The notes under the pieces: model-generated
What the model was told of the DNA's origin: nothing
The model's input: the letters and a program-made list of their open reading frames with translations, nothing else
The model's database searches: none
Shown: positions 1 through 64,000 of the stretch, in pieces
How positions within the stretch are numbered: the first letter of the stretch is position 1
Layout of the letters: each line of letters begins with the position of its first letter
Position numbers and translations under genes: made by a program
Assembly (NCBI GenBank): GCA_030427205.1
Contig: JAUHXC010000051.1
Span: 1,336 to 65,335, forward strand
From: a bacterium
GTDB taxonomy: Bacteria > Myxococcota_A > Bradymonadia > UBA7976 > UBA1532
Direction of reading: 5' to 3'
Length of the DNA stretch: 64,000 nt

Positions 1-1208
1 GACGGCAGCTCTACGAGAAGGGCCCGGTCGCGGTCACCTACCACGGCTCGACCGCTGACGACGACGCGCTGTGTGGGGTCGGCGCCGCGGGGATCTGCGT
101 CAAGACCGAGGCCGCCCGGCCCTATTTCTCTCCCCGGCGACGCAAGCTGCGCATGCTCGAAGAGCTCGAGACGGTCGAGTGGCGGCCGATGGGTGGCGGC
201 GAGGCGCAGGTGCTGTGGGCCGGCTATAACGTGCCCGGCTACCCGCGGGTCGCGCCGGATGGCGGGTCGATCGCTTTTGTCGAAGACATCTTCGGCTGGG
301 CCAAGGCCCCCACCCTGATCGCCGACGGCGAGGCGAAGCGGCTGCTCGTCGACCCGCAGCGCTATTTCACCCAGGCGCAGCCGGCGCCGGGCGCGGGCGC
401 GGTGGCGATGTTCGCCCAGGCCGAGCGCCGCGGGCCGCGGGGGGTGCTGGTGCTCGACCGCGCGGGCGAGACGCTGCTCGATCTGCCGCCGACCGGGGGC
501 AGCTACGACGGCCTCACCTGGGGCGACGCGAAGAGCCTGCTGCTGCTGCAGACGCCGCCCGCGCCGCCGGGCGCCGAGGCGGATGACGAGGGCGATGGGT
601 CGGACGAGGAGAACGCCGACCCAGCGGAGCCCGCGGTCGATCCGGCGGTCCGGCCTTTTGTGGAGACCCCCGCCCAGACCCTGTGGCGCGTGCCTGTCGA
701 CGGCGGCGAGCCGACGGTGCTCTACGTCGCCGCCCCCGGCGAGCGGCTGCGCTGGATGCGGCGGTCGCCGGACGGCGCGCGGGTGGCGTTCGAGCGCCGC
801 GTCCAGCGCAGCCGCTCGCCAGGGTCGCCCGCGGACGAAGCGCCGGCCGCCGATACCGAGCCGCTGCCGGAGCCGGGGCTGGCGGTGCTCGATCTGAGCG
901 CCGAGCCGGCGACGCTGACCGCCCTGCCCCTGCCCCGGCGGGTCGAGGCCCCGAGCTTCTCGCCCGATGGCCGCTGGCTGACGTTCGAGTACAACCCGCC
1001 GGGCAGCCGGGACGAAGAGATCGCGGTGATCGATCTCTCCGCGGCGGATCCCGTCGCCAGCCTGAAGGTGCTCACCGACAACCCCGAGCGCGATCGCTAC
1101 CCGGTCTTCGGCCCCAAGGGTGAGCGGATCTACTTCGAGCAGCTCGGTGAGGATCCCAACAACCGCCGCCGCGGGGTGAGCCTGATCGCGTCGGTGCCGG
1201 CGCCGTGA
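1..1208 (+). CDS. TolB-like periplasmic beta-propeller repeat protein (5'-partial, continues upstream of the window)
   Basis: The same frame as ORF 153..1208 stays open back to base 3, and it has high third-position GC. It carries repeated SPDG / FSPDG(R/A)W(L/V) motifs typical of TolB/WD40-like beta-propeller blades. The stop at 1206-1208 overlaps the next start (ATGA). Confidence 0.6.
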   Translation, partial: RQLYEKGPVAVTYHGSTADDDALCGVGAAGICVKTEAARPYFSPRRRKLRMLEELETVEWRPMGGGEAQVLWAGYNVPGYPRVAPDGGSIAFVEDIFGWAKAPTLIADGEAKRLLVDPQRYFTQAQPAPGAGAVAMFAQAERRGPRGVLVLDRAGETLLDLPPTGGSYDGLTWGDAKSLLLLQTPPAPPGAEADDEGDGSDEENADPAEPAVDPAVRPFVETPAQTLWRVPVDGGEPTVLYVAAPGERLRWMRRSPDGARVAFERRVQRSRSPGSPADEAPAADTEPLPEPGLAVLDLSAEPATLTALPLPRRVEAPSFSPDGRWLTFEYNPPGSRDEEIAVIDLSAADPVASLKVLTDNPERDRYPVFGPKGERIYFEQLGEDPNNRRRGVSLIASVPAP

Positions 1209-3295
1209 GCGCCGCCGACACCGCGTTCGACTTCGACGCCGGCGCCCACCGCTTGCGCCGCCGGACCCGCTGGGCCGCAGCGGGCATCGCGCTGGGCTCG
1301 GTCCTGCCCTACGAGGTCATCGCCGGTCGCCCGCAGTACATCTGGGATCTGGCCGACGAGCTGCCGCCGGCGGGCCTGCTGGCGGTCTGCGCCCCGGCCC
1401 TCGCCGGCCTGCTGATCGCCGTCGCCGGCTGGCGCGCGCGCCGCCCGGGCTCGCTGGGCTGGATCGTCCTGGCCACGCTGATCGGCATGCGCCTGGTCAT
1501 CGACGTCGGCGCCGACGCCGCCGCCTGGGGCGCGCTCGGGCTGCCGGAGAGCGTGACCGCCCGCCAGGGCTGGGCCCTGCTCGCGTTGGGGGCGACCGCC
1601 GCCGGCGCGACGCTGACCTTCAAGGCCCACGCCCGCCGCGCGGGGCACGGGCTGCTCATCGCGGCGGTGCTCGTCGCCGCGGCGTTCTTCGGCTGGCCCG
1701 GCCGCGGCGAGGCGCCGATCCGCACGATCATCCGCGCCGCGGGCGCCTTTGGCGATCTGCCCGATTGGCGCTTTCAGCTGGGCATGCTCGTGGTGGGCAC
1801 GATGGCGCTGTGGCCGGCGCTGGTGGCGCTGGCCGGCCTGCTGCACCTCAAGCGGCCGGCGCGGGACGATCACCCGATCATCGCGCTGGTCGCCCTCTAT
1901 GGCCTGCCGTTGCTGATCGCGATGCTGGTCTTCCGGGCCGTGCCCGGCGCGGGCGATGGGTGGAGCATCTTCGTCGCCCTGGGCACCATCGCCGTGCTCG
2001 CCGCCACCGTCGCGCTGCTCGCCTCGGCCCTCGAGGCGGCCGTCGAGGCCACCTTCGCCCCGCCGCCCGGGGTCGAGCCGCCGCCCGGGTGGCCGCCGCG
2101 CACGACCGCGGCCCTCGCCGGCGGCGTGATGCTGCTCGTCGTCGGCCTGACCGTCGCGCTGGCCCGACCGCCGGAGAAGGGCGTCGAGTGGCCCCTCGGA
2201 CCGCGCACGCCGCCGGCCGACGCGGTCTTCACCGAGCAGCTGCCCGCCTGGAACCGCGCCCGCCTCGCCTGGGATAGCAGCGCGCGCACCGGCAGCGGGG
2301 CCACCGCGTTGCTGCGGGTCAAGGCAGCCGGGCGCTCGCTGATCGAGGCGGCCGAGGCGGTCGACGCCGGGCTGGCGCGCGCCCTGGCCGACATGGTGGC
2401 CGGCGCCCGCGACCTGCACGTCGCCGGCCGCACCTGGTATCGGCTGGTGGCCGCGGTCAACGAGGCCAGCCGCCTCGCCGGTCTGCCCTATTATCTCGAC
2501 CCGACCGTCTTCACCTTCCAGACCGCCGACGGGCCCGGGCGCCACTTCCGCATGCGCACGTTCGCCGTCGAGAAGGTCCGCCGCTTCGACGTCGAGGACC
2601 AGCCGTTCGCGACCCTGCACGTCCGGCGCATCGACGTGCGCGACGCCGGCAGCCGGCTGCTCGGCTTCAGCCGCGACGTGCAGCGCTTCGCCCTCGTCGA
2701 CCTCGACGAGGCGAGCCGCTTCGAGACCTCGCTCGCCGAGAGCGCGCTGGCCGAGCCGCCGCTGTGCGAGACGATCGAGGTCGAGGACGCCGGCCCGGGC
2801 CTCGCCCGCTGCGGCGCGGTGCTCGCCGAGCTGCTGCGCACCCTGCCCGATGGCCTGACCCCGGCCATCGTCGCGACCACCGACCGCCACGAGCTGCAGC
2901 ATCAGATCGATGGGCCGCACCTGCCGCTGTCGTCGGCGGTGCTCGCGCGCCTCGGCGGGCGCCATCCGCGACTGCAAGAGCGGGTCAACCGCGAGCTGTC
3001 GGCCTACGTCGCCGAGCTGACGAGCCCCGACGCGCCGCCGACGGTGGGCTTGATCCACCTCGTGCGCTTCGCCCTGCAGGGCGGCGGCTATCTACATCAT
3101 GTGGCCATGATCGCGTTCGAGACGATGGTCGATCGCCCGCTGGACGACGGCTTCGGCGGCCCCGATCACCGCGCCGTGGCCGACGCCTTCGCCCAGCTCG
3201 CCGCCCTGCCGCCCGATGTCCTGCGTCAGCGCGCCGCCGACGCCTGGGCGACGCTGTTCGGCGAAGGGTTGGCCGAGGTGGCGTCCGTCGACTGA
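1205..3295 (+). CDS. polytopic membrane protein with a large C-terminal soluble domain (hypothetical)
   Basis: The 696-aa ORF has strong GC3. Multiple hydrophobic helices sit in the first ~330 aa. The ATG overlaps the upstream stop. The antisense ORF 1130..3058 translates as Arg/Gly-rich junk. Confidence 0.7.
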   Translation: MSAADTAFDFDAGAHRLRRRTRWAAAGIALGSVLPYEVIAGRPQYIWDLADELPPAGLLAVCAPALAGLLIAVAGWRARRPGSLGWIVLATLIGMRLVIDVGADAAAWGALGLPESVTARQGWALLALGATAAGATLTFKAHARRAGHGLLIAAVLVAAAFFGWPGRGEAPIRTIIRAAGAFGDLPDWRFQLGMLVVGTMALWPALVALAGLLHLKRPARDDHPIIALVALYGLPLLIAMLVFRAVPGAGDGWSIFVALGTIAVLAATVALLASALEAAVEATFAPPPGVEPPPGWPPRTTAALAGGVMLLVVGLTVALARPPEKGVEWPLGPRTPPADAVFTEQLPAWNRARLAWDSSARTGSGATALLRVKAAGRSLIEAAEAVDAGLARALADMVAGARDLHVAGRTWYRLVAAVNEASRLAGLPYYLDPTVFTFQTADGPGRHFRMRTFAVEKVRRFDVEDQPFATLHVRRIDVRDAGSRLLGFSRDVQRFALVDLDEASRFETSLAESALAEPPLCETIEVEDAGPGLARCGAVLAELLRTLPDGLTPAIVATTDRHELQHQIDGPHLPLSSAVLARLGGRHPRLQERVNRELSAYVAELTSPDAPPTVGLIHLVRFALQGGGYLHHVAMIAFETMVDRPLDDGFGGPDHRAVADAFAQLAALPPDVLRQRAADAWATLFGEGLAEVASVD

Positions 3296-4668
3296 TCGCG
3301 CGGCGCCGCGCCACGGCACCAGGCGGTGTATTCCGGCTGGGCCGCGTCGTAGGCGGCGCCGTCGAGGCCGAGCTGCGCGAAGCTGCGGTCGACGCTGTAG
3401 TTCTTGCGCTCGCGCGGCGCGTGCGCGGTCGGCACCCCGTCGGGCAGGGTCTCTTCGTCGAAGCAATGGGCGTAGACCGCCCGCATCGTGGACTCCAGGT
3501 CGCGCACGTAGGCGTCGAACGGCAGCGCCAGCCGCCGCGGCCCGTCGGTCTGCCCGGCCTGGCCGAACCACTGCATCTCGCGCTGGTTGTAGAGCCGCTC
3601 GGTCTCGGCGAGCCCTTCGACCAGGAAGCGCCACGCCGGCTTGCCCAGCGCCGGCTCCATCGGGTTGCTCCACAGGAAGTTGATCATGCTGCGCAGCCGC
3701 TTCGAGGGCTGGCGGGTCATGGTCAGGAAGCGGCCGTCCGGGTACCGCGCGGCCAGCGCGTCGGCGGCGGCGAGGAAGTGCCCCTTGACGAAGACGCGCT
3801 GCTCGGGCCGGTTGCCCGCGAAGAGCAGCGTCTTGCGCAGCGTGCGGTCGAGCAGCGCGACGAAGGTCTCGGTCATCAACCGGTCGGTGGTCGGGCCGGG
3901 CGCGCCCTGGCCCAGCTCTTCGACGAGCACCTGCGGCCCCAAGAACGGCGCGAAGCGGTTGAGGTGCATGGTGAGCAGGCCGATCTCGAAGGTATCGGGG
4001 CCGAAGGCATCCAGCTCGTGGCGCTCGGTGAACTCGAGCGGCATCCAGCGCTCGAACCAGCCGCGCACGGTGTCTTTGTCGACCAGCCGCCCCACCGTGG
4101 CCGCCGCGAGGCGCCAGAGCCAGAGGTAGGGCGCGAGGATCTGCAGCGCGCCGGGCGAGACCACCCGTGGATCCTGCTCGATGTAGTGCGCCAGCTGGGT
4201 GCTGCCGCTGCGCGCCGCGCTGATCTTGATGATCGGCGCCCGCACCTCCACCGCTGTCAGCGCCCGCCCGTAGAGCAGCTCGTCGAGCATCCAGGCCAGC
4301 CCCAGCAGCGGCGCGCGGGCCAACGTGCGCAGGATCGCCGCCGAGAGCCGCACCTCGAGCAGGCGCGACATGCCGGGTTCGGGCGGCGCGCGATGCCAGA
4401 CGAGGCCCAGGTAGTACAGCGCCTGCGCCGGGCGGACCATGTTCGGCGGCAGGCCCCAGACAGCGGCGCCGAGCAGGACCAGCAGCCAGAGGGGGCTGAG
4501 GGCGAGCCCGATGGCCATGATGAGCACGAGGCGCAGAGCCGCGACGGCCATCGCCAGCGGCCCCGTGGAGGCCGCGCGATCGGGCTCGCCGGGCAGGCGG
4601 TCGGGGTGCACGACCCCCGGCACGATATAGGCCGGGGCATCAGCGGGAGCGGTTTGAGCGTCGGTCAT
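3226..4668 (-). CDS. membrane-anchored sulfotransferase-family protein
   Basis: The N-terminus has 2-3 TM helices (LAMAVAALRLVLIMAIGLALSPLWLLVLLGAAVWGL). It carries the motif ISAARSGSTQLAHYIE, which resembles the PAPS-binding PKSGTT/RSGST loop of sulfotransferases. The 3' end overlaps the convergent gene by ~70 nt, so its exact end is uncertain. Confidence 0.5.
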   Translation of the reverse strand: MTDAQTAPADAPAYIVPGVVHPDRLPGEPDRAASTGPLAMAVAALRLVLIMAIGLALSPLWLLVLLGAAVWGLPPNMVRPAQALYYLGLVWHRAPPEPGMSRLLEVRLSAAILRTLARAPLLGLAWMLDELLYGRALTAVEVRAPIIKISAARSGSTQLAHYIEQDPRVVSPGALQILAPYLWLWRLAAATVGRLVDKDTVRGWFERWMPLEFTERHELDAFGPDTFEIGLLTMHLNRFAPFLGPQVLVEELGQGAPGPTTDRLMTETFVALLDRTLRKTLLFAGNRPEQRVFVKGHFLAAADALAARYPDGRFLTMTRQPSKRLRSMINFLWSNPMEPALGKPAWRFLVEGLAETERLYNQREMQWFGQAGQTDGPRRLALPFDAYVRDLESTMRAVYAHCFDEETLPDGVPTAHAPRERKNYSVDRSFAQLGLDGAAYDAAQPEYTAWCRGAAPRDQSTDATSANPSPNSVAQASAAR

Positions 4669-4791
4669 GAATCCTCGCAGCGAGGCGGCCAGAGCTACCG
4701 GATGGCCCGCGGCCGGACAAGGCGCTGGCGCCGAGTGCCCCGACTCTGGCGCGCTCGGCCCCCCGGACGCTTGGCGATTGGCGATTGGCGA

Positions 4792-5871
4792 TCAGACGGG
4801 CAGCTCGACCTCGAAGCGGGCCCCGCCCAGCGCAGCGCTTTCGCTCACCGTCACCCGCCCACCCATCAGCTCGACGCAGCGCCGGACGGTCGCCAGCCCG
4901 AAGCCGTGGCCCGACGCCGCGCTGCCCAGGCGCACGAGCGGCTCGAAGATCCGCTGGCGGGACTCGACCGGGATCCCCCGGCCGTTGTCCTCGACGATCA
5001 GCGCCGTCCGCCCGATGCGCGGCTCTGCCGAGAGCCGCACGATGGGCGCCCGATCGGCGGGGCAGTACTTCAGCGCGTTGTCGAGCAGGTTGTAGACGAC
5101 CTGCCCGACCAGCGTGCGATCGCCCAGCACCGTCGGCAGCGACGGGGGCAGCTCGATCTGCGCGCCGCGCTCGGCGATGCTCAGGGCCAGCCGATCGACG
5201 GCGTTCTGCGCCGCCGCCGACAGCGACACCGGCTGGCTCTCGATGGCGGTCGAACCCAGGCGGGCGTAGTCCAGCAGCACCTCGACCAGCTCGGCGAGCT
5301 GCACCGCGAGGCTGCGCGAGGCGTCGACGAGCGGCGAGTCGCTCTCGGCGGCGATCAGGCCGAGGAAGCCCTCCAGCGTGCGCAGCGGAGACTTGAGGTC
5401 GTGGCCCGCCGCGCGCAGGAAGAGCTGCAGATCGGCGTTGCGCAGCGCGAGCGCGTCGCGGGTGAGCGACAGCTCGTTGCGCTCCTGGTTGAGCTCGCTC
5501 TTCAGCCGACCCGCGCCGGTCACGTCGACCAGCCAGTGCACGCGCACGGTCGGATCGTCGCTCTTGACGTGCACGCTCAGCTCGTAGAACCGCTGCCCGC
5601 CGCTCGGCCCGGTCCGATTGAGCCAGGGCAGAACATAGGGCTCGCCGCCGGCCACGGCCTCCTCGATGGCCTGCTCGGCCCCCAGCAGCTCGGGCAGCGC
5701 GTCGGTCAGCGGGTCACCGGCCGAGAGCGTGCCCCAGACGTGGCGCGCGCCGCCGATGGCCTGCACGACCAACGCGGCGTCGGTCAGCGCGCAGCCGATG
5801 CCACGGCGGGTACACAGCTCGTCGAAGAGACCGTCGAAGCCGATCCCGTCGCCCGTCGGCTCGCGGCTCAC
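4792..5871 (-). CDS. cytoplasmic sensor histidine kinase (HisKA + HATPase_c)
   Basis: An H-box is present (FLRAAGHDLKSPLRTLEGF), along with N/G1/G2 boxes (LLDNALKY, EDNGRGIP, GHGFGLA). The listed ORF start at 6195 gives an Arg/Gly-rich N-terminus overlapping the GTPase gene. The likely start is the GTG at 5871, which overlaps the GTPase TGA (GTGA). Confidence 0.85.
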   Translation of the reverse strand: MSREPTGDGIGFDGLFDELCTRRGIGCALTDAALVVQAIGGARHVWGTLSAGDPLTDALPELLGAEQAIEEAVAGGEPYVLPWLNRTGPSGGQRFYELSVHVKSDDPTVRVHWLVDVTGAGRLKSELNQERNELSLTRDALALRNADLQLFLRAAGHDLKSPLRTLEGFLGLIAAESDSPLVDASRSLAVQLAELVEVLLDYARLGSTAIESQPVSLSAAAQNAVDRLALSIAERGAQIELPPSLPTVLGDRTLVGQVVYNLLDNALKYCPADRAPIVRLSAEPRIGRTALIVEDNGRGIPVESRQRIFEPLVRLGSAASGHGFGLATVRRCVELMGGRVTVSESAALGGARFEVELPV

Positions 5872-6365
5872 TTGGCCAGCAGGGCCCGGCCGAGCGTGGC
5901 GAAGGCCTCCTCCACCCCGTCGCCGGTGCGCGCGCTCGTCGCGAACCAGCGCGCGTCGAGCCGGGCCGCCTGCTCGACGATCGCGCCCGTGTCGATGGCC
6001 GGGGCGAGGTCGCTCTTGTTGGCGCACATGATGCGGGGCACCGCGCCCACCGCCTGCACGAGGCTGCCCACCTCCTCGTCGATGGTGCCGAAGGTGCGCG
6101 GGCGGGTCGTATCGCCCACCAGGATCGCGCCCGACGCGCCCTTGAGATAGCTCGGGCGCAGCCCTTCGAAGCCCTCCCGGCCGCTGATGTCCCACAGCAT
6201 CAGGGTCAGCGCGGTGCCGTCGATCGTCAGCGGCTTGCGGCTGACCTTGACCCCCATGGTGCTGAGGTACTTGTCGTCGAAGGCATCCTCGACGAAGCGC
6301 CGCACCAACGAGGTCTTGCCGACCGCGAAGCTGCCCATCATCACGACTTTCTTGAAGATCGCCAC
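5868..6365 (-). CDS. Ras-superfamily small GTPase
   Basis: Motifs present: G1 GSFAVGKTS, a switch-I Thr in YLSTMGV, G3 WDISGRE, and G4 CANKSDL (NKxD). The likely start is a GTG preceded by GGGGGAG. The N-terminal 36 aa of the listed ORF look non-coding. Confidence 0.8.
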   Translation of the reverse strand: MAIFKKVVMMGSFAVGKTSLVRRFVEDAFDDKYLSTMGVKVSRKPLTIDGTALTLMLWDISGREGFEGLRPSYLKGASGAILVGDTTRPRTFGTIDEEVGSLVQAVGAVPRIMCANKSDLAPAIDTGAIVEQAARLDARWFATSARTGDGVEEAFATLGRALLAK

Positions 6366-6447
6366 CGTGCTCCCCCGGACGTGCTCCGCGCAGGCTACTC
6401 CCCCGGCCGCCGTCGATCCACCCCGACGCGGGGGCAGGGGCGGGCTC

Positions 6448-6482
6448 GTCTCAGAGAAACGGCTGCGTCTCATCTCGTCTCA
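6448..6482 (-). promoter_or_regulatory. three GTCTCA (TGAGAC on the minus strand) direct repeats in the promoter region of the GTPase-kinase operon
   Basis: GTCTCA at 6448, 6467 and 6477, with 19- and 10-bp spacing. Located in the 358-bp divergent intergenic region. Confidence 0.3.
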
Positions 6483-6724
6483 GCGGCCTGCGGCACCCGG
6501 CGGATCGCGCCGCCGCGGTCTCCAGCCGCGCCGCGCCCGTTGGGCGATGAATCCGGGCCTCGCGCTCGGACGGGCCGCCGGAACAAGACATGGCATACAG
6601 CGTGCAGTACCGCAGTGGCACATGGCGCGCGACGCCGACGCGGCGAGACCGAGAGACCGGCGGCCGCCGTAACCCACAGCGCAAAACATCGCTCGAATAC
6701 GCCCCAACGCCTCGGAGACGACCG

Positions 6725-7159
6725 ATGATGCACGACCCCGACGACCTGTCCGCCCGCCTGTGGACCGCCTCCGAACAGATCCGGCTCACGGCCACCGCGC
6801 TGGCGTGCATCGCCGAGGGCCTCGACGCGGTGGACGAGGCGATGGTGCCGCACATCGCCCGGCTCGAGCACCGCGCCGCCGAGCTGATGCGCACGACGCT
6901 GCGCCTCGCCCGCGACGCCGGCCTCGCCGAGTCCTGGGGTCTGGAGCTGCTCTTCAGCGGGTCCGAGCCGAGCCGGCCCCGGCGGCCGCAGCCCGCGGCC
7001 TCGCAGTCGATCGAGCTCGATCCGCTGCCGCTCTTCGATCCCCTGCCGCCCCCGCCCGTGCGGCGGCTGCAGCCGGTCCGCGCGCCGTGGACGGCGCAAC
7101 CGACTTTGCCCGGCGCGTCGGAGCCGGGCCTGCCGGTCGAGGTCGAGCTGCCGATGTGA
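6725..7159 (+). CDS. hypothetical protein (~144 aa, Pro-rich C-terminus)
   Basis: GC3 is very high in this frame starting from an ATG ATG pair. The antisense frames give Ser/Arg-rich junk. No recognisable domain. Confidence 0.45.
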   Translation: MMHDPDDLSARLWTASEQIRLTATALACIAEGLDAVDEAMVPHIARLEHRAAELMRTTLRLARDAGLAESWGLELLFSGSEPSRPRRPQPAASQSIELDPLPLFDPLPPPPVRRLQPVRAPWTAQPTLPGASEPGLPVEVELPM

Positions 7160-7221
7160 CCCGCTCGGCCCGCGGCGCCGAGATCCGGCCTGTACGGGGC
7201 CGTGGGCGGCATCAGGGCCCA

Positions 7222-9195
7222 TCAGGGCCCCGGCACCTCGAGCCGGATCCGCGCGACCCGCCCCGCCGAGCGCCCCGTAGCGGCGCGCCGCATCACCGCC
7301 CCTTGCAGCCGCGGATCGGTCAACAGCCGATCGGCCACGACGTCGGCCCGCGCCCGCCGCAGCTGGGCGTTGCGCCGCGGGCTGCCGGAGGCGTCGGCGT
7401 GCCCCTCGACGACGAAGCGCAGCCACGGGCGGGCCTGACGCAGGCGAGCCATGTCGCTGAGGGTCCGGGTCAGCATCGCCTCACCCGCGGCGGTCAGCTC
7501 GGCGACGTCGGGGCCGAACTCGATCTCCACCGCCTCGACCCGCGCCTCGGCCGCGTCGAGCGCGTCCACCGCCGCCGTCACGTCCACCGCGTCGATGCCG
7601 TCGAGGGCGACGCCCCGGCGCTCCGCGCTCTCCAGCCACGCCGCGGGCGCCTCGCCGGTCACCACCAGCGTGCCGCCCTCGAGTCGAAGCTGCGCGCTGT
7701 CTGGCGGGTCGAGCAGCAGCCGCGCGCGATCGAGCCGCTCGTCGATGATGCGCAGCGATCCGCTCTCGACCCGGTGCACCCCGGGCACCAGCGGCAGGAT
7801 GGCCCCGTAGCGCTGCCACCAGTCGGCGGAGGCCTCACCGAAAACGGTCACCGTCCCCCGATCGAAGACCAGCTCCACCCCGTCCGGCGCATCGACCGCC
7901 ATGTGCAGCCGCCGCAAGACCAGATCCGGGTGATGGGCGTGGTAGGCCTCGAAGTCGGCGCTCCACTCGTTCAGCCCGAGGCCGTGCGCATCGAAGATCG
8001 ACACCGGTGAGCGGGCCAGCGGGTCGCGCAGCCCGCGCACGTGGTGGTGCGCGCCGTCGCGCTGGGCCTGAACGACCACGATGCCCGGCTCGCGGTCGAG
8101 GGCGTCGAGCACCATCTGCCAGCGGGACTCCGCCTGCCACGCGGCGAAGACGGCGTAGCCGATGAGACCCACGACGGCCAGCAGCAGCATCACCGCCGGC
8201 CACAGCCGCGGCGCGGGCGGATCGGGCGAGCGCTCGACGAGTTCGAGCAGCAGGGGCTCGATGTCGGCGAAGCGATCGACGTCGCCCTCGAACTCCACCA
8301 GCCGCCGATGGGTCCGCTGGTCGATGGTGTCCATCGTCTCGTCGATGACCCCGCGGAAGGCGGGATCGGGCGCGCCGGCCAGCTCGACGGCCAGCACCGC
8401 GCGCGCCGTATTGGCGATCCAGACCGTCTTGTCGCCGATGGAGATGCTCTCGACCGCCTCGTCCTCCCCCGCCCCGAAGCCATCGTGCAGGTACGACTGC
8501 ACCGCGGTGAGCATCGACGAGACCACGTCGGGATCCTGCTCGACGGCCCCCGCGCCGCCGGACGCGGAGACATGGCGCAAGAGGATGCCGGTCTCGGCGT
8601 GGATCAGCAGCGCGCGCACCACCCGCCAACGCAGCGAGCGCAGCAGCACGATCTCGCCGAAAGAGCGCCGGGTGACCACCGCCTCGACCCGCCAGGCCAC
8701 CGAGCGAGGCGAGAAGCTCTGGTCGAGCAGGCGGCTCAATTCGGCCAGCCGGGTCTTGAGCTCCCGGGCGACCCATTGCCGGATCAACGCGCCCATGACC
8801 GGCGTCAGCGCCTCGACGACCCGCGCCTGACCGGCCTCGATGAAGTCGTCGAAGCCGCGGGCCACGACCGGCTGCATGCTCGCCGCGAAGCGCGGATCGT
8901 CCCCTTGCCGCCGCACCGCCTCGGGCAGCACCCGGGCGACCTCGTCGGCGCGGATGTCATCGACGTCCAGACGCCCTTCGAGCGCGTCGAGCCGGGCCTG
9001 CTCCGGGGCGACGAGCAGGCCGCGCAGCGCGCCGTAGTCGTCGCGGGGCTCGGCAGCGTCACGGGGCTCGGCAGCGTCACGGGGCTCGGCGGCGTCGCGA
9101 GGCCCGGCCCGTTCGGGTTCGACCGGCTCGACCGGCTCGCGCGTGGAGACCTCGCCCGGCACGGCCGAGGCCGGGCCGGGCGGATCGTCAGCCAT
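7222..9195 (-). CDS. membrane protein with a Roadblock/LC7-like domain, one TM helix and a C-terminal OmpA/MotB-like peptidoglycan-binding domain
   Basis: The C-terminus (FVVEGHADASGSPRRNAQLRRARADVVADRLL) matches the OmpA_C consensus. One TM helix (LWPAVMLLLAVVGLIGYAVFAAW) is present. The N-terminal cytoplasmic part has three EPRDAA repeats. A segment (RVVRALLIHAETGILLRHVS...VSSMLTAVQSYL...ISIGDKTVWIANTARAVLAVELAG) follows the Roadblock/MglB fold pattern. Confidence 0.7.
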   Translation of the reverse strand: MADDPPGPASAVPGEVSTREPVEPVEPERAGPRDAAEPRDAAEPRDAAEPRDDYGALRGLLVAPEQARLDALEGRLDVDDIRADEVARVLPEAVRRQGDDPRFAASMQPVVARGFDDFIEAGQARVVEALTPVMGALIRQWVARELKTRLAELSRLLDQSFSPRSVAWRVEAVVTRRSFGEIVLLRSLRWRVVRALLIHAETGILLRHVSASGGAGAVEQDPDVVSSMLTAVQSYLHDGFGAGEDEAVESISIGDKTVWIANTARAVLAVELAGAPDPAFRGVIDETMDTIDQRTHRRLVEFEGDVDRFADIEPLLLELVERSPDPPAPRLWPAVMLLLAVVGLIGYAVFAAWQAESRWQMVLDALDREPGIVVVQAQRDGAHHHVRGLRDPLARSPVSIFDAHGLGLNEWSADFEAYHAHHPDLVLRRLHMAVDAPDGVELVFDRGTVTVFGEASADWWQRYGAILPLVPGVHRVESGSLRIIDERLDRARLLLDPPDSAQLRLEGGTLVVTGEAPAAWLESAERRGVALDGIDAVDVTAAVDALDAAEARVEAVEIEFGPDVAELTAAGEAMLTRTLSDMARLRQARPWLRFVVEGHADASGSPRRNAQLRRARADVVADRLLTDPRLQGAVMRRAATGRSAGRVARIRLEVPGP

Positions 9196-9814
9196 CGCTG
9201 TCGATGGCGTCCTCGGCGACCTCGTCGGCGACGCCCAGATCCAGATCGATCAGGCCGTCGTCAAGCCGCAGCGCCAGCTCGGTGAAGAGGCCGGCCAGAC
9301 CCGCGCGGTCCACCTTGTCGGCGCTCAGGTTCTCGACGGCGTCGTCCAGCGTGCGGGTCAGGCTGCCGTGCTGCTCGCGCAGCTCGCCGCGCAGGGTGCG
9401 GGTCAGCTCGAGCAGCTGCTGACGCAGGCTCTGCTCGGCGCGGCTGCTGCGATCGCCGAGCTCACCGAGGCGCTGCTGCAACGAACGCTCGGTCGACTCC
9501 AGCTCACGGGTGAGTCGGCGGCTGTCGTCGGACCGCGCCCCGCTCTCCGCCCGCAGCCGCTCGTCGAGGGCCGACAGCTCGCTGCGGGTGAACGTCTCGA
9601 GGGCCTGCAGCCGACCGTCGACGTCGCTGCGCAGATCGGCGAGCGATCGCTCGACGGTCTCCTCCAGCCGGGCGAAGCGGCGGTTGTAGTCCCGCATCTG
9701 CGCCCCGAAGAGAATGTCCCGGATCTTGTCGACGTTGCCGCCGGTCGCCGCCAGGCCGGCCATGGCGTCGGGCTGCGCCGCTCGCCGCCGTCCGCGCGCT
9801 TTCTCCTTGCCCAT
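9188..9814 (-). CDS. coiled-coil protein (hypothetical)
   Basis: It starts at MGKEKARGRRR with GGAGGGGAG 3 nt upstream. About 200 aa are helical and heptad-like, rich in Leu, Arg and Glu. The listed ORF's N-terminal 252 aa are junk. The gene ends 7 nt before the next start. Confidence 0.6.
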   Translation of the reverse strand: MGKEKARGRRRAAQPDAMAGLAATGGNVDKIRDILFGAQMRDYNRRFARLEETVERSLADLRSDVDGRLQALETFTRSELSALDERLRAESGARSDDSRRLTRELESTERSLQQRLGELGDRSSRAEQSLRQQLLELTRTLRGELREQHGSLTRTLDDAVENLSADKVDRAGLAGLFTELALRLDDGLIDLDLGVADEVAEDAIDSDG

Positions 9815-9916
9815 CGCTCCCCTCCGCTCGTCCGAGTACGGGCTCATCGTGCTGGCGGATTCTAGGCCGCGCGGCGTGGGCGGTACAGAAAACGCGCGAA
9901 TCGGCGCCGCGACATC

Positions 9917-9968
9917 TGTCTCAAGACGACAGCCGAGAGACAGAATGCCTGAGACACACCCGAGACAC
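9917..9968 (-). promoter_or_regulatory. GAGACA(C) / TGTCTC repeats upstream of the coiled-coil/OmpA-roadblock operon
   Basis: TGTCTCA at 9917, GAGAGACAG at 9935, and GAGACAC at 9951 and 9962 (11-bp spacing). The core is the same as in the 6448-6482 repeats. Confidence 0.3.
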
Positions 9969-10117
9969 GCACCGCGTCGGCGTGGCCCTCCAGCGCAGAA
10001 AACCCGCGAAACGGGCCCGCGCAGGCGCTCTTGGGGCTGGCATCGCGCTTGCTCTAGCGCAGGCGCCGAGAGCCACTGGATACAAAGGTATCCGCAGCCC
10101 ACGACCCGGAGGCCACC

Positions 10118-10438
10118 ATGCACCGCATCGAGAGCAGGACCGCTTGGAGCACGCGCCCGCGGCAGGTCCGCAAGACCGCCGACAGCGTGATCGAGTTGCA
10201 GATCGTGCCCGGCCTCGCCGCCGACGCCTTGATCGTGCGCGCCCGTCATCGCCTGTCGATGCACGCCGATCGGGTGCGACGCCGCCGCCGGGGCGCTGGC
10301 ATCACCCCGGCCACCTCGTGGCCGATGGCCAGCGTCGCCCGCATCAGCCTGCCAACACGACCCAAGGTGAAGGCGCCCGAGCCGCCCGAGCCGCCCGAGC
10401 CCCCCGGAAGCCCGCCGCCGCACGACCCCTGTCGCTGA
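10118..10438 (+). CDS. small hypothetical protein with a C-terminal EPP repeat
   Basis: GGAGG sits 5 nt upstream of the ATG. GC3 is high. No recognisable domain. Confidence 0.3.
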   Translation: MHRIESRTAWSTRPRQVRKTADSVIELQIVPGLAADALIVRARHRLSMHADRVRRRRRGAGITPATSWPMASVARISLPTRPKVKAPEPPEPPEPPGSPPPHDPCR

Positions 10439-10451
10439 GCCGCTCGCCGGC

Positions 10452-10877
10452 CTACCAGCTGCCCGTGCTCGGCATCGAGGCCCAGGGCTCCTTGGCGTCG
10501 AGCGCCGGCCCCTTCTGCAGCAGCTCGATCGAGATCTGGTCCGGCGAGCGCACGAACGCCATCCGGCCATCCCGCGGCGGACGCAAAACGCTCACACCCA
10601 TCGACTGCAGGTGCTCGCAGGTGGCGTAGATGTCGTCGACCGCGAACGCCAGGTGGCCGAAGTTGCGCCCGCCGTCGCAGGGCGCGTCCTGATCCCAGTT
10701 GTAGGTCAGCTCGATCTGCGCGTTGTCGTCGTCGGCGCCGGTCTCGAGGAAGACCAGCGAGAAGCGGCCCTTCTCGTAGTCGCTGCGCCGGGTCTGCTTC
10801 AGCCCGAGGCCGTCGCAGAAGAAGCGCAGGGCCGCGTCGAGGTCGTAGACCCGGATCATCGAGTGCAGGAACTTCAT
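10452..10877 (-). CDS. gloA: lactoylglutathione lyase (glyoxalase I)
   Basis: The 141-aa protein aligns along its whole length with the GloA consensus ([27 protein letters not shown]...IELTYNW...[18 protein letters not shown]...ISIELLQ). Confidence 0.85.
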
Positions 10878-10938
10878 GTCGCTCGCTCCCCTCGCCCGGT
10901 GGGCGTCGTAGCACAGGCTGCGGCCGCCGCGGCGGCTG

Positions 10939-11604
10939 TCAGCCGCCGGAGACCATCGCCTTGATGGCCGCGTAATCCTGCCCGCTGATGGCGCCGACCC
11001 GCACGCAGCGCAGGTGCCCGGCGGGATCGACCAGGGCGTGGATCGGGATCGCCGACGTCCGGTCGACGCCGAGCAGATCGAGGAACCCCTCCCAGTCGGC
11101 CTCGCCGCGGATCCAGCGCACGGGGCCGGGCAGGCCCTTGGCCATGCGATCCTTCAGCGCCGCCTCTTCGCTGGGCTTGTCGATGGTCAGCAGCTGCAGA
11201 TCGACCGGCTTGCCGTCCTTCTCGAGCCCGCGCACCCAGCGGGCCATCAGGCCCATCTCTTCGACGCACGGCGCGCACCACGTGGCCCAGACGTTGACCC
11301 AGGTCCAGCGGTCGTTGGCCAGGGCCTTGCTCGGCACCTGTCCGTCGGGCAGCGGGCGCTCGGCGGGCCACTCGAAGGCGCGCTGGCCGGCGGGCCACGT
11401 CGCCTCGCAGAAGCCGCCGGTGTCGTTGACCGGGCCGCCCTTCTTCTTGGGCTTGACCGCCGCGGTGCGCCCGGTGGGCTTGGGGGCCGTCGCCGGCTCC
11501 TTGCTCGGGCAGCCGGTGAGGCTGAGCCCGGCGAGCACGAGGGCGGCCCAGGCGGCCAACAGCGCGGCGCGGGTCGAGGTGCGGTTCACGATGGCGTCTC
11601 CCAT
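10939..11604 (-). CDS. TlpA/ResA-like thiol-disulfide oxidoreductase lipoprotein
   Basis: Lipobox LAGLSLTGC. Thioredoxin-fold motif WATWCAPC. Confidence 0.75.
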
Positions 11605-11716
11605 GGCATCGGGATGGCTCCCGGATGACTCATAAACTCGTCAATGACACGCAAAACGGCACCATAATGCCATACTTACACGTCCGCATGGCATGCGAAA
11701 TGCCATACCCGCAACG

Positions 11717-12403
11717 TCAGATCGCGCAGTCGATCCAGGCGACGAAGGCGCTGCGGTTGATCTCCTTCTCGGTGCACTCTTCGGTGCGCGAGCGCTGCCA
11801 GCCGCAGAACTCTTCGCCGAGCTGGGCGAAGTCCTCGCCGAGCCACAAGAGCCCGACCTGCTTGGCGATGTCCGGGTCGCGGAACTTCTGCTCGAGGTGG
11901 CCGAGCACGCTGCGCGCCCGGCCGGCGCTGAGCTTCTCGTTGTGCTCGGTCTTGCCGTCGGGGCTCGCCCGGGCGACGACGAAGAAGAAGCTCGCCCCCT
12001 GCTGCGCGGCCCAGGCGGTCTCGACGGTGCGCACGCCGGACGGGTCGAGGTCGACCGAGTCGGCGTCGAACTGCACGATGTGCGCCCGCTTCTCCAGCGG
12101 CCGGAACAGCGCGTTGAACTCGTCGTCGGTCAGCTGGGCGACGTTCTTGGCCACCGCCGGCTGACAGCCGCGGCCGCTGGCGCCCACCAGCCCGCAGGCG
12201 GTGGCCACCCGGCGCACGATGGCCTTGAGCTTGGGCGTGCAGTAGGCGTCCTCGCTCACCGAGGCGATGGCCACCTCTTCTTCGGCGGTGTAATCGGCGG
12301 CGTTGAGCCGGCTCTCGGCGGCGCCGAGCCAGCTCGACACCATCAAGAGCGGCACCAGCAGAGCCGGCACGCCGACGATCGCCCGTCGCATGATGTCGTT
12401 CAC
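11717..12403 (-). CDS. secreted OmpA-like domain protein
   Basis: A signal peptide is present. The motif ASPDGKTEHNEKLSAGRARSVLGHL matches the OmpA_C core (D-x-x-G-x-x-x-x-N-x-x-LS-x-x-RA). The ATG overlaps the upstream stop (ATGA). Confidence 0.6.
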   Translation of the reverse strand: MNDIMRRAIVGVPALLVPLLMVSSWLGAAESRLNAADYTAEEEVAIASVSEDAYCTPKLKAIVRRVATACGLVGASGRGCQPAVAKNVAQLTDDEFNALFRPLEKRAHIVQFDADSVDLDPSGVRTVETAWAAQQGASFFFVVARASPDGKTEHNEKLSAGRARSVLGHLEQKFRDPDIAKQVGLLWLGEDFAQLGEEFCGWQRSRTEECTEKEINRSAFVAWIDCAI

Positions 12404-13734
12404 TTCGCGCCTCCCACCATCCGGGTCAGAGTGTATTCGAGCCCCAGGTCGGTGTCTTCGTCACACAGGCGGTTGCCTTTGACGAAGAGCTGCGGGGTCA
12501 TGACCGGCAGCGCGTTGGCCACCGCCCAGCGCAGGCTCTTGACCACCCGGTTGCGGGCCACCGGCGTGCCCAGGCAGCCGCCCACCGCCGGGAAGGCGGC
12601 CTTGATCTGGCTGCGCACCGGCCCGTCGCCGTCCTTGGCCGCTTCGAGCAGCGCCGCCTGGTTCTCGAAGGCCCACTGCAGAATCGCCCGCACGTCGCTC
12701 TGCCCGTTGGCGCAGAGCATCGCCTCGCTGACCGCGCAGGCCCCCGGGTGCAGCGACTCGGTCAGCATCCAGTTGCACTCGGCGTCGAGCGGGAACAGCA
12801 CCGCCCGCAGGTCGAGCGTCTTGTCGAGCCCGCTCTCGTGCAGCCGCCCGTCGAAGGCCTTGCACGCCGGGCACAGCGGGTCGAGCAGCTCGATGGAGGC
12901 CGCCTTGCCCGGGTTGCGGCCGATGTCGAGCATGATGCCCGCCGGATCCTCGGGCTGCACCAGGGTGCCGCAGCCGCTGACCCCGCGCTCATTGGCCTCG
13001 GTCTGCGGGATGAACACCAGCCAGACCATGGTCAGCACGACCACGAAGCCGACGCCTTCGAGCACGCCGACGCCGAAGCGGCGCGCGCCGTCGGGATCAC
13101 CCATCGGCGGCGAGCTGCTCATCACGAACGCCGCGAGCGCGCCGACGAAGGTCAGCCCCGAGACGACGTATATGCCGGCGCAGACGGTGCACAAGGCGCC
13201 CACCTCGCTGTACGAGATGTAGCCGTAGCCGACGCTCATGACCACCGGCAGCACCGTCGCCGCGAGCAGGAAGCCGGTCTCGGCGCGGGTCGCCTCGCCG
13301 CCCTTCCACGCCAGGTGGGCCGCCCGGTAGGCCAGGAAGCAGAAGACGGCCAGCGCGAACAGGCTGATCGGGATGCCGCCCCAGTAGTCGGTGCGGAACC
13401 ACGAGCTGTAGGGGCTCATCATCACGACCTTGCAGCCGTTCTCCATGCCCGCCTCGCCGCCCGGCATCACCGAGCAGGTCACCGAGTGCACCTGCCGGTC
13501 GAGGTGGGCGGCGAAGTCGGCGGTCGAGGTCGCGGCGAACATCGCCCCGCCCAGCGCCGCGAGCAGCACCAGCACCAGCGGGATCCGGACTGGCTTCTGG
13601 CCGAAGCCGGTGTTGATCGGCGGTTCGTAATCGACGTCGGCCTCGACGTCAGCCGCGTCGGGGAAGCCGTCGGCGTCCCCCAGGCTGTAGCCGTCGTCTT
13701 CGGCCAGCTCTTCCCATTTACGGGCCATGCGCAT
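12400..13734 (-). CDS. VKOR (vitamin K epoxide reductase) family membrane protein fused to a DsbA/thioredoxin-like domain
   Basis: Five predicted TM helices carry CTVCAGIY (the VKOR CxxC), followed by a periplasmic domain with the CPAC motif (LLDPLCPACKAF). The likely start is MRMARKWEEL with AGGAG adjacent. The N-terminal 157 aa of the listed ORF are junk. Confidence 0.75.
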   Translation of the reverse strand: MRMARKWEELAEDDGYSLGDADGFPDAADVEADVDYEPPINTGFGQKPVRIPLVLVLLAALGGAMFAATSTADFAAHLDRQVHSVTCSVMPGGEAGMENGCKVVMMSPYSSWFRTDYWGGIPISLFALAVFCFLAYRAAHLAWKGGEATRAETGFLLAATVLPVVMSVGYGYISYSEVGALCTVCAGIYVVSGLTFVGALAAFVMSSSPPMGDPDGARRFGVGVLEGVGFVVVLTMVWLVFIPQTEANERGVSGCGTLVQPEDPAGIMLDIGRNPGKAASIELLDPLCPACKAFDGRLHESGLDKTLDLRAVLFPLDAECNWMLTESLHPGACAVSEAMLCANGQSDVRAILQWAFENQAALLEAAKDGDGPVRSQIKAAFPAVGGCLGTPVARNRVVKSLRWAVANALPVMTPQLFVKGNRLCDEDTDLGLEYTLTRMVGGAK

Positions 13735-13948
13735 CTCCTGCGAGCGGTCGCCTGTCGCATGGGAGGCGCTCGCGGGGCGAAGCGTCGCAAGGCGCGCCGA
13801 TCGACGCAAGCCCGTGACGCCCGGCGGTACAGCCCGGCACGGGCCGGCCCGGGTCACCGGCCGGAAACCGTGCGCCTTTGAGCGATGTGAGCTAAGGTCA
13901 CTCCCGGACTCGAACACCCGCGAAACCACGGACCCGACGGCCGCCCCC

Positions 13949-16282
<2,334 letters not shown>

Positions 16283-16294
16283 GCCCGCGAGCGC

Positions 16295-18058
16295 TCAGTG
16301 AGCGCGCGGCATGGCGGTGACCGGCGCCGGCTCGGACAGCACATGGGCCCGCGCCAACCGGCGCAGCAGGGGCTCGATGTCGATGGCGCGCTTCTGCACG
16401 GCGACCTCCTCCGGTTCGGCCCGCTGCCCGACGAAGAAGCGGGTGCGCAGATACTGCACCGGCTCGCCGGGCGCCGGGCGGATACCGCTCAGCGGGATTT
16501 GAAAGCCTTGGATCTGCGCGATGAACATATCGCGCGCGATGGGGATGAGCGCGGGCTCGTAGGGGATGTTGGCCTCGTCGACCAGCGGCAGGGTCAGCTC
16601 GAGCCCGCCGGCCTCGGTCTGCGCGACGCTGATCGGGCCGATATTGGGCCCGCCGACGTACTCGCCCACATAGTCGGCGTAGGTCGTCGGATCGGGCGCG
16701 CGGTCGGGGGCTTCGGCGGCGGGCGGGAAGTCATCGCTCGCCGCCAGCATCGGGATGAGGCAGCCGAGCAGCTGATTGTTCAGCGCGTCGCCATTGGCCA
16801 GCACCGTCGCGCCGAGGCCCAGCTCGGGCGCGGTCACCAAGACGCTGGTGTAGCCGGTGATGTTGCCGCCGTGCCCGACCAGCTCGACCGGATACCACGA
16901 CCGATCGATCCACAGGCCGTGCTCGTGGATGAGCCCGTGGCCGTACTCGACCTCGACGCCGAACGACTCGGCGGGCACCTGCGGGCTGCGCCAGACCTGC
17001 CAGGTCTCGGGCGTGACCGGCGGCAGCCAGGGCTCGGGATCGAGGTCGTCGCCCAGCGGCCGGCCCTCCATCACGTAGCGCACGTAGTGGGCCAGATCGA
17101 GCACCGACGCCCAGCCCAGCCCGGCGGGGCGGGTCCAGACGCTGTCGTACTCCTCCGCCGGCACCCGGCGCAGCATGCCGGGGAAGGCGCCCGCGGTGGA
17201 TCCCAAGGCGTAGTCGCCGTCGGCCACGACGTCCGCCGGGCGGAAGACGACCCGCTGCATGCGCAGCGGCTCGAAGACCAGCCGCTGCATCGCCGCCCGA
17301 TAGCTCTCGCCGGTGAGCACCTCGAGCACCCGGCCGGCGAGCATGAAGTTGGGGTTCGAGTAGTTGTAGAAGGTGCCCGGGTCGACCATGAAAAAGGCCG
17401 ACTCGGCGAAGGCTTCGCCCTCGACCACCTCGCCGAGCACGCTGTCGGGATCACCGGGCTCTTGCAGCGCGATGTAGTCGGCCATGCCGCCCTGATGGGT
17501 CAGCAGGTGGTGCACCGTGAGATCCTGCCAGCGGGGGTCGGCGTGCTCGGCCAGCGGCGGCAGCACCTCGGCGGCCGCGGTCTCGGCGGCGATATCGCCC
17601 TGCTCGATCTCGGTGAAGACGGCCAGCGCGGTCATGCCCTTGAGGGTCGACCCGAAGCGGAAGAGCGTCGAGGGCGCGACCGGCGTCTCGTCGGCGTCGT
17701 TGCGGTGGCCGATACCGGCGGCGTGCACGAGTTCGCCGCCCTCGACGATGGCGACGGCCGCGCCGGTGGCGCCGCTCGCGTCGAGCACGCCGGCGAGGCA
17801 GAGATCGACCGCCTCGAAGCGTCCCGGCGGCGGGCCGGCGTCCGGCGCCAGCGCATCGGCGATCGCCATGTCGGGCGCGGCCATATCGGGCGCGGCCATA
17901 TCCGGCCCGGCCATGTCCGCCGCAGCGTCGGGCGCCGGCATGGCATCCGGCGCCGCGTCGACGGCAGCGTCCACCGGCTCGCCCTGCGACCCGTCCTCGA
18001 AGCACCCGGCCAACGCCAGCGCGCCGGCCAGCGCGACCCCTGCCCGCAACCCATGCAT
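16295..18058 (-). CDS. serine beta-lactamase/transpeptidase-fold lipoprotein (class C / esterase-like) with a C-terminal extension
   Basis: Lipobox LALAGC. S-x-x-K motif FRFGSTLKGM. Further features are a YxN-like YNYSN, (PDMAA)x3 repeats after the signal peptide, and an uncharacterised C-terminal extension of roughly 200 aa. Confidence 0.7.
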   Translation of the reverse strand: MHGLRAGVALAGALALAGCFEDGSQGEPVDAAVDAAPDAMPAPDAAADMAGPDMAAPDMAAPDMAIADALAPDAGPPPGRFEAVDLCLAGVLDASGATGAAVAIVEGGELVHAAGIGHRNDADETPVAPSTLFRFGSTLKGMTALAVFTEIEQGDIAAETAAAEVLPPLAEHADPRWQDLTVHHLLTHQGGMADYIALQEPGDPDSVLGEVVEGEAFAESAFFMVDPGTFYNYSNPNFMLAGRVLEVLTGESYRAAMQRLVFEPLRMQRVVFRPADVVADGDYALGSTAGAFPGMLRRVPAEEYDSVWTRPAGLGWASVLDLAHYVRYVMEGRPLGDDLDPEPWLPPVTPETWQVWRSPQVPAESFGVEVEYGHGLIHEHGLWIDRSWYPVELVGHGGNITGYTSVLVTAPELGLGATVLANGDALNNQLLGCLIPMLAASDDFPPAAEAPDRAPDPTTYADYVGEYVGGPNIGPISVAQTEAGGLELTLPLVDEANIPYEPALIPIARDMFIAQIQGFQIPLSGIRPAPGEPVQYLRTRFFVGQRAEPEEVAVQKRAIDIEPLLRRLARAHVLSEPAPVTAMPRAH

Positions 18059-18287
18059 GGCATCACCTCCCACCCGGCCGTCGTTCGACGCCGAGCCTGT
18101 CGACTGCAATGGATATCGTCCCCGTTCGCCGACGGGTACGGGCCGCCCGACCGCCAATGTAGACCGATCGGCCGCCGCGGCCCGATCTGGATGCCTTCAG
18201 CGTCCGTCGAACGCAGCGGCCCGTGCCCGACCCGGCGACGCGGCCCCGGTTGTCCCATGCGAGCGGCGGGGGTATGGTGGCGCCGTC

Positions 18288-18845
18288 ATGGATGCAGCCC
18301 TGCCCGCCCCGCGAAGCGCGACCGCCACCCTCATCTCGTTGTGGGGCATGGTCGGCGTCGTGCTGCTCATCGGCTCGGCGCTGTGGCGCCTGACACCGCT
18401 GGCCATCGAACCCATCGCCGACGGCTCGATGAACGCGTTTCACTGGGCGCTCATGATCGGCTGGACGGCGTTCAACGCCTACGCCGAGGGCTATCGCGGG
18501 TTCCAGCTGCGGTTCTCGCCGCGCACCGCCGCCCGCGCGCTGTATCTGGGCCACAACCCGACGCCATTGCGGGTCGCGCTCGCGCCGCTGTTCTGCATGG
18601 GCTTCTTCGGCGCCACCCGACGCGTGCTCATCGCCGCCTGGGCCGTGCTGCTGATCGTGGCCGGGCTGGTGGCGCTCATCCGGGCGCTCGACCAGCCGTG
18701 GCGCGGCATCATCGACGCCGGCGTGGTCGTCGGCCTCGGCTGGGGCCTGCTCACCCTGATCGCCTTCTTCGTGCGCGGGCTCGCGCTCAACCACCTGCCG
18801 GCCGACCCGCAGGTGCCCGGAGGGGACGGCGATGCCCGAGGGTGA
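18288..18845 (+). CDS. hypothetical integral membrane protein
   Basis: Four or five hydrophobic helices. GC3 is high. Confidence 0.5.
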   Translation: MDAALPAPRSATATLISLWGMVGVVLLIGSALWRLTPLAIEPIADGSMNAFHWALMIGWTAFNAYAEGYRGFQLRFSPRTAARALYLGHNPTPLRVALAPLFCMGFFGATRRVLIAAWAVLLIVAGLVALIRALDQPWRGIIDAGVVVGLGWGLLTLIAFFVRGLALNHLPADPQVPGGDGDARG

Positions 18846-19296
18846 CGGCGCGCCGGATTCAAACGGCCGCAAGACGCCATCCACCGTCGAGCCGCGCAGC
18901 GAAGCCCGACGACGGCGCTCGACGCTGAGCACCCGCGGCTACACCGGCCCGCTGCGCATCACCCCGCCCGAACCCGAGCCCGAACCCGAGCCCGAGCCGC
19001 CCGATCCCTTCCAGCTGCTGCTCGGCCCCGGCGCGCTGGTGCTCTTCGCCCTGGCCGGCGTCGTCGCCGTCTTCCCGCTCGGCTTCCTCACCGACGACCC
19101 GCAGTGGTGGGCGGTCATCCCGCCGGGCGTCGGCACGGTGCTGGTCCTCATCGCGCTGGTCTGGACCATCCGCCTGCGCGGCCGCGGCGCCCTGCCCCTC
19201 GAAGCGGTGCACTATCGCGGCGTGCTCGGCGGCCTCGTGGCGCTGCTGCTGCTCGCCGGCGGCACGGCGTTCCGCATGTGGTGGCAGGCCCAGTAG
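18832..19296 (+). CDS. hypothetical membrane protein with a (PE)n repeat
   Basis: It overlaps the previous gene by 14 nt. It has a PEPEPEPEPEP repeat and then three TM helices. Confidence 0.45.
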   Translation: MPEGDGAPDSNGRKTPSTVEPRSEARRRRSTLSTRGYTGPLRITPPEPEPEPEPEPPDPFQLLLGPGALVLFALAGVVAVFPLGFLTDDPQWWAVIPPGVGTVLVLIALVWTIRLRGRGALPLEAVHYRGVLGGLVALLLLAGGTAFRMWWQAQ

Positions 19297-19335
19297 GCGC
19301 CGCGCCGGCCGGCTCGAACACCGCAGCCAATGCCA

Positions 19336-21867
19336 TCAATCCAACGGCAGCCGCGGCGTGGGCGTCTCGGGCAGCGTCACCGCCGGATCGCGCAGGGCCT
19401 TCCAATCGGCGGCGAGCGCGTCGCGCATCGCCGCCCAGCGGGTCTCGAAGATGGCGGCCAGCGCGTCCTGCGTCTCGTCGGGCAGCATCCACGACGTCTC
19501 GATGTTGGCCGCGACGGTCGGCGTCAGGTCGATCTGATGGATGGCCAGCCGCCCCTGATACAGCTCGTTGAGCTCGTCGAACATGCGCCGGTGCATATTG
19601 GCGCCGAGCGGCACCTGATCCTGAATCGTGGCCCACAGCCCGCTGATGTCACGCGGCGGCGCCTTGGTCGGCATGCCGCTGGCGTTGACCACCAGCAGCA
19701 CAACGCCGCGCCGCTTCAAGACATCCAGCCGGTTGCGCAGCAGGTGGTAGAGCGGCCACATGCCCGAGTTGCTCAGCACCCCGCCGTCGGTGAGGAAGAC
19801 CCGCCCCGGCTCCCCTGCCCGGCGGTCGTCGGCGAACGGGCTGAAGAACCGCGGCTGATCGGTCTCGACCTCGACCAGCGGGAAGCCGAACGGGAAGTTG
19901 GCCGACGCCCGCACCGCCGCGACCAGCGCCGGGTCGTAGCGTTCGAGCAGGTCTTCGAGGCCGTAGATCGCGTCGCGATAGAAGACCCAGGTCGGCGCCT
20001 CGGATCCGACGAACTCGACGTAGTCGTTATGGGTCGCGTCGTCGCCGTCGCTGTCATCCTCGTCGCGGGCGTCCGCGCGGATCGACAGGCCGTCGTCGAC
20101 CAGCTCATAGGCCTCGGCGGCCAGCGGGCTGATGACCACCGCGTTGGTATCGAGGGTCACCGTATTGAAGAGCGGCATCGGGCACGGCGGGTGCTTCGCG
20201 CCGGCCTCGGCCGCCGCCGACCACGCGTCGCGCACCGACGAGAGCCGCAGATCGCCGACCCCCGCCGCGTCGGCGAAGGCCGCCTCGATGGACGCGCCGC
20301 GCCCCGAGAACGGCGAGAGGAAACCCAGCACCGTCGGCCGGATGAAGTCCTGCCCGGCGCCGGCCACCATCGCGCCTTCTTCCAGGGCGTCGGGCGCGAG
20401 CCGCCGGCTGATGTAGATCGCGTTGGCCAGGCTGCCGCCCGAGACGCTGCTGATCGCGTGCACGTGCGGGCCCAGCGCCGCGGTGACCGCGTCGAAGTGC
20501 AGCCGCTCGAAGGTATGCGCCGCGTACAGGGCCGCCCGCGAGCCGCCGCCCGACGCGGCGATGACCACCACCGGATCGTCGCCGGCGAACGGCCAAGCGC
20601 TCGGCGGCAGCCGCTCGATGGACTCCGCCTCGTCATCGCTCCACGGCCCGGGGGTGAACGCCATCTTGCTGCCGACGAAGAGCATGCCGATGAGCGACAG
20701 GGCCAGCAGAATCCGGGTCAACGCCGCCCGCCGGTCGCGCAGCACCGTCGCCAGGTTGATCACCGAGCCGACGCCGAGCACCAGCAGGAAGGCGACCTCC
20801 TTGGAGATGCCCAGCACCGGCACCCGCCCCTGGGGCAGGTTGGCCAGCAGCAGCAGCGCGATGAGGCCCACCAGCACCATCAGCCGCACGTTGCGCGGAT
20901 CGAGGTTGTCCCAGTAGTCGATGAGCCGGGCGAAGCCGAGGATCGACGCGAGCACCGTCGCGATGAGCAGCGCGGTCAACGCCAGATCGAAGTCGTCGAA
21001 GACCCAGCCCCCCAGCAGGAACAAGCCCGCGCAGGCGGGCACCAGCATGCCGAAGTAGCGCTTGAGCTTGTGGCCGATGCTGGTCACGAAGATGCCCGGC
21101 CACGGGCTGTCATCGCGATAGGCCGGAAAATGCCGCGGGGCGACCACCAGCGGGTCGAGCTTGCGGAACGCGACCCCGCCGATGTCCCACGGCCGGATCA
21201 AGCCGGTCGTGCCGTCGGCGGTGGCCAGGTCGCGGTCGAAGCGAAGCTGCCGGTGGCCGACGAGCAGCAGCGGCAGAAACAGGTAGGTCAGCATCAGCCC
21301 GTTGAGCCAGGCGGCGGAGAAGAAGGCCGCCACCTGACGCATGTCGAAGACGAGGTAACCGACGCCCACCGTCGAGACGACCGTCGTCGCGTTCTTGTCG
21401 AGCCAGCGCATGCCGATCTCGGCGCGCTCGGTCAGCCGGTCGGTCAACGACGGCTTGCGCGGCGTGTGCTCGAGCAGCTTCAGCCCGAGCGTATAGACCG
21501 TCACGATGCCCGCGAAGAAGGCATCCCGCGCGTCGGCGGCCGGCTTGCGGGAGGGCAGCGCGTGCACCGCCTCGCCCAGCAGGGCCCACGCGCGGGCCAG
21601 CGGCTCGAGATCCGGCGGCGCGTCTTCGGGCTCGACGGCCACCACGCAGTCGACCAGCAGCCGCAGCCGCGCGATGATCTCGGGCGCGGCGTCGGCGATG
21701 CGGGCGTCCATCGAAGCGTCACCCGTGCGCAGCAGCAGCCCGGCGTTGTAGAGCACCGAGCGCCCCTGCTCGATGCTGTCGTGCACGAAGGTCGCCGCGC
21801 GCAGGGGGTGCACCGGCGGTGAGGGCGACGCCCCGTCTGCGTCACTGGCGGATGACTCCCCCGACAT
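19336..21867 (-). CDS. patatin-like phospholipase with a large N-terminal polytopic membrane domain
   Basis: The C-terminal half carries the oxyanion GGGSRA, the GxSxG motif SVSGGSLAN, and the catalytic-Asp motif TDGGVLSNSG. The N-terminal ~430 aa contain at least 8 hydrophobic helices. Confidence 0.75.
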   Translation of the reverse strand: MSGESSASDADGASPSPPVHPLRAATFVHDSIEQGRSVLYNAGLLLRTGDASMDARIADAAPEIIARLRLLVDCVVAVEPEDAPPDLEPLARAWALLGEAVHALPSRKPAADARDAFFAGIVTVYTLGLKLLEHTPRKPSLTDRLTERAEIGMRWLDKNATTVVSTVGVGYLVFDMRQVAAFFSAAWLNGLMLTYLFLPLLLVGHRQLRFDRDLATADGTTGLIRPWDIGGVAFRKLDPLVVAPRHFPAYRDDSPWPGIFVTSIGHKLKRYFGMLVPACAGLFLLGGWVFDDFDLALTALLIATVLASILGFARLIDYWDNLDPRNVRLMVLVGLIALLLLANLPQGRVPVLGISKEVAFLLVLGVGSVINLATVLRDRRAALTRILLALSLIGMLFVGSKMAFTPGPWSDDEAESIERLPPSAWPFAGDDPVVVIAASGGGSRAALYAAHTFERLHFDAVTAALGPHVHAISSVSGGSLANAIYISRRLAPDALEEGAMVAGAGQDFIRPTVLGFLSPFSGRGASIEAAFADAAGVGDLRLSSVRDAWSAAAEAGAKHPPCPMPLFNTVTLDTNAVVISPLAAEAYELVDDGLSIRADARDEDDSDGDDATHNDYVEFVGSEAPTWVFYRDAIYGLEDLLERYDPALVAAVRASANFPFGFPLVEVETDQPRFFSPFADDRRAGEPGRVFLTDGGVLSNSGMWPLYHLLRNRLDVLKRRGVVLLVVNASGMPTKAPPRDISGLWATIQDQVPLGANMHRRMFDELNELYQGRLAIHQIDLTPTVAANIETSWMLPDETQDALAAIFETRWAAMRDALAADWKALRDPAVTLPETPTPRLPLD

Positions 21868-21952
21868 CGCTCCCCTCCCATCGCAGCCTGCGCCGGGACA
21901 TCATCACCGATGACTCGACGCAGATCCACGCCGTGGGCCGAGCGCCCGAGGC

Positions 21953-22537
21953 TCACGCCGGCTCGTCGTCGTCGTCGTCGTAGAGCCGGCGATCGACCGG
22001 CGGCCCGCCGACCCCCAACCACTCGGCCAGCGTCGCGACCCGCTGAGCCACCTCGGCCTCGGTGACGAACGACCGCCCGATGCAGATGCGCGCGCCGCCG
22101 GTCAGCGCGACGACCCGGTACAGGTTGCGCGGGCGGTTGTACTCGACCGCGAAGCCGTCGATGTCGTCGAAGGGCACGACGTGCCGGGTGCGGATCCAGG
22201 CGATGCCCTCTTCGATGCGCAGCTCGCCCGGATCCCGCTCGAAGACGGTGCGCTCCCGCGGGGCCTTGGCGGCGATCCACCAGGCGAACGCGAAGAACAT
22301 CACCCCGGCCACCCCGAAGAGGTTGCGCTCGGCCCAGGCCGATACGCCGACCCAGACCCCGATGCCGATCATCAGCCCGGCGCTGAGCCAGACCGGCCAG
22401 GGCAGCGTCTTGAAGACCAGCCGCTCCGCCGAGCGCTTCGCCCAGCGGGCGCCGGCCAGCTGATCGGCGTTGCCGGTGTGGCGCAGCGGCCCCCGGGGCA
22501 GGTTGCGGTTGCGCCTGCGGCGATCGGCTCGACCCAC
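21953..22537 (-). CDS. membrane protein, possibly of the bacterial PH-domain (YcxB-like) type
   Basis: GTG start with AGGAGG 5 nt upstream. A basic N-terminus is followed by 2 TM helices and a C-terminal DIDGFAVEYNRPRNLYRVVALTGGARICIGR segment. Confidence 0.5.
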   Translation of the reverse strand: MGRADRRRRNRNLPRGPLRHTGNADQLAGARWAKRSAERLVFKTLPWPVWLSAGLMIGIGVWVGVSAWAERNLFGVAGVMFFAFAWWIAAKAPRERTVFERDPGELRIEEGIAWIRTRHVVPFDDIDGFAVEYNRPRNLYRVVALTGGARICIGRSFVTEAEVAQRVATLAEWLGVGGPPVDRRLYDDDDDEPA

Positions 22538-22622
22538 GTCGTCCTCCTGCCCGTGACCCCGAGGCCGGGCGTGTATCTGTATCGGCGCCGGCACACCGCC
22601 GACCCCAACCGAGGAGACCACG

Positions 22623-23459
22623 ATGCACCACGCCCTGAAGACGTTGCTGGCCGCCTTGATTCTGCTGCCCGCCACCGCCGCCGCCGAGCAATCGCCCGAG
22701 CGACCATGGCGCCTCGACCTGCACGCCGAGCTGGGCAGCCTCTGGGTGGCATACCACACCGTCAAGCTCGACCGTGACGGCACCGACATGGACTACATCG
22801 ACGACCTGGGCCAGGAGAACCTGGTGCCCTTCGTGCGCGGCTCGGCCGATCTCTACCTCGGCGACCGTCAGCAGCACGTCGTCACGCTGCTCTACCAGCC
22901 CCTCGAGATCGTCTCGGCGCGCACGCTGGCCCGCGATCTGCTCATCGACGACCAGGTCTTCCCCGAAGGCGCGGCGGTGCGCTCGACCTACAGCTTCCCC
23001 TTCGCTCGCATCAGCTACCTCTACGACTTCGCCGACGGCCCCGACGAGCTGGCCATCGGCGCCTCGCTGCAGCTGCGCAACGCCACCATCGAGTTCGAAC
23101 AGCTCGACGGCCCGGCCTTCCGCAGCCGGCGCGACATCGGGCCGGTGCCCGTGCTCAAGTTCCGCTGGCGCCAGGGCTTCGCCAACGGCGCGTTCGCCGG
23201 CTTCGAGATCGACGGCTTCTACGCGCCGATCAAGTACCTCAACGGCGGCGAGACCGACGTCGAGGGGGCCATCGTCGACGCCAGCCTGCGCGCCGGCCTC
23301 GAGTTGCGGCAGGACGTCGACGCCTTCCTCAACCTGCGCTGGCTCGGCGGCGGGGCGAGCGGCGGCGGCGAAGACGACGACAACCCGGGCGACAACTACA
23401 ACGAGAACTGGCTGACCTTCTTCTCGCTGAGCCTCGGCCTGACCTACGGCGGGCTCTGA
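22623..23459 (+). CDS. secreted hypothetical protein (possibly an OM beta-barrel)
   Basis: Signal peptide (ALILLPATAAAE). Alternating hydrophobic beta-strand-like segments. The C-terminus is ...LGLTYGGL. Confidence 0.5.
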   Translation: MHHALKTLLAALILLPATAAAEQSPERPWRLDLHAELGSLWVAYHTVKLDRDGTDMDYIDDLGQENLVPFVRGSADLYLGDRQQHVVTLLYQPLEIVSARTLARDLLIDDQVFPEGAAVRSTYSFPFARISYLYDFADGPDELAIGASLQLRNATIEFEQLDGPAFRSRRDIGPVPVLKFRWRQGFANGAFAGFEIDGFYAPIKYLNGGETDVEGAIVDASLRAGLELRQDVDAFLNLRWLGGGASGGGEDDDNPGDNYNENWLTFFSLSLGLTYGGL

Positions 23460-23564
23460 CGGCCCGTGCCCGCCGACGGGCCTTGACCGCGCGCCGCGTC
23501 GGGGGCTACTGCTGCCCCGAAGCGGCCCCCCGCCTTGCGGGCCGCGCCCCACGCGGAGGCGGCC

Positions 23565-26500
23565 ATGCCAATGCCAGCCCTGTCCCGAACGCCCGCCCTC
23601 TTCCGAGCCCTCTCGCTGACCCTGCTGACCGCCGGGCTGGCGGCCTGCGTGCCCACCAGCAGCGGCCGCGGCGGCGGATCGTGCGTCGACGGCGAAGCCG
23701 AGGCCTGCGCCTGCCCCGACGGGACCAGCAGCCTGCGCACCTGCGAAGGCGAGCGCTTCGGGCCGTGCCCCTGCGAAGCCACCGGCGACGACGGCGTCGG
23801 CGATACGGGCGCGCCCGACGCAGATCCGGGCGACGACGGCGGCCGGCCCGACGCGTGCCGGCCCCTCTGCGGCGAGCGGGCCTGCGGCGACGACGGCTGC
23901 GGCGGCGCGTGTGGCACATGTGAAGCCGGCGCCTTCTGCACGCCCGAGGGTCAATGCGCCGCCGAGCCCGAGAGCTGCGGCGACGACACCTGCGACGCCG
24001 ACGAGAACTGCCTCTCGTGCGCCGCCGACTGCGGGTGCGGCCCCGACGAGGTCTGTGATCCGGTCGACGCGACCTGCGGCCCGCCGCCGTGTGAACCCGC
24101 CTGCGACGGCCGCGCCTGCGGCGACGACGGCTGCGGCGGCGAGTGCGGCGCGTGCGAGGCCGGCGAGCGCTGCGCCGACGGCCAATGTGTCGAAGACGAC
24201 CCCTGCCCCGACCGCCCGTGCGACATCCTCTGGGCCGCCCGCTGCACCGACGACGCCACCGGCCGGGTGCTGTGCGTGCCCGACGCCGCCGACGGCTGCC
24301 CCGGCGAGAGCCGACGCATCGCCTGTGATTCCGGCCGTGAATGCGCCGAGGGCGCCTGCGCCGGCGCCACCACCGACGTCGAGATCATGTTCCTGCTCGA
24401 TCGGTCGAGCAGCATGGCCGACGGCCGCTGGAATGCCATCGGTGATGCCATCCAAGGCTTCGCCGCCACCTATGGCATATGGCATCGCATGGGCGTGCGC
24501 ACCTTCCCCGGCGAAGGCTGCGCCGCCGGCCCCGTACCGCCGCTGGTCATCAACGCCGCGGTCGGCGTGCGCACCGTGCTCGCCGCGGGCACCGCCCCCG
24601 GCGATCAGACCCCCATCGCCGACGCCTTCACCGACCTCGCGCCGGCCTTCGGCGACTTCGACGAGGCCCAGATCGTCGTGCTGATCACCGACGGCACCGA
24701 GACCTGCGCCGACAATGACGCGGCGCTGCTCGACGCCATCGACGACCTGCGCCGCCGGGGCATCGATCTGCATGTCATCGGCGTCGGCCCACGCGCCGAC
24801 CGGGAGCTCCTCGGCCGCCTCGCCCAGCGCGCCGGCCGCGAGGCCGACCTGCCCGCCATCGACGACGGCGACGACATGGCCCGCTGGCTCGACGGGCTGC
24901 TCGATCGCTACGACGCGACCCGCTGCGATCACGATGGCATCGCCTGCGACGGCGAGGGCCTCGTCGAGTGCCGCGACCGGCGCGTCGTCGAGGCGCGCAC
25001 CTGCCCCGACCTGTGCGTCGACGGCGAGGGCTGCCTCACCTGCTGGCCGCCCGATACGACCCGCTGCGTCGACGCGCAGCGGCGCGAGGTCTGCGGCGAC
25101 GACGGCGACTGGCAGCCGCCCGAGGCCTGCCCCTACTGCCTGGGCGACGACTGCGTCGAGTGCGAGCCGGGCGCCAGCGAGTGCGTCGACGAGACCCGCC
25201 GGCGGGTCTGCGGCGCCGACGGCCGCTGGCAGCCGCCCGTATTCTGCGCCCACTGCCTCGACGGCGACTGCGTCATCTGCCGCCCCGGCGCGACCCGCTG
25301 CGCGACCTTCGAGCGCCAGGAGACCTGCGGCGCGAACGGCGCCTGGGGCGACGCCGCCGCCTGCGTTCATTGCCTGGGCGATGGCGACTGCGTCGACTGC
25401 CGCCCCGGCGCCGTCGAGTGCGCCGACGACGTGCGGCTGCGCACCTGCGACGACGCGGGCCGCTGGCAAGTCGAGCGATGCGACGCGTGCGTCGACGACG
25501 TCTGCCGCGTCTGCCGACCGGGCGAGACCCGCTGCGTCGATGGCACCAGCGACCAGACGTGCACCGCCGACGGCGCCTGGGGCCCGGCCCGGGAATGCGA
25601 CGCCTGCGCCGACGGCCAGTGCCGCTTCATCGTCGAGGCCGACGACGTGCGCCTCGTCGACGGCGCCCGCCCGTCCGAAGGCCGGGTCGAGGTGCGGCAC
25701 AACGGCGAGTGGGGCCACCTCTGCGGCCGCGACTTCGACCGCCGCGAGGCGCAGGTCATCTGCCGCCAGCTCGGCCTGCCCACCGAGACCGCTCAGCACC
25801 GCTTCAGCGAGCCCTTCGGTCGGCCACCGCAAGGGCAGGTGGCGTGGCTCGACAGCGTCGCGTGCACCGGCGACGAGGCGCGCCTGACCGACTGCGACCT
25901 GCAGCCGTGGCTCATCGACGGCAGCTGCACGATCTACGGCCCGGTCTCGATCACCTGCCTCGCCGGCGAGTGCCGGCCCGGGGACGTGCGCTGCGCCGAC
26001 GACACCCACAGCCAGGCCTGCGGCGAAGACGAGCTCTGGCGCGAGCCCGAAGAGTGCGCCGCCTGCATCCGCGGCGACTTTCTCGCGCAGAACCTCTTCG
26101 CGGGCGAGTGCCGCCCCTGCCGCGCCGGCCAGACCCGCTGCCTCGACGCCGATACGGCGCAGACCTGCGGCGAAGACAACGATTGGGACCCGGCCGCGCG
26201 GGTCGACTGCGCGACCGGCTGCGCCGACGGCGCCTGCGTCGGCGACGGCGAGGTGCGCCTCGTCGACGGGCCCGTGCCCTACGCCGGCCGGGTCGAGATC
26301 CGCCACAACGGCGAGTGGGGCCGCGTCTGCGGCCGCAACTTCGACCCCCGCGAGGGCCGGGTCATCTGCCGTCAGCTCGGCCTGCCCACCGAGACCGCCC
26401 AGCCACGGTTCAGCGACCCCTACGGCCGCGCGCCCGCCGACCAGCCCGCGTGGCTCGACAGCGTGGCCTGCACCGGCGACGAAGAGGCCTACACCGACTG

Positions 26501-27461
26501 CGATGCGCCGCCCTGGCTCGTCGACGGCACCTGCGCGATCTACGGTCAGGTCTCGCTCGCCTGCCTCGAGGGCGAGTGCTTCCCCGGCGATACCCGCTGC
26601 GCCGACGACACCCACGTCGAGGTCTGCGGCGACGACCAGCTGTGGCAAGAGCCTGAAGAGTGCGCCGCCTGCGTCAGCGGCGACTATCTGGCGCAGAACG
26701 TCTTCCGCGGCGAGTGCCGCCCCTGCCGCGCCGGCCAGACCCGCTGCCTCGACGCCGAGCGGGCCCAGACCTGCGGCGAAGAGGACGACTGGAATCCGGA
26801 CGCCATCGTCGACTGCCCCGACGGCTGCGCCGAGGGCGCCTGCGTCGGCGACGGCGAGGTGCGCCTCGTCGACGGCCCCGAGCCCTGGGCCGGGCGGGTC
26901 GAGATCCGCCACAACGGCGAGTGGGGCCGCGTCTGCGGCCGCAACTTCGACCCCCGCGAAGGCCGCGTCATCTGCCGCCAGCTCGGCCTGCCCACCGAGA
27001 CTGCTCAGCAACGCTTCAGCGAGCCCTACGGCCGCGCGCCCGCCGACCAGCCGGCGTGGATCGACAGCGTGGCGTGCCGCGGCGATGAAGAAGCCTATAC
27101 CGACTGCGATACGCCGCCGTGGCTCGTGGACGGCAACTGCGCGATCTACGGCCAGGTCTCGCTCGCCTGCCTCGAAGGCGAGTGCGTGCCGGGCGACGTG
27201 CGCTGCAGCGACGACACCCACATCCAGGCCTGCGGCGACGACCAGCTGTGGCAGGCACCCGAAGAGTGCCCCGCCTGCGTCAGCGGCGACTATCTGGCGC
27301 GCAACGTCTTCGCGGGCGAGTGCCGCCCCTGCCGCGGCGGCCAGACGCGCTGTATCGACGCCGACCGGGTGCAGATCTGCGGCGAAGACAATGACTGGGA
27401 TGCAGATGCCATCATCGACTGCCCCGATGGCTGCGTCGGCGACGCCTGCGTCGGCGGCTGA
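23565..27461 (+). CDS. giant Cys-rich lipoprotein with vWA + EGF-like modules + 3x SRCR domains
   Basis: Lipobox LTAGLAAC. vWA MIDAS DRSSSMADGRW...VVLITDGTE. Repeated C-x-x-C-x-DG-x-C-x-x-C-RPG modules. Three ~105-aa units (VRLVDG..EGRVE(V/I)RHNGEWG.(V/L)CGR.FD.RE..VICRQLGLPTE....W(L/I)DSVAC.GDE...TDCD) fit the SRCR consensus. Confidence 0.8.
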   Translation: MPMPALSRTPALFRALSLTLLTAGLAACVPTSSGRGGGSCVDGEAEACACPDGTSSLRTCEGERFGPCPCEATGDDGVGDTGAPDADPGDDGGRPDACRPLCGERACGDDGCGGACGTCEAGAFCTPEGQCAAEPESCGDDTCDADENCLSCAADCGCGPDEVCDPVDATCGPPPCEPACDGRACGDDGCGGECGACEAGERCADGQCVEDDPCPDRPCDILWAARCTDDATGRVLCVPDAADGCPGESRRIACDSGRECAEGACAGATTDVEIMFLLDRSSSMADGRWNAIGDAIQGFAATYGIWHRMGVRTFPGEGCAAGPVPPLVINAAVGVRTVLAAGTAPGDQTPIADAFTDLAPAFGDFDEAQIVVLITDGTETCADNDAALLDAIDDLRRRGIDLHVIGVGPRADRELLGRLAQRAGREADLPAIDDGDDMARWLDGLLDRYDATRCDHDGIACDGEGLVECRDRRVVEARTCPDLCVDGEGCLTCWPPDTTRCVDAQRREVCGDDGDWQPPEACPYCLGDDCVECEPGASECVDETRRRVCGADGRWQPPVFCAHCLDGDCVICRPGATRCATFERQETCGANGAWGDAAACVHCLGDGDCVDCRPGAVECADDVRLRTCDDAGRWQVERCDACVDDVCRVCRPGETRCVDGTSDQTCTADGAWGPARECDACADGQCRFIVEADDVRLVDGARPSEGRVEVRHNGEWGHLCGRDFDRREAQVICRQLGLPTETAQHRFSEPFGRPPQGQVAWLDSVACTGDEARLTDCDLQPWLIDGSCTIYGPVSITCLAGECRPGDVRCADDTHSQACGEDELWREPEECAACIRGDFLAQNLFAGECRPCRAGQTRCLDADTAQTCGEDNDWDPAARVDCATGCADGACVGDGEVRLVDGPVPYAGRVEIRHNGEWGRVCGRNFDPREGRVICRQLGLPTETAQPRFSDPYGRAPADQPAWLDSVACTGDEEAYTDCDAPPWLVDGTCAIYGQVSLACLEGECFPGDTRCADDTHVEVCGDDQLWQEPEECAACVSGDYLAQNVFRGECRPCRAGQTRCLDAERAQTCGEEDDWNPDAIVDCPDGCAEGACVGDGEVRLVDGPEPWAGRVEIRHNGEWGRVCGRNFDPREGRVICRQLGLPTETAQQRFSEPYGRAPADQPAWIDSVACRGDEEAYTDCDTPPWLVDGNCAIYGQVSLACLEGECVPGDVRCSDDTHIQACGDDQLWQAPEECPACVSGDYLARNVFAGECRPCRGGQTRCIDADRVQICGEDNDWDADAIIDCPDGCVGDACVGG

Positions 27462-27466
27462 CCGGT

Positions 27467-28168
27467 CTACTCGCCCGGCTTGCCCTCGCCCGGCTTCACC
27501 TCGCTCGCCTTCGCCTCGACCTCACGCACCGCCTCGACCGCCGCCGCCGCCCGCGCGACCCGCGGCGGCGCGTTGGGGTGGGACCGCACCCGCTCGCCGG
27601 TATCGGTCACCGCGAACGGGACGAGGTCGCTGGGCTTGCCCGGCGTCGGCAGCAGCGGCTTCGCCCGCCACTCGCCCATGATCCAGATCGCGCAGGGCTT
27701 CTCGGTCTGCGCGCCGCACGCCGCGCGGATGCGATCGGCCAGGGAGATGCCCAGCCGGCTGTCATCCAGCGCCAGCGCCAAGGCATCGGGGCGTTTGCCG
27801 CGCGCGCCGGCCGCCAGCGGACCGCCCAGCACGGTGGCGTGCTCGACCCCGCCCAGCGGCGAGCGGGTGATGCCCACCGGCAGCCGCACCCGCGTACCCG
27901 GATCGAGGCCGTCGAGCCACTTGAGCACCAGCGTCCGGTTGGAGACGTCGGGGCCGTCGATCCAGATCGTCGGCGGCTGCGGGCGCTTGTTGCGCGGCCG
28001 GACCGCGGTGGAGACCCGGTGCTCGGCGCCGGGGCCGATGGCGTCTTTCGGCATCTCGAAGCTCCCGGGCTTGGCCATGGCCGGCGTGGATGCCATGGCA
28101 GTCATACCAGCGATAGCACCGATGGCATACAACCACCGATGACCCTTGCGATAGCTCCGATGGCTCAT
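27467..28168 (-). CDS. secreted hypothetical protein
   Basis: Signal peptide (WLYAIGAIAGMTAMASTPAMA). The ATG overlaps the upstream stop (ATGA). Confidence 0.5.
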   Translation of the reverse strand: MSHRSYRKGHRWLYAIGAIAGMTAMASTPAMAKPGSFEMPKDAIGPGAEHRVSTAVRPRNKRPQPPTIWIDGPDVSNRTLVLKWLDGLDPGTRVRLPVGITRSPLGGVEHATVLGGPLAAGARGKRPDALALALDDSRLGISLADRIRAACGAQTEKPCAIWIMGEWRAKPLLPTPGKPSDLVPFAVTDTGERVRSHPNAPPRVARAAAAVEAVREVEAKASEVKPGEGKPGE

Positions 28169-28983
28169 GGCACCTCCTTGCGGGCGATCACGAAGACATA
28201 GCCATAATACTGGCCGTAGCGATCGTAGATGTCCGCCTCGGCGATGCTCTCATCCAACGCCGCCGTCAGCGCGGGGCTGCACGGCTGGGCGCGCAGCGTG
28301 GCGACGCGGGCGCGGATCGGGTCGTAGTAGTTCGACCAGTCGCTCGCGGGCAGGATGAAGTCATGAATGACATACCATCCGGCCGCCGCCGTACGCTTGC
28401 GGGTCGTCTCGACGTCGCCGAGGGCCGGATACTCCGCTTCGAGCATCGCGCGCAGGTCCGTAGGCACGTCGGCGGTGAGCCAGACCAACTCGGAGAAGGC
28501 CAGCCGCGCGTCGGGTGAAGCGATGGCATGCCAGCGGCGCAACGCCTTCTCGACGCCGACGCTGTAGGCCGCGCCCTCGCTCCAGATGAGATCCGCCGGG
28601 CCCGGGTGGTCGAGCATCGAGCCATGCCACGCGGTCACGCGGTCGCTGACGTTCGCGGCGGCGGCGCGCTTCTCCAGCTGGTCGAGGAAGGGCCGATGCA
28701 GATCGACGCCGACGACCGCCGCGCCGGGCAGCGCATTGGCCAGCGTGACCGTCGGCTGGCCCGGGCCGCAGCCGAAGTCGATGACGCGGGGCTTGTCGGG
28801 CAGCGGGCCGCACGCGGCGAGGGCCCGCCGGGTCGTGGCCGCGCTGCCGGGCCCCTCGCGGTCGAGGTCGCGGTGCACCTGGAAGAACTCGGGGCTCACG
28901 GGCGGCTCCGGGGGTGGTTCTAGGGTCACGGTAGGATGAGCAGGGGCGCGGTTCAAGGTGAGTTCGGCCTGTCGAGGAACCAT
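28165..28983 (-). CDS. class I SAM-dependent methyltransferase
   Basis: Motif I VIDFGCGPGQPT. Motif II/post-I (AVVGVDL) is spaced as expected. Confidence 0.65.
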   Translation of the reverse strand: MVPRQAELTLNRAPAHPTVTLEPPPEPPVSPEFFQVHRDLDREGPGSAATTRRALAACGPLPDKPRVIDFGCGPGQPTVTLANALPGAAVVGVDLHRPFLDQLEKRAAAANVSDRVTAWHGSMLDHPGPADLIWSEGAAYSVGVEKALRRWHAIASPDARLAFSELVWLTADVPTDLRAMLEAEYPALGDVETTRKRTAAAGWYVIHDFILPASDWSNYYDPIRARVATLRAQPCSPALTAALDESIAEADIYDRYGQYYGYVFVIARKEVP

Positions 28984-29921
28984 GTTCTCGCCGGCCGCAA
29001 GCCGATGTCGCTGAAGCCGTAAGCGGAAGCTGCGGCCCGGCGATATGCTACGCGGCAGCGCCCGGCGCCCGAATACCACCCGCAGCCGCGAGAGACGCGA
29101 GCGTCTGAGAGATCCCGAAGCAATGGGGCATCACTCTGATGAGGCTTGATACCCTCCTCCGGGCTCTTGCTCTCGGTCCACTCCCAGACATTGCCCAACA
29201 TGTCGTAGAGCTTCCACGGGCTGGCCGCCCGACCGTCTGGAAGTCCATGGCTCACCGGGTGCGTCTCATCCGCGTTCGCCCCAAACCAGGCGATGTCGCT
29301 CAGTTCGGCCCCGACCTGGGCAGCATAGCTCGCCGACATAGTGCCCGACCTAGCCGCATACTCCCATTCCGCTTCACTCGGCAGGCGATAGCCAGAACAA
29401 CCTTCGAGCGACTCGATTGCATCACATGTGAAGCGGTCGTGGGCACCATCGTGGGGATCACCCACGCAACCTTCCAGGCGATAGCATGATGCCAACCCCT
29501 CCCGCGCCGAGAGCCGGTTGAGGTACAGCAGCGCCGCGTACCACGTCACCCGCTCCACCGGCAGCCTGTCACCGCGAAAGAGTGACGGGTTGCCGCCCAT
29601 CACCGCCCGCCACTGCGCTTGGGTCACCTCGGTGCGCCCGATCGCGAACGTGCGCCGCCCGGGCTCTCCGATACGCACCCGATGTCGGTGCTCATTGTTG
29701 TATCGCCCCGGCTCGTCCTCCGGCGAGCCCATCCAGAACTCACCCGGCGGCAGCACGACCATCTCCGGCCGCAGCGGCTGCGTGGCATCGAGCGGCGGCG
29801 GATCGGCGGCTTTCACCCGCCCACGCAGCCCCACCGCGGCCAGCGGCAGCGCGACGCCGAGCGCGACGAGCACCACACCGCCGGCCAGCGCCCGGCGCGC
29901 CGGGATGACGCGATCGCTCAT
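28953..29921 (-). CDS. FGE-sulfatase (SUMF1/formylglycine-generating-enzyme fold) domain protein, membrane-anchored
   Basis: An N-terminal TM/signal anchor is followed by the hallmark motifs YRLPSEAEWEYAARSG, YDMLGNVWEWTE and RGCGW. Confidence 0.7.
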   Translation of the reverse strand: MSDRVIPARRALAGGVVLVALGVALPLAAVGLRGRVKAADPPPLDATQPLRPEMVVLPPGEFWMGSPEDEPGRYNNEHRHRVRIGEPGRRTFAIGRTEVTQAQWRAVMGGNPSLFRGDRLPVERVTWYAALLYLNRLSAREGLASCYRLEGCVGDPHDGAHDRFTCDAIESLEGCSGYRLPSEAEWEYAARSGTMSASYAAQVGAELSDIAWFGANADETHPVSHGLPDGRAASPWKLYDMLGNVWEWTESKSPEEGIKPHQSDAPLLRDLSDARVSRGCGWYSGAGRCRVAYRRAAASAYGFSDIGLRPARTWFLDRPNSP

Positions 29922-30209
29922 GGCATCGCTCGCAGAGAGCCAGCGAAGTCATACGCAGTGAAGCAGTCTGAGGATGTCGGTCGCGCCATCAGCGGATATC
30001 GCTCCTACCGGCTCCCGGTACGCAAACGCAGGCTCACCCGTCCTCCGCCGGCTGCGGTTACACGACGCGCTCGGCGCCGTCCGGGCTCACGCCGAGCCCC
30101 TCGGATGTCCTGGTGCCATGACCGTGGATTATCGATCGGATCGCATGGGCACCACGCGGCGGGGCTCACAGGGAGAACCCGATCAAGATTGGGCCAAGGA
30201 GCCAGAGGT

Positions 30210-33200
30210 TCAGGGGACAAGAGGCCAGGTTCTCGCCGGGCGCAGCCCGAGGGAGCGGTTGCGGTAGGCCGGGCGGACGGCGTAGCGATTCGCTGCGCGG
30301 CAGAACCCCGCCGTCGAGTTCCACCCGCAGCCGCGGGAGACACGGTCGCGCGGGAGGGGGGCTTCGACGGGGGTTGCTTCAGAGCGGTCGGTGATATCGT
30401 TCTCGTAAGCATCCTGAACCCATTCGTAGACGTTGCCGATGATGTCGTACAGGCCCCAGTCGTTGGGCTGGCGTTCGCCCTTCACCGGCGCCTGCGCGCC
30501 CCCCGAGCCGTCGTATACCGCGATGTCTGCCAGCGCGCCATATCGCGCCCCGGTCGTGCCGGCGCGGGCCGCGTACTCCCACTCGGCCTCGGTCGGCAGG
30601 CGGTAACCCGCGCAGTCGAGGCCGGCGAACGTCACCGCCCCGCAGCGGAAGTTATCCGCGTTGGTGCAGGTGAACCACCCGTCCTGCCGGCCAATGTCGC
30701 AGTTCCCGGAGCCGAGCTCGCCAACACAGTTCAGAACCCGATAGCAAGGCTCCAGCCCCTCAGCCTTAGACAGCGCGTTCACGTAGGCCACCGCCTCGAA
30801 CCAGTTGACGCTGTCCACCGGGTAGTCGGCGCCGTCACGGCTCGGGCGGCTCTTCATCAACGCCGTCCACTGCGCCTCGGTCACCTCCGTCTCGGCCAGC
30901 CAGAACCCGCGGGTGAGCGTGACCGCGTGCTGGCCTTCGTTGTCGAAGCGCCCCTCTTCGTCCAGGGGGCTGCCCATCATGAAACGCCCCGGCCGAACCG
31001 GCAGCATCGCCGGCCGGTTGTCGGTGGCTGCCAGGACCCGCGCGGCTTCGGCCCCGGCGTCCAGGGCAGCGTCGACCGCAGGCTCAGCGTCGACCAGCGG
31101 CGCGGGCGCGCCACCGTCCACCGGGCCGCCATCCGGCGGCCCGGCGTCGGGCAGCCGCAGGATGCTCGTCGGCGCCGCCACCGCCGCCGCCTCGGCCGTC
31201 AGCGGTCGCGCCTGCCCGACCTCCAGCGTCCAGAGGTCATCGCCGGCCGCCTGCGGGACCTGCGCCCCGCCCCATACGCCATCGAGCAACCACAAGCCCA
31301 GCCACAGCACAGCCGCGGCCACCACAGCCCAGGCCAGCGGCGCGCGCACGCTGCCCCGATCGAAGCCGCCCGCCGAGACCACCTCGCCCGGCGCGCCCCG
31401 CCCCAGCGCGTGGTCCAGGTGCAGCGCGGTCGCGCCGTCGATCGTGGCGCGGCGCACCCGGTCGAAGCCCTCCAGCATCTGCCGGGCGTCGGCCGCGAGC
31501 GCGGTCCCCAGGAACGCGTCCACCCGCGCGACCGCGCCCGCGCTCGGCGCCCGCCGCAGGTCGTACATCGCCTGCCGCAGCCGATCGGCCTCGGCTTCGC
31601 CCGGCGCGCGCGGCCCGCCTTGTCGTGCGGCGAGGGAGGCCGCCTGAGCCTTGGCGATCCGCGCGTCGATCGCAGCCAGGTCACCGATGCCATCCAGCGC
31701 GGCCCACGACGCGAGCAAGTCTTCCTCCGCCGGCACCAGCCGCGACCGCTCGGCCAGCCCCGGCCCGCGCTCGCCGCGGGCGGCGCGCATGCCTTCGAAG
31801 GCATCGATGACTGCCTGCACATGCCATCGCTCGGTGAACACGGCCTTCACCGCGGGCAGCGCCTCGCGCAGAGACTCCGCCCCGTCCCACTCGGCCTCGG
31901 GCACCAGCGCGCAGGCCGCGGCCCACTCGGCCAGCGCGGCGCGATACCCAGGCGTGTCCTCATCGGGCAGCCCCGGCCAGCGCGGCGCGCGCCCCGGCGG
32001 ATCGCCGCCCAGACGCCGGGCGGCGGCGACCAGCCCCTCCGGCGTCATCGGGCAGCGCGCCAGCCCGTCGCTCTCGATCAGGTGGGCATAGCGCGCCTCA
32101 GTCGCCCCACGCCGCGCGGGCGGCCGCGGATCGGGATCGACCCAGACCCGGTCGGGCCACGCCCGCAGCAGCTCGGTCCAGCGCGCCTCGCCCTCGCGGG
32201 CGTCGGTCAGCAGCCGATGGGACAGGATCAGCAGCGGCCCGTCACCGAACCGCCGCGCCACTTGAGCCAAGGTATGCCGCCGCCCGTCTTCGTCGGTGAG
32301 CCAGTCGGGCCGCCGCGAGAACTCGAACGCGCGCAGCGGCACGTGCCGCTCACGCCAGAAGCGCACCAGCCGGTTGAACCCGCCCAGCCAGACGTGCTCG
32401 CCGCTGCCCTGGTCGACGAAGATCGTCAGCGGCTGGTCGATCCGCCGCACCTGCGGCACTACCCGCAGCTGGCCCGCGGCCCGCGCCGTGGCTTCGGCGG
32501 TGGCCTCGGCGTCGATCCGCTGGCCCGGCCGCGCCTGGAAGATCTGCCCCAAGACATAAGCCGACGCGTCGGCCCCGGCCGGCGGCGCGCGCCACTCGGT
32601 CGGCGCGCGGCGGGTCGTATGGGCCCGCTTCTCCGCGGCCAGCCGCCGCCGATCGGCCTCGGCAGCACGCGCCACGGCCTCGCGCTGCTCGATCTCGAGC
32701 GCGCGGCGGTTGCGATAGCGATCGAGCAGCACGGCGCCCATCGCGATGAGCGCCGCGCCGAAGAGCCACGCCAGCCAGTCGCCCAGATCGAAGACCGCCG
32801 GCGCCTGCGCGACGGGCACATGCTGCGCGCGCGGGTTGGGCACCGGCTCCAGCGTCGCGGCGCGCGATGTGGCCGCGTCTGGCATACCGGCGTCGGTCGA
32901 TGCCATCACCGAGGCATCCGCCGATGACTCATCGGATGGCATCTGCGATGGTTCAGAGATGACAAAACCGATGACGACCCCCACCGCGAGCAGCGCGGCG
33001 AAGACCCATCCGAGTGATGACTTCGATGACTCCGATGACTTCGCCAGAGGTCCTTCGATGCCATCCGCCGCGGCGCGCTGCGTGGGCTCATACCGCGCGA
33101 TCGCCGCCCGGATCCGCTCGACCTCGTCCCGATCGCGCCCGAGCGCCGCCGCGAGGCCGTCGGCCCGCGCCTCCAGATCCTCTGCGGTCTGCGCCGGCCA

Positions 33201-33302
33201 GCCCTGCCACAAACGGTGGGCCTTCAAGCGGGCGGCGACCCCCAGCGGGGCCACCTCGCGGTGGATCCGGTCGAGCAGCGGGTCGAGATCGGTCGCGGCC
33301 AT
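30210..33302 (-). CDS. large 3-TM protein: cytoplasmic degenerate vWA-like region + extracytoplasmic FGE-sulfatase domain
   Basis: TM helices lie near aa 98, 185 and 680. The region between TM2 and TM3 contains LTIFVDQGSGEHVW (MIDAS-like DxSxS). The C-terminal 330 aa carry YRLPTEAEWEYAARAG, YDIIGNVYEWVQD and RGCGW. The start lies 2 nt after the MoxR stop. Confidence 0.7.
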   Translation of the reverse strand: MAATDLDPLLDRIHREVAPLGVAARLKAHRLWQGWPAQTAEDLEARADGLAAALGRDRDEVERIRAAIARYEPTQRAAADGIEGPLAKSSESSKSSLGWVFAALLAVGVVIGFVISEPSQMPSDESSADASVMASTDAGMPDAATSRAATLEPVPNPRAQHVPVAQAPAVFDLGDWLAWLFGAALIAMGAVLLDRYRNRRALEIEQREAVARAAEADRRRLAAEKRAHTTRRAPTEWRAPPAGADASAYVLGQIFQARPGQRIDAEATAEATARAAGQLRVVPQVRRIDQPLTIFVDQGSGEHVWLGGFNRLVRFWRERHVPLRAFEFSRRPDWLTDEDGRRHTLAQVARRFGDGPLLILSHRLLTDAREGEARWTELLRAWPDRVWVDPDPRPPARRGATEARYAHLIESDGLARCPMTPEGLVAAARRLGGDPPGRAPRWPGLPDEDTPGYRAALAEWAAACALVPEAEWDGAESLREALPAVKAVFTERWHVQAVIDAFEGMRAARGERGPGLAERSRLVPAEEDLLASWAALDGIGDLAAIDARIAKAQAASLAARQGGPRAPGEAEADRLRQAMYDLRRAPSAGAVARVDAFLGTALAADARQMLEGFDRVRRATIDGATALHLDHALGRGAPGEVVSAGGFDRGSVRAPLAWAVVAAAVLWLGLWLLDGVWGGAQVPQAAGDDLWTLEVGQARPLTAEAAAVAAPTSILRLPDAGPPDGGPVDGGAPAPLVDAEPAVDAALDAGAEAARVLAATDNRPAMLPVRPGRFMMGSPLDEEGRFDNEGQHAVTLTRGFWLAETEVTEAQWTALMKSRPSRDGADYPVDSVNWFEAVAYVNALSKAEGLEPCYRVLNCVGELGSGNCDIGRQDGWFTCTNADNFRCGAVTFAGLDCAGYRLPTEAEWEYAARAGTTGARYGALADIAVYDGSGGAQAPVKGERQPNDWGLYDIIGNVYEWVQDAYENDITDRSEATPVEAPLPRDRVSRGCGWNSTAGFCRAANRYAVRPAYRNRSLGLRPARTWPLVP

Positions 33303-33304
33303 CG

Positions 33305-34363
33305 TCAGGTGCGCGCCGTGACCCGGTCCCAGTCGGCCTTCAGCTTGAGCAGGCAGCCCAGCCCCGGCAGCTCATCCCAGCCGAGGCTGGCCGACAGCTC
33401 GAAGCCGCCGTCCTTGGGCCGCACCGCCTTGTCGAACGCGGCCAAGCGCGCCTCGGCCTTGGGGTAGACGCCCGGCGTGATCAGCGTCTCGAACCAGCCG
33501 ATCAGCTCCGAGGTCGACGGCGCCTTGAGCAAGACCGCGGCGTAGCGCTGGCGCAGCGCCAGGAAAGCCTTCACCGCCGATGGGATGTGCCTGTGATGGG
33601 TCTTCGCGAAGCGCGCCTTCAGGATGCGATCGAGCCGCTCGCGATCGGGGAAGCCGACGTGATGGAAGACGCAGCGGCGCAAGAAGGCGTCGGGCAGCTG
33701 CCGCTCTTCGTTGCTGGTGATGATGATCACCGGCTTCTCGTGCGACGCCGGGTCGGGGTGACCCAGCTGCCGCCGCAATGGGATGCCATGGCTGATGACA
33801 TCGCCCCGCGCGGGGCCGATCGCGCCCCGCGCCTCGCCGTCGAGCTCCTTGATCTCGAAGCGCCCCTGATCCAGCTCACGCAGCAGGTCGTTGGGCAGGT
33901 CCCGCGGCGCCTTGTCGATCTCGTCGATGAGCACCACCCGCCGCGACCGCTCGGGCAGCCCCATCTGGGCCAGCGCCACGCCGAGCGGCATCAGCTCGAT
34001 GTACAGCCGGGCGTCCGCCGCCCGCGCGGCCCCCGCCTCGCCGCGGTTGTGCGCGTCGCCGAAGCGGCGCAGGGCGTCGTAGTGATAGAGCAGGTCGCGG
34101 GCCTGGGTATCGCTGCGCACGTAGCACTCGAGCAGCCCGTCGGCGTCCCGCGGCCGCCAGTCGGCGCGGTTGCCGGCCAGCTTGCGGGCGATGGCGAACG
34201 CAAAGTCGGTCTTGCCGCAGCCCGGCTCGCCGGTGAGCAGCAGCGGCATGCCCAGGGTGATGGCCGCCTTCAGCGCCGAGACCAGCCGCCGGTCGGCTAC
34301 GTACTCCGCGGCGGGGTCGCGCCCGTAGAAGGGCGCGGCGAAGGTGGCGATGTCGATGCTCAA
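33305..34363 (-). CDS. MoxR-family AAA+ ATPase
   Basis: Walker A LLTGEPGCGKT. Walker B VVLIDEIDKA. Sensor-1 IIITSNE. The likely start is a TTG preceded by GGAGG, 13 nt after the upstream stop. The listed ATG at 34459 overlaps the upstream gene. Confidence 0.8.
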   Translation of the reverse strand: MSIDIATFAAPFYGRDPAAEYVADRRLVSALKAAITLGMPLLLTGEPGCGKTDFAFAIARKLAGNRADWRPRDADGLLECYVRSDTQARDLLYHYDALRRFGDAHNRGEAGAARAADARLYIELMPLGVALAQMGLPERSRRVVLIDEIDKAPRDLPNDLLRELDQGRFEIKELDGEARGAIGPARGDVISHGIPLRRQLGHPDPASHEKPVIIITSNEERQLPDAFLRRCVFHHVGFPDRERLDRILKARFAKTHHRHIPSAVKAFLALRQRYAAVLLKAPSTSELIGWFETLITPGVYPKAEARLAAFDKAVRPKDGGFELSASLGWDELPGLGCLLKLKADWDRVTART

Positions 34364-34376
34364 TGGGCCTCCTGCG

Positions 34377-35993
34377 TCACGGCCGTCGGCGGCCGTCGAG
34401 GACCGCCTGGATGGCCCGGGCGAGCCGATCGAAGCAGCGCCCGCCGCGGTCGAGTTCATCCCACAGGCGCTTCAACCGCAAGCGATCGAGCTGCGAGACC
34501 CGCTCGCGCACGAGAAAAGGCAGCACGTCGTCGGCCCAATCGGGGAATTTGACCTGCTTGAGCCGGCGCACCGTCCACGGCTGGCCCTCGCCCAGCGCCT
34601 CGAAGGCGGCGAGGCGCGCGTTGAAGGCAGCGTCGGGCCGGTCATACGAGACCGCCAGCATGATGTGCAGCCGATGATAGCCGACCACGTCGCCCAGCAG
34701 CCGCGGCGCCTCGCGCTCGACGAAGTCGACGACCAGCGCCCGGTCGTCCTCTTCCCAGCCAGGGCGGATCGGCGCGTCGAAGACCACCACCAGCCGCGAC
34801 TCGTCGCAGGCGCCGGCGAGGATGTCGACGGTGGTCCCGCTGCCCCGGGGGAACTGCGCGGTCGCCCGCGACGACCAGTCTTCGGCGCTGGTCGGCGCCG
34901 ATCCGAAGCCCGAGGTCAGGTAGGGCACGCGCTTGACGGTCAGCGCCTCGGCGAGCCCGTTGTTCAGGTCGCGCTGCATGCGATCGACGAAGTGATGCAG
35001 CGCCTGGGTCGCGTCGCCGTGCAGGATGATGAGCCCCGATCGGTCCTCGCGCACCAGATCGCGCAGGCGATACCACTGCGACTCGCGGTTGAGCTGAATG
35101 GCGTGGCCCAGGGCGCCCTGCCCCTCGTCGACGTCGGCGATGGCGGCGCCCGATTCATTGGCCACCAGCGCGTCGAGGCCGTCGGCGCTGCTCGCCTGCA
35201 CGAAGGGGCCGTCGGCGGCGATCACGACCGCCACGACGGCGCCGCCGATCATCACCGGCGCGCCGATCGGCGGCGGCTCCGCGGGCGGGCAGGCCACGGC
35301 GAGCAGCATGACCCGGTCATAGCCCCGGGCGGCGTCGGGGTCGATCACCCGCGCCGCGAAGCCTGCGACGGCGGCGCTCGCGCCGGGCTCGACGGGCGTC
35401 GCGCTCACCGGCACCGTCGGCGCGCCGTAGCGCGGCGCCTCGAGCACCAGCGTAGCCCAGCCGGCGCCGGCGTTCGAGCGATCGCGATCGGGCACCGCGG
35501 CCGAGGTCTGGCCGTCGGGCGTGATGACCGCGCAGTTGACGCGACCGCGCTCGCCGTCCATGGCCAGCGCGGCGGCGGTCAGCACCCGCGCCGGCCCGAT
35601 GAAAATCCCCTGCCCCGCGCGCCGCTCGCGGGCGTCGTCGCTGCGCACGTCCACGGTCGGTGGCTCTGCCGGCGACGCGTCGGCCCGCGCCCGGACCAGC
35701 AGCGCCCAGTGACCGAACGCGTCGGCGCCGTCCACGTGGCGCACCTGACGCCCGGCGCGCTCTAGGTACAGCGCCAGCGGCGGGCGATCGAGGCCGTCGA
35801 TGCGCGAGACCTCGGCCAGCGTGCCGACGTCGAGGTCGAGCTGGTCGGTCTTGCGCTTCGCGTCGGGGATGGCGTGGATCAGATCCGCGGGCAGGCCCTG
35901 CAGGCGCACGTCGCGCGCGTGCCCCAAGAGGCCGGTCTCGGCGCACAGGTCGATGATGCGATCGTGCTCTTCGGGCCACAGCAGCCGCGGCAT
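34377..35993 (-). CDS. NTPase-system-associated protein: N-terminal helical (effector-associated-like) domain + degenerate trypsin-like region
   Basis: GC3 is high. The N-terminus reads MPRLLWPEEHDRIIDLCAETGLLGHARDVRLQGLPADLIHAIPD. The middle has GIFIGPARVLTAAALA (a TAAHC-like segment lacking the His) and NESGAAI (GDSGGP-like). Confidence 0.55.
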   Translation of the reverse strand: MPRLLWPEEHDRIIDLCAETGLLGHARDVRLQGLPADLIHAIPDAKRKTDQLDLDVGTLAEVSRIDGLDRPPLALYLERAGRQVRHVDGADAFGHWALLVRARADASPAEPPTVDVRSDDARERRAGQGIFIGPARVLTAAALAMDGERGRVNCAVITPDGQTSAAVPDRDRSNAGAGWATLVLEAPRYGAPTVPVSATPVEPGASAAVAGFAARVIDPDAARGYDRVMLLAVACPPAEPPPIGAPVMIGGAVVAVVIAADGPFVQASSADGLDALVANESGAAIADVDEGQGALGHAIQLNRESQWYRLRDLVREDRSGLIILHGDATQALHHFVDRMQRDLNNGLAEALTVKRVPYLTSGFGSAPTSAEDWSSRATAQFPRGSGTTVDILAGACDESRLVVVFDAPIRPGWEEDDRALVVDFVEREAPRLLGDVVGYHRLHIMLAVSYDRPDAAFNARLAAFEALGEGQPWTVRRLKQVKFPDWADDVLPFLVRERVSQLDRLRLKRLWDELDRGGRCFDRLARAIQAVLDGRRRP

Positions 35994-36085
35994 GGCGTCT
36001 CCCCTCGCCTGGCCGCAGTCGAGCCCATCTGCGCGCCGAGGTCAATGACAGCGGCATTACCCGGCGCGCGGAGATGAGATATGCC

Positions 36086-36114
36086 TTGACGGACGAGGCA
36101 TCGCTGCCTACCCT
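36086..36114 (+). promoter_or_regulatory. sigma70-like promoter candidate (TTGACG - 17 nt - TACCCT)
   Basis: Hexamers read directly from the sequence, ~90 nt upstream of ORF 36207. Unusually AT-containing for this genome. Confidence 0.25.
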
Positions 36115-36206
36115 CGCGGCGTCCCACTGCTGGGACCTCCTCGCCCCGCCGGTCCGCAGCCGCCCGCGGGGGTCACCGAGCCCACGCTCGGATCCAGGCT
36201 GAGCCC

Positions 36207-36473
36207 ATGTACCGTTGTGATGTCTGCGCGAAGGTGATCCCGCCCGGGATCCGTGCGCGTCGTATCGTCGTCGAAACCCAACCCCACAGCCACCCTGCCC
36301 GCACGATTCGCCAGCGCCGACGGGGCCGAAGCCGCGGCAAGCCGATGACCGATCCCGGCGGGGTCGGCCCGCAGATCGTGCGCGAAGCCACCGCCTGTCC
36401 CGCCTGCGCGAGTGACAGCGCCGACCCGAGGGAGAGCCGCCCGAACGACGGCGTCGCGCCGGATACGCCCTGA
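36207..36473 (+). CDS. small zinc-ribbon protein (CxxC...CxxC), hypothetical
   Basis: An 88-aa ORF with CDVC ... CPAC pairs. GC3 is moderate. Confidence 0.3.
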   Translation: MYRCDVCAKVIPPGIRARRIVVETQPHSHPARTIRQRRRGRSRGKPMTDPGGVGPQIVREATACPACASDSADPRESRPNDGVAPDTP

Positions 36474-36490
36474 TCGGGCGGCGTCTGCGC

Positions 36491-36535
36491 GGCGGCCTCC
36501 TGACATTTGGCAGACGCTGTCTGCCAAATGTCGGG
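36491..36535. repeat. ~45-bp repeat containing a perfect 12-bp-arm palindrome (CATTTGGCAGAC-gct-GTCTGCCAAATG), copy 1
   Basis: Intergenic, just upstream of the TRAP SBP gene. A near-identical copy lies at 38069-38112. Confidence 0.7.
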
Positions 36536-36620
36536 CGCGCACGCTCGACCACATGCCGCCGATGGGTCACAGTACCGAATGCGGGCACCCGCCCGCGTCC
36601 CGACCCACCCGGAGGCCCCC

Positions 36621-37613
36621 ATGCGTCCCCTCACCCGCCGCCGCTTCATCGGCACCTCGGCCGCGTTGGCCGCCACCGCCACCCTCGGCCCGGCCTGGGC
36701 CGATGACGTCGAGTTCAGGCTCAAGGTCGCCACGGTCGCGCCGCCCGGCACCCCGTGGGCCAAGCAGCTGCGCAAGCTCGAGAAGCAGGTGCGCGAGCGC
36801 TCCCGCGGCCGCTTGCAGCCCAAGATCCACCTCGGCGGATCGCTCGGCGACGAGAAGACCAGCGCCGGGCGCTCGGGCGACGACGCCGGCTGGGCCGGCA
36901 GCCCGTCGGGGCTCTCCGATTCGCTGCCCGAGATCAACGCCTACGAGCTGCCCTTCCTCTTCGCCGACGAGCGCCGCGCGCGGCGGGCGACCGACGGCGC
37001 GAAGATCCAGACCGACGCGCTGCTGCGCCGCGCGCGCCGCAAGCTGATCTTCACCGGCGAGCTGGGCTTTCACGCGCTGGGCACGCCCGGCCCCATCCGC
37101 AGCCCGGCCGACCTGAGCGGCCTGCGCATCGCGACGCCGCCCGGCAGCCCGCGCGGTCGCATCTGGCGCGCGCTGGGCGCCCGGCCGCAGACGGTGGCGT
37201 CCAAAGACACCGCCGATGCCTTGCGCCGCGGGCGGGTCGATGGCTTCAGCGCGCCGCCGCTCTTCGCGCTGGGCGCCGGCTGGGTGCGCGCGGGCATGCA
37301 CATCACGCTGCTGCCGATGATCTACAGCCCGCTGTTCGTCCTGGTGAGCGACTCGGCTTTCGACCGGCTCTCCGAGGCCGACCGCGCCGCGCTGACGGGC
37401 GACGCCGACGCGCGGGCGCGGGAGATGCGCGAGGCGGTCGATCGGGCCAATCGCGAAGCAGCGGCTAGGATCAGCGCGGCAGGCGCGACGTTCGCCCGCG
37501 CCGACGCCGCGCTGAAGGCCGGGCTCGCCGAGCGCACCGCGAACGTCACCGCCGAGTTCCGCCGCGGCACCTCGGCCGAGGGCCGGGCCCTGCTCGACCG
37601 CCTGCAGCGCTGA
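36621..37613 (+). CDS. TRAP-transporter DctP-like solute-binding protein (orphan, Tat signal)
   Basis: GGAGG 5 nt upstream. Twin-arginine signal MRPLTRRRFIGTSAALAATATLGPAWA. DctP-like core (FRLKVATVAPPGTPW ... LPFLF). No DctQ/M permease genes nearby. Confidence 0.6.
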   Translation: MRPLTRRRFIGTSAALAATATLGPAWADDVEFRLKVATVAPPGTPWAKQLRKLEKQVRERSRGRLQPKIHLGGSLGDEKTSAGRSGDDAGWAGSPSGLSDSLPEINAYELPFLFADERRARRATDGAKIQTDALLRRARRKLIFTGELGFHALGTPGPIRSPADLSGLRIATPPGSPRGRIWRALGARPQTVASKDTADALRRGRVDGFSAPPLFALGAGWVRAGMHITLLPMIYSPLFVLVSDSAFDRLSEADRAALTGDADARAREMREAVDRANREAAARISAAGATFARADAALKAGLAERTANVTAEFRRGTSAEGRALLDRLQR

Positions 37614-37742
37614 GCGTGACGTCAACGCTCCGACCGAGCGCCACCGGGCGATGGGCTCGCCCCCACTGACGGGCGCCCCCGGCGGTTGCACCCGGGGCCC
37701 CGCGCTGCGATAACCCGGCATGTCGCTGCGCGCGAGGGCCCG

Positions 37743-38912
37743 ATGAACGAGATGCGTCCATGGTCTGGATTCGACGCCCTGGTCGAAGGGCTCGTCGACC
37801 TCGAAGCCCGTGCACGGGAGCTCGCGAGCCGCTCGGTCGATGAAATACTGACAGTCCGCAACTGGCTCGTGGGCGCGTGGATCGTCGGGTTCGAGCAGGA
37901 GGGCCGTGACCGGGCTCAGTACGGCGAAGGCCTTCTGCGCGAACTCGCGACAACCTTCAAAGCGCGAGGTGTAAAAGGTTTTTCGGCACGAAACCTGCGC
38001 AATTATCGCCAGCTCGCCCTCACCTGGCCGACGCTCGCGGCGCGTCGTGGTGCGGGCGGTGAACTCGGCCTCCCTGCTGACATTCGGCAGACGCTGTCTG
38101 CCAAATTCGTCCCCGCGGTTCTGCCCCGCACCGAGCTCCTCCCGTGGCAGAACGACGCGTGGATGGTCCGCCTGCGCCGAGAGCTGTCGTTCTCCCACTT
38201 GCTCGAGCTGTCGCGCATCGACAGCCCTGTCGCCCGGGCGTTCTACGAGGTCCAGGCGCTGAGCAATCGATGGAGCGTGCGCGAGCTGCGCCGGCAGCGA
38301 GACGCGATGCTCTTCGAGCGGGTCGGGCTCTCGCGGGACACGGAAGCCGTCCTGGCCCTGGCCAACGAGGGCCGCCTGATCGATACACCCACGACCAATA
38401 TCCGCGATCCCTACGTCTTGGAGTTCCTCGACCTGCCCGAGCGCGACGCGTGGTCCGAATCCGACCTCGAGACCGCGCTGGTCGACAACCTGCAGGCCTT
38501 CCTGCTCGAACTCGGCGGCGACTTCGCGTTCCTCGGCCGCCAATACCGAATCACTGTCGGCGGCCGGCACCACTACATCGACCTGCTGTTCTTCCACCGA
38601 CGGCTGCGCTGCCTCGTCGCGATCGATCTCAAGCTCGGCGCCTTCGGCTACGAGGACGCCGGGCAGATGAACTTCTACCTGAGCTTCTTGCGAGAGAACG
38701 TCTCGCTCGAAGACGAGAACCCGCCGGTGGGCCTGGTGCTCTGCGCCGACAAAGACGCCGAAGAGGTGCACTACGCCACCGGCAGCCTGGATCATCAGGT
38801 CTTCGTATCGCGCTATCTCACCCGGCTGCCGACCGAGAGCCAGCTGCGCTCGTGGCTCGCCGAAGAGCGGGAGTCCCTCGCCCGCCGTCACGGGCTGGAC
38901 GAGGCGACCTGA
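37743..38912 (+). CDS. YhcG-family (DUF1016) PDDEXK nuclease
   Basis: The N-terminal YhcG-N-like segment reads NWLVGAWIVGFEQEGRDRAQYGEGLLRELA. The C-terminal PDDEXK core reads HHYIDLLFFHRRLRCLVAIDLKLGAFGYEDAGQMNFYL ... LVLCADKDAEEVHYA. Confidence 0.7.
   Translation: MNEMRPWSGFDALVEGLVDLEARARELASRSVDEILTVRNWLVGAWIVGFEQEGRDRAQYGEGLLRELATTFKARGVKGFSARNLRNYRQLALTWPTLAARRGAGGELGLPADIRQTLSAKFVPAVLPRTELLPWQNDAWMVRLRRELSFSHLLELSRIDSPVARAFYEVQALSNRWSVRELRRQRDAMLFERVGLSRDTEAVLALANEGRLIDTPTTNIRDPYVLEFLDLPERDAWSESDLETALVDNLQAFLLELGGDFAFLGRQYRITVGGRHHYIDLLFFHRRLRCLVAIDLKLGAFGYEDAGQMNFYLSFLRENVSLEDENPPVGLVLCADKDAEEVHYATGSLDHQVFVSRYLTRLPTESQLRSWLAEERESLARRHGLDEAT
38069..38112. repeat. ~45-bp palindromic repeat, copy 2 (inside the YhcG coding sequence)
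   Basis: CGGCCTCC..TGACATTCGGCAGACGCTGTCTGCCAAATT. Direct-repeat orientation relative to copy 1. Confidence 0.7.
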
Positions 38913-38930
38913 ACCGCGGGGCTCGACCCG

Positions 38931-40637
38931 TCAGAGAAACCCGCCCTCGATGCCCACGATCGTCCGATGCTGCACCTTGCGCAGCGACGGCAACCGGTCG
39001 TCGAGCTCGATCGCCGGCATCACCACCGTCGTCGTGAACGGATCGAGCACGAGCCACAGCCGCTCGCCCAGCGGAAAGCGCAGCCCGAGCGGGCGGATCT
39101 CGGAGAAGACGCCCGTATTGCCGGTCGAGTGCAGCTCGGTGTCGAACATCAGCGTCGAGGTGCCCAGCGCGAACGCGACCCGCACGTAATCGTCGAAGAA
39201 CAGCCCCTCGGCGAACGCGGCGACGTCGAGCACGCCGCCGTCGACCCGGGCGCCGTACTCCACCGACACCCAATAGTCGCGATCGACGTGCAGGCCGAAC
39301 CGCCAGCGCCCGGTCTGCCAGCCCGCGCGCACGCCGTAGCCGAACGCCGGCGAGAGGATCGCCGCGTCGACCCGGTCGTCCAGCGCCGAGCCGTGCCCTT
39401 CGACGACGACGCTCAGCCGCGGCGGGGCGTCTGCGGCGTCTGCGGCCTCGTCGGCCTCGGCGGCCACCGCCGGCCGGGCGAGAGCGAGCAGCGCCAGCGC
39501 GGTCGGCGCGGCGAACCGCCGACGTCGCCCCAGCCAGGCCAGCCCGAGCAGACCGAGGCCCCACGCCCAGCCGCCCGACTGGCCAGCGGGCGCCGTCGCG
39601 CAGCCCAGGTAGGGCCCGACGGCCTCCTGCCGGGCGATCGCGGCGTACGGGCTGCCGCAGAAGTCATTGGCGTCATCGCAGCAGACCGCCTCGACGGCGT
39701 CCGTATCGCCGGCCCGGATGGCCGCCCGGCACGGCGGGTTGTAGACGATCCAGCCGCAGGCGTCGCGATCGGTCGCGTCGTCGACGCACGGCGCGAGGCC
39801 CGCCCGCAAGGCGGCGCCGTCGCGGGTGCGCGCGGCCTCGACGATGGCGAGGGTCAGCGCGCGGGTCCGGCGGGTCGCCGCCTCGACGAGCGGCGCGACG
39901 TCGTCCCGGTGGCAGTCGTCGAGCGCGTCGCTGTGGGCCAGGCCATCGGCGTCTTCGAGCCGCCCTTCGACCGCGTCGATGTAGTTGAGCACGCCGACGA
40001 TGTGCTCGACCTCGGCGTCCCAGATCATGTGCGCGTGCGCGTCCTGCAAGGCGTGCAGCGCCCGGCCCACGTGCCACGCGAAGAGCGCCACCGGCACGTC
40101 GACGACGCCGTAGTGATCGAGATAGGCCGGCTTGTCGGCGATGACGCCGCCCGCGCTCAGGCTCGCGCCGGTCTGCACCTCGTCGAGGATGGCGGCGATG
40201 GTGCCGTCGACCGCCGCCAAGTCACCGGCGATGCCGTCGTCGCCCGGCCCGCGCAGAGCGTGGGCGTATTGCCCGCGCGGCGCTGGATCGGCGTGCAGCC
40301 GGCGCAGGGCGGCGAGGTTGAACGTCGAGTGCCCGTCGGTATCGGGCGAGCGCACCCCGATGATGATCGAGAACATCACGAAGCGGACCTGGAGGCTCGC
40401 GTCTTCGGTGCCGGGGAACTGCAGCCGGCCGAGCAGCTGCCGCAGCAGCGGATCGTCGGGCACTTCGAACCCGCTGACGTCGTCGACGAGGTCGAGCAGC
40501 ACATCCAGCGAGCTGACGGTGATGCGCTCGTGGCACGAGTCGCTGACCGCCGTCTGCAGGCTGTAGCCATGGGCCGCGGCCGGCAGGGTCATCAGCCCCA
40601 GCGCGGCGAGCAGCAGCGGGTATGTGCGCGCGCTCAT
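38931..40637 (-). CDS. secreted multidomain protein: zinc phospholipase C / S1-P1 nuclease-like domain + Cys-rich region + internal MYXO-CTERM-like motif + C-terminal beta-rich domain
   Basis: Signal peptide MSARTYPLLLAALGLMTLPAAAHG. The motif GRALHALQDAHAHMIWD matches H-x-L-x-D-x-x-x-P/H-x-H of PLC/P1 nucleases, with HSTFN..LHADP upstream. The segment CATAPAGQSGGWAWGLGLLGLAWLGRRRR resembles MYXO-CTERM. It is followed by FAAPTALALLALARPAVAAEA, which resembles a signal peptide. Confidence 0.6.
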   Translation of the reverse strand: MSARTYPLLLAALGLMTLPAAAHGYSLQTAVSDSCHERITVSSLDVLLDLVDDVSGFEVPDDPLLRQLLGRLQFPGTEDASLQVRFVMFSIIIGVRSPDTDGHSTFNLAALRRLHADPAPRGQYAHALRGPGDDGIAGDLAAVDGTIAAILDEVQTGASLSAGGVIADKPAYLDHYGVVDVPVALFAWHVGRALHALQDAHAHMIWDAEVEHIVGVLNYIDAVEGRLEDADGLAHSDALDDCHRDDVAPLVEAATRRTRALTLAIVEAARTRDGAALRAGLAPCVDDATDRDACGWIVYNPPCRAAIRAGDTDAVEAVCCDDANDFCGSPYAAIARQEAVGPYLGCATAPAGQSGGWAWGLGLLGLAWLGRRRRFAAPTALALLALARPAVAAEADEAADAADAPPRLSVVVEGHGSALDDRVDAAILSPAFGYGVRAGWQTGRWRFGLHVDRDYWVSVEYGARVDGGVLDVAAFAEGLFFDDYVRVAFALGTSTLMFDTELHSTGNTGVFSEIRPLGLRFPLGERLWLVLDPFTTTVVMPAIELDDRLPSLRKVQHRTIVGIEGGFL

Positions 40638-41194
40638 CGGCCGAACTCCGCGTAGATGCACAGGCGGTACTGCACGTCGACCAGCGGGATCCCGCCGGCG
40701 TCGGGCAGCGTCATGAACAGCGTCAGCGGGTCGAAGCCGACGACGGCGTCGTCGAGGGCCCAGCGCAGGCCCGCCGGGCGCAGGTCGACGTAGAAGCCCG
40801 CGCCGCCGGCGCTGTCGAGCGCGGTGCCTTCGAGCAGCAGCGCCAGCCCCCCGCCCACGCGGGTGCGGATGCGCCCGCCCGCCGAGAGCACCGAGCCTTC
40901 GAGGCCCGTGTGCAGCGCGCCGAACCAGTCGTCCTCGCCCCGCCCGTCGAGCGTGCGCCACAGGGTGCCCTCGACCGCCAGCCCGACGCCCCAGCGATGC
41001 CAGCGGCGGCCGGCGTGCAGCCCGAGCGCAAACGCGCGGAAGACCTCCTGCTGGTCATCACTGCCCTCGGAGTAGGGCGACAGCGCCAGGTCGAAGTCGA
41101 CGATCAGCTCGGCCCCGAAGGGCGGCAGCAAGGGGTCATCGCCGGCCTCTGTCGCCGGGGTGACCGCCGGCGCGAGCCAGACGATGCTTGCCAT
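40634..41194 (-). CDS. small secreted hypothetical protein
   Basis: It starts at MASIVWLAPAVTPATEA. Its stop overlaps the next start (ATGA). Confidence 0.5.
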   Translation of the reverse strand: MASIVWLAPAVTPATEAGDDPLLPPFGAELIVDFDLALSPYSEGSDDQQEVFRAFALGLHAGRRWHRWGVGLAVEGTLWRTLDGRGEDDWFGALHTGLEGSVLSAGGRIRTRVGGGLALLLEGTALDSAGGAGFYVDLRPAGLRWALDDAVVGFDPLTLFMTLPDAGGIPLVDVQYRLCIYAEFGR

Positions 41195-41280
41195 GCCACG
41201 GCCAATGCAGTGCGCATCACCTCTCCTGATCCGCGCCCGCGGCCGTCGGCCGCGCCGCGCACACGCTCTGCAGGAGCGTG

Positions 41281-41988
41281 TCAGAACTCGACGATGATCG
41301 ATACCCGCGGGCGGCCGATCTCTTCGCTGGGCGGCAGACTGTAGGGCGGGTCGGCCAGGACCGCGATCAGGCAGCGCTCGAGCTTTTTGGAGAGCTGCGC
41401 CCCGTCGAGCACCGGCTCGAAGGCATGATCGGAGACCACGCCGCGCTCGACGTCGACCACCGCCCGCCACTCCAGCGCGCCGGGCCGATCGGTGCCCTCG
41501 AAGCAGCGGGCCATGCGCGGGCCGCGGGCGGCCACCTGGATGCGCAGGGCCACCAGCCAGTCGGCCGGCGGCGGCGTCGGGTTGCGGAACTCGGGCCGCT
41601 CGCGGCGCTCGATGCGGCTGCGGATCGGTTTCTTGCGCGGCGCCTTCTTCTTCGCCGTGGGCTTCGCGGCGTCGGGGCCCATATCGGGCGCGATCGCCGC
41701 GTCGACCGCGGCGTCGGGCGGCGGCGGGCCCTCACCCGGCGCGTCGCACTCGCAGCGCCGCAGCAGCAAGAGCAGCAGCAACAGCGCGAGCAGCGTCAAC
41801 CGGCGCCGCACCCGCTTGCGCCGCTCGGCCCGCTGCACATCCGGACGGGCCGCGCGGGCCGCCTTCTGCGCCGCGCGGGCCTCGGCCAGCTTCGCCTTCA
41901 CCGCCGCCCGGCGGGCCTTCAGCCGGGCCTTGGCCTCGCGCTTCGCCTGCTTGCGCGCCTGCCGCGCGGTCCTGGGGTCGAGGCTCAC
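41281..41988 (-). CDS. bitopic membrane protein with TonB-like architecture (basic N-terminus, TM, Pro/Lys-rich linker, ~90-aa C-terminal domain)
   Basis: A poly-Leu TM helix (LTLLALLLLLLLL). The linker reads PPPPDAA...KKKAPRKKP. Its stop overlaps the upstream gene (ATGA). Confidence 0.5.
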   Translation of the reverse strand: MSLDPRTARQARKQAKREAKARLKARRAAVKAKLAEARAAQKAARAARPDVQRAERRKRVRRRLTLLALLLLLLLLRRCECDAPGEGPPPPDAAVDAAIAPDMGPDAAKPTAKKKAPRKKPIRSRIERRERPEFRNPTPPPADWLVALRIQVAARGPRMARCFEGTDRPGALEWRAVVDVERGVVSDHAFEPVLDGAQLSKKLERCLIAVLADPPYSLPPSEEIGRPRVSIIVEF

Positions 41989-43961
41989 GGTTCTTGCACC
42001 CGCCAGCCGAAGACCCGCTCGCCGCCCTCACCCATGCGCCACTCCACCGGCACCAGCGCCAGCGGCAGGAAGACCGACGGCGCGCGCACGATGGGCACCC
42101 GGAACGGCCACGGCAGCGGATCGGACGGCGCGATGCGCACGCTGCCGGCATACAGCGCGCGATCGGGCGACAGGCCCTTCGCCCGATCGGCGCTGCTCGC
42201 GTCGTCGCGCACCGGCACCAGCCCGTCGACGATCGCCCGGATGCGCTCGATGAGCGCCAGCACCCGCCGCTGCCCGCGCCCGCTGGCGTCCTCTTCGGCC
42301 AGCCGCTCCAGCCGGGCCTTGAGCGCCTGCAGAATCGGCACGAAGCGGGCCCGCACCGCGCTCTCCTCGGCCGAGAGCCGCTCGAGGAACTGCCCCAGGA
42401 ACCGCACCGCGAAGAAAGGCGACGCGTCGATCGAGTCGCGCATCGCCGTGGCGAAGGCGCCGGCGTCACCCAGCGCCAGCGGCCGCAAGAGCGCCGCCCG
42501 CTGCACCAGCGCGCCGCGGCCCACCTGATAGCGCACGCAGCGGTCGAACGAGGGCTGGTCGGCGTTGAGCGCCGCGTGCCACAGCTGGTCTTCGAGCACC
42601 GCGTTGAAGTCGGTGCGCGGCACCACCTCGCGCAGCATCGCCAGCAGCTCGTCGGTCACCGCGAACTGCGCGGCGACGAACGAGAGCCAGCGCCGGGCGA
42701 GGTTGCCGGTCTGCGTAGGCAGCCGCGACTCGGGGGCCCACTTCGACGCCAGGGCCAGGGTGCGCAGCGCGCCGGGCAGGTCGCCGCGCCCGAGCAGATC
42801 GACGCCGCGATGCAGCGCGATGGGCCCGCGCTCGCGGAAGCCGCTGTCGTCGTCCAGGCTCATCAGCGCGGCGCCGCGGTCGCCGCCCCAGATCTGTGCT
42901 CGGGCCGCCTCGTCGTCGCCCATGTGGGCGATCCACCCTTGAACCTCGACCCCCTCCTGGCGGGCGATGAGGCGGTCGACCACGTCGAGGATGAGCCCGT
43001 GCGCGGCCGTGGGATCCCGCGGCGGGCGCATGAGCGTCGCCGAGCGCATGGCGTGGGCGAAGAGATACTGCCGCCGCTGCGGCGACATCGTCAGCCACTC
43101 CTCGGCGCTCCAGGCGAAGCTGCGGGCCAGGATGCGCCCCGGCACGCTCGTCGGATCGATGGTCGGCATGGCGTCGCGGCCCAGCGCGGTCAGCTCGTCG
43201 CCTTTGAGGCCCTGGCGTCGGCCCTCGATCACCATCTCGCGGCGGGCCTTGCGCCGAGCGCGCGCGCCGAGGCCGGTGAGCCGCAGCTCGAGGTCGAAGA
43301 TGCGCGCCTCGATGGCCGCGCGGCCGATCACCCGATCCCAGTCGAGGGTCTTCAGCGAGCGCAACAGCAGCGCGCGCATCGCCCGCGCCGCGATGCGCGA
43401 GTCGGTCAGTTCGGCCCACGGGCGCCAGTCGACCGCCAGCACGAGGCGATAGCTCCACCAGCAGCCGGTGCGCCGCAGCCGCAGGGCCTCGATCTCGTCG
43501 GCGTCGAGCACGTCGCTCAGGGCGACCCAGCGCTGCTGCCGGCCGACGGAGAACGCGTCGAAGGGCGAGCCGGCGTCGGCGGGCGGCGCGGGGCGGCGGT
43601 TGCGCACCGTCCAGTTGTGCAGCGCCAGCGGCCACAGCCCGACGCCGTCGTCGTCGATGGCGAAGCCGTCGGGGCAGAAGCCCAGGGCGCCCAGCGCGGC
43701 CCAGGTGTTCGAGCGCAGGTCGACGTCGTGGGCGCTCACCGCGCCGGTCTCGCTGGCGATGGCGTTGCGCAGGAACCACAGCTCGATGGCTTCGAGCGGG
43801 CGGCCTTCGCGCAGGGCCATGCGGGCGTTGTAGTAGACCCGGGTCTGCACGGTGGGGCGGGGGTCGGCCGCGAGCGGATCGGGGTCGGCCACGTCGGCCA
43901 GCGCGAGCGACGGCGCGCCGAGCAGCGCGAGCGCCACGGTCCACAGCACCCCACCGCGCAT
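41985..43961 (-). CDS. secreted alpha-helical protein (hypothetical, ~657 aa)
   Basis: Signal peptide MRGGVLWTVALALLGAPSLALA. GC3 is high. The start overlaps the upstream stop (TGATG). Confidence 0.6.
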   Translation of the reverse strand: MRGGVLWTVALALLGAPSLALADVADPDPLAADPRPTVQTRVYYNARMALREGRPLEAIELWFLRNAIASETGAVSAHDVDLRSNTWAALGALGFCPDGFAIDDDGVGLWPLALHNWTVRNRRPAPPADAGSPFDAFSVGRQQRWVALSDVLDADEIEALRLRRTGCWWSYRLVLAVDWRPWAELTDSRIAARAMRALLLRSLKTLDWDRVIGRAAIEARIFDLELRLTGLGARARRKARREMVIEGRRQGLKGDELTALGRDAMPTIDPTSVPGRILARSFAWSAEEWLTMSPQRRQYLFAHAMRSATLMRPPRDPTAAHGLILDVVDRLIARQEGVEVQGWIAHMGDDEAARAQIWGGDRGAALMSLDDDSGFRERGPIALHRGVDLLGRGDLPGALRTLALASKWAPESRLPTQTGNLARRWLSFVAAQFAVTDELLAMLREVVPRTDFNAVLEDQLWHAALNADQPSFDRCVRYQVGRGALVQRAALLRPLALGDAGAFATAMRDSIDASPFFAVRFLGQFLERLSAEESAVRARFVPILQALKARLERLAEEDASGRGQRRVLALIERIRAIVDGLVPVRDDASSADRAKGLSPDRALYAGSVRIAPSDPLPWPFRVPIVRAPSVFLPLALVPVEWRMGEGGERVFGWRVQEP

Positions 43962-44893
43962 CAGAACGACATGCCGGTCAGCAGGTGCAGCTCGAGCGCG
44001 AAGTACAGCTCCGACTCGGTCGCCGCGGCGAAGAGCGGCACGGCCACCAGCACCTTGTGCGAGACGAAGACGCCCGAGCCGAAGTAGAGATCGGCCCCCA
44101 GCCCGGCCAGGAAGCCATAGCGCGCGCGGTCGATCTGCATCGCCGGCAGGCGGATGTCTTCGAGGTTGTTGATCTCGCGATCCGACAGGCTGCCGGCGAC
44201 CAGGGCCTCGATGGTCTCGGTGAAGGTGAAGCCGTCGAACGCGCCGGGATACAGCAGATAGCGCAGGTCGACGTGGCTCTGCAGCACGAGGTGCGCCGAG
44301 GGGAACCACGAGGGGAAGGCCGTCACGACGCCCTCGGCCAGCGGATAGGCCAGCGTCAGGTCGAGCTCTATGCGCTCGGGGCGCGCCGGCTGGCGATACG
44401 GGGTCAGCGCCAGCCGCTCGGTGCTCTCGCTGCCCGAGACCCAGACGTAGGCCGCTTCGAGGCCCAGCAGCAGCCCGCCGACGGGGAAACGCCCGAAGAC
44501 GCCCGCCCGCAGGCTGTCGAAGTTGTTCAGCTCGGCGGGCAGCGAGCCGGAGAGGCCCACCTCGGCGGTGGCCTTGCGCCAGTCGTAGCGCAGGCGCTTC
44601 GAAGTGCGGCCGATGGCGCTCTCCATCAGCGTATCGAAGGGCGTGCGGTGGCGCTCGATGGCGGTGTCGGGCAGCCGGGGCAGTGATGGCACTTCGGATG
44701 GCTCCGATGGCTCATCAGATACCTCCGATGGCACCTCCGATGACTCCGATGGCACATCCGGTGACTCCGATGGCACACCCGATGACTCCGGTGGCACCTC
44801 CGATGACTCAGCGGGCGCCTGCGCGACCGCCGGGCCCATCCAGAGCACGAGCGCGGCCAGCGCGGCCACGGCGCGGCACAGCTCACGGATCAT
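43961..44893 (-). CDS. outer-membrane beta-barrel-like protein with an acidic (SSEVP)n repeat
   Basis: Signal peptide with an AQA cleavage site. A Ser/Glu/Pro repeat follows. The C-terminus ...LLTGMSF ends in Phe, as is typical of OMPs. Confidence 0.55.
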   Translation of the reverse strand: MIRELCRAVAALAALVLWMGPAVAQAPAESSEVPPESSGVPSESPDVPSESSEVPSEVSDEPSEPSEVPSLPRLPDTAIERHRTPFDTLMESAIGRTSKRLRYDWRKATAEVGLSGSLPAELNNFDSLRAGVFGRFPVGGLLLGLEAAYVWVSGSESTERLALTPYRQPARPERIELDLTLAYPLAEGVVTAFPSWFPSAHLVLQSHVDLRYLLYPGAFDGFTFTETIEALVAGSLSDREINNLEDIRLPAMQIDRARYGFLAGLGADLYFGSGVFVSHKVLVAVPLFAAATESELYFALELHLLTGMSF

Positions 44894-46952
44894 GGGGGAA
44901 CCCATCATCGCCGCGCTCGGGGAAGACCGGCGCATAGCATTGGTTGCGGTAGGTCAGGTCGAACTGGTCGGCCACCTGATAGATGCCCGCGCCGTCGAAG
45001 GTCGGGTGCGCGCAGAAGCGGGTGCACTGGGTCAGCGTCTCGGCGAGCGGGAACTCTCCGGTCTTCCAGACCTGGCTGCCATAGTCCTGCTCGACGGTCA
45101 CCCCCAGCCCCAACGGCAGGCTCAGGGTGAAGGCGCTCACCGCGAGGGCCGCGACCGCCTCGTACTCCAGCTCGAGCAGATAGGGGAACTCCCAGCCGAG
45201 CCCCAGGCCGTAGGTGGTCTCGCGGAAGATGGCGTGCCACTCGGGCAGCGAGGCGATGGGCAGGAAGATCGGCAGCACCGACGAGCGGAAGAACGCCGTC
45301 GAGGTCTCTTCGGGGGTCTCGCAATACGAGAAGCTGTCGTCGGCCTCGGCGCTGATGATCTCGTCGTCGAAGAAGGTCACCGAGCCGAACGGCGGCAGGT
45401 CGAGCCCTTCGGCGTTGGGCGGCACCTGCGGCGCGAGGAAGGTCAGATCGCGCATCTCTCCCGCCTGATCGGGCGAGTAGATGTCGATGAAGTTCAGGTA
45501 GGCCTGCCGGTTGGGCAGGATCGGCACCGCGCCGAGATCGAACGGCCCCAGGCTGAAGTTCAGGGTCACGTCGGGCAGCGCGCAGATCAGGCTCGACAGG
45601 CCCGCTGGCGGCACCACCGTGCCGTCTTCGAGGTCGTCTTCGTCGAAGTCGATGCCCGACGGGCACCACAGCGTCGTCGCGCCGACGGTCAGATCGGTGA
45701 GGCTGTAGCTGTAGCTGTCGAGCACGAAGCCGCCGGCCACCCGCGGGGTGCTGCGCTGCCGCTCGGGCAGCAGGATGCCCGCCAGCGCCTGCTCGAGCGT
45801 CGCCGCCATCGCCGGGTCGTCGTCGTGGTGCAGCGCCATGACCAGGATCATGTCCTGCCCGCCGCCGCGCACCGCCTCGACGTCGGCGTTGACCCGGGCG
45901 ACGAAGTCGGCCACCGCCGCCGCCACGACGTCTTCGTCGTCGCTCTCCCACAGGTCGATGCAATACGGCGAGATGCCCTGCATCAACAGCCGCTGCTCCT
46001 GCATATCGTAATGCACCTGGGAGATGGTGCGGTTGCAGGGCGTCAGCATGTACTTGATGGGCACCGCCTCTTCGATGGGACTGCGCAGCAGCGGGAAGGC
46101 CGGCCGCACCTCGGGGTTCTTGCGGGCGAAGGCGCTCGCGGCGAACGGCCCCGTCGGATCGTAGACCGTGGCCCGGGCGCAGACCGTCTCATGCTCGAAG
46201 GCCTCTTCGCCCAGCTCTTCGGGGCTGAAGATGGCCCGGTCTTCGGTCTCGACCTCCTGCCAGCCCAGCCGGACGGGATCGTCGCACTGCGCGCCGTAGA
46301 GGTAGCGGTTGCCGAGCACGAACGGCGCCGGCCCCCCGCGGCTGATGTTCGAGACGGTGAACAATCGCCGCAGGCCGAGCCGCTCGACCTCCATGTTGCG
46401 CAGCGTCGGGAAGAGGTGCCGCGCCCGCCACTGCACGCCGCGGTTCTCCTCCGTGAAGACGCCGTAGACCAGCAGGCTGCGGTTGGTATGGGCCGGGCCG
46501 GGGCCGATGACGTTGTAGTTCGTCTGGGGATCGAGGGTCAGCTCGCCCTCGCGGTGATAGCGCAGCCGCAGCTGCACCTCGCGCGGTTCGAGGGGGATGT
46601 GCAGGCTCCTGCTGCCGCAGACGGTGTTCGGCCCGCAGTCGACGGGCACGTGGGTATGCACCGCTTCGAGGGTGCTGAGTTCGACCCAGTCGACGACGCC
46701 GTCGTCGGTGACGAAGCGGATCTCGACCAGGCTGTCTTCGGAGATGCCCTGCTCGGCCTCGACCTCGTAGAAGAGGAACAGCGTCTCCTCTTCGGCGAAC
46801 CAGGCGGCGTCGGCGATGACGAACCGGGCGAAGATGTCGGTCAGCGGCACCTTGCAGCCGGTCAGGCCGCCCGCGATGAAGACCCCGGCGACCACCGCGC
46901 ACAGCGCGGCCAGCGGGGACAGGCCGTTGGTGGTGCGGCTGCGGTTGGGCAT
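44883..46952 (-). CDS. large lipoprotein (hypothetical, 689 aa)
   Basis: Lipobox IAGGLTGC. GC3 is high. No recognisable domain. Confidence 0.6.
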   Translation of the reverse strand: MPNRSRTTNGLSPLAALCAVVAGVFIAGGLTGCKVPLTDIFARFVIADAAWFAEEETLFLFYEVEAEQGISEDSLVEIRFVTDDGVVDWVELSTLEAVHTHVPVDCGPNTVCGSRSLHIPLEPREVQLRLRYHREGELTLDPQTNYNVIGPGPAHTNRSLLVYGVFTEENRGVQWRARHLFPTLRNMEVERLGLRRLFTVSNISRGGPAPFVLGNRYLYGAQCDDPVRLGWQEVETEDRAIFSPEELGEEAFEHETVCARATVYDPTGPFAASAFARKNPEVRPAFPLLRSPIEEAVPIKYMLTPCNRTISQVHYDMQEQRLLMQGISPYCIDLWESDDEDVVAAAVADFVARVNADVEAVRGGGQDMILVMALHHDDDPAMAATLEQALAGILLPERQRSTPRVAGGFVLDSYSYSLTDLTVGATTLWCPSGIDFDEDDLEDGTVVPPAGLSSLICALPDVTLNFSLGPFDLGAVPILPNRQAYLNFIDIYSPDQAGEMRDLTFLAPQVPPNAEGLDLPPFGSVTFFDDEIISAEADDSFSYCETPEETSTAFFRSSVLPIFLPIASLPEWHAIFRETTYGLGLGWEFPYLLELEYEAVAALAVSAFTLSLPLGLGVTVEQDYGSQVWKTGEFPLAETLTQCTRFCAHPTFDGAGIYQVADQFDLTYRNQCYAPVFPERGDDGFPHDP

Positions 46953-47132
46953 CCAGGCCTCGGTGCGTGGTCAGCGGTCGTTCGAGCGGGTCGCGCCCGT
47001 CGTCGGGCACCATACAGCAACCGCGCGATGCGCGGCGACGTTCCGCGATCCGGCGTCGGCGCCGGGCAGGATCGGGCCACGGGCCGAGCCACCGAGTGGC
47101 CGTCGGGGCGCGTGGGCCCGTAGACTGCCGCC

Positions 47133-47486
47133 ATGCGCTGGACCGACCCCGATCGCCCGACGATGACCCACGACGACGGGCCCACCTCGCACGGTGAGCC
47201 CGCCGACGAGATGGCGCTCGGGGTGACCATCGCCTGGCACCCCGACCCGAGCCGGGTGGGCCAGCGGGCGCTCTTCGAAGGCCCGTCGATGGCGATCGGC
47301 CGCCTGGCGCCGATCTTCCACCGCGAGGACGGCGCCGCCGACGGGCCGCTGATCGACCCCCGCGTCAGCCGCACGCCCATTGCGCTGCAGCGGCCCGAGG
47401 GCGGGGTCCTGGTCTCGGGGCGGGCCCCCGTCGACGGCGAGCGGCTGACGCGGGGGTCGATCGGGCGGCGATCGCCCGGGGGGTGA
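47133..47486 (+). CDS. FHA-like domain protein (possibly a truncated remnant)
   Basis: GC3 is high. The pattern is AIGRLAPIFHRED...DPRVSRTPIALQR...VLVSGRAPVDGERL. The downstream frame (47483..) looks coding for ~50 codons and then degenerates. Confidence 0.4.
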   Translation: MRWTDPDRPTMTHDDGPTSHGEPADEMALGVTIAWHPDPSRVGQRALFEGPSMAIGRLAPIFHREDGAADGPLIDPRVSRTPIALQRPEGGVLVSGRAPVDGERLTRGSIGRRSPGG

Positions 47487-47633
47487 CCATCGGCCTCGCC
47501 CGCCGGGTCTTGCTGTGGCTGCACCCGGTGCCCCGCGCGCCGTACACCGGCCCCCGTCGCGGCCTCGTGATCGAAGACGGGGGTCGACTGTCGCAGATCG
47601 CGTGGCCCAGCCCCACCTCGGCGAGGCTCCACC

Positions 47634-48521
47634 TCAACCCGGCAAGACCCCGTCGGGCGCGTCGCCGACCCGCCCCGCCAGCCGATCCTTGTCTTCCCGG
47701 CTCAGATCGCTCTCGACCCGGTCGTGGCTCGCCAGCCCCAGAAAGATCTGCGTCGCGGCGACCGTCAGGCCCGGCAAGAGCAGCGGATACAGGATGATCG
47801 GCAGCACCGCCGGCACCGCGCCCAGGCCCAGACACAGCGCCTTGTTGCCGCCCAGCAGGCGCATCCGACGGAACGTGCCGTGGCCGTGGCGCGAGATGAC
47901 CGGCGCCATGGTCGCCAGGGCCAGCCACATGCAGGTCCACAGATAGCCCAGCGCCAGCGCGAGCGGCGGCCCGACGAGCGGCACCAGGCTCAGCAGCCAG
48001 AGCATCAGCAAGATCGGCAGCTGTCCGGCGAGCAGGGTCGACTCGACGCCGATCTCCTTCAACGCGCCGAACAGGCTCGCCGCCAGCGGAAAGCGCGGCT
48101 CGGGCCGCCGGAAGAACAGCGACTCGACGCTCGCGGTGAAGCGGTCGACGAGCGAGGCGATGAAGATGCGGCCGACGATCAGCGAGAAGAAGAAGCTGAG
48201 CACGAACCACAGCCCGTCGAGCACGAAGATCACCGCCTCGACGGCCACCTCGGTCAGCCACGGGGTCGCGCCGCTGCGCGAGGCGGCGGCGGCGGCGAGG
48301 TCATGCTCCCAGCCCTCGATGATCGCCCGCCCGAACCACAGCGGCAGGATATAGATCACGAGGTTGATCGCCACCAGCCACAGGGCGCGGCGGCGCAGGG
48401 CGGGGTCGGTGAAGGCGCGCAGCTGCCCGCGCCAGACGAAGCCGACGCCGGCGGTGACGCGAGCGCCGAAGGCCAGGCGACCGGGATCACCGAGCGGCGC
48501 GTCGGGGGTCGGGCTCTGCAT
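47634..48521 (-). CDS. polytopic integral membrane protein (hypothetical)
   Basis: Six or seven hydrophobic helices. GC3 is high. Confidence 0.6.
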   Translation of the reverse strand: MQSPTPDAPLGDPGRLAFGARVTAGVGFVWRGQLRAFTDPALRRRALWLVAINLVIYILPLWFGRAIIEGWEHDLAAAAASRSGATPWLTEVAVEAVIFVLDGLWFVLSFFFSLIVGRIFIASLVDRFTASVESLFFRRPEPRFPLAASLFGALKEIGVESTLLAGQLPILLMLWLLSLVPLVGPPLALALGYLWTCMWLALATMAPVISRHGHGTFRRMRLLGGNKALCLGLGAVPAVLPIILYPLLLPGLTVAATQIFLGLASHDRVESDLSREDKDRLAGRVGDAPDGVLPG

Positions 48522-48715
48522 CGCGGCATCGTGCCGCCCGGCGCCCGCCGATGCCAGCCCGAAGATCTCCGGCGACGCGGGCCACCACGCGGCTCTCGGG
48601 CGCTCGGCAACGCTGCAGTCGGTGGCGATGGACCTCGATCCGAAAGTATCGCTTTCGGGCTCGACATACGTCGGCGCGATGGGTCAGTGTGATCGGACAG
48701 ACGCACCGGGTGCGC

Positions 48716-51109
48716 ATGGCAGGGGGTCACGTGGCATACTTCTATGGGCCGACCGAGGCACCGGACTGGCTCGAGGACAAGGTCAACCGGAATACGCTGA
48801 GGGCGCTGACACAGCTGCCCGACTCGTTTCACGTCCTGGTCGAGTTCAGCATTCCGCAGTTCAGAAACCGCGGTCGCATGGCCTCACCGCAGCTCGACTT
48901 CCTCGTCGTCGAGGCCGACCGCCCGCTCAAGATGATCGTGATCGAGGAGAAGACCATCAGCTCGCCCATCCTCGAGGCGGGGCCCAACGGACCGTGGAAG
49001 ATCCTCAAGCGAGGCCGGGTGGTGCCACACAGCACCGGCGACAACCCGTTTCAGCAGACGATGCGCATCGCCGACACCACCCAGGATTGGATGCGAGCGA
49101 ACGCCGAGCGGATCCTCGGGGCCCCGCCGGCCGAGCCCGCCAGCAGCACGATCCGCGTGTATCGGACGCTGTTCTTGCGTACACACGGCGACTCGGTGCA
49201 CCTCAAGCCGCCGCAGTTCCTCAACGTGATCCGCGACCCCGATCGGTTGGTCTCCGACCTGATGGGGCTCGACCCTCGCCGCACCGAGAACGTGCTGATC
49301 CGCGCGGGCGTGCGCCGACTCATCGATGCGATCGGAGGGTTGAGCCCCAAGCGCAGCATCAACAGCGTACAGCTCGGGACCCCGGGAGATGCGTGGGAGA
49401 AGGCAGCGGACGAGGGCGAGCTCGACGCACTTCGGCTCGTGGTCGAGGCGCTCACCGCGCGGGTCGATGCCCTCGAGCGCCGGTTGCCGGCCCTCTCGAC
49501 GCGGCCTGAGGAGCGCCCGCCGCCCATGGGGCCTGCGCCGCGGTCGAAGGAGCCCGCGCCGATCGCCTCCCCACCGCCGACGACGGCAGACGCCACGCCG
49601 GAGCTGACAGCCCGGCTCGTCGAAGTCCTCCGCACGCTGGGGGGCGCTGCTACACTGGTTCGCTTCGGCTCGGCGGCCGACCATGCGATCGACGACCTCT
49701 CCAACCGCCTGCGGGCGGCGGTGCGCAGCAAGCGCTCTCCCCTGCGGCGCTTCATCGACGCGAGGCCGCAGACCTTCGCGGTGTTCGTGCGTGAAGGCAT
49801 CCACTGGGTGCGCTTGAGGGCGGCGACGGCAGCCCCCGAGGCCGGGGCATCGAGCGCCGGTCGACCCGAGACGCCGCCGCCCGAGGACGACGAGGGCGCG
49901 CGGCAGGCGGCTCGGGCGCGGCTCGAACGCCTGCTCAAGGAGGCGGGCAGCAGGCCCCTGCCCGACGAGCGGAAGTGGGTCATCGAGCGCATCTGCTCCG
50001 ACCTCGGCGAGCTCGACGCGCCGGTCTTGCTCACCGCGCTGAAGCCGGTCTGGTCGGCCGAGCTCAACATCTCTCGCAAGCGGATCACGCACATCCTCCG
50101 GGCGCTCGTGCACGGCGGCGCCTTCATCGACGCCAACGGGCAGCGGGTCGAGCACCTGCTCGACCCCGTCTCGGGGCTCATCGACCCCGAGCCGGCCGCG
50201 CTCGAGACGCGGTGCCTCGCCGCCTATCACGGCGCCGTAATCGCCCGAGACCCGGCGCTGGCCCGAACCCCCGAGTTCGCTGCGATCTTCGAAGAGCACA
50301 CCGGCGGCCCCCTGCCCTCCGAGGCGGCACCGCAGGTGCGCATCGCTCACGCACCGCCCAGCTGGCCCATCGCCACCGAGCGATCGGCCGCAGGCGACGG
50401 CGAGTGGGGCTTCGTCCAGCGGCTGCTCGAGGCGGACGGTTGGATGCCGACGCCGCTCGACGACAGCCGCCTGCCGCGCGACCTCGCCCGCCGCCTCGAG
50501 CAGTCGAACTCTCGACCGGTCGTGCTCGATACGCAGCCGCCGATCGCGGTGGCCGCGCTCGAGCGCGCCGGGCGACCGCTGGTACAACTCGTAGAGCTGC
50601 TGAAGGGCGAGACGCTGTGCCCCGCCGACATGCCACTCGCTCGCCTGCTGCGACAGCGCGGCGTCGACCCCCTGCGCAGGCATCGGGCCGATATCATGGG
50701 CGTGGTCGAGGAGCTGCTGGCCCGCGGCCCGCTCGCCCTTCCAGAGCTCCGCGAGGCGGTCGCCGCTCGGCTCGGCCTCTCCAAGGGCAAGGTTCAGCAC
50801 ATGGCCAACGTGCTCTTCCGCAGCCGTCAGCTGCAAAGCGAGACGCCGGGGGTCCCTGTCGAGTCGGCCGCCGAGCCGGCTGTGGGCCTGTTCGGCGATC
50901 ACGAGGCGACCGATACCGCCTGTCGCAACTACTACGCGGTGACCATCCTGCGCTACGACCCCACCCGGTTGACGACGCCCGCCGACCGGCGGGCCTTCGA
51001 GGTCTGCGTCGGCGGGCCGCCCAGCGAAACGCTCGACGAGCTGCGGCGACGGGCGGCCAGTATCGTCACCCGCCGCTACACCCAGATCATCAGCGACCAC
51101 ACCTGCTGA
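48716..51109 (+). CDS. NERD (nuclease-related) domain protein with a long uncharacterised C-terminal region
   Basis: The N-terminus reads LRALTQLPDSFHVLVEFSIPQF..RMASPQLDFLVVEADRPLKMIVIEEKT and fits the NERD pattern. The 5' part of the gene is visibly less GC-rich than its neighbours. Confidence 0.55.
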   Translation: MAGGHVAYFYGPTEAPDWLEDKVNRNTLRALTQLPDSFHVLVEFSIPQFRNRGRMASPQLDFLVVEADRPLKMIVIEEKTISSPILEAGPNGPWKILKRGRVVPHSTGDNPFQQTMRIADTTQDWMRANAERILGAPPAEPASSTIRVYRTLFLRTHGDSVHLKPPQFLNVIRDPDRLVSDLMGLDPRRTENVLIRAGVRRLIDAIGGLSPKRSINSVQLGTPGDAWEKAADEGELDALRLVVEALTARVDALERRLPALSTRPEERPPPMGPAPRSKEPAPIASPPPTTADATPELTARLVEVLRTLGGAATLVRFGSAADHAIDDLSNRLRAAVRSKRSPLRRFIDARPQTFAVFVREGIHWVRLRAATAAPEAGASSAGRPETPPPEDDEGARQAARARLERLLKEAGSRPLPDERKWVIERICSDLGELDAPVLLTALKPVWSAELNISRKRITHILRALVHGGAFIDANGQRVEHLLDPVSGLIDPEPAALETRCLAAYHGAVIARDPALARTPEFAAIFEEHTGGPLPSEAAPQVRIAHAPPSWPIATERSAAGDGEWGFVQRLLEADGWMPTPLDDSRLPRDLARRLEQSNSRPVVLDTQPPIAVAALERAGRPLVQLVELLKGETLCPADMPLARLLRQRGVDPLRRHRADIMGVVEELLARGPLALPELREAVAARLGLSKGKVQHMANVLFRSRQLQSETPGVPVESAAEPAVGLFGDHEATDTACRNYYAVTILRYDPTRLTTPADRRAFEVCVGGPPSETLDELRRRAASIVTRRYTQIISDHTC

Positions 51110-51401
51110 CCCCGACCCCACGCGGCGCTCGGGCGCCCTTCACCAGAAAATCGAAAAAAAATGCGCCGGCCCGTGAAGGATGCCCCGCCCTGCCCGCAAT
51201 ACCCTGTCGAGATGGCGCTGACGAGCGATACGCGCCACACAGGCACGAACGACATGTGATGCCATGCCATCGCGAGCGATGGCAGCGGAGCGCCGGGCGG
51301 GATCGGTCGGCGGCCTCGGCATCACAGGGCGCGACAGTCCGTCGTGATCGACAGCCAGCAATGATCGACCGCGTCGAGGGACGCAACCAGAGGAGTACGC
51401 T

Positions 51402-52832
51402 ATGAAGTTGTTCTTGCAAGCGATGGGTCTCGGGGCCGTGATGATCGGCACCAGCGGGTGTCTGCCCGAGGATCTCGCCGACGAGCTCTTCGGCGGCGGG
51501 GACAACCCCGCCGACTGCCTCACCATCGCCGAGCAGGACTTCGAGTCCTGCGTGCGGGACGGCGACCTGGAGGCCTGCGAGGCGGCGCTCGACGAAGCGC
51601 TGACGGCCTGCGGCGAAGTGATCGAAGAGAACCTGCCCCCGCGGGACGAGCCGGGCGACGAAGGCGACGGCGAAGGCATCGACGAGGGCGAGGGCCCCGA
51701 CGGCGAAGGCATCGACGAGGGCGCCTGCTTCGAAGAGGCCGACCGGGTCTTCCAGAGCTGCATCGAAGAGGGCGCCGACGAAGAGGCGTGCATCGGCGAG
51801 TTCGAGGGCGTGCTCGACGCCTGCTTCGGCGAGCACAGCGAGCCCGGCGAAGGCCCCGACGAAGGCTGGGGCCACGACGGCGCCGACGGCGAGGCGATCG
51901 ACGCCTGCCTGCGTGAAGCCGAGACCGACTTCGAACTGTGCCTCGCCGACGACCAGGAGGGTGAGTTCGACATCTGCGCCGATGCCTTCGATCGCGCCCT
52001 GGAGGCCTGCTTCGAAGGCGAGGGCGACTGGGGCGAGGGCGACTGGGGCGAGGGCGACTGGGGCGAGGGCGACTGGGACGAGGAGTGCCCCGACGAGGTG
52101 CCGGGCGAAGACGGCTGGGGCCACGACGGACCCGACGGCGACTGGGGCGATGACGCCGAGATCGACGCCTGCCTCGAAGAGATCGACGCGCTGGCCCGCG
52201 ACTGCTTCGAGAACAACGACGACCCCCGCGAGTGCGAGGCCCTGATCGACGAAGGTCTGCGCGCCTGCTTCGGCGACGCGGGCGGCGAAGAGCCCGGCGA
52301 CGGCGACTGGGGCCACGACGGCGACGGCGACTGGGGCGAAGGGGATGACATCGACGCCTGCCTCGAAGAGATCGACGCCCGCGTCCGCGACTGCTTCGAG
52401 AACAACGACGACCCCCGCGAGTGCGAGGCCCTGATCGACGAGGGCTTCGAGCGCTGCCTCGGCGAGGGCGGCGACCTGCCCGACGAGGGCCCCGCCGACG
52501 AGGGCCCCGCCGACCCGGTCGAGGCCTGCATCGAGCGCGCCGAGGGCGGCTTCTTCGCCTGCCTCGAAGAGGGCGGCGACCCCTGGGACTGCGAGATGAG
52601 CGCGCAGGATGCCTTCGAGGCCTGCCTCGCCGACCTCGACGGCGGCTGGGACGAGGGCGAGCACGCCAACGGCGGCGAAGGCGGCGACCGCCCGGCCGAT
52701 CCCATCGCCGAGTGCCTCGAAGAGGTCGACGCCGCCCACCGCGCCTGCATCGAGTCCGGCGAGCGCCCCCGCCGCTGCAACCGCCAGGCCGACGACGCCG
52801 CCCGCGCCTGCTTCGACAGCGCCGGGCTCTGA
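51402..52832 (+). CDS. extremely acidic Cys-repeat lipoprotein
   Basis: GAGGAG 6 nt upstream. Lipobox VMIGTSGC. About 10 repeats of ~35 aa (AC(L/I)EE(I/V)DA...C...EC(E/I)...AC). A (GDWGE)x4 tract is present. Confidence 0.7.
   Translation: MKLFLQAMGLGAVMIGTSGCLPEDLADELFGGGDNPADCLTIAEQDFESCVRDGDLEACEAALDEALTACGEVIEENLPPRDEPGDEGDGEGIDEGEGPDGEGIDEGACFEEADRVFQSCIEEGADEEACIGEFEGVLDACFGEHSEPGEGPDEGWGHDGADGEAIDACLREAETDFELCLADDQEGEFDICADAFDRALEACFEGEGDWGEGDWGEGDWGEGDWDEECPDEVPGEDGWGHDGPDGDWGDDAEIDACLEEIDALARDCFENNDDPRECEALIDEGLRACFGDAGGEEPGDGDWGHDGDGDWGEGDDIDACLEEIDARVRDCFENNDDPRECEALIDEGFERCLGEGGDLPDEGPADEGPADPVEACIERAEGGFFACLEEGGDPWDCEMSAQDAFEACLADLDGGWDEGEHANGGEGGDRPADPIAECLEEVDAAHRACIESGERPRRCNRQADDAARACFDSAGL
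52019..52078 (+). repeat. 15-bp x4 in-frame tandem repeat (GDWGE)
   Basis: gagggcgactggggc repeated four times inside CDS 51402..52832. Confidence 0.8.
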
Positions 52833-53000
52833 TCGCGGTCCCCCGCCGATACCGCCCGCCCTGCCCCCCGCGACTCTACAGCTCGACGCGCTCGATGCCT
52901 CGTCGAGCACGCAGAGAGCACCCGTCGCGGTCTCGACGCAAACATCCCCGCCCATCTCGTCGCCGCACTGCGATACTACAGCGGGCGGTCGCCGGGCCCG

Positions 53001-53876
53001 TCACGGCGGGCACTCGCAGTCGAGGCGGCGCGGCTCGGGATCACAGACCACCTCACACGCGCAGCAGTCGAGGCCATCACCGGTGACGCACCCGGCGAGG
53101 CGCTCGGCGACGGCGGTGCCATCCGCCGGCAGCAGCACCGCCACGAGGCCCGTACCCGGCGCGGGGCCGCCGCAATACGCGGGCAGCTCGGCGCCCACGA
53201 AGAGCGTGCCGCCGTCGTCGACCACCCAGCGCACATGGGTCTCGGGCGACTCCCGCGTCGGATAGAGCGCCAGCCGCCATGCGGCCCAGTCGACCCCCGA
53301 CGGCTCGGGCATGGCATCGCCGAAGCAACGCTGCAGGGCGAAGAACGAGGGATCATCGGTGATCACGACCGGGCCCAGATCTTCGATGGGCAGTTGGCAG
53401 CGATCGGCGATGTGCACCCGCGCGCGGTCGAAGCCGTCGTCGAAGCCCGTGCTGACGACCTCGTAGGGCACCGGCACCCCGTCCGGGTGCCCCCGCCCCG
53501 CCGGCGAGCAGTCGGGCTCGGGCGGCACGAAGATACAGGCGCCCGCGTCCGGCGCGGCGTCCGGCGGCAGGGCGTCCGGCGGCAGGGCGTCCGGCGGCAG
53601 GGCGTCCGGCGGCAGGGCGTCCGACGGTGCGCCGTCGAGCAGCGCGCCGTCGAGCAGCGCGCCGTCGAGCAGCGCGCCGTCGAGCAGCGCCATATCGAGC
53701 CGCGGATCGACCCGGCTGTCCCGCGCGGCGTCGGCCGCCGCGTCCGTCGCGGCAGCATCTGTCGCGGCAGCGTCGGTCGCGGGGTCGAGCACGCTGTCGG
53801 GGCCATCGTCGCAGGCCGCCAACCCCACAATGAGCCAGACCGTACCCAGAGAACGAAGCAGACTGCGGGAAACCAT
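53001..53876 (-). CDS. repeat-containing lipoprotein
   Basis: Lipobox LIVGLAAC. Tandem peptide repeats (ATDAA)x3, (LDGAL)x4 and (PPDAL)x4 are encoded by 15-bp DNA repeats at ~53561-53700. The C-terminal domain is Cys-rich. Confidence 0.65.
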   Translation of the reverse strand: MVSRSLLRSLGTVWLIVGLAACDDGPDSVLDPATDAAATDAAATDAAADAARDSRVDPRLDMALLDGALLDGALLDGALLDGAPSDALPPDALPPDALPPDALPPDAAPDAGACIFVPPEPDCSPAGRGHPDGVPVPYEVVSTGFDDGFDRARVHIADRCQLPIEDLGPVVITDDPSFFALQRCFGDAMPEPSGVDWAAWRLALYPTRESPETHVRWVVDDGGTLFVGAELPAYCGGPAPGTGLVAVLLPADGTAVAERLAGCVTGDGLDCCACEVVCDPEPRRLDCECPP

Positions 53877-54003
53877 GGGCGCCTCCGAGCGTGATGCGTG
53901 CGGCTTCGAGCCAGCAGACGGATGAGCAGCGCTCGGCTTACCCCCCTGCCCGGCCGCGGCGGCGACCCTGGCCGTCGACGGCCGACCGCTATACCATCAT
54001 CCC

Positions 54004-54444
54004 ATGATCCGCACCCCGGCCATGCCCCGCGCGCCCTTGCTCGCCGCCATCGCGCTCGCCGGCTGCAACCAGACCGAGGTCCTGCGCAGCGACGGCTGGC
54101 TCTACACCGGCACCATCGCCGCCGCCGACAGCGAGACCGTGACGCTGCGCGGCGAGCGCGGCGTCGTCGTCATCCCCCGCGGCGAGGTCGTGCACCATGC
54201 GCTGCCCGGCAGCACCCGTATGATCGTCGGCGGCAGCGCGGCGGTGCTCGGCCTGCTGAGCTTCGGTGAGGCGATCGACGCGTCCAACCCGACGGGCAGC
54301 TACGTCAGCGGCGCGGTCTGGCTCGGCGTCGGGCTCGGCCTCGGCCTGTGGGGCCTGCTCGACTGGCGCAGCGCCCGCGCCACCTGGCAGGGCGAAGCCG
54401 ACGACGTCACCTGGACCGGCGACCGCCTCGTGGTGCGCTTCTGA
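54004..54444 (+). CDS. small lipoprotein
   Basis: Lipobox AIALAGC. C-terminal hydrophobic Gly-rich segment. Confidence 0.55.
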   Translation: MIRTPAMPRAPLLAAIALAGCNQTEVLRSDGWLYTGTIAAADSETVTLRGERGVVVIPRGEVVHHALPGSTRMIVGGSAAVLGLLSFGEAIDASNPTGSYVSGAVWLGVGLGLGLWGLLDWRSARATWQGEADDVTWTGDRLVVRF

Positions 54445-55013
54445 TGCCTCGCGCACTGCCCCACGCGCCGACCCGCGCACTGCCCCTCGCACTGCCCCGC
54501 ACCCTGCTCGGCGCCGTCGTCTGCGCCGGCCCGCTCGCCGCCTGCGGATCCTCCACCCTCGAAGTGCAGATCGAGCGGGACGACGGCGCGCTGCTCGTCG
54601 GCGAGCCCATCGGCGGCGACGCCGAGCACGTCTGGGTCTACGAGCCGCGCACCGCCCAGCGGGTGGTCGTGCCCCGCGCGCGCATCACCGACATCGAAGG
54701 CGGCGGCGGCGCCCGCATCTGGCTCGGCGGCGCGTTCATCGGCTGGGGCGCCCTGATGCTGACCGGGGGCATCGTGGCCATCGCCAGCGCCGAGGCGGCA
54801 GCCGAGGGCGAATCATCGAGCGCCAACGGCCTCGCCGCCCTGCTCGGGCTCGCCGGCGCCATCACCGGCCTCGGCATCGGGCTGCCCATCCTCAACGCCG
54901 GCCGCGCGCAGCGCGCCGCCGCCGAGGCCGCGCTCTCACCCGAGGCGGGCCCGCCGCCCGACCCGCCGACGACGCTCTACCTCGCGCCCAACGGGTTGAC
55001 GGTCACCTTCTGA
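54444..55013 (+). CDS. small lipoprotein (paralog of the previous gene)
   Basis: It starts at MPRALPHAPTR, overlapping the upstream TGA (TGATG). Lipobox PLAACGSS. Similar organisation to the previous gene: an early beta region followed by a Gly-rich hydrophobic C-terminus. Confidence 0.5.
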   Translation: MPRALPHAPTRALPLALPRTLLGAVVCAGPLAACGSSTLEVQIERDDGALLVGEPIGGDAEHVWVYEPRTAQRVVVPRARITDIEGGGGARIWLGGAFIGWGALMLTGGIVAIASAEAAAEGESSSANGLAALLGLAGAITGLGIGLPILNAGRAQRAAAEAALSPEAGPPPDPPTTLYLAPNGLTVTF

Positions 55014-55800
55014 CCGCCTCGATCAGTCCCGCCGGCGGCAGCAGATCGGCCGCGCTTATCGTGAAGTCGACCCGCGGATAGACGAAGCCGACCTCCCGGT
55101 TCTCCTGTCCGCGCAGCCGGTAGAACGTGCGCCGCTGCGTCTCGTCGGCGAGCGTCAGCCGGCGCCCATCGGCGAAGCGCGGCCCGTCGTCCCCGAAGCG
55201 GATGTGGGTCTTCGACGACCGCAACGTGAGCCCCAGCCAGCGGTTGTCCGGCGCGGCCCCGTCCCCCGAAGACCGGGCCTGCGACCGCAGCACGATCCGG
55301 TGCACGTGCCGCGCGTTGACGTCCAGCGAGAAGACCACCGCGGTGTCGTGCTCGAGCACGATCGACGCCTCGGCCCGGCTGACCTTGTCCCGGATCTCCA
55401 GCGTACGCCGCGCCGAGGCATCCAGTGGGCGCTCGTAGCAGGTATAGACCGCGATGAGAGAGCCCGGCGCGAGGTCCAGCGCCTGATCGCAGTGATAGCC
55501 CATCTTGCAATAGGCCCGGTCGTAGATCTCGATGAGCGCGTTGTCGAAGGCCGCCCCCTCGGTGGCGCCGACCGCCGCCCGAACCGCCGCCGCCGCCTGC
55601 CGATGCGCCGCCGAGAACCGCCCCGCCGGCCGGCTGTAGCGGCTCGTCGTGCGCACCAGCGGCACGCCGCGCGGGCTCACATCCACCAGATGCGTGCCCA
55701 GCCGGCCCGGGGCGACATCCTCGAAGTCGACCCCCGCCGACAGCGCCGCGAAGGCATCCGCGCCCAGACCGATGGCATACCGCCGAAAGCCGTCGTGCAC
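55003..55800 (-). CDS. AlkB-family Fe(II)/2-oxoglutarate dioxygenase
   Basis: The run NALIEIYDRAYCKMGYHCDQALDLAPGSLIAVYTCYE fits the AlkB ...LINRY...LHQDKDE...SVSLG segment, including HxD. IVLEHDTAVVF...ARHVHRIV fits LLLEHGDVVV...RLFYHGIQP (distal His). RWLGLTLRS fits RYNLTFRQ (the 2OG-binding Arg). Confidence 0.75.
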   Translation of the reverse strand: MHDGFRRYAIGLGADAFAALSAGVDFEDVAPGRLGTHLVDVSPRGVPLVRTTSRYSRPAGRFSAAHRQAAAAVRAAVGATEGAAFDNALIEIYDRAYCKMGYHCDQALDLAPGSLIAVYTCYERPLDASARRTLEIRDKVSRAEASIVLEHDTAVVFSLDVNARHVHRIVLRSQARSSGDGAAPDNRWLGLTLRSSKTHIRFGDDGPRFADGRRLTLADETQRRTFYRLRGQENREVGFVYPRVDFTISAADLLPPAGLIEAVRR

Positions 55801-55810
55801 CCGCGCCCCC

Positions 55811-57022
55811 TCAGTGGATCGGCTTCTGATAGTCGCCGGCGTTCATGCTGAAGCGCACGTCCCCATAGCGGATGACATCGGCGGTGCTGTTCTCCTCGAA
55901 GTAGCGGCTGCGCAGCGCGGCCAGCGTCTCGCGGGTCATCGGCTGCAGCGCGATCAGCCGCCCGTCCTCTTCGAGCCAGGTCCGCCCGTCCATGAACCGC
56001 GCCTCGGCTTTCGAGCAGCGCACCACATAGCCCATGCGGGTCGGGATGCGCTCGGCGTTGAGCACCGGCGGCTGGATCGCGTGGGTATACAGCCGGTTGG
56101 TCGACAGGGGGATGATGAACACCGAGTTGGGATACAGCGTGACCGAGAAGCCCTCGACGAGGCCCGGCGCGTCGACGCCGCCCTTGAGCCTGAAGTCGAG
56201 GCGCGTCAGCCCGCTGCGTGTCTTGTAGCGCCAGTCGTATACATCGTCGGCGCCCGGCTCGAGCCCGGCGAACCCGCCCGGATCGTAGAACGTGCAGAAC
56301 GCGATCAGCCCATCGGCGCGCATGTCCTTCGTCTTGTCCGAGTGGCGGCTGATGCGCGCCTTGCGCTCGCGGCTGCCCGGCCCGTCGCTGGGGCGGTTCT
56401 CGTAGATCTGCGCCAGCACGTGGTTCAGATCGGTCTTCTGCTCGAACACCTCGTCCGCCGCCCGCTGCAGCGCGCCGAGGATCAAACGATCGGTCGCCCG
56501 CAGGTTGTCGGTCGGCCCGTCGAAGTTGCTGGAACAGCGCAGCAGCCGATGGCGCAGCACCTCGCGCCCGTCCGCCGTCACCTCGCGGGCGACGTCGGTC
56601 AGGTAGATGCCCGTGCGCAGCGCCTTCGAGCGCTTGGTCGACTCGGTCAGGTTCTGGAACCGATGCTCGCCGCGGATGCGATCGAAGAGGTCGGGCTCAT
56701 CGAAGAAGCGGCGATACAGCACCCCGACCCGGTGCACCTGCAGCGGCACCCGCCCGACGCCGACGACCGCGACGCCCGGCCGCGCATCCACGTGCGTCGA
56801 CAGCTCGCGAATGACCCGCACGTCCTTCGGCTCGGCGCCCAGCAGGCGGATGTCCCCGCAGGCATACACCGCCCGCCGATTCGCCACGTCGACGCCATCG
56901 ATCCCATGCGCCACCTCACCGCAGAAGCGCTCGACGACGTGCGCCAGCGCCGCGGACGGCGGCGGCTCGCCCAGCACCAGCAGCAGGTTCTGCGTCAGCG
57001 AGATGGCGTTCTCGGCAGACAT
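55811..57022 (-). CDS. AlkB-like Fe(II)/2OG dioxygenase with a ~200-aa N-terminal extension
   Basis: ISRHSDKTKDMRADGLIAFCTF matches the HxD region. RLYTHAIQP matches the distal His. RMGYVVRCS carries the Arg. It starts at MSAENAISL, 10 nt upstream of the next gene. Confidence 0.6.
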   Translation of the reverse strand: MSAENAISLTQNLLLVLGEPPPSAALAHVVERFCGEVAHGIDGVDVANRRAVYACGDIRLLGAEPKDVRVIRELSTHVDARPGVAVVGVGRVPLQVHRVGVLYRRFFDEPDLFDRIRGEHRFQNLTESTKRSKALRTGIYLTDVAREVTADGREVLRHRLLRCSSNFDGPTDNLRATDRLILGALQRAADEVFEQKTDLNHVLAQIYENRPSDGPGSRERKARISRHSDKTKDMRADGLIAFCTFYDPGGFAGLEPGADDVYDWRYKTRSGLTRLDFRLKGGVDAPGLVEGFSVTLYPNSVFIIPLSTNRLYTHAIQPPVLNAERIPTRMGYVVRCSKAEARFMDGRTWLEEDGRLIALQPMTRETLAALRSRYFEENSTADVIRYGDVRFSMNAGDYQKPIH

Positions 57023-57142
57023 CGCGGCCTCCCCGGGTCGATACGCGGACGAGGCTACAAGGTCCGACGACGCGGGGCGAGGGGCGGTCACTCAGAGCGT
57101 CGAGTAGGACCCGTCGACGCGCCCCCGTCGTCTCCGCGGGCC

Positions 57143-60100
57143 TCAGCCGACGCCGGCCGAGTAGTCCACGCCCACCGCCGCGTTGAATCCGCGCACGATC
57201 GAGATGATGTCATCCGCCGCGTCGTCCCCGAAGACGCCGTCCAGCCCGTCCGGGTGGCGATCGGTGAACGGCGGCTCGTAGAGCAGCCCGGGATCCATCG
57301 TGCCGTTGCGGGTCAGCCAGTCGACGATCATGTCCACGAAGCGCACCTGATCGGCGGTGAAGCCGCTGTCCGCCGCGTAGCGCCCGAACGCCGCCTTTGC
57401 CGCCGCGCGATCGAGCCCCACCAGCCCGCGGATGAAGCGCGGCAGCGAGAGATCCTTGCCGAACACCTGCTCGAACTGCGCGCGGCTGCCCACCGCCTGC
57501 TCGTCGAAGAGCATGCCTTCCAGCGCCGTCAGATCGGTCGGCGTCAGCGGCTGATTGCGCCGCAGCTTGGCGATGGATACGTGGTCCTGATTGTCGCGCA
57601 CGATCTGCTGCACCTTCTTGCGGTACTGCCCCGGGCTGAAGCCCGTCTGGCGCAGCGGCACCTCGACGCCGTCGATCACCTGATGATCGGCGAGCGGATC
57701 GGGCAGGTCGGTATAGACCGGCGGCCGGGCCTTGCGCTCGATGAACTGCACCAGCCCGCGCAGCCGCCGACGCATGTCGTCGATCGACTTCAGGTCGATA
57801 TCGGTCCACCAGTCGACGCTCTGCACCGCCGCGATCAGCGCCAACTCCTTGTTCACCATCGGGATGGTCGCCAGCTCCTCCAGCCGACTCGCCAGATCGC
57901 GCACCCGATCGCGGAAAGCCACGAACGCCTTCGAGCCCTCGAGCCGGGCGATCATCAGCCGATAGCCCAGCAGATCGAACTGCAGCGCCTCGAACGGCTC
58001 CGCGGGCAAGCCATCGGGCAGATCCGCCAGCCGGGAGACCTGCTCGATGTCGGCGTCCGAGAGATCGTCCCACCGCTCACGGACCGCGAACGCCTCCACC
58101 GTCGGCCGCTCGCGGCGCACGAGGTAGTTGTCGAGGGTCATCGACGCCACCTGCGCGTGCAGGCCGTTCAACAACTGTCCGGCCAGCGCCTGCGCATCGT
58201 CGCCGCTCTGCCCCTTCAGCCGCTGCGCCAGCCCCAGCCGCGCGGTGAAGACCCGGGCGCCCACCGACTCCACCGGCCGCGGCCCCTGCCCCGGCAGATC
58301 TTCGGCGAAGTACTCGAAGTTGCCGCACAGGTCGAAGACCAGGAAGCACGCCTTGTCTTTGCCCGGCCCGTTCAGATCGGGGCACAGCCGGGTGCCGCGC
58401 CCGATCATCTGGTTGAACTTCACCCGCGAGTACACCGGCTTGAAGAACACCAGGTTGACGCACTCGGGCACGTCGACGCCGGTGTCGAGCATATCCACCG
58501 AGATGGCGATCGTCGGCGCTTTGCCCGGCGTGGCGAAGTCATCGAGCAATGACTGCGCGTGGCTCACCTTCGATGTGATCACCTGCGCGAAGTGACTCGC
58601 CCACTTGGGGTACGCCTTGTCGAACCGCTTCGCGATGAAGTTCGCGTGATCCTGATTGCGGGCGAAGACGATCGTCTTGCCCAGGCGCTGGCCGTCGTCG
58701 ATCTTCAGCCCGCGCTGCATCAGCAGCTCGATCGCCCGGTCGACGGTCTCGACGTTGAAGAGCCACTTGTTGATCGCCGCCGCGTTCACCTCGTCGGGGA
58801 CCTCGTCAGTCTCCTCGTCGCGCAGCTTGTCCTCGTACTCCGCCTTCGCCTCGTCCGACAGCTCGGCGTACTTGATGCCCCGCCGCAAGAACGCGAAGGG
58901 CACGCTCACGCCCCGCGGCGGCACCAGGTGCTCGTCGAGGATGGCCTCGTCCAGCTCGTAGAACGCCGTCGGCACCCCCGGCTCGAGGTCGAAGACCCGA
59001 TAGGTATCGCGCTCGACTTCATCCCGCGGCGTCGCCGTCAGCCCCACCAGCAGCCCGTCGAAGTAGTCGAACAGCGCGCCGTACTTCTTGTAGATCGAGC
59101 GGTGGGCCTCGTCGACGATGACCAGATCGAAGTGCCCCGGCCCGAACGCTGCCCGTCCCTCGGGCTCGACCACCCGGTTGAACATCGTCGGGTACGTCGA
59201 CAGCACCACCGTCGCCGCGACGCCGCCCTTGTCTTGGGTGATGTCGACCGCCGTCGCCGCCGGAAGGTGCTTGGTGAACGCCCGCTTCGCCTGCCGCAAG
59301 AGCGCGTTGCGATCGGCGAGGAACAGCACCCGCTTCACCCAGCCGGCCCGCTTGAGCAGGTCGACCAGCGCGATGGCCGTGCGGGTCTTGCCGGTGCCGG
59401 TGGCCATCACCAGCAGCGCCTTGCGCCCGCGCTTGTCGAACACCTCGGTGATGCGGCGGATGGCTTCGAGCTGATACGGCCGCCCGGCGATCTCGGCGTC
59501 GGGCAGCACCAGCGACAGGCGCTTGGCGTTCGCCCGGCGGTAATGCAGCCGCTCCAGCTCGGCGCGGGTGTAGAAGCCGGCCACCGGGCGCTTCACGTAG
59601 CGCGCGTCGTCCCAGATCCAGTGTGCGTGCCCGTTGGTGAGGAAGATCACCGGCCGCCGCCCGAAGCGCTTCTCCAGGCAGTCGGCGTAGAGCTTCGCCT
59701 GATGGGCGCCGACGTCGGGCCCCTTGCGGCTGCGCTTGGCCTCGACCAGCGCCAGCGGCCGGCCGTCGGCGCCCCACAAGACATAGTCGACGAAGCCGCG
59801 GCCGCTGGCGCCCGGCTTCAGCTTCGGCATGCCCTCGACCTCGTACTCGGCGACGTTCGGGCCCTCGGGATCCCAGCCGGCCTCCACCAGCAAGCCGTCG
59901 ATGAAGCGATCGCGGGTCTGCGCCTCGTCGTAATCGTGGGCCGCCGCCTGCGGCACGTTGGCCGCCTTGAGCGCCGCCACCTGCGCCTTGAGCGCCGCCA
60001 CCTCGGCCTCGGTCTGCTGGCGCCGCTCGGCCTCGATGCGCGCCATCTCGTCGGAGGCCGCCAGCCGCTTCTCCAGCGCCGCGACCGCCGCCCGATCGTC

Positions 60101-60547
60101 CACCGGCGCCGCCTGCGGCCGGGGCAAGAGCGCCGGGTCGAAGGCGCGGTCGGCCAGCTCGACGTCTGCCGGCGCGTACATGCGCGCGACCCAGAAGAGG
60201 AAGTGGAAGAGATCGCGCACCGCCTGCAGCGCGTCGGCCAGCTTGGGCGCGCGGGCCTCGTGGGCCGCCTTGTTGCCCAGCTGCTGGATGAGCCGCACCT
60301 TGTCGAAGACGGCCCGCGGCAGGTTGTCGCGGAAGCTCTGCTCGTGGATCAGCGCGCCCAGGCCGCGATCGTAGGGCATGCGCAGGTCGGGGTCGTGGCG
60401 GTAGAGCCAGTGGCAGGTGCGTTCGAGGGCGAAGCGCGCCTGGAAGCACGCCAGCCGCGGGGAGCGGTGGACCTGAGCCTCGGCTTCGGCGGCGGCGACG
60501 AAGAGGTCGCGGTGGCGCGCGGCGAGGAAGTCGAAGTTCGAGGCCAT
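57143..60547 (-). CDS. hsdR: type I restriction enzyme R subunit
   Basis: N-terminal DUF4145-like helix bundle. Endonuclease motif VDYVLWGADGRPLALVEAKRS. Helicase motif I LLVMATGTGKT, motif II LVIVDEAHRS, motif III GLTATP, and motif VI QMIGRGTR. Confidence 0.9.
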   Translation of the reverse strand: MASNFDFLAARHRDLFVAAAEAEAQVHRSPRLACFQARFALERTCHWLYRHDPDLRMPYDRGLGALIHEQSFRDNLPRAVFDKVRLIQQLGNKAAHEARAPKLADALQAVRDLFHFLFWVARMYAPADVELADRAFDPALLPRPQAAPVDDRAAVAALEKRLAASDEMARIEAERRQQTEAEVAALKAQVAALKAANVPQAAAHDYDEAQTRDRFIDGLLVEAGWDPEGPNVAEYEVEGMPKLKPGASGRGFVDYVLWGADGRPLALVEAKRSRKGPDVGAHQAKLYADCLEKRFGRRPVIFLTNGHAHWIWDDARYVKRPVAGFYTRAELERLHYRRANAKRLSLVLPDAEIAGRPYQLEAIRRITEVFDKRGRKALLVMATGTGKTRTAIALVDLLKRAGWVKRVLFLADRNALLRQAKRAFTKHLPAATAVDITQDKGGVAATVVLSTYPTMFNRVVEPEGRAAFGPGHFDLVIVDEAHRSIYKKYGALFDYFDGLLVGLTATPRDEVERDTYRVFDLEPGVPTAFYELDEAILDEHLVPPRGVSVPFAFLRRGIKYAELSDEAKAEYEDKLRDEETDEVPDEVNAAAINKWLFNVETVDRAIELLMQRGLKIDDGQRLGKTIVFARNQDHANFIAKRFDKAYPKWASHFAQVITSKVSHAQSLLDDFATPGKAPTIAISVDMLDTGVDVPECVNLVFFKPVYSRVKFNQMIGRGTRLCPDLNGPGKDKACFLVFDLCGNFEYFAEDLPGQGPRPVESVGARVFTARLGLAQRLKGQSGDDAQALAGQLLNGLHAQVASMTLDNYLVRRERPTVEAFAVRERWDDLSDADIEQVSRLADLPDGLPAEPFEALQFDLLGYRLMIARLEGSKAFVAFRDRVRDLASRLEELATIPMVNKELALIAAVQSVDWWTDIDLKSIDDMRRRLRGLVQFIERKARPPVYTDLPDPLADHQVIDGVEVPLRQTGFSPGQYRKKVQQIVRDNQDHVSIAKLRRNQPLTPTDLTALEGMLFDEQAVGSRAQFEQVFGKDLSLPRFIRGLVGLDRAAAKAAFGRYAADSGFTADQVRFVDMIVDWLTRNGTMDPGLLYEPPFTDRHPDGLDGVFGDDAADDIISIVRGFNAAVGVDYSAGVG

Positions 60548-60558
60548 GGGTGCTCCGT

Positions 60559-61812
60559 TCAGAGGTCTCCGCGGAAGGCCCGCTGGGTCAGGGCGTGGAA
60601 GAGGGTGTCGGCTTTGTCGGCGGCGGCGGTGAGGCGATCGCGAACAGCCCCGATGGCGGCTGCATGACTCGCGTAGGAAAGCTGCAAATCGAGCGGCGGC
60701 GCTAGCACGTTGAGCGCCCTCACTTGTCGGGTGCTGATGGTGTTCAAACCCGACGTTGTCTTGCCGAACCGCTGGAGTTGCCGCTGACCGCCGGCGCTGT
60801 TGATGAACGCCGTCACATACACCGCATCGGCATTGTCCGGATTCACCCGAGTTCGAATGAGGTGGTTCTGATGAACGCAGTCGGCTATCGAGCCATCCCA
60901 GATGGCAGCGCGACCGATCTCATTGAGGTTGCCGTGACCTTCGACCAGCAGGATGTCTCCCGATGCGAGGCGTGTCCGTTCGAGTTCGCGCTCGGTGACA
61001 CGCATCGCCTTCACCTCATCCAGGTCGAGGGACGCGCGGTAGACATTGGCGACGCGCAGATAGGGGACCTCAATGGGGTGCCTCGCTCTCTTACGAGAGA
61101 CTTGGAGGCCACCTTGCACCTCAGCAAGCTCGCCGAGCTTGGCAGCGGGCCAGCCCTTCGGGTTGGTCACCGGGTCGCCGAACATGTCGAGGAAGGTCGA
61201 CCGCAGCAGCTCCTCGGTCAGCGCGATGGCCGCCCGCCGCTTGCGCCGGATGGCGTCGGCCCGGTCGAGGATGTCGGCGATGCGGCGCTGCTCTTCGATG
61301 GGTGGGAGCAGCACCGCAAAACGCCTGACCGTCGGCATATAGATGGTCTGGTGCGTGCTGCCCTGCTTTTCTTTCAAAAAGGTCAACTCGGACGCCTTGA
61401 ACGCCCAGAACAGAAAGTCGGGATCCAGACGCGGCCCGCACACCCAGTTGACGAAGTCCTGACTGGTCGCCATTTCCCCACCGAGGATGGCGACCTTGCC
61501 GACAGACGCAGTTCGACACAGGGCCACAGTATCGGCCGGCAGCAGTCGAGCAGAGGAGTTTTCGATACCCAAGTTCGTCGGCATGTCTTGCGTCTCGTAG
61601 ACGCGCTTGCCCTTCAGGGCCGACACATCCTTGAGCGACAGCCACGGGACGTCACCACCGTCCCAATACTCGGGCTGGCGGCGGCTGGGCGTGTGTCCGC
61701 TCTCCAGCCTCGCGACATCGAGAAGCGGCACCCATGCCCAGCCCTGCGGAACCCGGTCAGACGGCACCGCGGTTCGAACCGGCGAGAAGCCATTCGCTAC
61801 AACGACCGTCAC
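60559..61812 (-). CDS. hsdS: type I restriction-modification specificity subunit
   Basis: A two-TRD architecture with conserved spacers (LPPIEEQRRIADILD ... LAPPLDLQ). The start overlaps the hsdM stop (ATGA). Confidence 0.8.
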   Translation of the reverse strand: MTVVVANGFSPVRTAVPSDRVPQGWAWVPLLDVARLESGHTPSRRQPEYWDGGDVPWLSLKDVSALKGKRVYETQDMPTNLGIENSSARLLPADTVALCRTASVGKVAILGGEMATSQDFVNWVCGPRLDPDFLFWAFKASELTFLKEKQGSTHQTIYMPTVRRFAVLLPPIEEQRRIADILDRADAIRRKRRAAIALTEELLRSTFLDMFGDPVTNPKGWPAAKLGELAEVQGGLQVSRKRARHPIEVPYLRVANVYRASLDLDEVKAMRVTERELERTRLASGDILLVEGHGNLNEIGRAAIWDGSIADCVHQNHLIRTRVNPDNADAVYVTAFINSAGGQRQLQRFGKTTSGLNTISTRQVRALNVLAPPLDLQLSYASHAAAIGAVRDRLTAAADKADTLFHALTQRAFRGDL

Positions 61813-63275
61813 TGAAGCATCCCCTTCAGCTTCGCCAGATCGCCCGCGATCTCCGCTTGCAGCTTCTCCAGCTTCCCGATGATCACCGCTGGCGCCTCGT
61901 ACTCGACCTCCTCGTACTCGATCTCCTTGTAGCGGTTGATCGACAAGTCATAGCCCTGCCCCGCGATCTCGGCCTTCGGCACCGTGAACCACTTGCCCTT
62001 GCGATCCCCCTCCCCCGCCGTCCCCCGCGCGGCCCACTGCGCCACGATCTCGGGGATGTCATCGGCGTCCACCGGCTGCCGCTTGTCATCCAGCGAGAAG
62101 CCATCGGCCTGCATGTCGTAGAACCACACGCGGTCGGTCCCGCCGGCGCCGGTTTTGGTGAACAGCAGCACCGCCGTCGACACCCCGGCGTAGGGCTTGA
62201 ACACCCCCGATGGCATCGACACCACGCCGTCGAGCTTGTGATCCTCCACCAGCAGCTTGCGCACCGCCTTGTGGGCCTTCGACGAGCCGAAGAGCACGCC
62301 GTCGGGCACGATCACCGCCGCCCGGCCGCCGGCCTTCAAGATGCGCAGCATCTGCACCAGAAACAGCAGCTCGGTCTTGCTCGTCTTGACCACCCGCGAG
62401 AGGTCTTTGGCGATGGTCGACTTCTGCACGCTGCCCTTGAACGGCGGGTTGGCCAGCACGACGGTGTACGAGCCGTCGTCCCCCGCGGCGTCTTCGCTCA
62501 GCGAGTCGCGGGCCTCGATGTCGGGGTCGCCGATGCCGTGCATCATCATGTTCATGCTGCCGATGCGCAGCATGGTCGCGTCGAAGTCATAGCCATGGAA
62601 CATGCCGCCGCCGTAGTGCGCCCGCAGCGTCGTGTCGCCCATGATCATCGCGTCGCGCACGTGCTCGGCGGCCACCACCAGGAAGCCCGCGGTGCCACAG
62701 GCCGGATCACACACCGTCTCTCTCACGCTGGGCTTGGGGTCGACCATGCGCACCATCATCTGGATGATGTGCCGCGGCGTACGGAACTGCCCGTTGGTGC
62801 CGGCCGTCGTCAGCTTCGACAGCATGTACTCGTAGAGGTCGCCCTGGGTGTCGCGGTCGTGCAGCGGCAGCGCGCCGATCTGGTCGACCACGGTCTCGAG
62901 CAGCGCCGGGCTGCCGATCATGAAGACGGCGTCTTTCATGTGCCGGGCGTACGAGGTCTCGCCCTCGGCGCCGCCGAGCGCCTTGATATAAGGGAAGGCC
63001 TTGTCGCGCACGACCGCCAGCATGGCCTCGGGGTCGGTCATCTGCGCGATCTTCGACCAGCGCAGGTCTTGCTGGTCGGGGCCGAACCGCAGGCCGGTGG
63101 GGGTGCGCTTCAGGCGGTTGGCCGACTTGTAGCGGCGCAGCTCTTCGTCGTCGAGTCGCTTGAGAAACAGCAGGTACGAGATCTGTTCGATGACGGTCAG
63201 CGGGTTGCTGATGCCGTTGTTCCAGAAGGTGGTCCACAGGCGGTCCACCTTGTTCTTCAGCTCGCCCGTGATCAC
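61809..63275 (-). CDS. hsdM: type I R-M N6-adenine DNA methyltransferase subunit
   Basis: HsdM_N (VDRLWTTFWNNGISNPLTVIEQISYLLFLKRLDD). SAM motif I DPACGTAGFL. Catalytic NPPF (VLANPPFKG). The likely start is a GTG with GGGAG 5 nt upstream. The listed ORF start at 63863 would add a repeat-encoded extension. Confidence 0.85.
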   Translation of the reverse strand: MITGELKNKVDRLWTTFWNNGISNPLTVIEQISYLLFLKRLDDEELRRYKSANRLKRTPTGLRFGPDQQDLRWSKIAQMTDPEAMLAVVRDKAFPYIKALGGAEGETSYARHMKDAVFMIGSPALLETVVDQIGALPLHDRDTQGDLYEYMLSKLTTAGTNGQFRTPRHIIQMMVRMVDPKPSVRETVCDPACGTAGFLVVAAEHVRDAMIMGDTTLRAHYGGGMFHGYDFDATMLRIGSMNMMMHGIGDPDIEARDSLSEDAAGDDGSYTVVLANPPFKGSVQKSTIAKDLSRVVKTSKTELLFLVQMLRILKAGGRAAVIVPDGVLFGSSKAHKAVRKLLVEDHKLDGVVSMPSGVFKPYAGVSTAVLLFTKTGAGGTDRVWFYDMQADGFSLDDKRQPVDADDIPEIVAQWAARGTAGEGDRKGKWFTVPKAEIAGQGYDLSINRYKEIEYEEVEYEAPAVIIGKLEKLQAEIAGDLAKLKGMLQ

Positions 63276-63411
63276 GCGCGCTCCCGGTTCGCCGGCCGGC
63301 CGGCGGTCTGGTGTGAAGCGGCCGGCGTCGTCCCCGCGCCCCGGCTCGCGCAGGCAGCCTATGCGCTGCCGGCGCCCGCGGCAAGCGGGTGATGATCCGG
63401 CGCGCGGCGTA

Positions 63412-63868
63412 TGGGCAACGCTGAGGGTGGGCGCGGCGGGCGCGGGGGTGATGGTTTGGGTGGTCGCGGCGGGCGCGTGGGCAGCGCTGAGGGTGGGCAC
63501 GGCGGGCGCGGGGGCAGCGCTGAGGGTGGACACGGCGGGCGCGTGGGCAGCGCTGAGGGTGGGCACGGCGGGCGCGGGGGTGATGGTTTGGGTGGTCGCG
63601 GCGGGCGCGTGGGCAGCGCTGAGGGTGGTCGCGGCGGGCGCGTGGGCAGCGCTGAGGGTGGGCACGGCGGGCGCGTGGGCAGCGCTGAGGGTGGGCACGG
63701 CGGGCGCGGGGGCAGCGCTGAGGGTGGACACGGCGGGCGCGGGGGTGATGGTTTGGGTGGTCGCGGCGGGCGCGTGGGCAGCGCTGAGGGTGGGCGCGGC
63801 GGGCGCGGGGGCAGCGCTGAGGGTGGGCGCGGCGGGCGCGTGGGCAGCGCTGAGGGTGGGCATGGCGA
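63412..63868. repeat. 33-bp tandem repeat array (~14 units; consensus GCAGCGCTGAGGGTGGGCACGGCGGGCGCGTGG with a GGGGTGATGGTTTGGGTGGTCGC variant)
   Basis: Read directly from the sequence. It lies immediately upstream of hsdM. On the minus strand it translates in one frame to ([11 protein letters not shown])n. Confidence 0.85.
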
Positions 63869-64000
63869 TCCAGCTCTCGGCGGCTCGGAACGCGCCAACA
63901 GTGTTGCGTTGCCGTGCTCGTCTACGGCACCCCCGCTGCGCGGGGGCGGGATCTCCGGTCGATGCTCGCGCTCGCTTTGCTCGCGACTGCGCTCTCCCTC

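Follow-up and report, generated by a model that had tools for sequence, protein, structure and literature searches.

Judged from its gene content and sequence, the locus between positions 4792 and 9814 of the window (the whole 64,000-nucleotide stretch that was analysed) is a typical representative of Group 1 Rup, a bacterial signalling cassette that is widespread and so far known by computation. The system was first described by Wuichet and Sogaard-Andersen (Genome Biol Evol 2014/2015; PMC4316618) and consists of a coiled-coil protein, a protein in which a domain of unknown type is followed by a transmembrane (TM) helix and OmpA, a GTPase without the G3 glutamine, and an output protein (histidine kinase or GGDEF/EAL) with an invariant Gln in its N-terminal region. 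All four published components are matched, gene for gene, at the present locus (Table 1). The authors left the cytoplasmic domain of the membrane protein 'unknown' and expected no pairing of Rup GTPases with MglB homologues (PMC4316618). What is new here is a modest addition: this domain models as a longin/Roadblock fold. For the present stretch, the outcome is mostly the correct annotation of a known cassette. To our knowledge none of the Group 1 Rup GTPases, which of all bacterial proteins resemble eukaryotic Rab/Ras/Rho most closely and are present in thousands of lineages, has been studied experimentally, and literature searches for Rup follow-up work found only citations of the 2014 paper.

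Table 1. Features of the Group 1 Rup locus, in window coordinates.
Feature	Position	Strand	Basis
Coiled-coil cytoplasmic protein, 208 aa, first gene of the module	9188..9814	-	Weak coiled-coil Pfam matches, synteny
8-nt overlap ATGGCTGA, coiled-coil stop / membrane-protein start	9188..9195	-	Sequence read
Bitopic inner-membrane protein, 657 aa	7222..9195	-	GC3, 82 homologues, AF2 model, Foldseek
Predicted cytoplasmic longin/Roadblock-fold domain (residues 179-321)	8233..8661	-	Predicted structure, Foldseek
Single TM helix (residues 331-353, LWPAVMLLLAVVGLIGYAVFAAW)	8137..8205	-	Kyte-Doolittle
Periplasmic BON-like alpha/beta repeats (residues ~369-545)	7561..8091	-	pLDDT above 90, Foldseek
OmpA_C-type domain, predicted to bind peptidoglycan (residues 557-653)	7237..7527	-	Pfam, profile vs PDB, Foldseek
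Lineage-specific ~790-bp insertion splitting the ancestral four-gene operon	6412..7193	.	blastn vs L001, L086, L087
Small divergent gene, 144 aa, inside the insertion	6725..7159	+	GC3, homologues
Group 1 Rup (Rab-like) small GTPase, 165 aa	5868..6365	-	Pfam Ras, Rab relatives in PDB, G3 statistics
GTGA overlap, GTPase stop / kinase start	5868..5871	-	Sequence read
Soluble histidine kinase, 359 aa: Rup-associated N-domain (residues 1-~135), HisKA, HATPase_c	4792..5871	-	
Kinase N-terminal domain, type B	5467..5871	-	Alignments with other fourth-gene outputs

Relatives of the membrane protein occur in at least 572 species genomes and 5720 cluster representatives. An earlier sequence-only reading of this DNA, whose features were all located where it had placed them, regarded the tethering of the cytoplasmic domain to OmpA_C as unusual; it is in fact the canonical published layout of Group 1 Rup (PMC4316618). 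In 83 of 85 loci the gene directly before that of the membrane protein encodes a coiled-coil homologue. The next gene downstream, on the same strand, is the GTPase gene in 73 of the 85, and 79 of the 81 informative loci have a GTPase gene within 6 kb. A lack of conservation near such a membrane protein would have counted against the sequence-only reading, and these 73 loci show the opposite. The conserved gene set spans Acidobacteriota, Nitrospirota, Desulfobacterota, Zetaproteobacteria, Planctomycetota and Cyanobacteria and, because it is conserved across phyla, goes beyond chance. This conserved gene order strongly supports a functional link of the membrane protein with the GTPase.

The GTPase is assigned to Group 1 Rup from its motifs, from synteny and from homologues that NCBI names 'Rab family GTPase'. 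Its GTG start codon stands behind a Shine-Dalgarno-like stretch (GGGGGAG), its Pfam Ras match is strong (3.6e-33), and the solved structures nearest to it in a PDB sequence search are Rabs (1.7e-24). The length is inside the 150-240 aa range of single-domain Ras-superfamily proteins, and Ras-like G1-G5 motifs are present, including G1 GSFAVGKT (residues 11-18), G3 DISG (59-62), G4 NKSD (116-119) and G5 SAR (144-146). The G3 sequence is WDISGRE, with Arg where Ras has Gln61. Of 79 family members, 71 likewise have another residue in place of the glutamine (E 50, D 11, Q 8, A 5, R 2); Arg at this position is rare in the family (2/79) and sets the present copy apart from the published cassette. 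The G3 Asp (D59 here) is invariant in all 79 GTPases. No lipidation motif or hydrophobic segment was found in the GTPase, and no GTPase fusion was found in eight family members of unusual length. The entry P0084 is near-identical to the present GTPase.

The genes for the coiled-coil protein and the membrane protein overlap by 8 nt, in agreement with the two-gene operon on one strand proposed earlier, and the gene calls of L001, L086 and L087 contain an identical overlap. Pfam gave only weak coiled-coil-type matches for the first product, which has a conserved N-terminal motif (family consensus dk.RdilFG.Q.r....rf.rlE.rl). The 657-aa protein was modelled in full with AF2 (pLDDT 77.9). It begins with a disordered N-terminus (PRDAAE three times) and a helical region, followed by the predicted longin/Roadblock-fold domain, the TM helix, the BON-like repeats and OmpA_C. 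Both the single TM helix and the C-terminal OmpA_C domain named in the sequence-only reading were confirmed. The Kyte-Doolittle maximum is 2.53 at residue 334, there is no other hydrophobic segment, and the TM segment falls within a modelled helix (residues 333-368). Residues 560-626 match Pfam OmpA (2.8e-7, 31.2 bits; cut-off 27.2), as do 30 of 32 family members; the family profile finds OmpA-like domains in the PDB (1.8e-14) and Foldseek finds OmpA/Pal (1e-5). The motif GHADASGSPRRNAQLRRARA at residues 598-617 (GHAD...RRARA) keeps the Asp/Arg pair, and the C-terminal domain has the OmpA_C fold of Pal, YfiB and MotB. We take these residues (GH-x-D ... L-x-x-R-A) to contact diaminopimelate, as in Pal/OmpA structures, which is a predicted role here. 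The periplasmic repeats resemble BON domains, with OsmY, DolP, BonA and YscD as Foldseek matches and sub-threshold Pfam BON matches in longer members of the family. These known OmpA_C and BON proteins serve as lipoproteins, porins or stators and have no extensive signalling part in the cytoplasm, whereas here the envelope modules are appended to a putative cytoplasmic GTPase-platform domain.

The layout of a TM helix and a periplasmic OmpA_C domain resembles MotB, and MotB, PomB and MotY are among the profile matches to the OmpA domain. The coiled-coil protein also weakly matches ZorA tails (3e-4). Such likenesses would suit a mechanical device of stator or Tol-Pal type, an ion-driven machine of the envelope in which the membrane protein acts like MotB, TolR or ZorB and the GTPase is an accessory. 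We find this scarcely credible: no MotA/ExbB/TolQ-type gene lies beside the locus or in L001, L003-L005, L086 and L087, the 330-aa cytoplasmic N-terminus is unlike MotB, and the ZorA match is sub-significant and confined to the coiled-coil tail. A link of the coiled-coil protein to ZorA defence was likewise rejected; the tail matches were judged compositional and PADLOC found no defence system.

Structure prediction suggests that residues 179-321 adopt a longin/Roadblock fold, which is seen at the fold level and is invisible to sequence profiles. The AF2 model has the topology alpha-beta-beta-alpha-beta-beta-beta-alpha (H179-187, E191-199, E205-210, H222-238, E250-253, E256-262, E266-273, H280-294, H306-321), and the same order is obtained when the domain is modelled by itself (pLDDT 82.9, pTM 0.73). 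Among the best 50 PDB matches listed by Foldseek for the isolated domain, 49 are longin or Roadblock proteins, and the exception, 9l0d_A, comes from the MON1A/CCZ1 complex. These matches include the Rab GEF subunits Fuzzy (7q3e_C, 5.8e-5) and Mon1-Ccz1 (5ldd, 3.3e-4), AP2 sigma (4.8e-4), LAMTOR (6ehr_B, 5.8e-4) and MglB (6.5e-4; structures 3t1r, 1j3w, 3t12 and 6izw). The domain has a family signature, D.VSSMLTA(I/V).(D/S)(F/Y). The Roadblock-like segment that had been placed at residues ~190-330 is thus upheld by the fold and not by sequence profiles. The further claim of an MglB-type regulator fold stands in part: MglB is among the structural matches, but longin GEF subunits fit slightly better.

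None of the five proteins of the locus has a Roadblock or longin family match in Pfam or NCBIfam, and Robl_LC7 matched one of 32 family members, at E = 0.2. The domain profile retrieved no Roadblock or longin chain from the PDB at E <= 10, and PDB sequence searches with the full protein and the family profile returned OmpA-like domains only and no Roadblock. This lack of a sequence-level relation, together with TM-scores of only 0.36-0.51 and high rmsd for several Roadblock matches, would be compatible with residues 179-321 being a generic alpha/beta-sandwich sensor of small ligands or proteins (profilin, GAF or PAS-like), in a membrane protein that signals to the GTPase indirectly or lies downstream of it. 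We regard this as distinctly unlikely, since almost all of the 50 matches listed are longin/Roadblock proteins, with no PAS or GAF protein among them, the order of strands and helices agrees with longin/Roadblock, and that fold usually has small GTPases, such as the conserved neighbour, as its clients.

The longin/Roadblock assignment brings the locus close to three known arrangements. The MglA-MglB polarity switch of Myxococcus and Thermus likewise places a small Ras-superfamily GTPase beside a protein of Roadblock-type fold. However, MglB is a soluble protein of ~160 aa that Pfam Robl_LC7 recognizes, whereas here the fold sits, invisible to Robl_LC7, in a membrane protein of 657 aa. A stand-alone MglB homologue beside the GTPase is missing, for Robl_LC7 matches no protein among the five of the locus. 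MglA-type GTPases lack the conserved Asp of G3 (PMC4316618), in contrast to the DxxG (D59) of the present one, and the motility context of MglA-MglB has no counterpart at the present locus. The actinobacterial conservon (CvnA-D / Mfp) encodes a histidine-kinase-type protein, a Roadblock protein and a small GTPase together (PMC4316618, PMC13343842) and, like the present locus, combines the three as a G-protein-like signalling unit. Its kinase is a membrane sensor with HAMP and its Roadblock protein is soluble, whereas the present kinase is soluble and it is the membrane protein that has the Roadblock-like domain. It also has a DUF742 protein and an MglA-family GTPase, while the present locus has no DUF742 and its GTPase is Rup/Rab-like. 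The best structural matches of the domain are in the eukaryotic platforms Fuzzy-Inturned/CPLANE with Rab23/RSG1, Mon1-Ccz1 with Rab7 and Ragulator with Rag, which similarly have a Rab-like client GTPase and are attached to membranes. Sequence homology to these is not detectable. The eukaryotic platforms include a tri-longin heterodimer and are anchored by lipids, whereas the bacterial one is a single polypeptide that has one domain of this kind and is held by its TM helix and a domain predicted to bind peptidoglycan; its GEF activity is putative.

The membrane protein may be a pure anchor or scaffold that holds the GTPase, and with it the output enzyme, at a fixed site of the envelope without sensing; the nucleotide state would then be controlled from elsewhere, e.g. 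by the coiled-coil protein or the output N-domain. The GTPase has no lipidation motif or hydrophobic segment, OmpA_C and BON domains are anchoring modules, and Ragulator, subunits of which are among the structural matches, anchors Rag GTPases. We consider this unlikely, but less so than the other alternatives, because the domain does not vary across phyla in the helix D.VSSMLTA..DF..DSF and at further positions, which exceeds the need of a passive tether, and because GEF or GAP activity is usual for those longin/Roadblock platforms whose function is known.

At the GTPase/kinase junction (...GCC AAG TGA, with GTG AGC in the +1 register) the GTPase TGA overlaps the kinase GTG, as had been read earlier, and GC3 frame analysis shows the coding frame switching exactly at this GTGA. 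The sequence and the same analysis replaced a 467-aa mechanical ORF by a kinase of 359 aa that starts at the overlap. The statement that GTPase and kinase are made stoichiometrically had been drawn from the gene overlap only, and we do not adopt it. Pfam identifies HisKA (residues 148-207) and HATPase_c (250-358), and the H-box (HDLK157) and the N, G1 and G2 boxes are in place. No hydrophobic segment, TM helix or HAMP domain was detected in the kinase (Kyte-Doolittle maximum 1.43; Pfam), and no response regulator gene is adjacent to the locus. The kinase N-domain has no sequence relative in Pfam, NCBIfam or the PDB. Its type-B class has the invariant residues G40, G41 and Q129 (kinase numbering; Q129 codon 5485-5487), and the Gln is found in 62 of 68 fourth-gene products and in all 25 type-B sequences. 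This residue lies where a probable linker helix begins and may have a structural role. The output proteins have two types of N-domain, for which hhalign gave no significant homology (E = 0.017, probability 2.7%).

All 68 classified fourth genes encode a signalling output. Histidine kinases (17) are found beside sigma-54 activators (16), cyclases (8) and HD proteins (5), which extends the outputs of the published cassette and makes the kinase one of several interchangeable outputs rather than a fixed partner. That only 17 of the 68 loci have a kinase here, and that an overlap by itself proves no function, might indicate incidental operon packing with a kinase independent of the GTPase. We judge this very improbable in view of the family-specific N-domain with its conserved Gln, which the fourth gene carries whatever its output domain, and of the frequent 4-nt overlap with the GTPase stop in distant phyla. 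This overlap is seen in about 18 distant loci and also in L001 and L087.

We therefore favour, with moderate confidence, a model where the locus encodes a four-component envelope-to-cytoplasm GTPase switch, the Group 1 Rup signalling module. OmpA_C would fix the inner-membrane protein to the cell wall from the periplasm, and the BON-like repeats would reach into the envelope. The longin/Roadblock-fold domain may form a (probably dimeric) platform that recruits the Rab-like GTPase, which has no lipid anchor, to the membrane and also controls its nucleotide state; the coiled-coil protein, from the overlapping reading frame, is probably a platform subunit. Known platforms that work on a GTPase in this manner are MglB, Ragulator and the longin GEFs Mon1-Ccz1 and Fuzzy-Inturned. 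The GTP-bound GTPase would bind the family-specific N-domain of the co-translated output, here the HisKA/HATPase_c kinase, and change its autophosphorylation. The gene content, the modelled domain folds, the conserved order and overlaps of the genes, the absent G3 Gln and the conserved Gln129 are observations; from them we infer every protein-protein contact of this model, the choice between GEF and GAP activity, what the envelope signals and which way information flows. The catalytic glutamine that the GTPase lacks may be provided in trans by the invariant Gln129 of the output N-domain, an idea of Wuichet and Sogaard-Andersen (PMC4316618); if so, the effector would also end the signal.

More tentatively, we suggest that the partner of Rup GTPases in general is a membrane-anchored longin-type platform, acting as GEF or GAP, and that the cassette reports the state of the envelope to interchangeable outputs. 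A partnership of Rab-like GTPases with longin/Roadblock proteins would then exist in bacteria of many phyla, and the Rup branch would be regulated by the same logic as MglA-MglB, against the conclusion reached in 2014 that an MglB-type partner is lacking for Rup GTPases (PMC4316618). The cassette would be a G-protein-style transducer from cell-envelope state to a kinase, sigma-54 activator or cyclase. The predicted fold of the obligatory membrane partner offers a concrete, testable mechanism, a platform loading or unloading the GTPase, and would tie Rup systems to MglB, Ragulator and longin GEFs. It could inform how small-GTPase regulation evolved before eukaryotes, and by what means the state of the cell wall or envelope is linked to transcription and second messengers in diderm bacteria.

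The present operon differs from the published cassette in being broken by the insertion, which contains an unrelated divergent gene. In blastn comparisons with L001, L086 and L087, homology ends at 7194-7222 and resumes at 6401-6412; these loci carry merely 18-120 bp at the site, and in close relatives the GTPase follows 88-118 bp after the membrane-protein gene. As a consequence of the split, the membrane protein and the GTPase-kinase pair would no longer be co-transcribed here. The sequence-only reading had described a 358-bp promoter region and a small divergent gene. The spacer (6366-6724, 359 bp) and the gene are real; the promoter was not recovered, a sigma-70 scan of the 73%-GC region finding nothing, and the interruption is instead the lineage-specific insertion. 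A mobile element was considered and rejected, as its ends show no notable repeats, inverted or direct, and the 64-kb window contains no second copy, and we treat the insertion as a lineage-specific gene insertion. The divergent gene is, from these comparisons, no part of the conserved module: it is absent from all 85 related loci, its product has no Pfam or NCBIfam match, and a homologue elsewhere is not Rup-linked. It is nevertheless a genuine gene, with a codon-position GC pattern on the + strand (GC3 0.89-0.96), a recorded 144-aa product of 100% identity (P0204) and five homologues (P0205-P0209) at 43-58% identity.

The G+C content of the window is ~72%, so mechanical ORF lists are crowded, and the real reading frames were chosen by codon-position G+C. 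The high-GC3 frame changes exactly at 5870 and, since the junction of the GTPase and kinase genes reads GCC AAG TGA / GTG AGC, their GTGA overlap is real. The gene for the coiled-coil protein overlaps that for the 657-aa membrane protein by 8 nt (ATGGCTGA). The frames, the GTGA overlap, the GTPase motifs, the kinase domains and the coding pattern and homologues of the divergent gene all agree with the description in the sequence-only reading.

Genes of the locus (window positions) and predicted parts of the 657-aa membrane protein (residues)
Feature	Position	Strand	Details
Coiled-coil protein gene	9188-9814	minus	208 aa
657-aa protein gene	7222-9195	minus	
Small GTPase gene	5868-6365	minus	165 aa; GTG start after GGGGGAG
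Histidine kinase gene	4792-5871	minus	359 aa
Divergent gene	6725-7159	plus	144 aa; codon pattern and homologues
Disordered acidic N-terminus			PRDAAE x3; AlphaFold2
Four long helices	residues 54-175		AlphaFold2
Compact unit	H179-187, E191-199, E205-210, H222-238, E250-253, E256-262, E266-273, H280-294, H306-321		AlphaFold2
One long helix after the compact unit	hydrophobic segment 331-353		holds the sole hydrophobic segment of the protein
Three alpha/beta repeats	between long helix and OmpA_C		very confident; AlphaFold2
OmpA_C domain	last unit of the protein		AlphaFold2

The locus is a further member of a widespread, already catalogued kind, the Group 1 Rup systems. Wuichet and Sogaard-Andersen (Genome Biol Evol; PMC4316618), who defined the Rup family, described a Group 1 neighbourhood that includes a coiled-coil cytoplasmic protein, a protein that joins a conserved unknown domain to an inner-membrane helix and a C-terminal OmpA domain, a GTPase lacking the G3 glutamine, and an output module of the GGDEF/EAL or histidine-kinase type with an invariant glutamine in its N-terminal region, which was speculated to act in trans. 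Group 1 proteins were reported to be the closest prokaryotic relatives of Rab/Ran/Ras/Rho, and no Rup GTPase to be coupled to an MglB homologue (PMC4316618). Every feature of the described neighbourhood that we tested is present at the window locus; the assignment is based on motifs, gene order and homologues. The OmpA tether is therefore not unusual, contrary to the sequence-only reading: the same neighbourhood is published for Group 1 Rup (PMC4316618), and with one genome taken per species, relatives of the membrane protein occur in at least 572 species, among them Blastocatellia, Vicinamibacterales, Nitrospira, Desulfobacterales, Mariprofundaceae, Planctomycetota, Chromatiaceae and the cyanobacteria Fischerella and Scytonema. 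Cultivable carriers are Desulfospira joergensenii DSM 10085 (L064), Fischerella muscicola PCC 73103 (L063) and Nitrospira isolates (L017). We found no experimental or structural follow-up on Rup in the open-access papers searched, two of which cite the classification and nothing more. The cassette is ordinary by its spread and its earlier cataloguing.

Gene order at 85 related loci, determined by tblastn, strongly backs the link between GTPase and membrane protein that the sequence-only reading suggested. A GTPase gene lies directly downstream of the membrane-protein gene on the same strand at 73 and elsewhere within 6 kb at six; it is missing at six, four of them cut off by the end of their contig. 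At 83 loci the coiled-coil gene immediately precedes the membrane-protein gene. Close relatives (L001, L086 and L087; 69-76% identity) have the common order glyoxalase, coiled-coil protein, membrane protein, GTPase, kinase and sulfotransferase, and Acidobacteriota, Pirellulaceae and other distant relatives retain the coiled-coil protein, membrane protein and GTPase.

In the window 856 bp, with the divergent gene inside, separate the membrane-protein gene from the GTPase gene. Homology to the three close relatives stops at the membrane-protein gene stop (7194-7222) and restarts at 6401-6412, shortly before the GTPase gene begins; between these two points the relatives hold no more than 18-120 bp. 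The window therefore carries an insertion of ~790 bp (6412-7193) that splits the ancestral operon; it showed no terminal repeats, and no second copy was found within the window. The divergent gene, a conserved hypothetical, is real by its coding pattern and its homologues (P0204, 100% identity; P0205-P0209, 43-58%, the latter in other metagenomes). It is absent at all 85 related loci, and a 45%-identical homologue in another genome lies away from any Rup locus. One homologue (L089) has a Ser/Thr kinase gene and a fatty-acid hydroxylase gene as neighbours. Because the insertion is lineage-specific and the gene absent from related loci, the promoter region and divergent gene fall outside the system. 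We infer that the GTPase-kinase pair is now transcribed separately from the coiled-coil/membrane-protein pair; a promoter scan of the region was uninformative.

Pfam recognizes only OmpA in the 657-aa protein (residues 560-626; 31.2 bits, cut-off 27.2). The alignment of its 82 homologues revealed a strongly conserved cytoplasmic region and was the basis of the AlphaFold2 model (mean pLDDT 77.9); the predicted topology has the N-terminus inside and OmpA_C outside. Foldseek matched the whole model to OmpA_C/Pal structures (1e-5), the BON-domain proteins OsmY, DolP and BonA, ring-building motifs (YscD) and the longin protein AP-2 sigma (8e-4); longer members of the family give sub-threshold Pfam BON matches. 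The OmpA_C domain keeps an Asp/Arg pair (GHAD...RRARA) which, from Pal/OmpA structures, we take to be relevant to wall anchoring. The PRDAAE repeats of the disordered N-terminus are three perfect tandem copies (residues 32-49, window 9049-9102); close relatives have a different low-complexity acidic/Pro-rich sequence at this position.

The new point of our analysis is the predicted fold of a formerly unknown domain in the Group 1 Rup membrane protein, which offers a direct handle for experiment. Residues 160-330 were modelled separately (pLDDT 82.9, pTM 0.73), and longin or Roadblock proteins made up almost all of the 50 PDB matches listed by Foldseek. These included Fuzzy of the CPLANE complex (5.8e-5), Mon1-Ccz1 (3.3e-4), LAMTOR/Ragulator subunits (5.8e-4), MglB from Thermus and Myxococcus (6.5e-4 to 2.6e-3), AP-2 and AP-1 sigma, a Streptomyces Roadblock/LC7 protein, an Asgard Roadblock and the VAMP7 longin domain. 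TM-scores of the listed matches, normalised to query length, were 0.36-0.51, and the rmsd of longin matches (4-5 Å) was below that of most Roadblock matches. The likeness escapes sequence methods: Pfam gave no Robl_LC7 match in the 657-aa protein and one (E = 0.2) among 32 family members, and a domain-only profile found no Roadblock or longin chain in the PDB. At the level of the fold, the model upholds the Roadblock-like domain of the sequence-only reading. Beside these matches, it seems quite improbable that residues 179-321 form a look-alike ligand-sensor fold. That the membrane protein is a passive anchoring scaffold is rather unlikely. A profile of the longin-like domain retrieved 5720 cluster representatives (clustering at 50% identity), 4396 of them at E <= 1e-10. 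One 2171-aa protein (P0210) has three copies with CARDB, TPR and DUF5915 matches; either its architecture is atypical or it reflects an error of assembly or gene calling.

That the membrane protein belongs to a stator-like machine is scarcely credible. The coiled-coil protein weakly matches the long coiled-coil tail of ZorA, the MotA-like subunit of Zorya (PADLOC, ~3e-4), and ZorB likewise carries an OmpA-like wall anchor, but neither the window neighbourhood nor the loci of the relatives examined (L001, L003-L005, L086 and L087) contained a MotA/TolQ partner. We judged the ZorA matches of the coiled-coil protein (9188-9814) to be compositional and rejected that relationship. The conserved parts of the coiled-coil and 657-aa proteins open with a similar motif, IRDILFGAQMRDYNRRFARLEETV (9690-9740) versus LRGLLVAPEQARLDALEGRL (8990-9040), with the family consensus dk.RdilFG.Q...rf.rlE.rl in the former and ELR.L.VGPEQ..L.AL..RLDD in the latter. 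This similarity suggests a helix common to both proteins, through which they might bind each other or a common partner.

The GTPase matches Pfam Ras (3.6e-33), contains GSFAVGKT, DISG, NKSD and SAR motifs and has Rab proteins as its nearest solved relatives (1.7e-24). The catalytic glutamine is missing: the position equivalent to Ras Gln61 in G3 holds Arg (R63, codon 6187-6189), a rare residue there (2 of 79 family GTPases, as against 50 with Glu, 11 with Asp, 8 with Gln and 5 with Ala). The kinase comprises HisKA and HATPase_c domains with H, N, G1 and G2 boxes, and is soluble, since its sequence has no hydrophobic segment.

At 68 loci the fourth gene, 3' of the GTPase gene, encodes histidine kinases (17), sigma-54 activators (16), class III adenylate/guanylate cyclases (8), HD proteins (5) or short proteins of 170-290 aa, and PAS or receiver domains are frequent in these outputs. 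The repertoire is broader than the GGDEF/EAL or kinase of the 2014 account. In Acidobacteriota the short products amount to little beyond the N-terminal domain common to fourth-gene products. This domain occurs in two types, with no significant profile-profile similarity between them (hhalign E = 0.017), and ends in a Gln kept in 62 of the 68 sequences and invariant in type B (n = 25), the type of the window kinase (G40, G41, Q129). A 4-nt overlap between the GTPase stop and the fourth-gene start occurs in the window, L001, L087 and ~18 distant loci; an incidental juxtaposition of GTPase and kinase is highly improbable.

We propose a mechanism in five steps, in order of falling confidence. All four proteins would form one pathway, and OmpA_C would anchor the membrane protein to the wall. 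By analogy, the cytoplasmic longin/Roadblock domain may bind the GTPase, recruit it to the membrane and set its nucleotide state; analogues are MglB (a GAP), Ragulator, and the GEFs Mon1-Ccz1 and Fuzzy-Inturned. GTPase-GTP might then bind the kinase N-domain and modulate autophosphorylation. Finally, and least confidently, Q129 could complete the active site in trans, and the effector would therefore terminate the signal.

The neighbourhood of the Rup-associated kinase showed no stand-alone response regulator. In L001 (15091-17007) and L087 (10656-12569) an eCIS_core (PF13699) gene and a 74-aa gene follow the sulfotransferase. The window (3226-3295) lacks both; there the sulfotransferase gene directly adjoins, in convergent orientation, a 696-aa gene without Pfam match. 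A PAS-PAS-HisKA-HATPase_c-receiver hybrid kinase is encoded at 13727-16282 (plus strand), ~4 kb upstream of the module, past VKOR and glyoxalase genes.

What the first reader, a model, noticed from the sequence alone, without database searches (positions are those of the whole stretch)
23565..27461. Giant lipoprotein with a vWA domain, EGF-like Cys modules and three SRCR domains
SRCR domains are a hallmark of metazoan innate-immunity and scavenger receptors and are rare in bacteria. Three ~105-aa repeats here match the SRCR consensus closely (VRLV.G...EGRVE..HNG.WG..C...FD...A.V.CRQLG ... W.D.V.C.G.E..L.DC), each followed by a conserved Cys-rich linker. N-terminal to them are a canonical vWA MIDAS and at least 8 C-x-x-C-x-DG-x-C-x-x-C-RPG modules. 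Such an adhesin-like, eukaryote-like architecture suggests a role in cell-cell or prey recognition, or ancient horizontal acquisition.
Basis: partly seen in the sequence, partly recalled or inferred. Interest (0 to 1): 0.65.

Follow-up and report, generated by a model that had tools for sequence, protein, structure and literature searches.

The report
Bacterial lipoprotein with three SRCR domains
A high-GC, Myxococcota-type bacterium encodes a 1,298-residue, cysteine-packed lipoprotein that joins a metal-dependent adhesion (vWA) domain to three real copies of the SRCR domain best known from animal scavenger receptors; it is most likely a cell-surface binding protein, and SRCR domains recur across this bacterial group without being described in the literature I could search.

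Summary
Window 23565-27461 (+) is one coding ORF of 1,298 aa. It has a GGAGG ribosome-binding site, a lipobox (LAAC, Cys28), a vWA domain with a complete MIDAS motif, eleven 39-aa six-Cys modules, and three SRCR domains (Pfam E=2.5e-67). The modelled SRCR unit superposes on solved SRCR structures at TM 0.85-0.90.

- The Cys modules are not EGF-like. They have no Pfam hit even at E<=10 and no PDB fold match. They are predicted with high confidence (pLDDT 93) as stacked beta-hairpins.
- The SRCRs have the 6-Cys group-A pattern and lack the acidic cation/ligand site of DMBT1-type SRCRs.
- SRCR is not a one-off here. I found it in at least five other Myxococcota-type architectures, including a Kelch-repeat family whose C-terminal SRCR is missed by whole-protein annotation.

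Among 1.84 billion representatives, only one other protein (P0002) shares the module-plus-SRCR architecture.

The best reading is an outer-membrane-anchored, disulfide-stabilised, multivalent adhesin or binding protein. The function, the ligand and the evolutionary origin of the SRCRs are inferred, not shown. I rate it a new variant of a known kind, of moderate interest.

The parts
23555..23559 (+). Shine-Dalgarno-like GGAGG, 5 nt upstream of the ATG
   Evidence: Read directly from the sequence.
23565..23648 (+). Signal peptide with lipobox L-A-A-C; Cys28 is the predicted lipidated residue
   Evidence: MPMPALSRTPALFRALSLTLLTAGLAAC|VPTSSGRGGG. Family members keep the Cys followed by a Gly-rich tether.
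23649..24359 (+). N-terminal Cys-rich region (38 Cys). It holds two CxPxCxxRACGDDGCGGxCGxC cassettes (DNA repeat 23823-23931 and 24057-24165) and a CGDDTCDxxExCxxCxxDCGC unit.
   Evidence: repeat D9. 93 of 119 homologues share only this cassette. No Pfam hit at E<=10.
24384..24836 (+). vWA domain (res 274-424) with MIDAS D279/S281/S283, T349, D376
   Evidence: PF00092 E=1.2e-8, 35.9 bits against cutoff 23.8. Alignment to the CLCA1 VWA domain 6pyo. Motif positions.
24924..25634 (+). Tract of Cys modules (36 Cys): a lead-in plus five 39-aa (117-nt) six-Cys modules, consensus C-[RE]-P-G-x3-C-x-D-x6-C-G-x-D-G-x-W-x5-C-x2-C-x4-C
   Evidence: DNA repeats D3-D7; regex and HMM. AF2 model pLDDT 93.2, all beta-hairpins. 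No Pfam or PDB match.
25641..25964 (+). SRCR domain 1 (res 693-800), 6-Cys group-A pattern
   Evidence: AF2 plus Foldseek TM 0.85-0.90 to SCARA5, SCARA1, M2BP and DMBT1.
25965..26246 (+). Linker 1: two Cys modules (12 Cys), the second with a ~10-aa insertion (GDFLAQNLFAGE)
26247..26570 (+). SRCR domain 2 (res 895-1002)
   Evidence: Against SRCR3, dN/dS = 0.16.
26571..26852 (+). Linker 2: two Cys modules
26853..27176 (+). SRCR domain 3 (res 1097-1204)
   Evidence: Its 3' part is independently assembled in Logan contig L006.
27177..27461 (+). Linker 3 / C-terminus: two Cys modules, then the stop codon; no C-terminal sorting signal

Best explanation
The gene encodes a lipid-anchored, exported, disulfide-stabilised multidomain binding protein of a Myxococcota-type bacterium. 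It is most likely an outer-membrane or surface adhesin.

Shown:
- A signal peptide with a lipobox.
- 130 further cysteines, an even number in every region, so up to 65 disulfides are possible.
- A vWA domain with all MIDAS residues.
- A rod-like series of eleven 39-aa beta-hairpin modules.
- Three SRCR domains of the 6-Cys (group A) type, arranged as three 202-aa tandem units under purifying selection.

Inferred mechanism: the N-terminal lipid and Gly-rich tether fix the protein to the outer membrane. The Cys-rich cassette and the hairpin modules act as a rigid, protease-resistant stalk. The vWA MIDAS binds an acidic side chain of a protein ligand through a divalent cation, as in integrin I-domains and M. 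xanthus CglB. The three distal SRCR domains provide multivalent, probably cation-independent, binding to a repetitive surface target on prey, kin or substratum. They lack the acidic dual-cation site that DMBT1-type SRCRs use.

The ligand, the surface exposure and the biological role are not shown.
For: - Coding reality and start site.
- Lipobox, and its conservation in relatives.
- SRCR: Pfam E=2.5e-67 with 3 domains; per-domain E of about 3e-14 to CD163 domain 1; AF2 pLDDT 83 and Foldseek TM 0.85-0.90, rmsd 1.7-2.1 A, to SCARA5 7c00, SCARA1 7dpx, M2BP 1by2 and DMBT1 6sa5.
- Group-A Cys pattern, and substitutions at DMBT1 D1019/D1020/E1086 (to G/R/G) and D1059 (to S). Site definitions come from PMC7043408. 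The recalled DMBT1 sequence was validated against PDB chains.
- vWA with MIDAS.
- Modules as stacked beta-hairpins at pLDDT 93.
- Purifying selection between units, dN/dS 0.16-0.67.
- Precedent: CglB is a Cys-rich vWA outer-membrane lipoprotein adhesin of M. xanthus whose MIDAS residue D56 is needed for function (PMC9946355).
- A VKOR-family protein is encoded in the window. Such proteins replace DsbB in some bacteria (my own knowledge), which would fit a capacity for oxidative folding.
- The family is paralogous within one genome (P0004, P0006 and P0008, all in GCA_030426085.1), as is usual for surface-protein families.
Against: - There is no experimental or contextual evidence for function. 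Gene neighbourhoods of six family members share nothing, and the upstream genes are unrelated.
- Surface exposure, as opposed to a periplasmic orientation, cannot be predicted from sequence.
- The SRCRs lack the cation site that mediates most known SRCR-ligand binding, so the analogy to scavenger-receptor binding is weakened.
- The organism is an uncultured MAG that the tools did not name.
Confidence: 0.55

Rival explanations
1. The SRCR domains are retention or self-association modules rather than target-recognition modules. They would bind a component of the producer's own surface (LPS, exopolysaccharide or another envelope protein), or oligomerise, holding large exoproteins at the cell surface.
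For: SRCR sits at the extreme C-terminus of an unrelated Myxococcota Kelch/CHB_HEX_C family. Those proteins end exactly at the last SRCR Cys. SRCR also occurs in several other architectures. That pattern fits a generic anchoring or accessory module. In animals SRCR is often an accessory domain of enzymes such as LOXL2, hepsin and neurotrypsin (PDB hits; PMC4448552).
Against: The window protein already has an N-terminal lipid anchor, so a second anchor is not obviously needed. Its SRCRs differ from the Kelch-family SRCRs at the canonical binding site (GR..G against DD..E), so one common ligand is unlikely.
Confidence: 0.2
2. It is a periplasm-facing lipoprotein, on the inner leaflet of the outer membrane or on the inner membrane, with a structural or envelope-spanning role rather than an external adhesin role.
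For: Most Gram-negative lipoproteins face the periplasm, as the CglB paper notes. Nothing in the sequence specifies surface export. No C-terminal sorting signal is present.
Against: The elongated ~1,270-residue, 65-disulfide architecture with a vWA and three SRCR binding domains resembles extracellular proteins. The strict absence of Lys (0 of 1,298, against about 1.4% in neighbouring proteins) suggests exposure to a protease-rich exterior. That reading of the Lys depletion is an inference.
Confidence: 0.15
3. It is the vWA partner of a MoxR-type AAA+ ATPase, that is, a chaperone or maturation system.
For: An AAA_5 ATPase gene lies at 33305-34459 (-) in the same window. MoxR ATPases are classically paired with vWA proteins (established knowledge).
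Against: The ATPase gene is about 6 kb away on the opposite strand, beyond at least three other predicted genes. It is adjacent instead to an FGE-sulfatase-domain protein and an iSTAND protein. Other family members have no AAA_5 neighbour next to the gene. The protein is exported and lipidated, unlike typical MoxR partners.
Confidence: 0.03
4. It is an artefact: a chimeric assembly or eukaryotic contamination that introduced animal SRCR exons into a bacterial contig.
For: SRCR is overwhelmingly a eukaryotic domain. Nearly all of the 150 best hits listed out of 14,964 are multi-SRCR proteins; the four whose source I looked up were a sea urchin protein, two green-alga proteins and one unnamed, probably bacterial protein.
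Against: It is one uninterrupted ORF with uniform GC3 of 0.92. The SRCR units are interleaved in frame with modules found only in this bacterial family. An independent ENA assembly carries the same architecture (P0002). A Logan assembly reproduces the 3' end at 100%. The three units differ by 12-20% at the DNA level, with dN/dS below 1.
Confidence: 0.01

Closest known systems
Group-A SRCR domains of animal scavenger receptors (SCARA1/SR-AI, SCARA5, MARCO, Mac-2 binding protein)
   Same: The Pfam family is the same (PF00530). The six-Cys pattern is the same: the C1 and C4 positions of group B are occupied by S/Y/W and L. The predicted fold is the same: TM 0.85-0.89, rmsd 1.7-2.5 A, 30-35% identity.
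   Different: The host is a bacterium and the protein is lipid-anchored rather than a type II membrane collagenous trimer. [quoted passage not shown] There is a longer loop after the helix (RFSxPxGRxPxxQ).
Tandem-SRCR proteins CD163 and DMBT1/SALSA (group B)
   Same: Several SRCR domains are strung along one chain. The best PDB sequence match is CD163 domain 1 (per-domain E of about 3e-14). Some CD163 domains (d1, d5, d6) also lack the cation site.
   Different: Group B domains have 8 Cys. The interdomain linkers in the animal proteins are short peptides or SIDs, not 92-aa double Cys modules. Neither has a vWA domain or a lipid anchor.
CglB of Myxococcus xanthus (vWA outer-membrane lipoprotein adhesin of the gliding machinery; PMC9946355)
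   Same: It comes from the Myxococcota. It has a lipobox Cys, a vWA domain with a functional MIDAS, and many further cysteines thought to form disulfides. It is surface-exposed and acts as an adhesin.
   Different: In the CglB paper's description it has a VWA domain plus a small beta-jellyroll domain and 17 Cys, with no SRCR domains or hairpin modules mentioned. It co-occurs with the Agl-Glt genes. Sequence homology to the window protein was not tested, and no glt genes were noted among the window genes I scanned.
P0002 (ENA metagenome contig ERZ24794647 NODE_127736), the only protein with the same architecture
   Same: It is 40% identical over 93% of the length. It has a lipobox, the N-terminal cassette, a vWA domain, 13 modules, and three SRCR-plus-two-module units. 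It also lacks the cation site.
   Different: It has seven modules before the first SRCR instead of five, and a Tyr/Ser-rich insertion in the linker. The repeats cluster by protein in the tree (WIN clade 100%, WIN+P0002 87% bootstrap).
Other Myxococcota-type SRCR proteins found here: P0004/P0006 (vWA + 1 SRCR); P0007/P0013 (2 SRCR); the Kelch/CHB_HEX_C family (for example MCK6569631.1) with a C-terminal SRCR; L001-L003; P0205 (10 SRCR + TSP3 repeats)
   Same: All have the 6-Cys SRCR type where examined. All are exported, Cys-rich, Lys-poor proteins, and many share the N-terminal CGDDGCGG cassette.
   Different: Most keep the canonical DD...DD...N...E cation site and are up to 58.6% identical to human DMBT1. 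The window SRCRs are 33% identical to DMBT1 and 40-42% identical to these bacterial domains.

Membership tests
SRCR domain (Pfam PF00530) | Profile HMM score above the curated gathering threshold | tested here: met
   223.9 bits against cutoff 26.1, E=2.5e-67, three stretches. phmmer per-domain E of about 3e-14 to CD163.
SRCR domain (Pfam PF00530) | Compact alpha/beta SRCR fold | tested here: met
   AF2 model pLDDT 83. Foldseek TM(target) 0.85-0.90, rmsd 1.7-2.1 A, to 7c00, 7dpx, 1by2 and 6sa5.
SRCR group A | Six conserved Cys (C2, C3, C5-C8), with C1 and C4 absent | tested here: met
   Alignment with DMBT1 and CD163: all six Cys columns are conserved, and C1/C4 are replaced by S/Y/W and L. 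Disulfide connectivity itself is not testable here.
SRCR group B | Eight Cys including the C1-C4 pair | tested here: not met
   There is no Cys at the C1 or C4 columns in any of the three domains.
Cation-dependent SRCR ligand site (DMBT1/SALSA type; PMC7043408) | Acidic residues equivalent to D1019, D1020 and E1086 (site 2) and D1020, D1058, D1059 and N1081 (site 3) | tested here: not met
   The window SRCRs have G, R, G at site 2 and R, D, S, S/T/N at site 3.
vWA domain (PF00092) | Profile score above the gathering threshold | tested here: met
   35.9 bits against cutoff 23.8, E=1.2e-8, res 274-424.
vWA domain (PF00092) | Complete MIDAS motif DxSxS ... T ... D | tested here: met
   D279-R-S281-S-S283, T349, D376. 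DxSxS and TDG align with CLCA1 VWA 6pyo. Metal binding itself is not testable here.
EGF-like domain | Match to an EGF profile, or the six-Cys EGF signature with a C-x-C motif, or an EGF fold | tested here: not met
   No Pfam family hits the module tract or the linker at E<=10. The spacing is C-x2-C-x4-C-x2-C-x6-C-x8-C, with no C-x-C. The module model at pLDDT 93 has no PDB match with E<=0.001 (best TM 0.15).
Bacterial lipoprotein | Signal peptide ending in a lipobox [LVI][ASTVI][GAS]C | tested here: met
   L25-A26-A27-C28 follows a basic n-region and a hydrophobic core. Lipidation and sorting are not testable with these tools.
CglB-type gliding adhesin | Sequence homology to CglB and co-occurrence with agl/glt genes | not tested
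Among the window genes scanned against Pfam, none was recognised as a glt or agl gene. The resemblance is one of design only.
MoxR AAA+ / vWA pair | Adjacent, co-oriented AAA+ (AAA_5/AAA_3) gene | tested here: not met
   The AAA_5 gene is about 6 kb away on the opposite strand. No AAA_5 gene lies next to the homologues; in L010 one sits two genes upstream as a weak hit inside a sigma-54 activator.

The most novel reading that the evidence does not exclude
Myxococcota carry a previously undescribed, diversified repertoire of SRCR-domain surface proteins, with at least six architectures found here and some invisible to routine annotation. Under this reading they act as bacterial 'scavenger receptors' for recognising prey, kin or matrix. 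Their presence would reflect either an old inter-domain transfer that then radiated within the phylum, or a bacterial origin of the SRCR fold. The window protein would be a specialised, cation-independent, trivalent member of that repertoire.
Probability: 0.15. Interest if true: 0.8.

Novelty: new variant of a known kind. Interest (0 to 1): 0.5.

Why it matters
In the animal-centred SRCR papers I read, SRCR is treated as an animal domain of innate immunity and matrix biology, and none mentions bacterial SRCRs. Here it sits in a clearly bacterial lipoprotein, fused to a vWA/MIDAS adhesion domain and to a Cys module that matches no family or solved fold. The same domain recurs in several other Myxococcota protein families.

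If these proteins do bind cell surfaces, they would offer a tractable bacterial model for SRCR ligand recognition. They could also be a molecular handle on how predatory or social Myxococcota recognise prey or kin. The finding also raises a testable question about the direction and age of SRCR transfer between bacteria and eukaryotes. One Myxococcales SRCR (L002) is 58.6% identical to a human DMBT1 SRCR.

On the practical side, whole-protein HMM scans miss bona fide SRCR domains in Cys-rich and Kelch-rich bacterial proteins, so current counts of bacterial SRCRs are underestimates.

Tried and rejected
- **NCBIfam scan of the protein:** no family.
- **Pfam at E<=10 on the module tract, N-terminal Cys region and linker:** nothing, so EGF, furin-like, TIL, Myxococcus Cys-repeat and similar labels are rejected.
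- **SRCR-only word-indexed search:** returned only short SRCR fragments. One is named (Trichoplax); the rest are unnamed ENA/JGI/Logan entries that I assumed to be eukaryotic. It was of no use for a bacterial census.
- **Module-tract search:** returned nothing, not even the protein itself. This is probably a filter or word-index limitation.
- **The look-up of encoding contigs on P0001:** failed. The organism could not be named, and the window genome is not among the GTDB representatives that match the two SRCR patterns. The first, broader SRCR alignment was too divergent for pattern design.
- **Exhaustive search:** swamped by multi-SRCR proteins (the named ones I checked were eukaryotic). It was useful only to show that a single other protein shares the architecture.
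- **Conserved gene neighbourhood or partner gene:** none found.
- **MoxR pairing:** rejected.
- **Neighbour-joining tree of 59 SRCR domains:** the deep branching is unresolved, with 0% bootstrap for bacterial monophyly, so I draw no conclusion on the direction of transfer.
- **Literature:** no paper in the held library mentions SRCR together with Myxococc* or Myxococcota. The SRCR evolution papers I read do not mention prokaryotes.
- **Antisense ORF 21501-27221 (-), 1,906 aa:** it failed the GC3/GC2 coding filter that the + strand ORF passes, so it is treated as a high-GC artefact.

Full report
**What is at the coordinates**

Window 23565-27461 (+) is a single ORF of 1,298 codons. The longest reading starts at TTG 23535, but ATG 23565 is preceded by GGAGG at 23555-23559 with a 5-nt spacer. 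Its third-position GC is 0.92, the same as the surrounding genes in this 72% GC window. The 1,906-codon ORF on the opposite strand fails the same coding filter and is a high-GC artefact.

The identical protein exists in NCBI (P0001, on a contig of 65,674 bp). An independent Logan assembly of run ERR3428543 reproduces window 26972-28578 at 100% identity, which includes the second half of the last SRCR unit. The neighbouring genes are ordinary bacterial genes: beta-lactamase-fold, patatin, methyltransferase, histidine kinases, OmpA, a TRAP transporter DctP, and a type I restriction-modification system. Contamination or chimerism is therefore not a serious option.

**Anatomy (residue numbers from ATG 23565)**

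- **Residues 1-28** are a signal peptide, MPMPALSRTPALFRALSLTLLTAGLAAC. It has a basic n-region, a hydrophobic core and the lipobox L-A-A-C. A Gly-rich tether (VPTSSGRGGG) follows. Relatives keep the same Cys-plus-Gly-rich arrangement.
- **Residues 29-265** are a Cys-rich region with two CxPxCxxRACGDDGCGGxCGxC cassettes. This cassette is promiscuous: 93 of 119 homologues share only this part. They carry Kelch propellers, agmatine-deiminase, FGE-sulfatase and other domains, and those that carry a name are labelled Myxococcota, Myxococcales or Bradymonadia (one is labelled Pseudomonadota).
- **Residues 274-424** are a vWA domain (PF00092, 35.9 bits against a cutoff of 23.8). All MIDAS residues are present: D279-x-S281-x-S283, T349 and D376.
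- **Residues 454-690** are a lead-in plus five 39-aa modules.
- **Three 202-aa tandem units** follow (606 nt each, starting at 25631, 26237 and 26843). Each is one SRCR domain plus two further modules.

In total there are 11 modules and 131 cysteines: Cys28 plus 38 + 2 + 36 + 3x18. The number is even in every region, which fits full disulfide pairing. The mature protein contains no lysine at all, against a median of about 1.4% in neighbouring proteins. Its relatives have 0-4 lysines.

**The SRCR call is solid**

- Pfam PF00530 gives E=2.5e-67 with three stretches.
- A single unit matches CD163 domain 1 with a per-domain E of about 3e-14.
- An AlphaFold model of residues 440-900 has a mean pLDDT of 83. 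Its SRCR part superposes on solved SRCR domains of SCARA5, SCARA1, M2BP and DMBT1 at TM 0.85-0.90 and rmsd 1.7-2.1 A.
- The domains have six Cys in the group-A pattern. The C1 and C4 positions of group B are S/Y/W and L.

The three SRCRs lack the acidic cluster that Reichhardt et al. (PMC7043408) showed to bind Ca2+ and ligands in DMBT1. D1019, D1020 and E1086 are G, R and G, and D1059 is S. I recalled the DMBT1 repeat sequence from memory, then checked it against PDB DMBT1 chains (228-235 bits over all 101 residues). Loss of this site is not unique. Some CD163 domains and many invertebrate SRCRs also lack it. It does mean that the usual cation-dependent binding to polyanions cannot be assumed here.

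The three units are 80-88% identical in DNA. Their dS is 0.25-0.38 and dN/dS is 0.16-0.67, so they are old, maintained copies rather than an assembly stutter.

**The modules are not EGF-like**

No Pfam family matches the module tract, the linker or the N-terminal region, even at E<=10. NCBIfam also gives nothing. The spacing C-x2-C-x4-C-x2-C-x6-C-x8-C has no C-x-C element. A model of residues 454-692 is very confident (pLDDT 93.2) and consists only of short beta-hairpins, two per module. Foldseek finds no solved structure with E<=0.001, and the best TM is 0.15. I therefore describe it as an unclassified six-Cys beta-hairpin module that probably builds a rigid stalk. The stalk role is an inference.

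**How rare is this?**

An exhaustive HMMER search of residues 266-1298 against 1.84 billion cluster representatives gave 14,964 hits. Only P0002 aligns across the modules plus the SRCR units (residues 255-1033 of the query). P0002 is a 1,393-aa protein on a 4.6-kb ENA metagenome contig, 40% identical over 93% of the length. Almost all of the other listed hits match through SRCR alone. Of the four I looked up, one is from a sea urchin and two are from volvocine green algae; the fourth is P0205, discussed below.

SRCR as such is not unique to this protein among Myxococcota-type bacteria:
- P0004 and P0006 have vWA plus one SRCR, and P0007 and P0013 have two SRCRs.
- Three GTDB genomes labelled Myxococcales or Deltaproteobacteria carry SRCR in quite different proteins (L001-L003).
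- P0205 looks like a lipoprotein with 10 SRCRs alternating with thrombospondin type-3 repeats.
- A family of ~1,500-aa Kelch/CHB_HEX_C proteins (for example MCK6569631.1, Myxococcota) ends in an SRCR domain. That domain scores 76-92 bits when scanned alone. Whole-protein hmmscan and the precomputed annotations both miss it.

All bacterial SRCRs placed in my alignment are of the 6-Cys type, and most keep the DD...DD...N...E site. The SRCR of L002 is 58.6% identical to human DMBT1. The window SRCRs are only 33% identical to DMBT1 and 40-42% identical to the other bacterial domains.

In a neighbour-joining tree of 59 domains, the window repeats form a clade (100% bootstrap) that is sister to the P0002 repeats (87%). 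Bacterial monophyly gets 0% support and the backbone is unresolved. The repeats therefore cluster by protein, through concerted evolution or independent triplication. The origin of bacterial SRCRs stays open.

**Function**

Nothing in the genomic context helps. Six family loci share no neighbours, three paralogues sit at unrelated places in one genome, and the genes just upstream are unrelated to one another. The AAA_5 ATPase in the window is 6 kb away on the other strand, next to FGE-sulfatase-domain and iSTAND genes, so a MoxR-vWA pairing is rejected.

The best-supported reading rests on anatomy and on one precedent, M. xanthus CglB. CglB is a Cys-rich vWA outer-membrane lipoprotein that is surface-exposed and acts as an adhesin through its MIDAS (PMC9946355). 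By analogy I propose that this protein is lipid-anchored in the outer membrane. It would then project a disulfide-locked stalk, bind a protein ligand through the vWA MIDAS, and use three distal SRCR domains for multivalent, probably cation-independent binding.

Of this proposal, only the domain content, motif integrity, fold predictions and purifying selection are shown. Localisation, ligand and role are inferred (confidence about 0.55).

The main rivals are:
- The SRCRs are self-surface retention or accessory modules. Their position at the C-terminus of the Kelch family suggests this (0.2).
- The protein faces the periplasm (0.15).

**Novelty and verdict**

The domains are known families, and the protein is already deposited, though no source in the collection gives it a name. 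What is new is the combination:
- a lipobox, a vWA/MIDAS domain, an unclassified hairpin module and three group-A SRCRs in a single bacterial protein;
- the divergent binding site;
- the wider observation that Myxococcota hold a partly hidden SRCR repertoire.

I found no paper linking SRCR with Myxococc* (0 hits), and the SRCR evolution papers I read do not mention prokaryotes. I rate it a new variant of a known kind, with interest 0.5.

Noticed in passing
P0016, P0017, P0022, P0023, P0025, P0028, P0034, P0073, P0076 (homologues; C-terminal ~95 aa): Large Myxococcota Kelch/CHB_HEX_C proteins, annotated as 'N-acetylneuraminic acid mutarotase' or 'chitobiase C-terminal domain protein' (for example MCK6569631.1), end in a bona fide SRCR domain. 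Four of the C-termini were scanned alone and score 76-92 bits on PF00530. Whole-protein hmmscan and the precomputed Pfam lists both miss the domain. Bacterial SRCR counts are therefore underestimates.
   Followed up: partly
window 23565-27461 and relatives P0002-P0013: The 1,298-aa protein has no lysine (R = 8.3%). Neighbouring proteins have a median of about 1.4% Lys. Family members have 0-4 Lys in about 1,000 residues. This may be an adaptation to Lys-specific proteases or to an exposed location.
   Followed up: partly
window 22623-23459 (+): The gene directly upstream on the same strand (105 bp gap) encodes a 278-aa protein. It has a signal peptide and an alternating-pattern C-terminus (...LSLGLTYGGL), which looks like a small outer-membrane beta-barrel. 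It has no Pfam or NCBIfam hit and is unrelated to the upstream genes of two homologues.
   Followed up: partly
window 12400-14205 (-): A 601-aa protein with a VKOR (vitamin K epoxide reductase) domain. From my own knowledge, bacterial VKOR homologues replace DsbB in disulfide formation, which would be relevant to a genome encoding proteins with more than 100 cysteines.
   Followed up: no
window 30210-35993 (-): A run of three genes: a 1,030-aa protein with predicted membrane segments and a C-terminal FGE-sulfatase domain, an AAA_5 ATPase, and a protein with a weak iSTAND match. This may be a separate signalling or conflict module. An FGE-sulfatase gene also lies two genes from P0006 in L004.
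   Followed up: no
window 51402-52832 (+) and 53001-53876 (-): Two more Cys-rich (6.3% and 4.5% Cys), nearly Lys-free ORFs with no Pfam or NCBIfam match.
   Followed up: no
window 55811-63863 (-): A type I restriction-modification system: HsdR (57143-60547), HsdM (61809-63863) and an unassigned 426-aa ORF (55811-57091) that may be HsdS. GC drops to 0.66-0.69 here.
   Followed up: no
P0205 (one search hit; 1,621 aa, NCBI contigs of 20.7 and 5.5 kb): It has a lipobox-like N-terminus (LLIWGC), 10 SRCR domains alternating with thrombospondin type-3 repeats, and almost no Lys. It is probably another bacterial SRCR architecture, but its source organism could not be looked up.
   Followed up: partly
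L001 5341-6417 (JACQEN010000163.1, groundwater Deltaproteobacteria MAG): A small protein with one canonical SRCR, followed by a hydrophobic segment and an RRRRSA tail. The tail resembles a C-terminal membrane or sorting anchor.
   Followed up: no
L004, L008, L011 (assembly GCA_030426085.1): Three paralogues of the family (P0006, P0004, P0008) sit on three different contigs of one genome, in unrelated contexts. This is a dispersed multigene family.
   Followed up: partly
L002 6001-6255 (Myxococcales MAG HK-STAS-MYXO-10): Its single SRCR domain is 58.6% identical to a human DMBT1 SRCR repeat. That is higher than DMBT1 against CD163 domain 1 (51.5%) or domain 5 (43%). It hints at inter-domain transfer or extreme constraint.
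   Followed up: partly

Follow-up and report, generated by a model that had tools for sequence, protein, structure and literature searches.

A predicted iSTAND-type MoxR–vWA ternary locus with two FGE-sulfatase-domain genes and no DGR in its 64-kb window

[quoted passage not shown] In the portion of that paper dealing with the iSTAND subtype, the gene order runs from the iSTAND protein through MoxR to the vWA protein, MoxR has no VMAP-type extensions, the iSTAND N-terminus comes with an EAD and a peptidase-like domain, and the vWA protein consists of a helical N-terminal domain, TM segments (in ~28% of vWA components) and a C-terminal FGE-sulfatase (FGS) domain, the commonest C-terminal domain at ~22%. 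Within the same portion, the subtype is spread over broad-sense Proteobacteria and Bacteroidota. MoxR-associated DGR targets of the 'clade 5A' type were subsequently reported by Doré et al. (PNAS 2024; bioRxiv 10.1101/2023.09.22.558884): MoxR directly precedes a long target in which Pfam detects no vWA domain in the N-terminal region, a short CLec-only target is also present, and trypsin, TIR or caspase genes are found nearby. In the Esr pathway of Schaalia odontolytica (preprint PMC13622651, September 2026), a MoxR–vWA pair was shown experimentally to link a threat outside the cell to a response inside it.

Here we describe a minus-strand locus in a 64-kb stretch of bacterial DNA, henceforth the window. 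All of the above iSTAND-subtype features recur in the window or its relatives, and genes 1 to 4 probably represent a predicted iSTAND-type MoxR–vWA ternary conflict (threat-sensing) system. Class membership and the DGR-less state, taken jointly, are very likely. The original prediction had linked the locus to NTPase-dependent 'ternary' conflict systems, which the iSTAND match supports, while also regarding it as not a characterised system; this does not stand, as the subtype had already been described by comparative genomics (PMC7159879). The gene combination is not new, fitting both that subtype and the long plus short target loci of Doré et al. It departs from the iSTAND systems of PMC7159879 in that its trypsin-like domain lacks His, Asp and Ser, its vWA metal site is non-canonical and the window contains no DGR. 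Moreover, loci in the clade of the window regularly include a second anchored FGS gene as fourth component, a feature not found stated in the portion of PMC7159879 covering the subtype.

Organization and conservation of the locus

The locus comprises the following features:

34377..35993, minus strand: gene 1, third ternary component, EAD5 + dead trypsin-like + iSTAND (538 aa; Pfam and relatives)
35664..35993, minus strand: EAD5 adaptor, residues ~1-110 (transitive, through library proteins)
35199..35615, minus strand: trypsin-like domain, residues ~127-265 (alignment to homolog P0006)
34389..35111, minus strand: iSTAND domain, residues ~295-535 (Pfam and direct reading)
33305..34363, minus strand: gene 2, MoxR-type AAA+ ATPase (352 aa; TTG start, RBS AGGAGG)
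30210..33302, minus strand: gene 3, vWA component (1030 aa; helical N-terminus, TM1, TM2, vWA, linker, TM3, acidic linker, FGS)
32121..32516, minus strand: divergent CoxE-type vWA core, residues ~263-394 (transitive, via L058)
31284..31343, minus strand: TM3 (hydropathy scan)
30231..31013, minus strand: FGS (FGE-sulfatase / C-type-lectin-fold) domain, residues 764-1024, predicted periplasmic (Pfam PF03781)
30225..30344, minus strand: VR-equivalent segment RVSRGCGW...GLRPARTW (homology to VRs of relatives)
29922..30209, minus strand: spacer, 288 bp, in relatives the site of HRDC-Avd-RT and template repeat
28953..29921, minus strand: gene 4, short FGS paralog (322 aa; anchor residues 11-32, FGS 52-312)
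28165..28983, minus strand: gene 5, class I SAM methyltransferase (272 aa; Pfam Methyltransf_25)
27467..28168, minus strand: gene 6, signal-peptide protein (...TPAMA/KPGS; 233 aa)

An ORF check recovered all six tightly packed genes as originally predicted. The 13-nt gap between genes 1 and 2 with AGGAGG inside, the 2-nt gap between genes 2 and 3 and the ATGA overlap between genes 5 and 6 agreed with the original figures; two sizes needed correction, genes 3 and 4 being separated by 288 rather than 289 bp and genes 4 and 5 overlapping by 31 rather than 30 nt. Codon-position GC follows a real-gene pattern (GC3 0.77-0.95 and GC2 ~0.5, in DNA of 72% GC), and all but one of the six products have identical counterparts among proteins predicted earlier in public records. 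Plus-strand genes bound the block, converging at 23487-27461 and diverging at 36621-37613.

From 519 MoxR relatives in species-representative genomes, the 80 sharing gene context were kept as related loci. The core gene order is maintained in these loci across Myxococcota, Acidobacteriota, Bacteroidota and Proteobacteria, and in most of them the vWA-protein start lies no more than a few nt from the MoxR stop. Conservation covers genes 1 to 4 rather than all six: homologs of the methyltransferase and the secreted protein are absent from all 80 loci.

Components of the core

Gene 1 matches iSTAND in Pfam at 21.4 bits (E 3.5e-4), under the gathering score of 24. When this protein was taken together with the 53 whose genes directly precede MoxR in related loci, iSTAND was matched in 30 of the 54 (best E 5e-21). 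The N-termini of proteins at this position swap among TIR, CHAT, EAD1/2/5/9/11, kinase and SIR2, and caspase domains are also seen there in relatives. Direct reading places LIILHGDATQAL at the P-loop position, with GK[ST] absent and the STAND P-loop lysine lost. That gene 1 encodes an inactive STAND protein had gone unnoticed in the original prediction.

A library of 1.8 billion proteins contained 66 relatives of the 538-aa protein. EAD5 is found at the N-terminus of all ten tested library proteins matching residues ~1-110 only (Pfam, E 4e-4 to 5e-17; E <=6e-9 in nine), where it is combined with SAVED-TIR, CHAT or CTD10, and these proteins align with the window protein over the common pattern GLP...DQL...PPLA.WL.NA. 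No second EAD5 gene or EAD5-bearing effector was found within the 64-kb window. Homolog P0006, which aligns to residues 127-534 (BLASTP E 1e-40), scores 35.8 bits against Pfam Trypsin_2, over the gathering score, and retains His, Asp and Ser. All three catalytic residues are replaced in the window protein (His by A142, Asp by G178, Ser by I243), and its two closest homologs lack them as well. Hence, the proposed EAD and degenerate trypsin-like region are both confirmed. NESGAAI, which had been listed as a degenerate trypsin-like motif, was rejected as the serine motif, since alignment to the active homolog puts the serine column at I243 in 'PPIGAPV'.

The MoxR assignment of gene 2 is borne out by Pfam AAA_5 (E 1.2e-9) and by intact Walker A (GEPGCGKT) and Walker B (VVLIDEIDKA) motifs.

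For gene 3, topology calls derive from a crude hydropathy scan alone, which identified hydrophobic helices at residues 97-115, 176-193 and 654-673. The same scan gave a three-TM layout in 14 of 19 homologs and a helix matching TM3 in 11 of the 14 FGS-carrying homologs (18 aligned; absent from L011, L058 and L080). More distant loci have a helix 400-600 residues ahead of FGS; the Pfam matches of this wider locus set include PKD domains. As TM3 lies between the two domains, FGS and vWA are placed on opposite sides of the membrane. Together with the Pfam PF03781 match (E 8e-37), this agrees with the original description of three TM helices and an external FGE-sulfatase domain.

Searching the six proteins with Pfam confirmed FGE-sulfatase, AAA_5 and class I methyltransferase, whereas the vWA domain of the 1030-aa protein had no direct match. 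Homolog L058, which matches the window protein in tblastn (E 2e-9), reaches 32.1 bits for VWA_CoxE (gathering score 26.4, E 1e-7) across the aligned stretch, and the vWA call for the window protein is made because L058 passes this gathering score. A canonical MIDAS reads DxSxS. The window protein has DQGSGEH at the MIDAS position and LLILSH at the strand-4 position, SH replacing SDG. The letters IFVDQGSGE are therefore present as reported and a cytoplasmic vWA-like module is upheld via L058, but the motif is not canonical. The protein thus carries an FGE-sulfatase domain by direct match and a vWA domain by transitive match. Two single-sequence AlphaFold models had pLDDT values of 34 and 42, and fold calls therefore rest on sequence.

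The best solved relative of the FGS domain is Treponema denticola TvpA (PDB 2Y3C; E 1.4e-27 over ~235 residues, versus 2.5e-10 for FGE), in an alignment that takes in the C-terminal RGGSW...GFR, the variable ligand-binding face of TvpA. TvpA is a stand-alone lipoprotein with its own DGR, whereas the FGS domain in the window is fused behind a TM helix to the vWA/MoxR module. The FGE active-site cysteine pair, whose retention had been left to be checked, is not intact, the first cysteine being lost. Because TvpA is the closest solved relative and the cysteine pair is broken, the suggestion of ligand sensing rather than formylglycine generation holds as the reading favoured by sequence. The locus is predicted to belong to a subtype whose vWA component crosses the inner membrane three times and exposes a TvpA-like lectin-fold (FGS) domain to the periplasm.

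The second FGS gene and the DGR of related loci

As originally proposed, gene 4 encodes a second membrane-anchored FGS paralog (Pfam E 1.2e-31, anchor at residues 11-32). Short FGS homologs of 280-370 aa occur in 11 related loci, ten of them with an N-terminal hydrophobic segment in the hydropathy scan. Six related loci contain an HRDC–Avd–reverse-transcriptase cassette (Pfam HRDC, bAvd and RVT_1), located between two FGS genes or, where there is only one, following it. In these relatives the FGS gene 3' ends are hypermutated, with 8/8 to 20/21 mismatches between template and variable repeats falling at template adenines. Both FGS genes are mutated in L006, L012, L019 and L042, and a single one was detected in L008 and L021. 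By homology, the short paralog is the counterpart of the second DGR target of the relatives, and the position of the DGR between the FGS genes there explains why two FGS genes are found here. The original prediction had missed that the DGR of relatives sits at the exact site of the 288-bp gap.

The VR-like segment of the window is homologous to the true VRs of all six loci and is the sole long DNA repeat common to both window FGS genes (71% identity), the differences between its two copies not being of the adenine type. No DGR gene or template repeat was found anywhere in the 64-kb window, and no fragment of either was detectable in the 288-bp spacer. The active DGR of the Doré et al. loci thus contrasts with a window free of reverse transcriptase, Avd, HRDC and template repeat; the likeness to those loci is one of layout, and the clade 5A label is not carried over to the reverse transcriptases of the relatives.

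Signalling direction and alternative readings

In the best explanation, to whose signalling direction, with FGS as the sensor, we give an even chance, the periplasmic FGS domains would be receptors for a ligand arriving at the envelope, for instance a phage particle or a surface molecule of foreign or kin origin. The ligand signal would reach the cytoplasmic vWA domain by way of TM3 and the helical linker, and MoxR would use ATP to remodel the vWA protein and set an activation threshold. The iSTAND protein would act as a scaffold whose EAD5 recruits, like with like, an EAD5-tagged effector from another locus of the genome, the dead trypsin domain serving for binding or as a decoy and not for proteolysis. 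Esr, which likewise combines MoxR–vWA with a surface, sequence-variable sensor domain, may offer an experimental precedent by analogy. It differs in being from Actinomycetota, in its beta-propeller sensor on a filamentous surface protein, in driving Esx secretion via a Ser/Thr kinase and an FHA protein, and in lacking iSTAND, EAD5 and FGS.

The opposite direction follows the model of the original authors, who, in the relevant portion of PMC7159879, cast iSTAND as sensor and FGS as effector. Here iSTAND would sense an intracellular invader, for instance nucleic acid, MoxR–vWA would set the threshold, and deployed FGS domains would bind the invader at the envelope, either immobilising it or keeping it out. 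The lack of a separate effector gene in the window is in its favour, yet we consider this direction unlikely. The FGS domains are predicted to be already exposed to the periplasm, so that no release step is needed, and proteolytic release would be unavailable here because the trypsin partner is catalytically dead. EAD5 implies recruitment of a further effector. In addition, Doré et al. argued for CLec as the sensor and predicted some CLec domains to be periplasmic, and the surface sensor of Esr feeds into MoxR–vWA.

More doubtful still is that all six genes form one lineage-specific unit, the last two acting jointly with the FGS paralog, for example in modifying or masking a self ligand against auto-activation, or as the output. 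The calls of a SAM methyltransferase and a secreted protein are sound (Methyltransf_25; signal peptide). Both genes lie on the strand of the core, the three downstream genes are translationally coupled through the 31-nt overlap of methyltransferase and FGS paralog and the ATGA overlap, the 288-bp spacer showed no terminator-like site, and the methyltransferase has a PADLOC match to the methyltransferase part of mad2 (E 9e-17). This match covers a generic methyltransferase domain only and no other MADS component was found; no NCBIfam family reached the cut-off for the methyltransferase, leaving it without a specific family, and the signal-peptide protein had no match in Pfam, PADLOC or NCBIfam. 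Neither gene occurs in the 80 related loci, even though 11 of these keep the second FGS gene. The six genes consequently do not constitute a single conserved system. The methyltransferase and secreted-protein genes are most likely passengers restricted to this lineage, and they are probably transcribed together with the FGS paralog.

A housekeeping chaperone without conflict role, maturing or inserting periplasmic FGE-family enzymes, is very improbable: MoxR–vWA pairs are classical maturation chaperones, an AAA+ MoxR gene adjoins a CoxE-type vWA partner in CoxD–CoxE and RavA–ViaA as it does here, and the FGE family includes enzymes such as PvdO and EgtB (weak NCBIfam matches), but those chaperones mature metallo-enzymes or respiratory complexes and have no iSTAND/EAD third component, TM-anchored lectin domains or DGR association, the upstream partner here is iSTAND + EAD5 (TIR, CHAT, caspase or SIR2 in relatives), DGR hypermutation of both FGS domains in relatives fits a conserved active site poorly, the closest structure, TvpA, is not an enzyme, and every NCBIfam enzyme match falls far under the cut-off.

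With FGS as the sensor and no DGR in the window, we infer that receptor specificity would be fixed in the genome of this organism, barring a DGR at another genomic site that acts on these genes in trans.

Gene organization and class membership

With a GC content of 72% in the window, open frames are by themselves weak evidence of genes. The six minus-strand ORFs at 27467-35993 have a GC3 of 0.77-0.95 and the codon-position GC pattern of real genes, bearing out the original prediction of six tightly packed genes. Public records already list five of the encoded proteins, with identical sequence, as predictions from a 65.7-kb contig, and the region is also covered by a 12-kb Logan contig of run ERR3428543. 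The junctions too are as predicted, to within one nucleotide, with gaps of 13 nt (containing AGGAGG, ahead of a TTG start), 2 nt and 288 bp followed by an overlap of 31 nt and one of ATGA. Rfam, tRNA and promoter scans gave no matches; three terminator-like matches, about as many as expected by chance, all lie within coding sequence. Numbered from upstream, the first four genes are as follows (FGS, FGE-sulfatase/C-type-lectin-fold (CLec) domain):

34377-35993, minus strand: gene 1, a 538-aa protein with three parts separable by exhaustive protein search
33305-34363, minus strand: gene 2, an AAA_5/MoxR-type ATPase (Pfam AAA_5, E = 1.2e-9)
30210-33302, minus strand: gene 3, a 1030-aa protein in which Pfam recognizes only a C-terminal FGE-sulfatase domain
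28953-29921, minus strand: gene 4, a short FGS paralog with an N-terminal membrane anchor

The short FGS gene has a GC3 of 0.77, compared with 0.88-0.95 in its neighbours, and the 28-30 kb stretch has the lowest GC of the region (0.683), which could reflect later acquisition or relaxed selection.

Plus-strand genes flank the block at either end. Upstream are genes for a YhcG/DUF1016 PDDEXK nuclease (37743-38912, plus strand), a TRAP-transporter DctP protein with a TAT signal (36621-37613, plus strand) and a protein bearing a MYXO-CTERM sorting signal (38931-40637, minus strand), which favours an origin in Myxococcota. The converging neighbour (23565-27461, plus strand), whose end is separated by 5 nt from the stop codon of the block's last gene, encodes a predicted lipoprotein of about 1300 aa (lipobox ...LTAGLAAC, 10% cysteine), with a canonical VWA domain retaining DxSxS and three scavenger receptor cysteine-rich (SRCR) domains (Pfam E = 2.7e-67). 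The SRCR and Cys-rich module is built of 606-nt tandem repeats (25631-27142). SRCR domains are typical of animal innate immunity and, to our knowledge, uncommon in bacteria; no homolog of this product was found in the 26 related loci clustered with the window. Further along lie genes for an 843-aa protein with a patatin-like phospholipase stretch (19336-21867, minus strand) and a beta-lactamase-family protein (16295-18157, minus strand). In-frame tandem repeats occur at 63340-63966 (33-nt unit, at least 13 copies, inside ORF 61809-63863, minus strand), 44685-44831 (21-nt units) and 53535-53639 (15-nt units).

The MoxR ATPase, in which Walker A (GEPGCGKT) and Walker B (VVLIDEIDKA) are both intact, was used as the anchor of a scan of one genome per species, which gave 519 relatives and from which 80 related loci were kept. 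Its closest relatives (44-51% identity) are found in Nannocystis, Sorangium, Haliangium and other Myxococcota, as well as in Thermoanaerobaculia, Saprospiraceae and Gammaproteobacteria.

Ternary systems of the iSTAND type, composed of a MoxR ATPase, a vWA protein and an iSTAND protein, were defined by Kaur et al. 2020 (PMC7159879), who found them concentrated in Proteobacteria, Bacteroidota and Cyanobacteria. The vWA protein of this class has a CoxE-like helical N-domain; about 28% of these proteins contain TM segments, and FGS is more frequent than any other C-terminal domain (about 22%). The iSTAND protein carries an N-terminal EAD, trypsin, caspase or TIR domain (PMC7159879). Likewise, the window encodes a MoxR with intact motifs, an adjoining downstream vWA protein and an upstream iSTAND protein, with an EAD5 and trypsin-like N-terminus on the latter and FGS behind the third TM helix (TM3) of the vWA protein. 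As judged from sequence, these features, which agree with those described by Kaur et al. and Doré et al., make the locus a member of a described, computationally predicted class. The combination had at first been taken for one that matches no characterised system; it in fact corresponds to the class predicted computationally by Kaur et al. 2020. A VMAP-type ternary system differs, as no VMAP family is present among the Pfam matches and the third protein is of the iSTAND type. A PADLOC scan of the six block proteins recognized no known defence system, and a literature search found no experiment on any iSTAND system.

Domains and membrane layout of the encoded proteins

An exhaustive search of 1.8 billion representative proteins yielded 66 relatives of the gene 1 protein, the nearest being 51% and 39% identical; metagenomes scanned once with the 538-aa sequence and once with its alignment gave no further relative. 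Residues ~1-110 match the N-termini of otherwise unrelated proteins. In all ten of these that were scanned, Pfam places the adaptor domain EAD5 at that N-terminus, fused to SAVED-TIR, CHAT or CTD10, and the alignment is convincing in pointing to EAD5 for residues ~1-110. The middle part was identified through P0006, a homolog aligning to residues 127-534 (BLASTP E = 1e-40), whose stretch equivalent to residues 127-265 is scored above threshold as Pfam Trypsin_2 with His, Asp and Ser intact. The corresponding columns in the gene 1 protein hold A142, G178 and I243, and the two closest homologs are likewise replaced; the trypsin-like domain is thus predicted to be catalytically dead. By the same alignment TAAALA, proposed earlier as a degenerate motif, does occupy the histidine position, while NESGAAI was mistaken for the serine motif, the serine column falling at I243.

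For the C-terminal part, the iSTAND family PF19995 scores 21.4 bits in the gene 1 protein, below the gathering score of 24. The same family is matched (best E = 5e-21) by 30 of 54 proteins, comprising the window protein and 53 proteins encoded directly upstream of MoxR in related loci. The N-termini of these upstream proteins swap among TIR, CHAT, EAD1/2/5/9/11, kinase, SIR2 and calcineurin-like domains. Residues ~295-535 are accordingly annotated as an iSTAND domain, an assignment that for the window protein is transitive. Its P-loop position reads LIILHGDATQAL, with the lysine missing and no GK[ST]. A single-sequence AlphaFold2 model of the 538-aa protein was unusable (pLDDT 34).

No second EAD5 gene is present in the 64-kb window, nor within 10 kb of L011, the only related locus with EAD5. 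The partner may be encoded elsewhere in the genome. Since remote EAD partners are allowed by Kaur et al. 2020 (PMC7159879), the missing local partner does not disqualify the locus from the class.

Gene 3 follows MoxR after 2 nt, and a homolog of its middle region follows MoxR in 21 related loci, usually a few nt away. The vWA-like domain proposed earlier for this region holds up through a homolog, although Pfam finds no vWA domain in the 1030-aa protein itself. In the homolog at locus L058, which matches the window protein at E = 2e-9, VWA_CoxE scores 32.1 bits (gathering score 26.4) over a stretch aligned to window residues ~263-340; Pfam significance for vWA is reached by just three to four family members. 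By this transitive route, the middle region is assigned as a very divergent CoxE-type vWA domain.

The metal site of this domain is predicted to be non-canonical. According to the sequence alignment from which strands were assigned, the strand-1 Asp is kept (IFVDQGSGEH), and 32394-32423 (minus strand) encodes DQGSGEH in place of DxSxS, the clade consensus being DxExGxH, or D-x-E-x-G-x-H-P. At predicted strand 4, SH in the window and SR in the clade align to the column of SDG, the CoxE-type consensus at that position. Together, the D-x-E-x-G-x-H-P motif and SR/SH could form an alternative metal or peptide site. Some vWA domains of ternary systems lack the strand-1 and strand-4 aspartates (Kaur et al. 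2020; PMC7159879). Structural approaches were uninformative: single-sequence AlphaFold2 of the vWA region was unusable (pLDDT 42), Foldseek matches of that model were generic alpha/beta folds (E > 0.03) and were disregarded, and a profile of the region compared with PDB sequences gave coiled-coil noise only. Word-indexed homolog searches, whether with the 1030-aa protein in full, with its middle region or with a profile of that region built from 19 sequences, returned one irrelevant match or none.

The FGS domain of gene 3 (residues 764-1024, Pfam E = 8e-37) lies behind TM3. A hydropathy scan placed helices at residues 97-115, 176-193 and 654-673, and this three-helix layout recurs in 14 of 19 homologs. 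Contact with the cytoplasmic ATPase requires the vWA domain to lie inside the cell, and a single helix parts it from FGS; the FGS domain is therefore predicted from hydropathy to be periplasmic. In distant relatives, the third helix precedes FGS by 400-600 residues, and the Pfam matches of that wider set include PKD, a domain that is typically extracellular. The C-terminal domain behind the TM helices in relatives is FGS or, in L001, PEGA. That Nannocystis vWA homolog (L001:10997-14773) carries PEGA and a TPR-like stretch behind its TM helices and no FGS, in agreement with the envelope-associated variants mentioned by Kaur et al. Short FGS genes are found near the vWA gene in 11 related loci, with an N-terminal hydrophobic segment in ten.

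The best solved relative of the FGS domain is TvpA, the variable protein of a Treponema denticola diversity-generating retroelement (E = 1.4e-27, versus ~1e-10 for formylglycine-generating enzymes), and the alignment runs through the RG.GW...G[LF]R segment. Formylglycine-generating enzyme (FGE) has a catalytic, copper-binding cysteine pair, CxxxxC (human C336/C341). This pair, singled out for checking in the original prediction, is not intact in either paralog: both read GW[NY]S..G.C in the register of the TvpA alignment, with serine for the first cysteine and the second kept. On this evidence the FGS domain is not an FGE.

Diversity-generating retroelements in related loci

Clustering of ORFs from the window and 26 related loci revealed, in a subset of loci, three extra conserved genes between the two FGS genes. 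Pfam identified these as encoding an HRDC protein, bAvd and a reverse transcriptase (RT), which together constitute a diversity-generating retroelement (DGR). Each of L006, L008, L012, L019, L021 and L042 has a complete DGR, in which HRDC, bAvd and RT are accompanied by a template repeat with many AAC codons. Self-comparison of the loci yielded ten pairs of template and variable repeats (VRs), in which between 8 of 8 and 20 of 21 mismatches fall at template adenines. The FGS gene fused to vWA bears VRs at its 3' end. In L006, L012, L019 and L042 the short FGS gene does so too, giving two detected VRs in each of these four loci and one each in L008 and L021. Their position at the 3' ends of both FGS genes identifies the two genes as the two DGR targets. 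Loci composed of MoxR, a long target and a short CLec-only target have been described (Kaur et al. 2021, PMC8195603; Doré et al. 2024). The DGR-bearing loci found here connect the iSTAND ternary class with those of Doré et al., who described DGR loci without naming iSTAND. Domain content, gene order, the pattern of membrane topology and this DGR link are demonstrated features.

Where relatives have the DGR cassette, the window has the 288-bp spacer. No match in the 64-kb window was obtained with profiles of RT, Avd and HRDC from the relatives or with their template repeats. Two candidates were rejected: the spacer as a decayed cassette, of which no remnant is detectable, and the two FGS genes as a live template/variable pair, as their VR-like segments, at 30225-30344 and 28980-29099, are 71% identical with many differences at third codon positions, and neither RT, Avd or HRDC nor a third copy of the segment is present. 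There is likewise no DGR within the fetched DNA of L003 or of the Myxococcota relatives L004, L005, L009 and L011. In a Polyangiaceae locus (L015:9641-10468), an HRDC gene alone is kept between the two FGS genes, with no Avd or RT before the contig end; it looks like an intermediate in DGR loss. The window copy has no DGR of its own, and would be free of one unless another part of the genome, of which 64 kb were seen, supplies a DGR acting in trans.

Proposed signalling and significance

The following account of signalling direction, ligand and output is an inference. The periplasmic FGS domains would act as receptors, from which a signal would cross the membrane via TM3 to the vWA domain. MoxR would set an ATP-dependent threshold, the iSTAND protein would serve as scaffold, and EAD5 would recruit an effector encoded elsewhere. 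FGS/CLec domains have been proposed to be invader sensors, often DGR-diversified and sometimes periplasmic (Kaur et al. 2021, PMC8195603; Doré et al. 2024). The sensor-outside reading also gains support by analogy from a September 2026 preprint (PMC13622651), in which another MoxR–vWA module couples the sensing of an extracellular threat by a variable surface domain to a response in the cytoplasm.

Chief among the alternatives is the original model, which assigns the opposite roles: the iSTAND protein would be the sensor and the FGS domain the effector. Less likely is a housekeeping MoxR–vWA chaperone pair, given the iSTAND protein with EAD5 encoded upstream, the hypermutation of FGS domains in relatives and the closeness of the FGS domain to TvpA rather than to an enzyme. 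It is also less likely that all six genes form a functional unit. Translational coupling suggests that genes 5 and 6 are probably co-expressed with gene 4. No homolog of either gene was found in the 80 related loci, which overturns the idea of one conserved six-gene system; genes 5 and 6 are not conserved parts of it. The gene 5 product is a generic class I methyltransferase, and the gene 6 product, which starts with a signal peptide, falls into no known family. Gene 5 matches PADLOC mad2 (E = 9e-17) over profile positions 281-417 of 492 only, the generic methyltransferase domain, and the only other mad match is a weak one of mad8 to the P-loop of the MoxR ATPase (E = 0.003). A methylation-associated defence system (MADS) was rejected, as the PADLOC scan of the six proteins turned up no further component.

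Returning to the sensor-outside reading, a fuller scenario can be drawn, which we consider unlikely. The locus would encode a fixed-specificity transmembrane lectin receptor descended from DGR-hypermutated ancestors, an 'adaptive' receptor that has become a frozen, 'innate' one. Its host would be a social, predatory myxobacterium, in whose periplasm it would detect an extracellular cue from phage, prey or non-kin cells; MoxR–vWA–iSTAND would then pass the signal to death or dormancy effectors tagged with EAD5. The lineage would have added the coupled methyltransferase and secreted protein, for instance to mask a self ligand.

As a discovery, the locus extends a described class by one member and does not represent a new kind of system. 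MoxR–vWA ternary systems rank with the largest immune-like systems predicted for multicellular and social bacteria. This clade is useful for its simple, conserved topology, in which the ATPase, vWA domain and scaffold are intracellular and one TM helix separates them from the external lectin-fold domain. The layout makes the disputed direction, with the lectin as sensor or as effector, directly testable. Moreover, a DGR-less copy with fixed lectins, beside relatives that hypermutate the same residues, offers a natural comparison of fixed and diversifying receptors.
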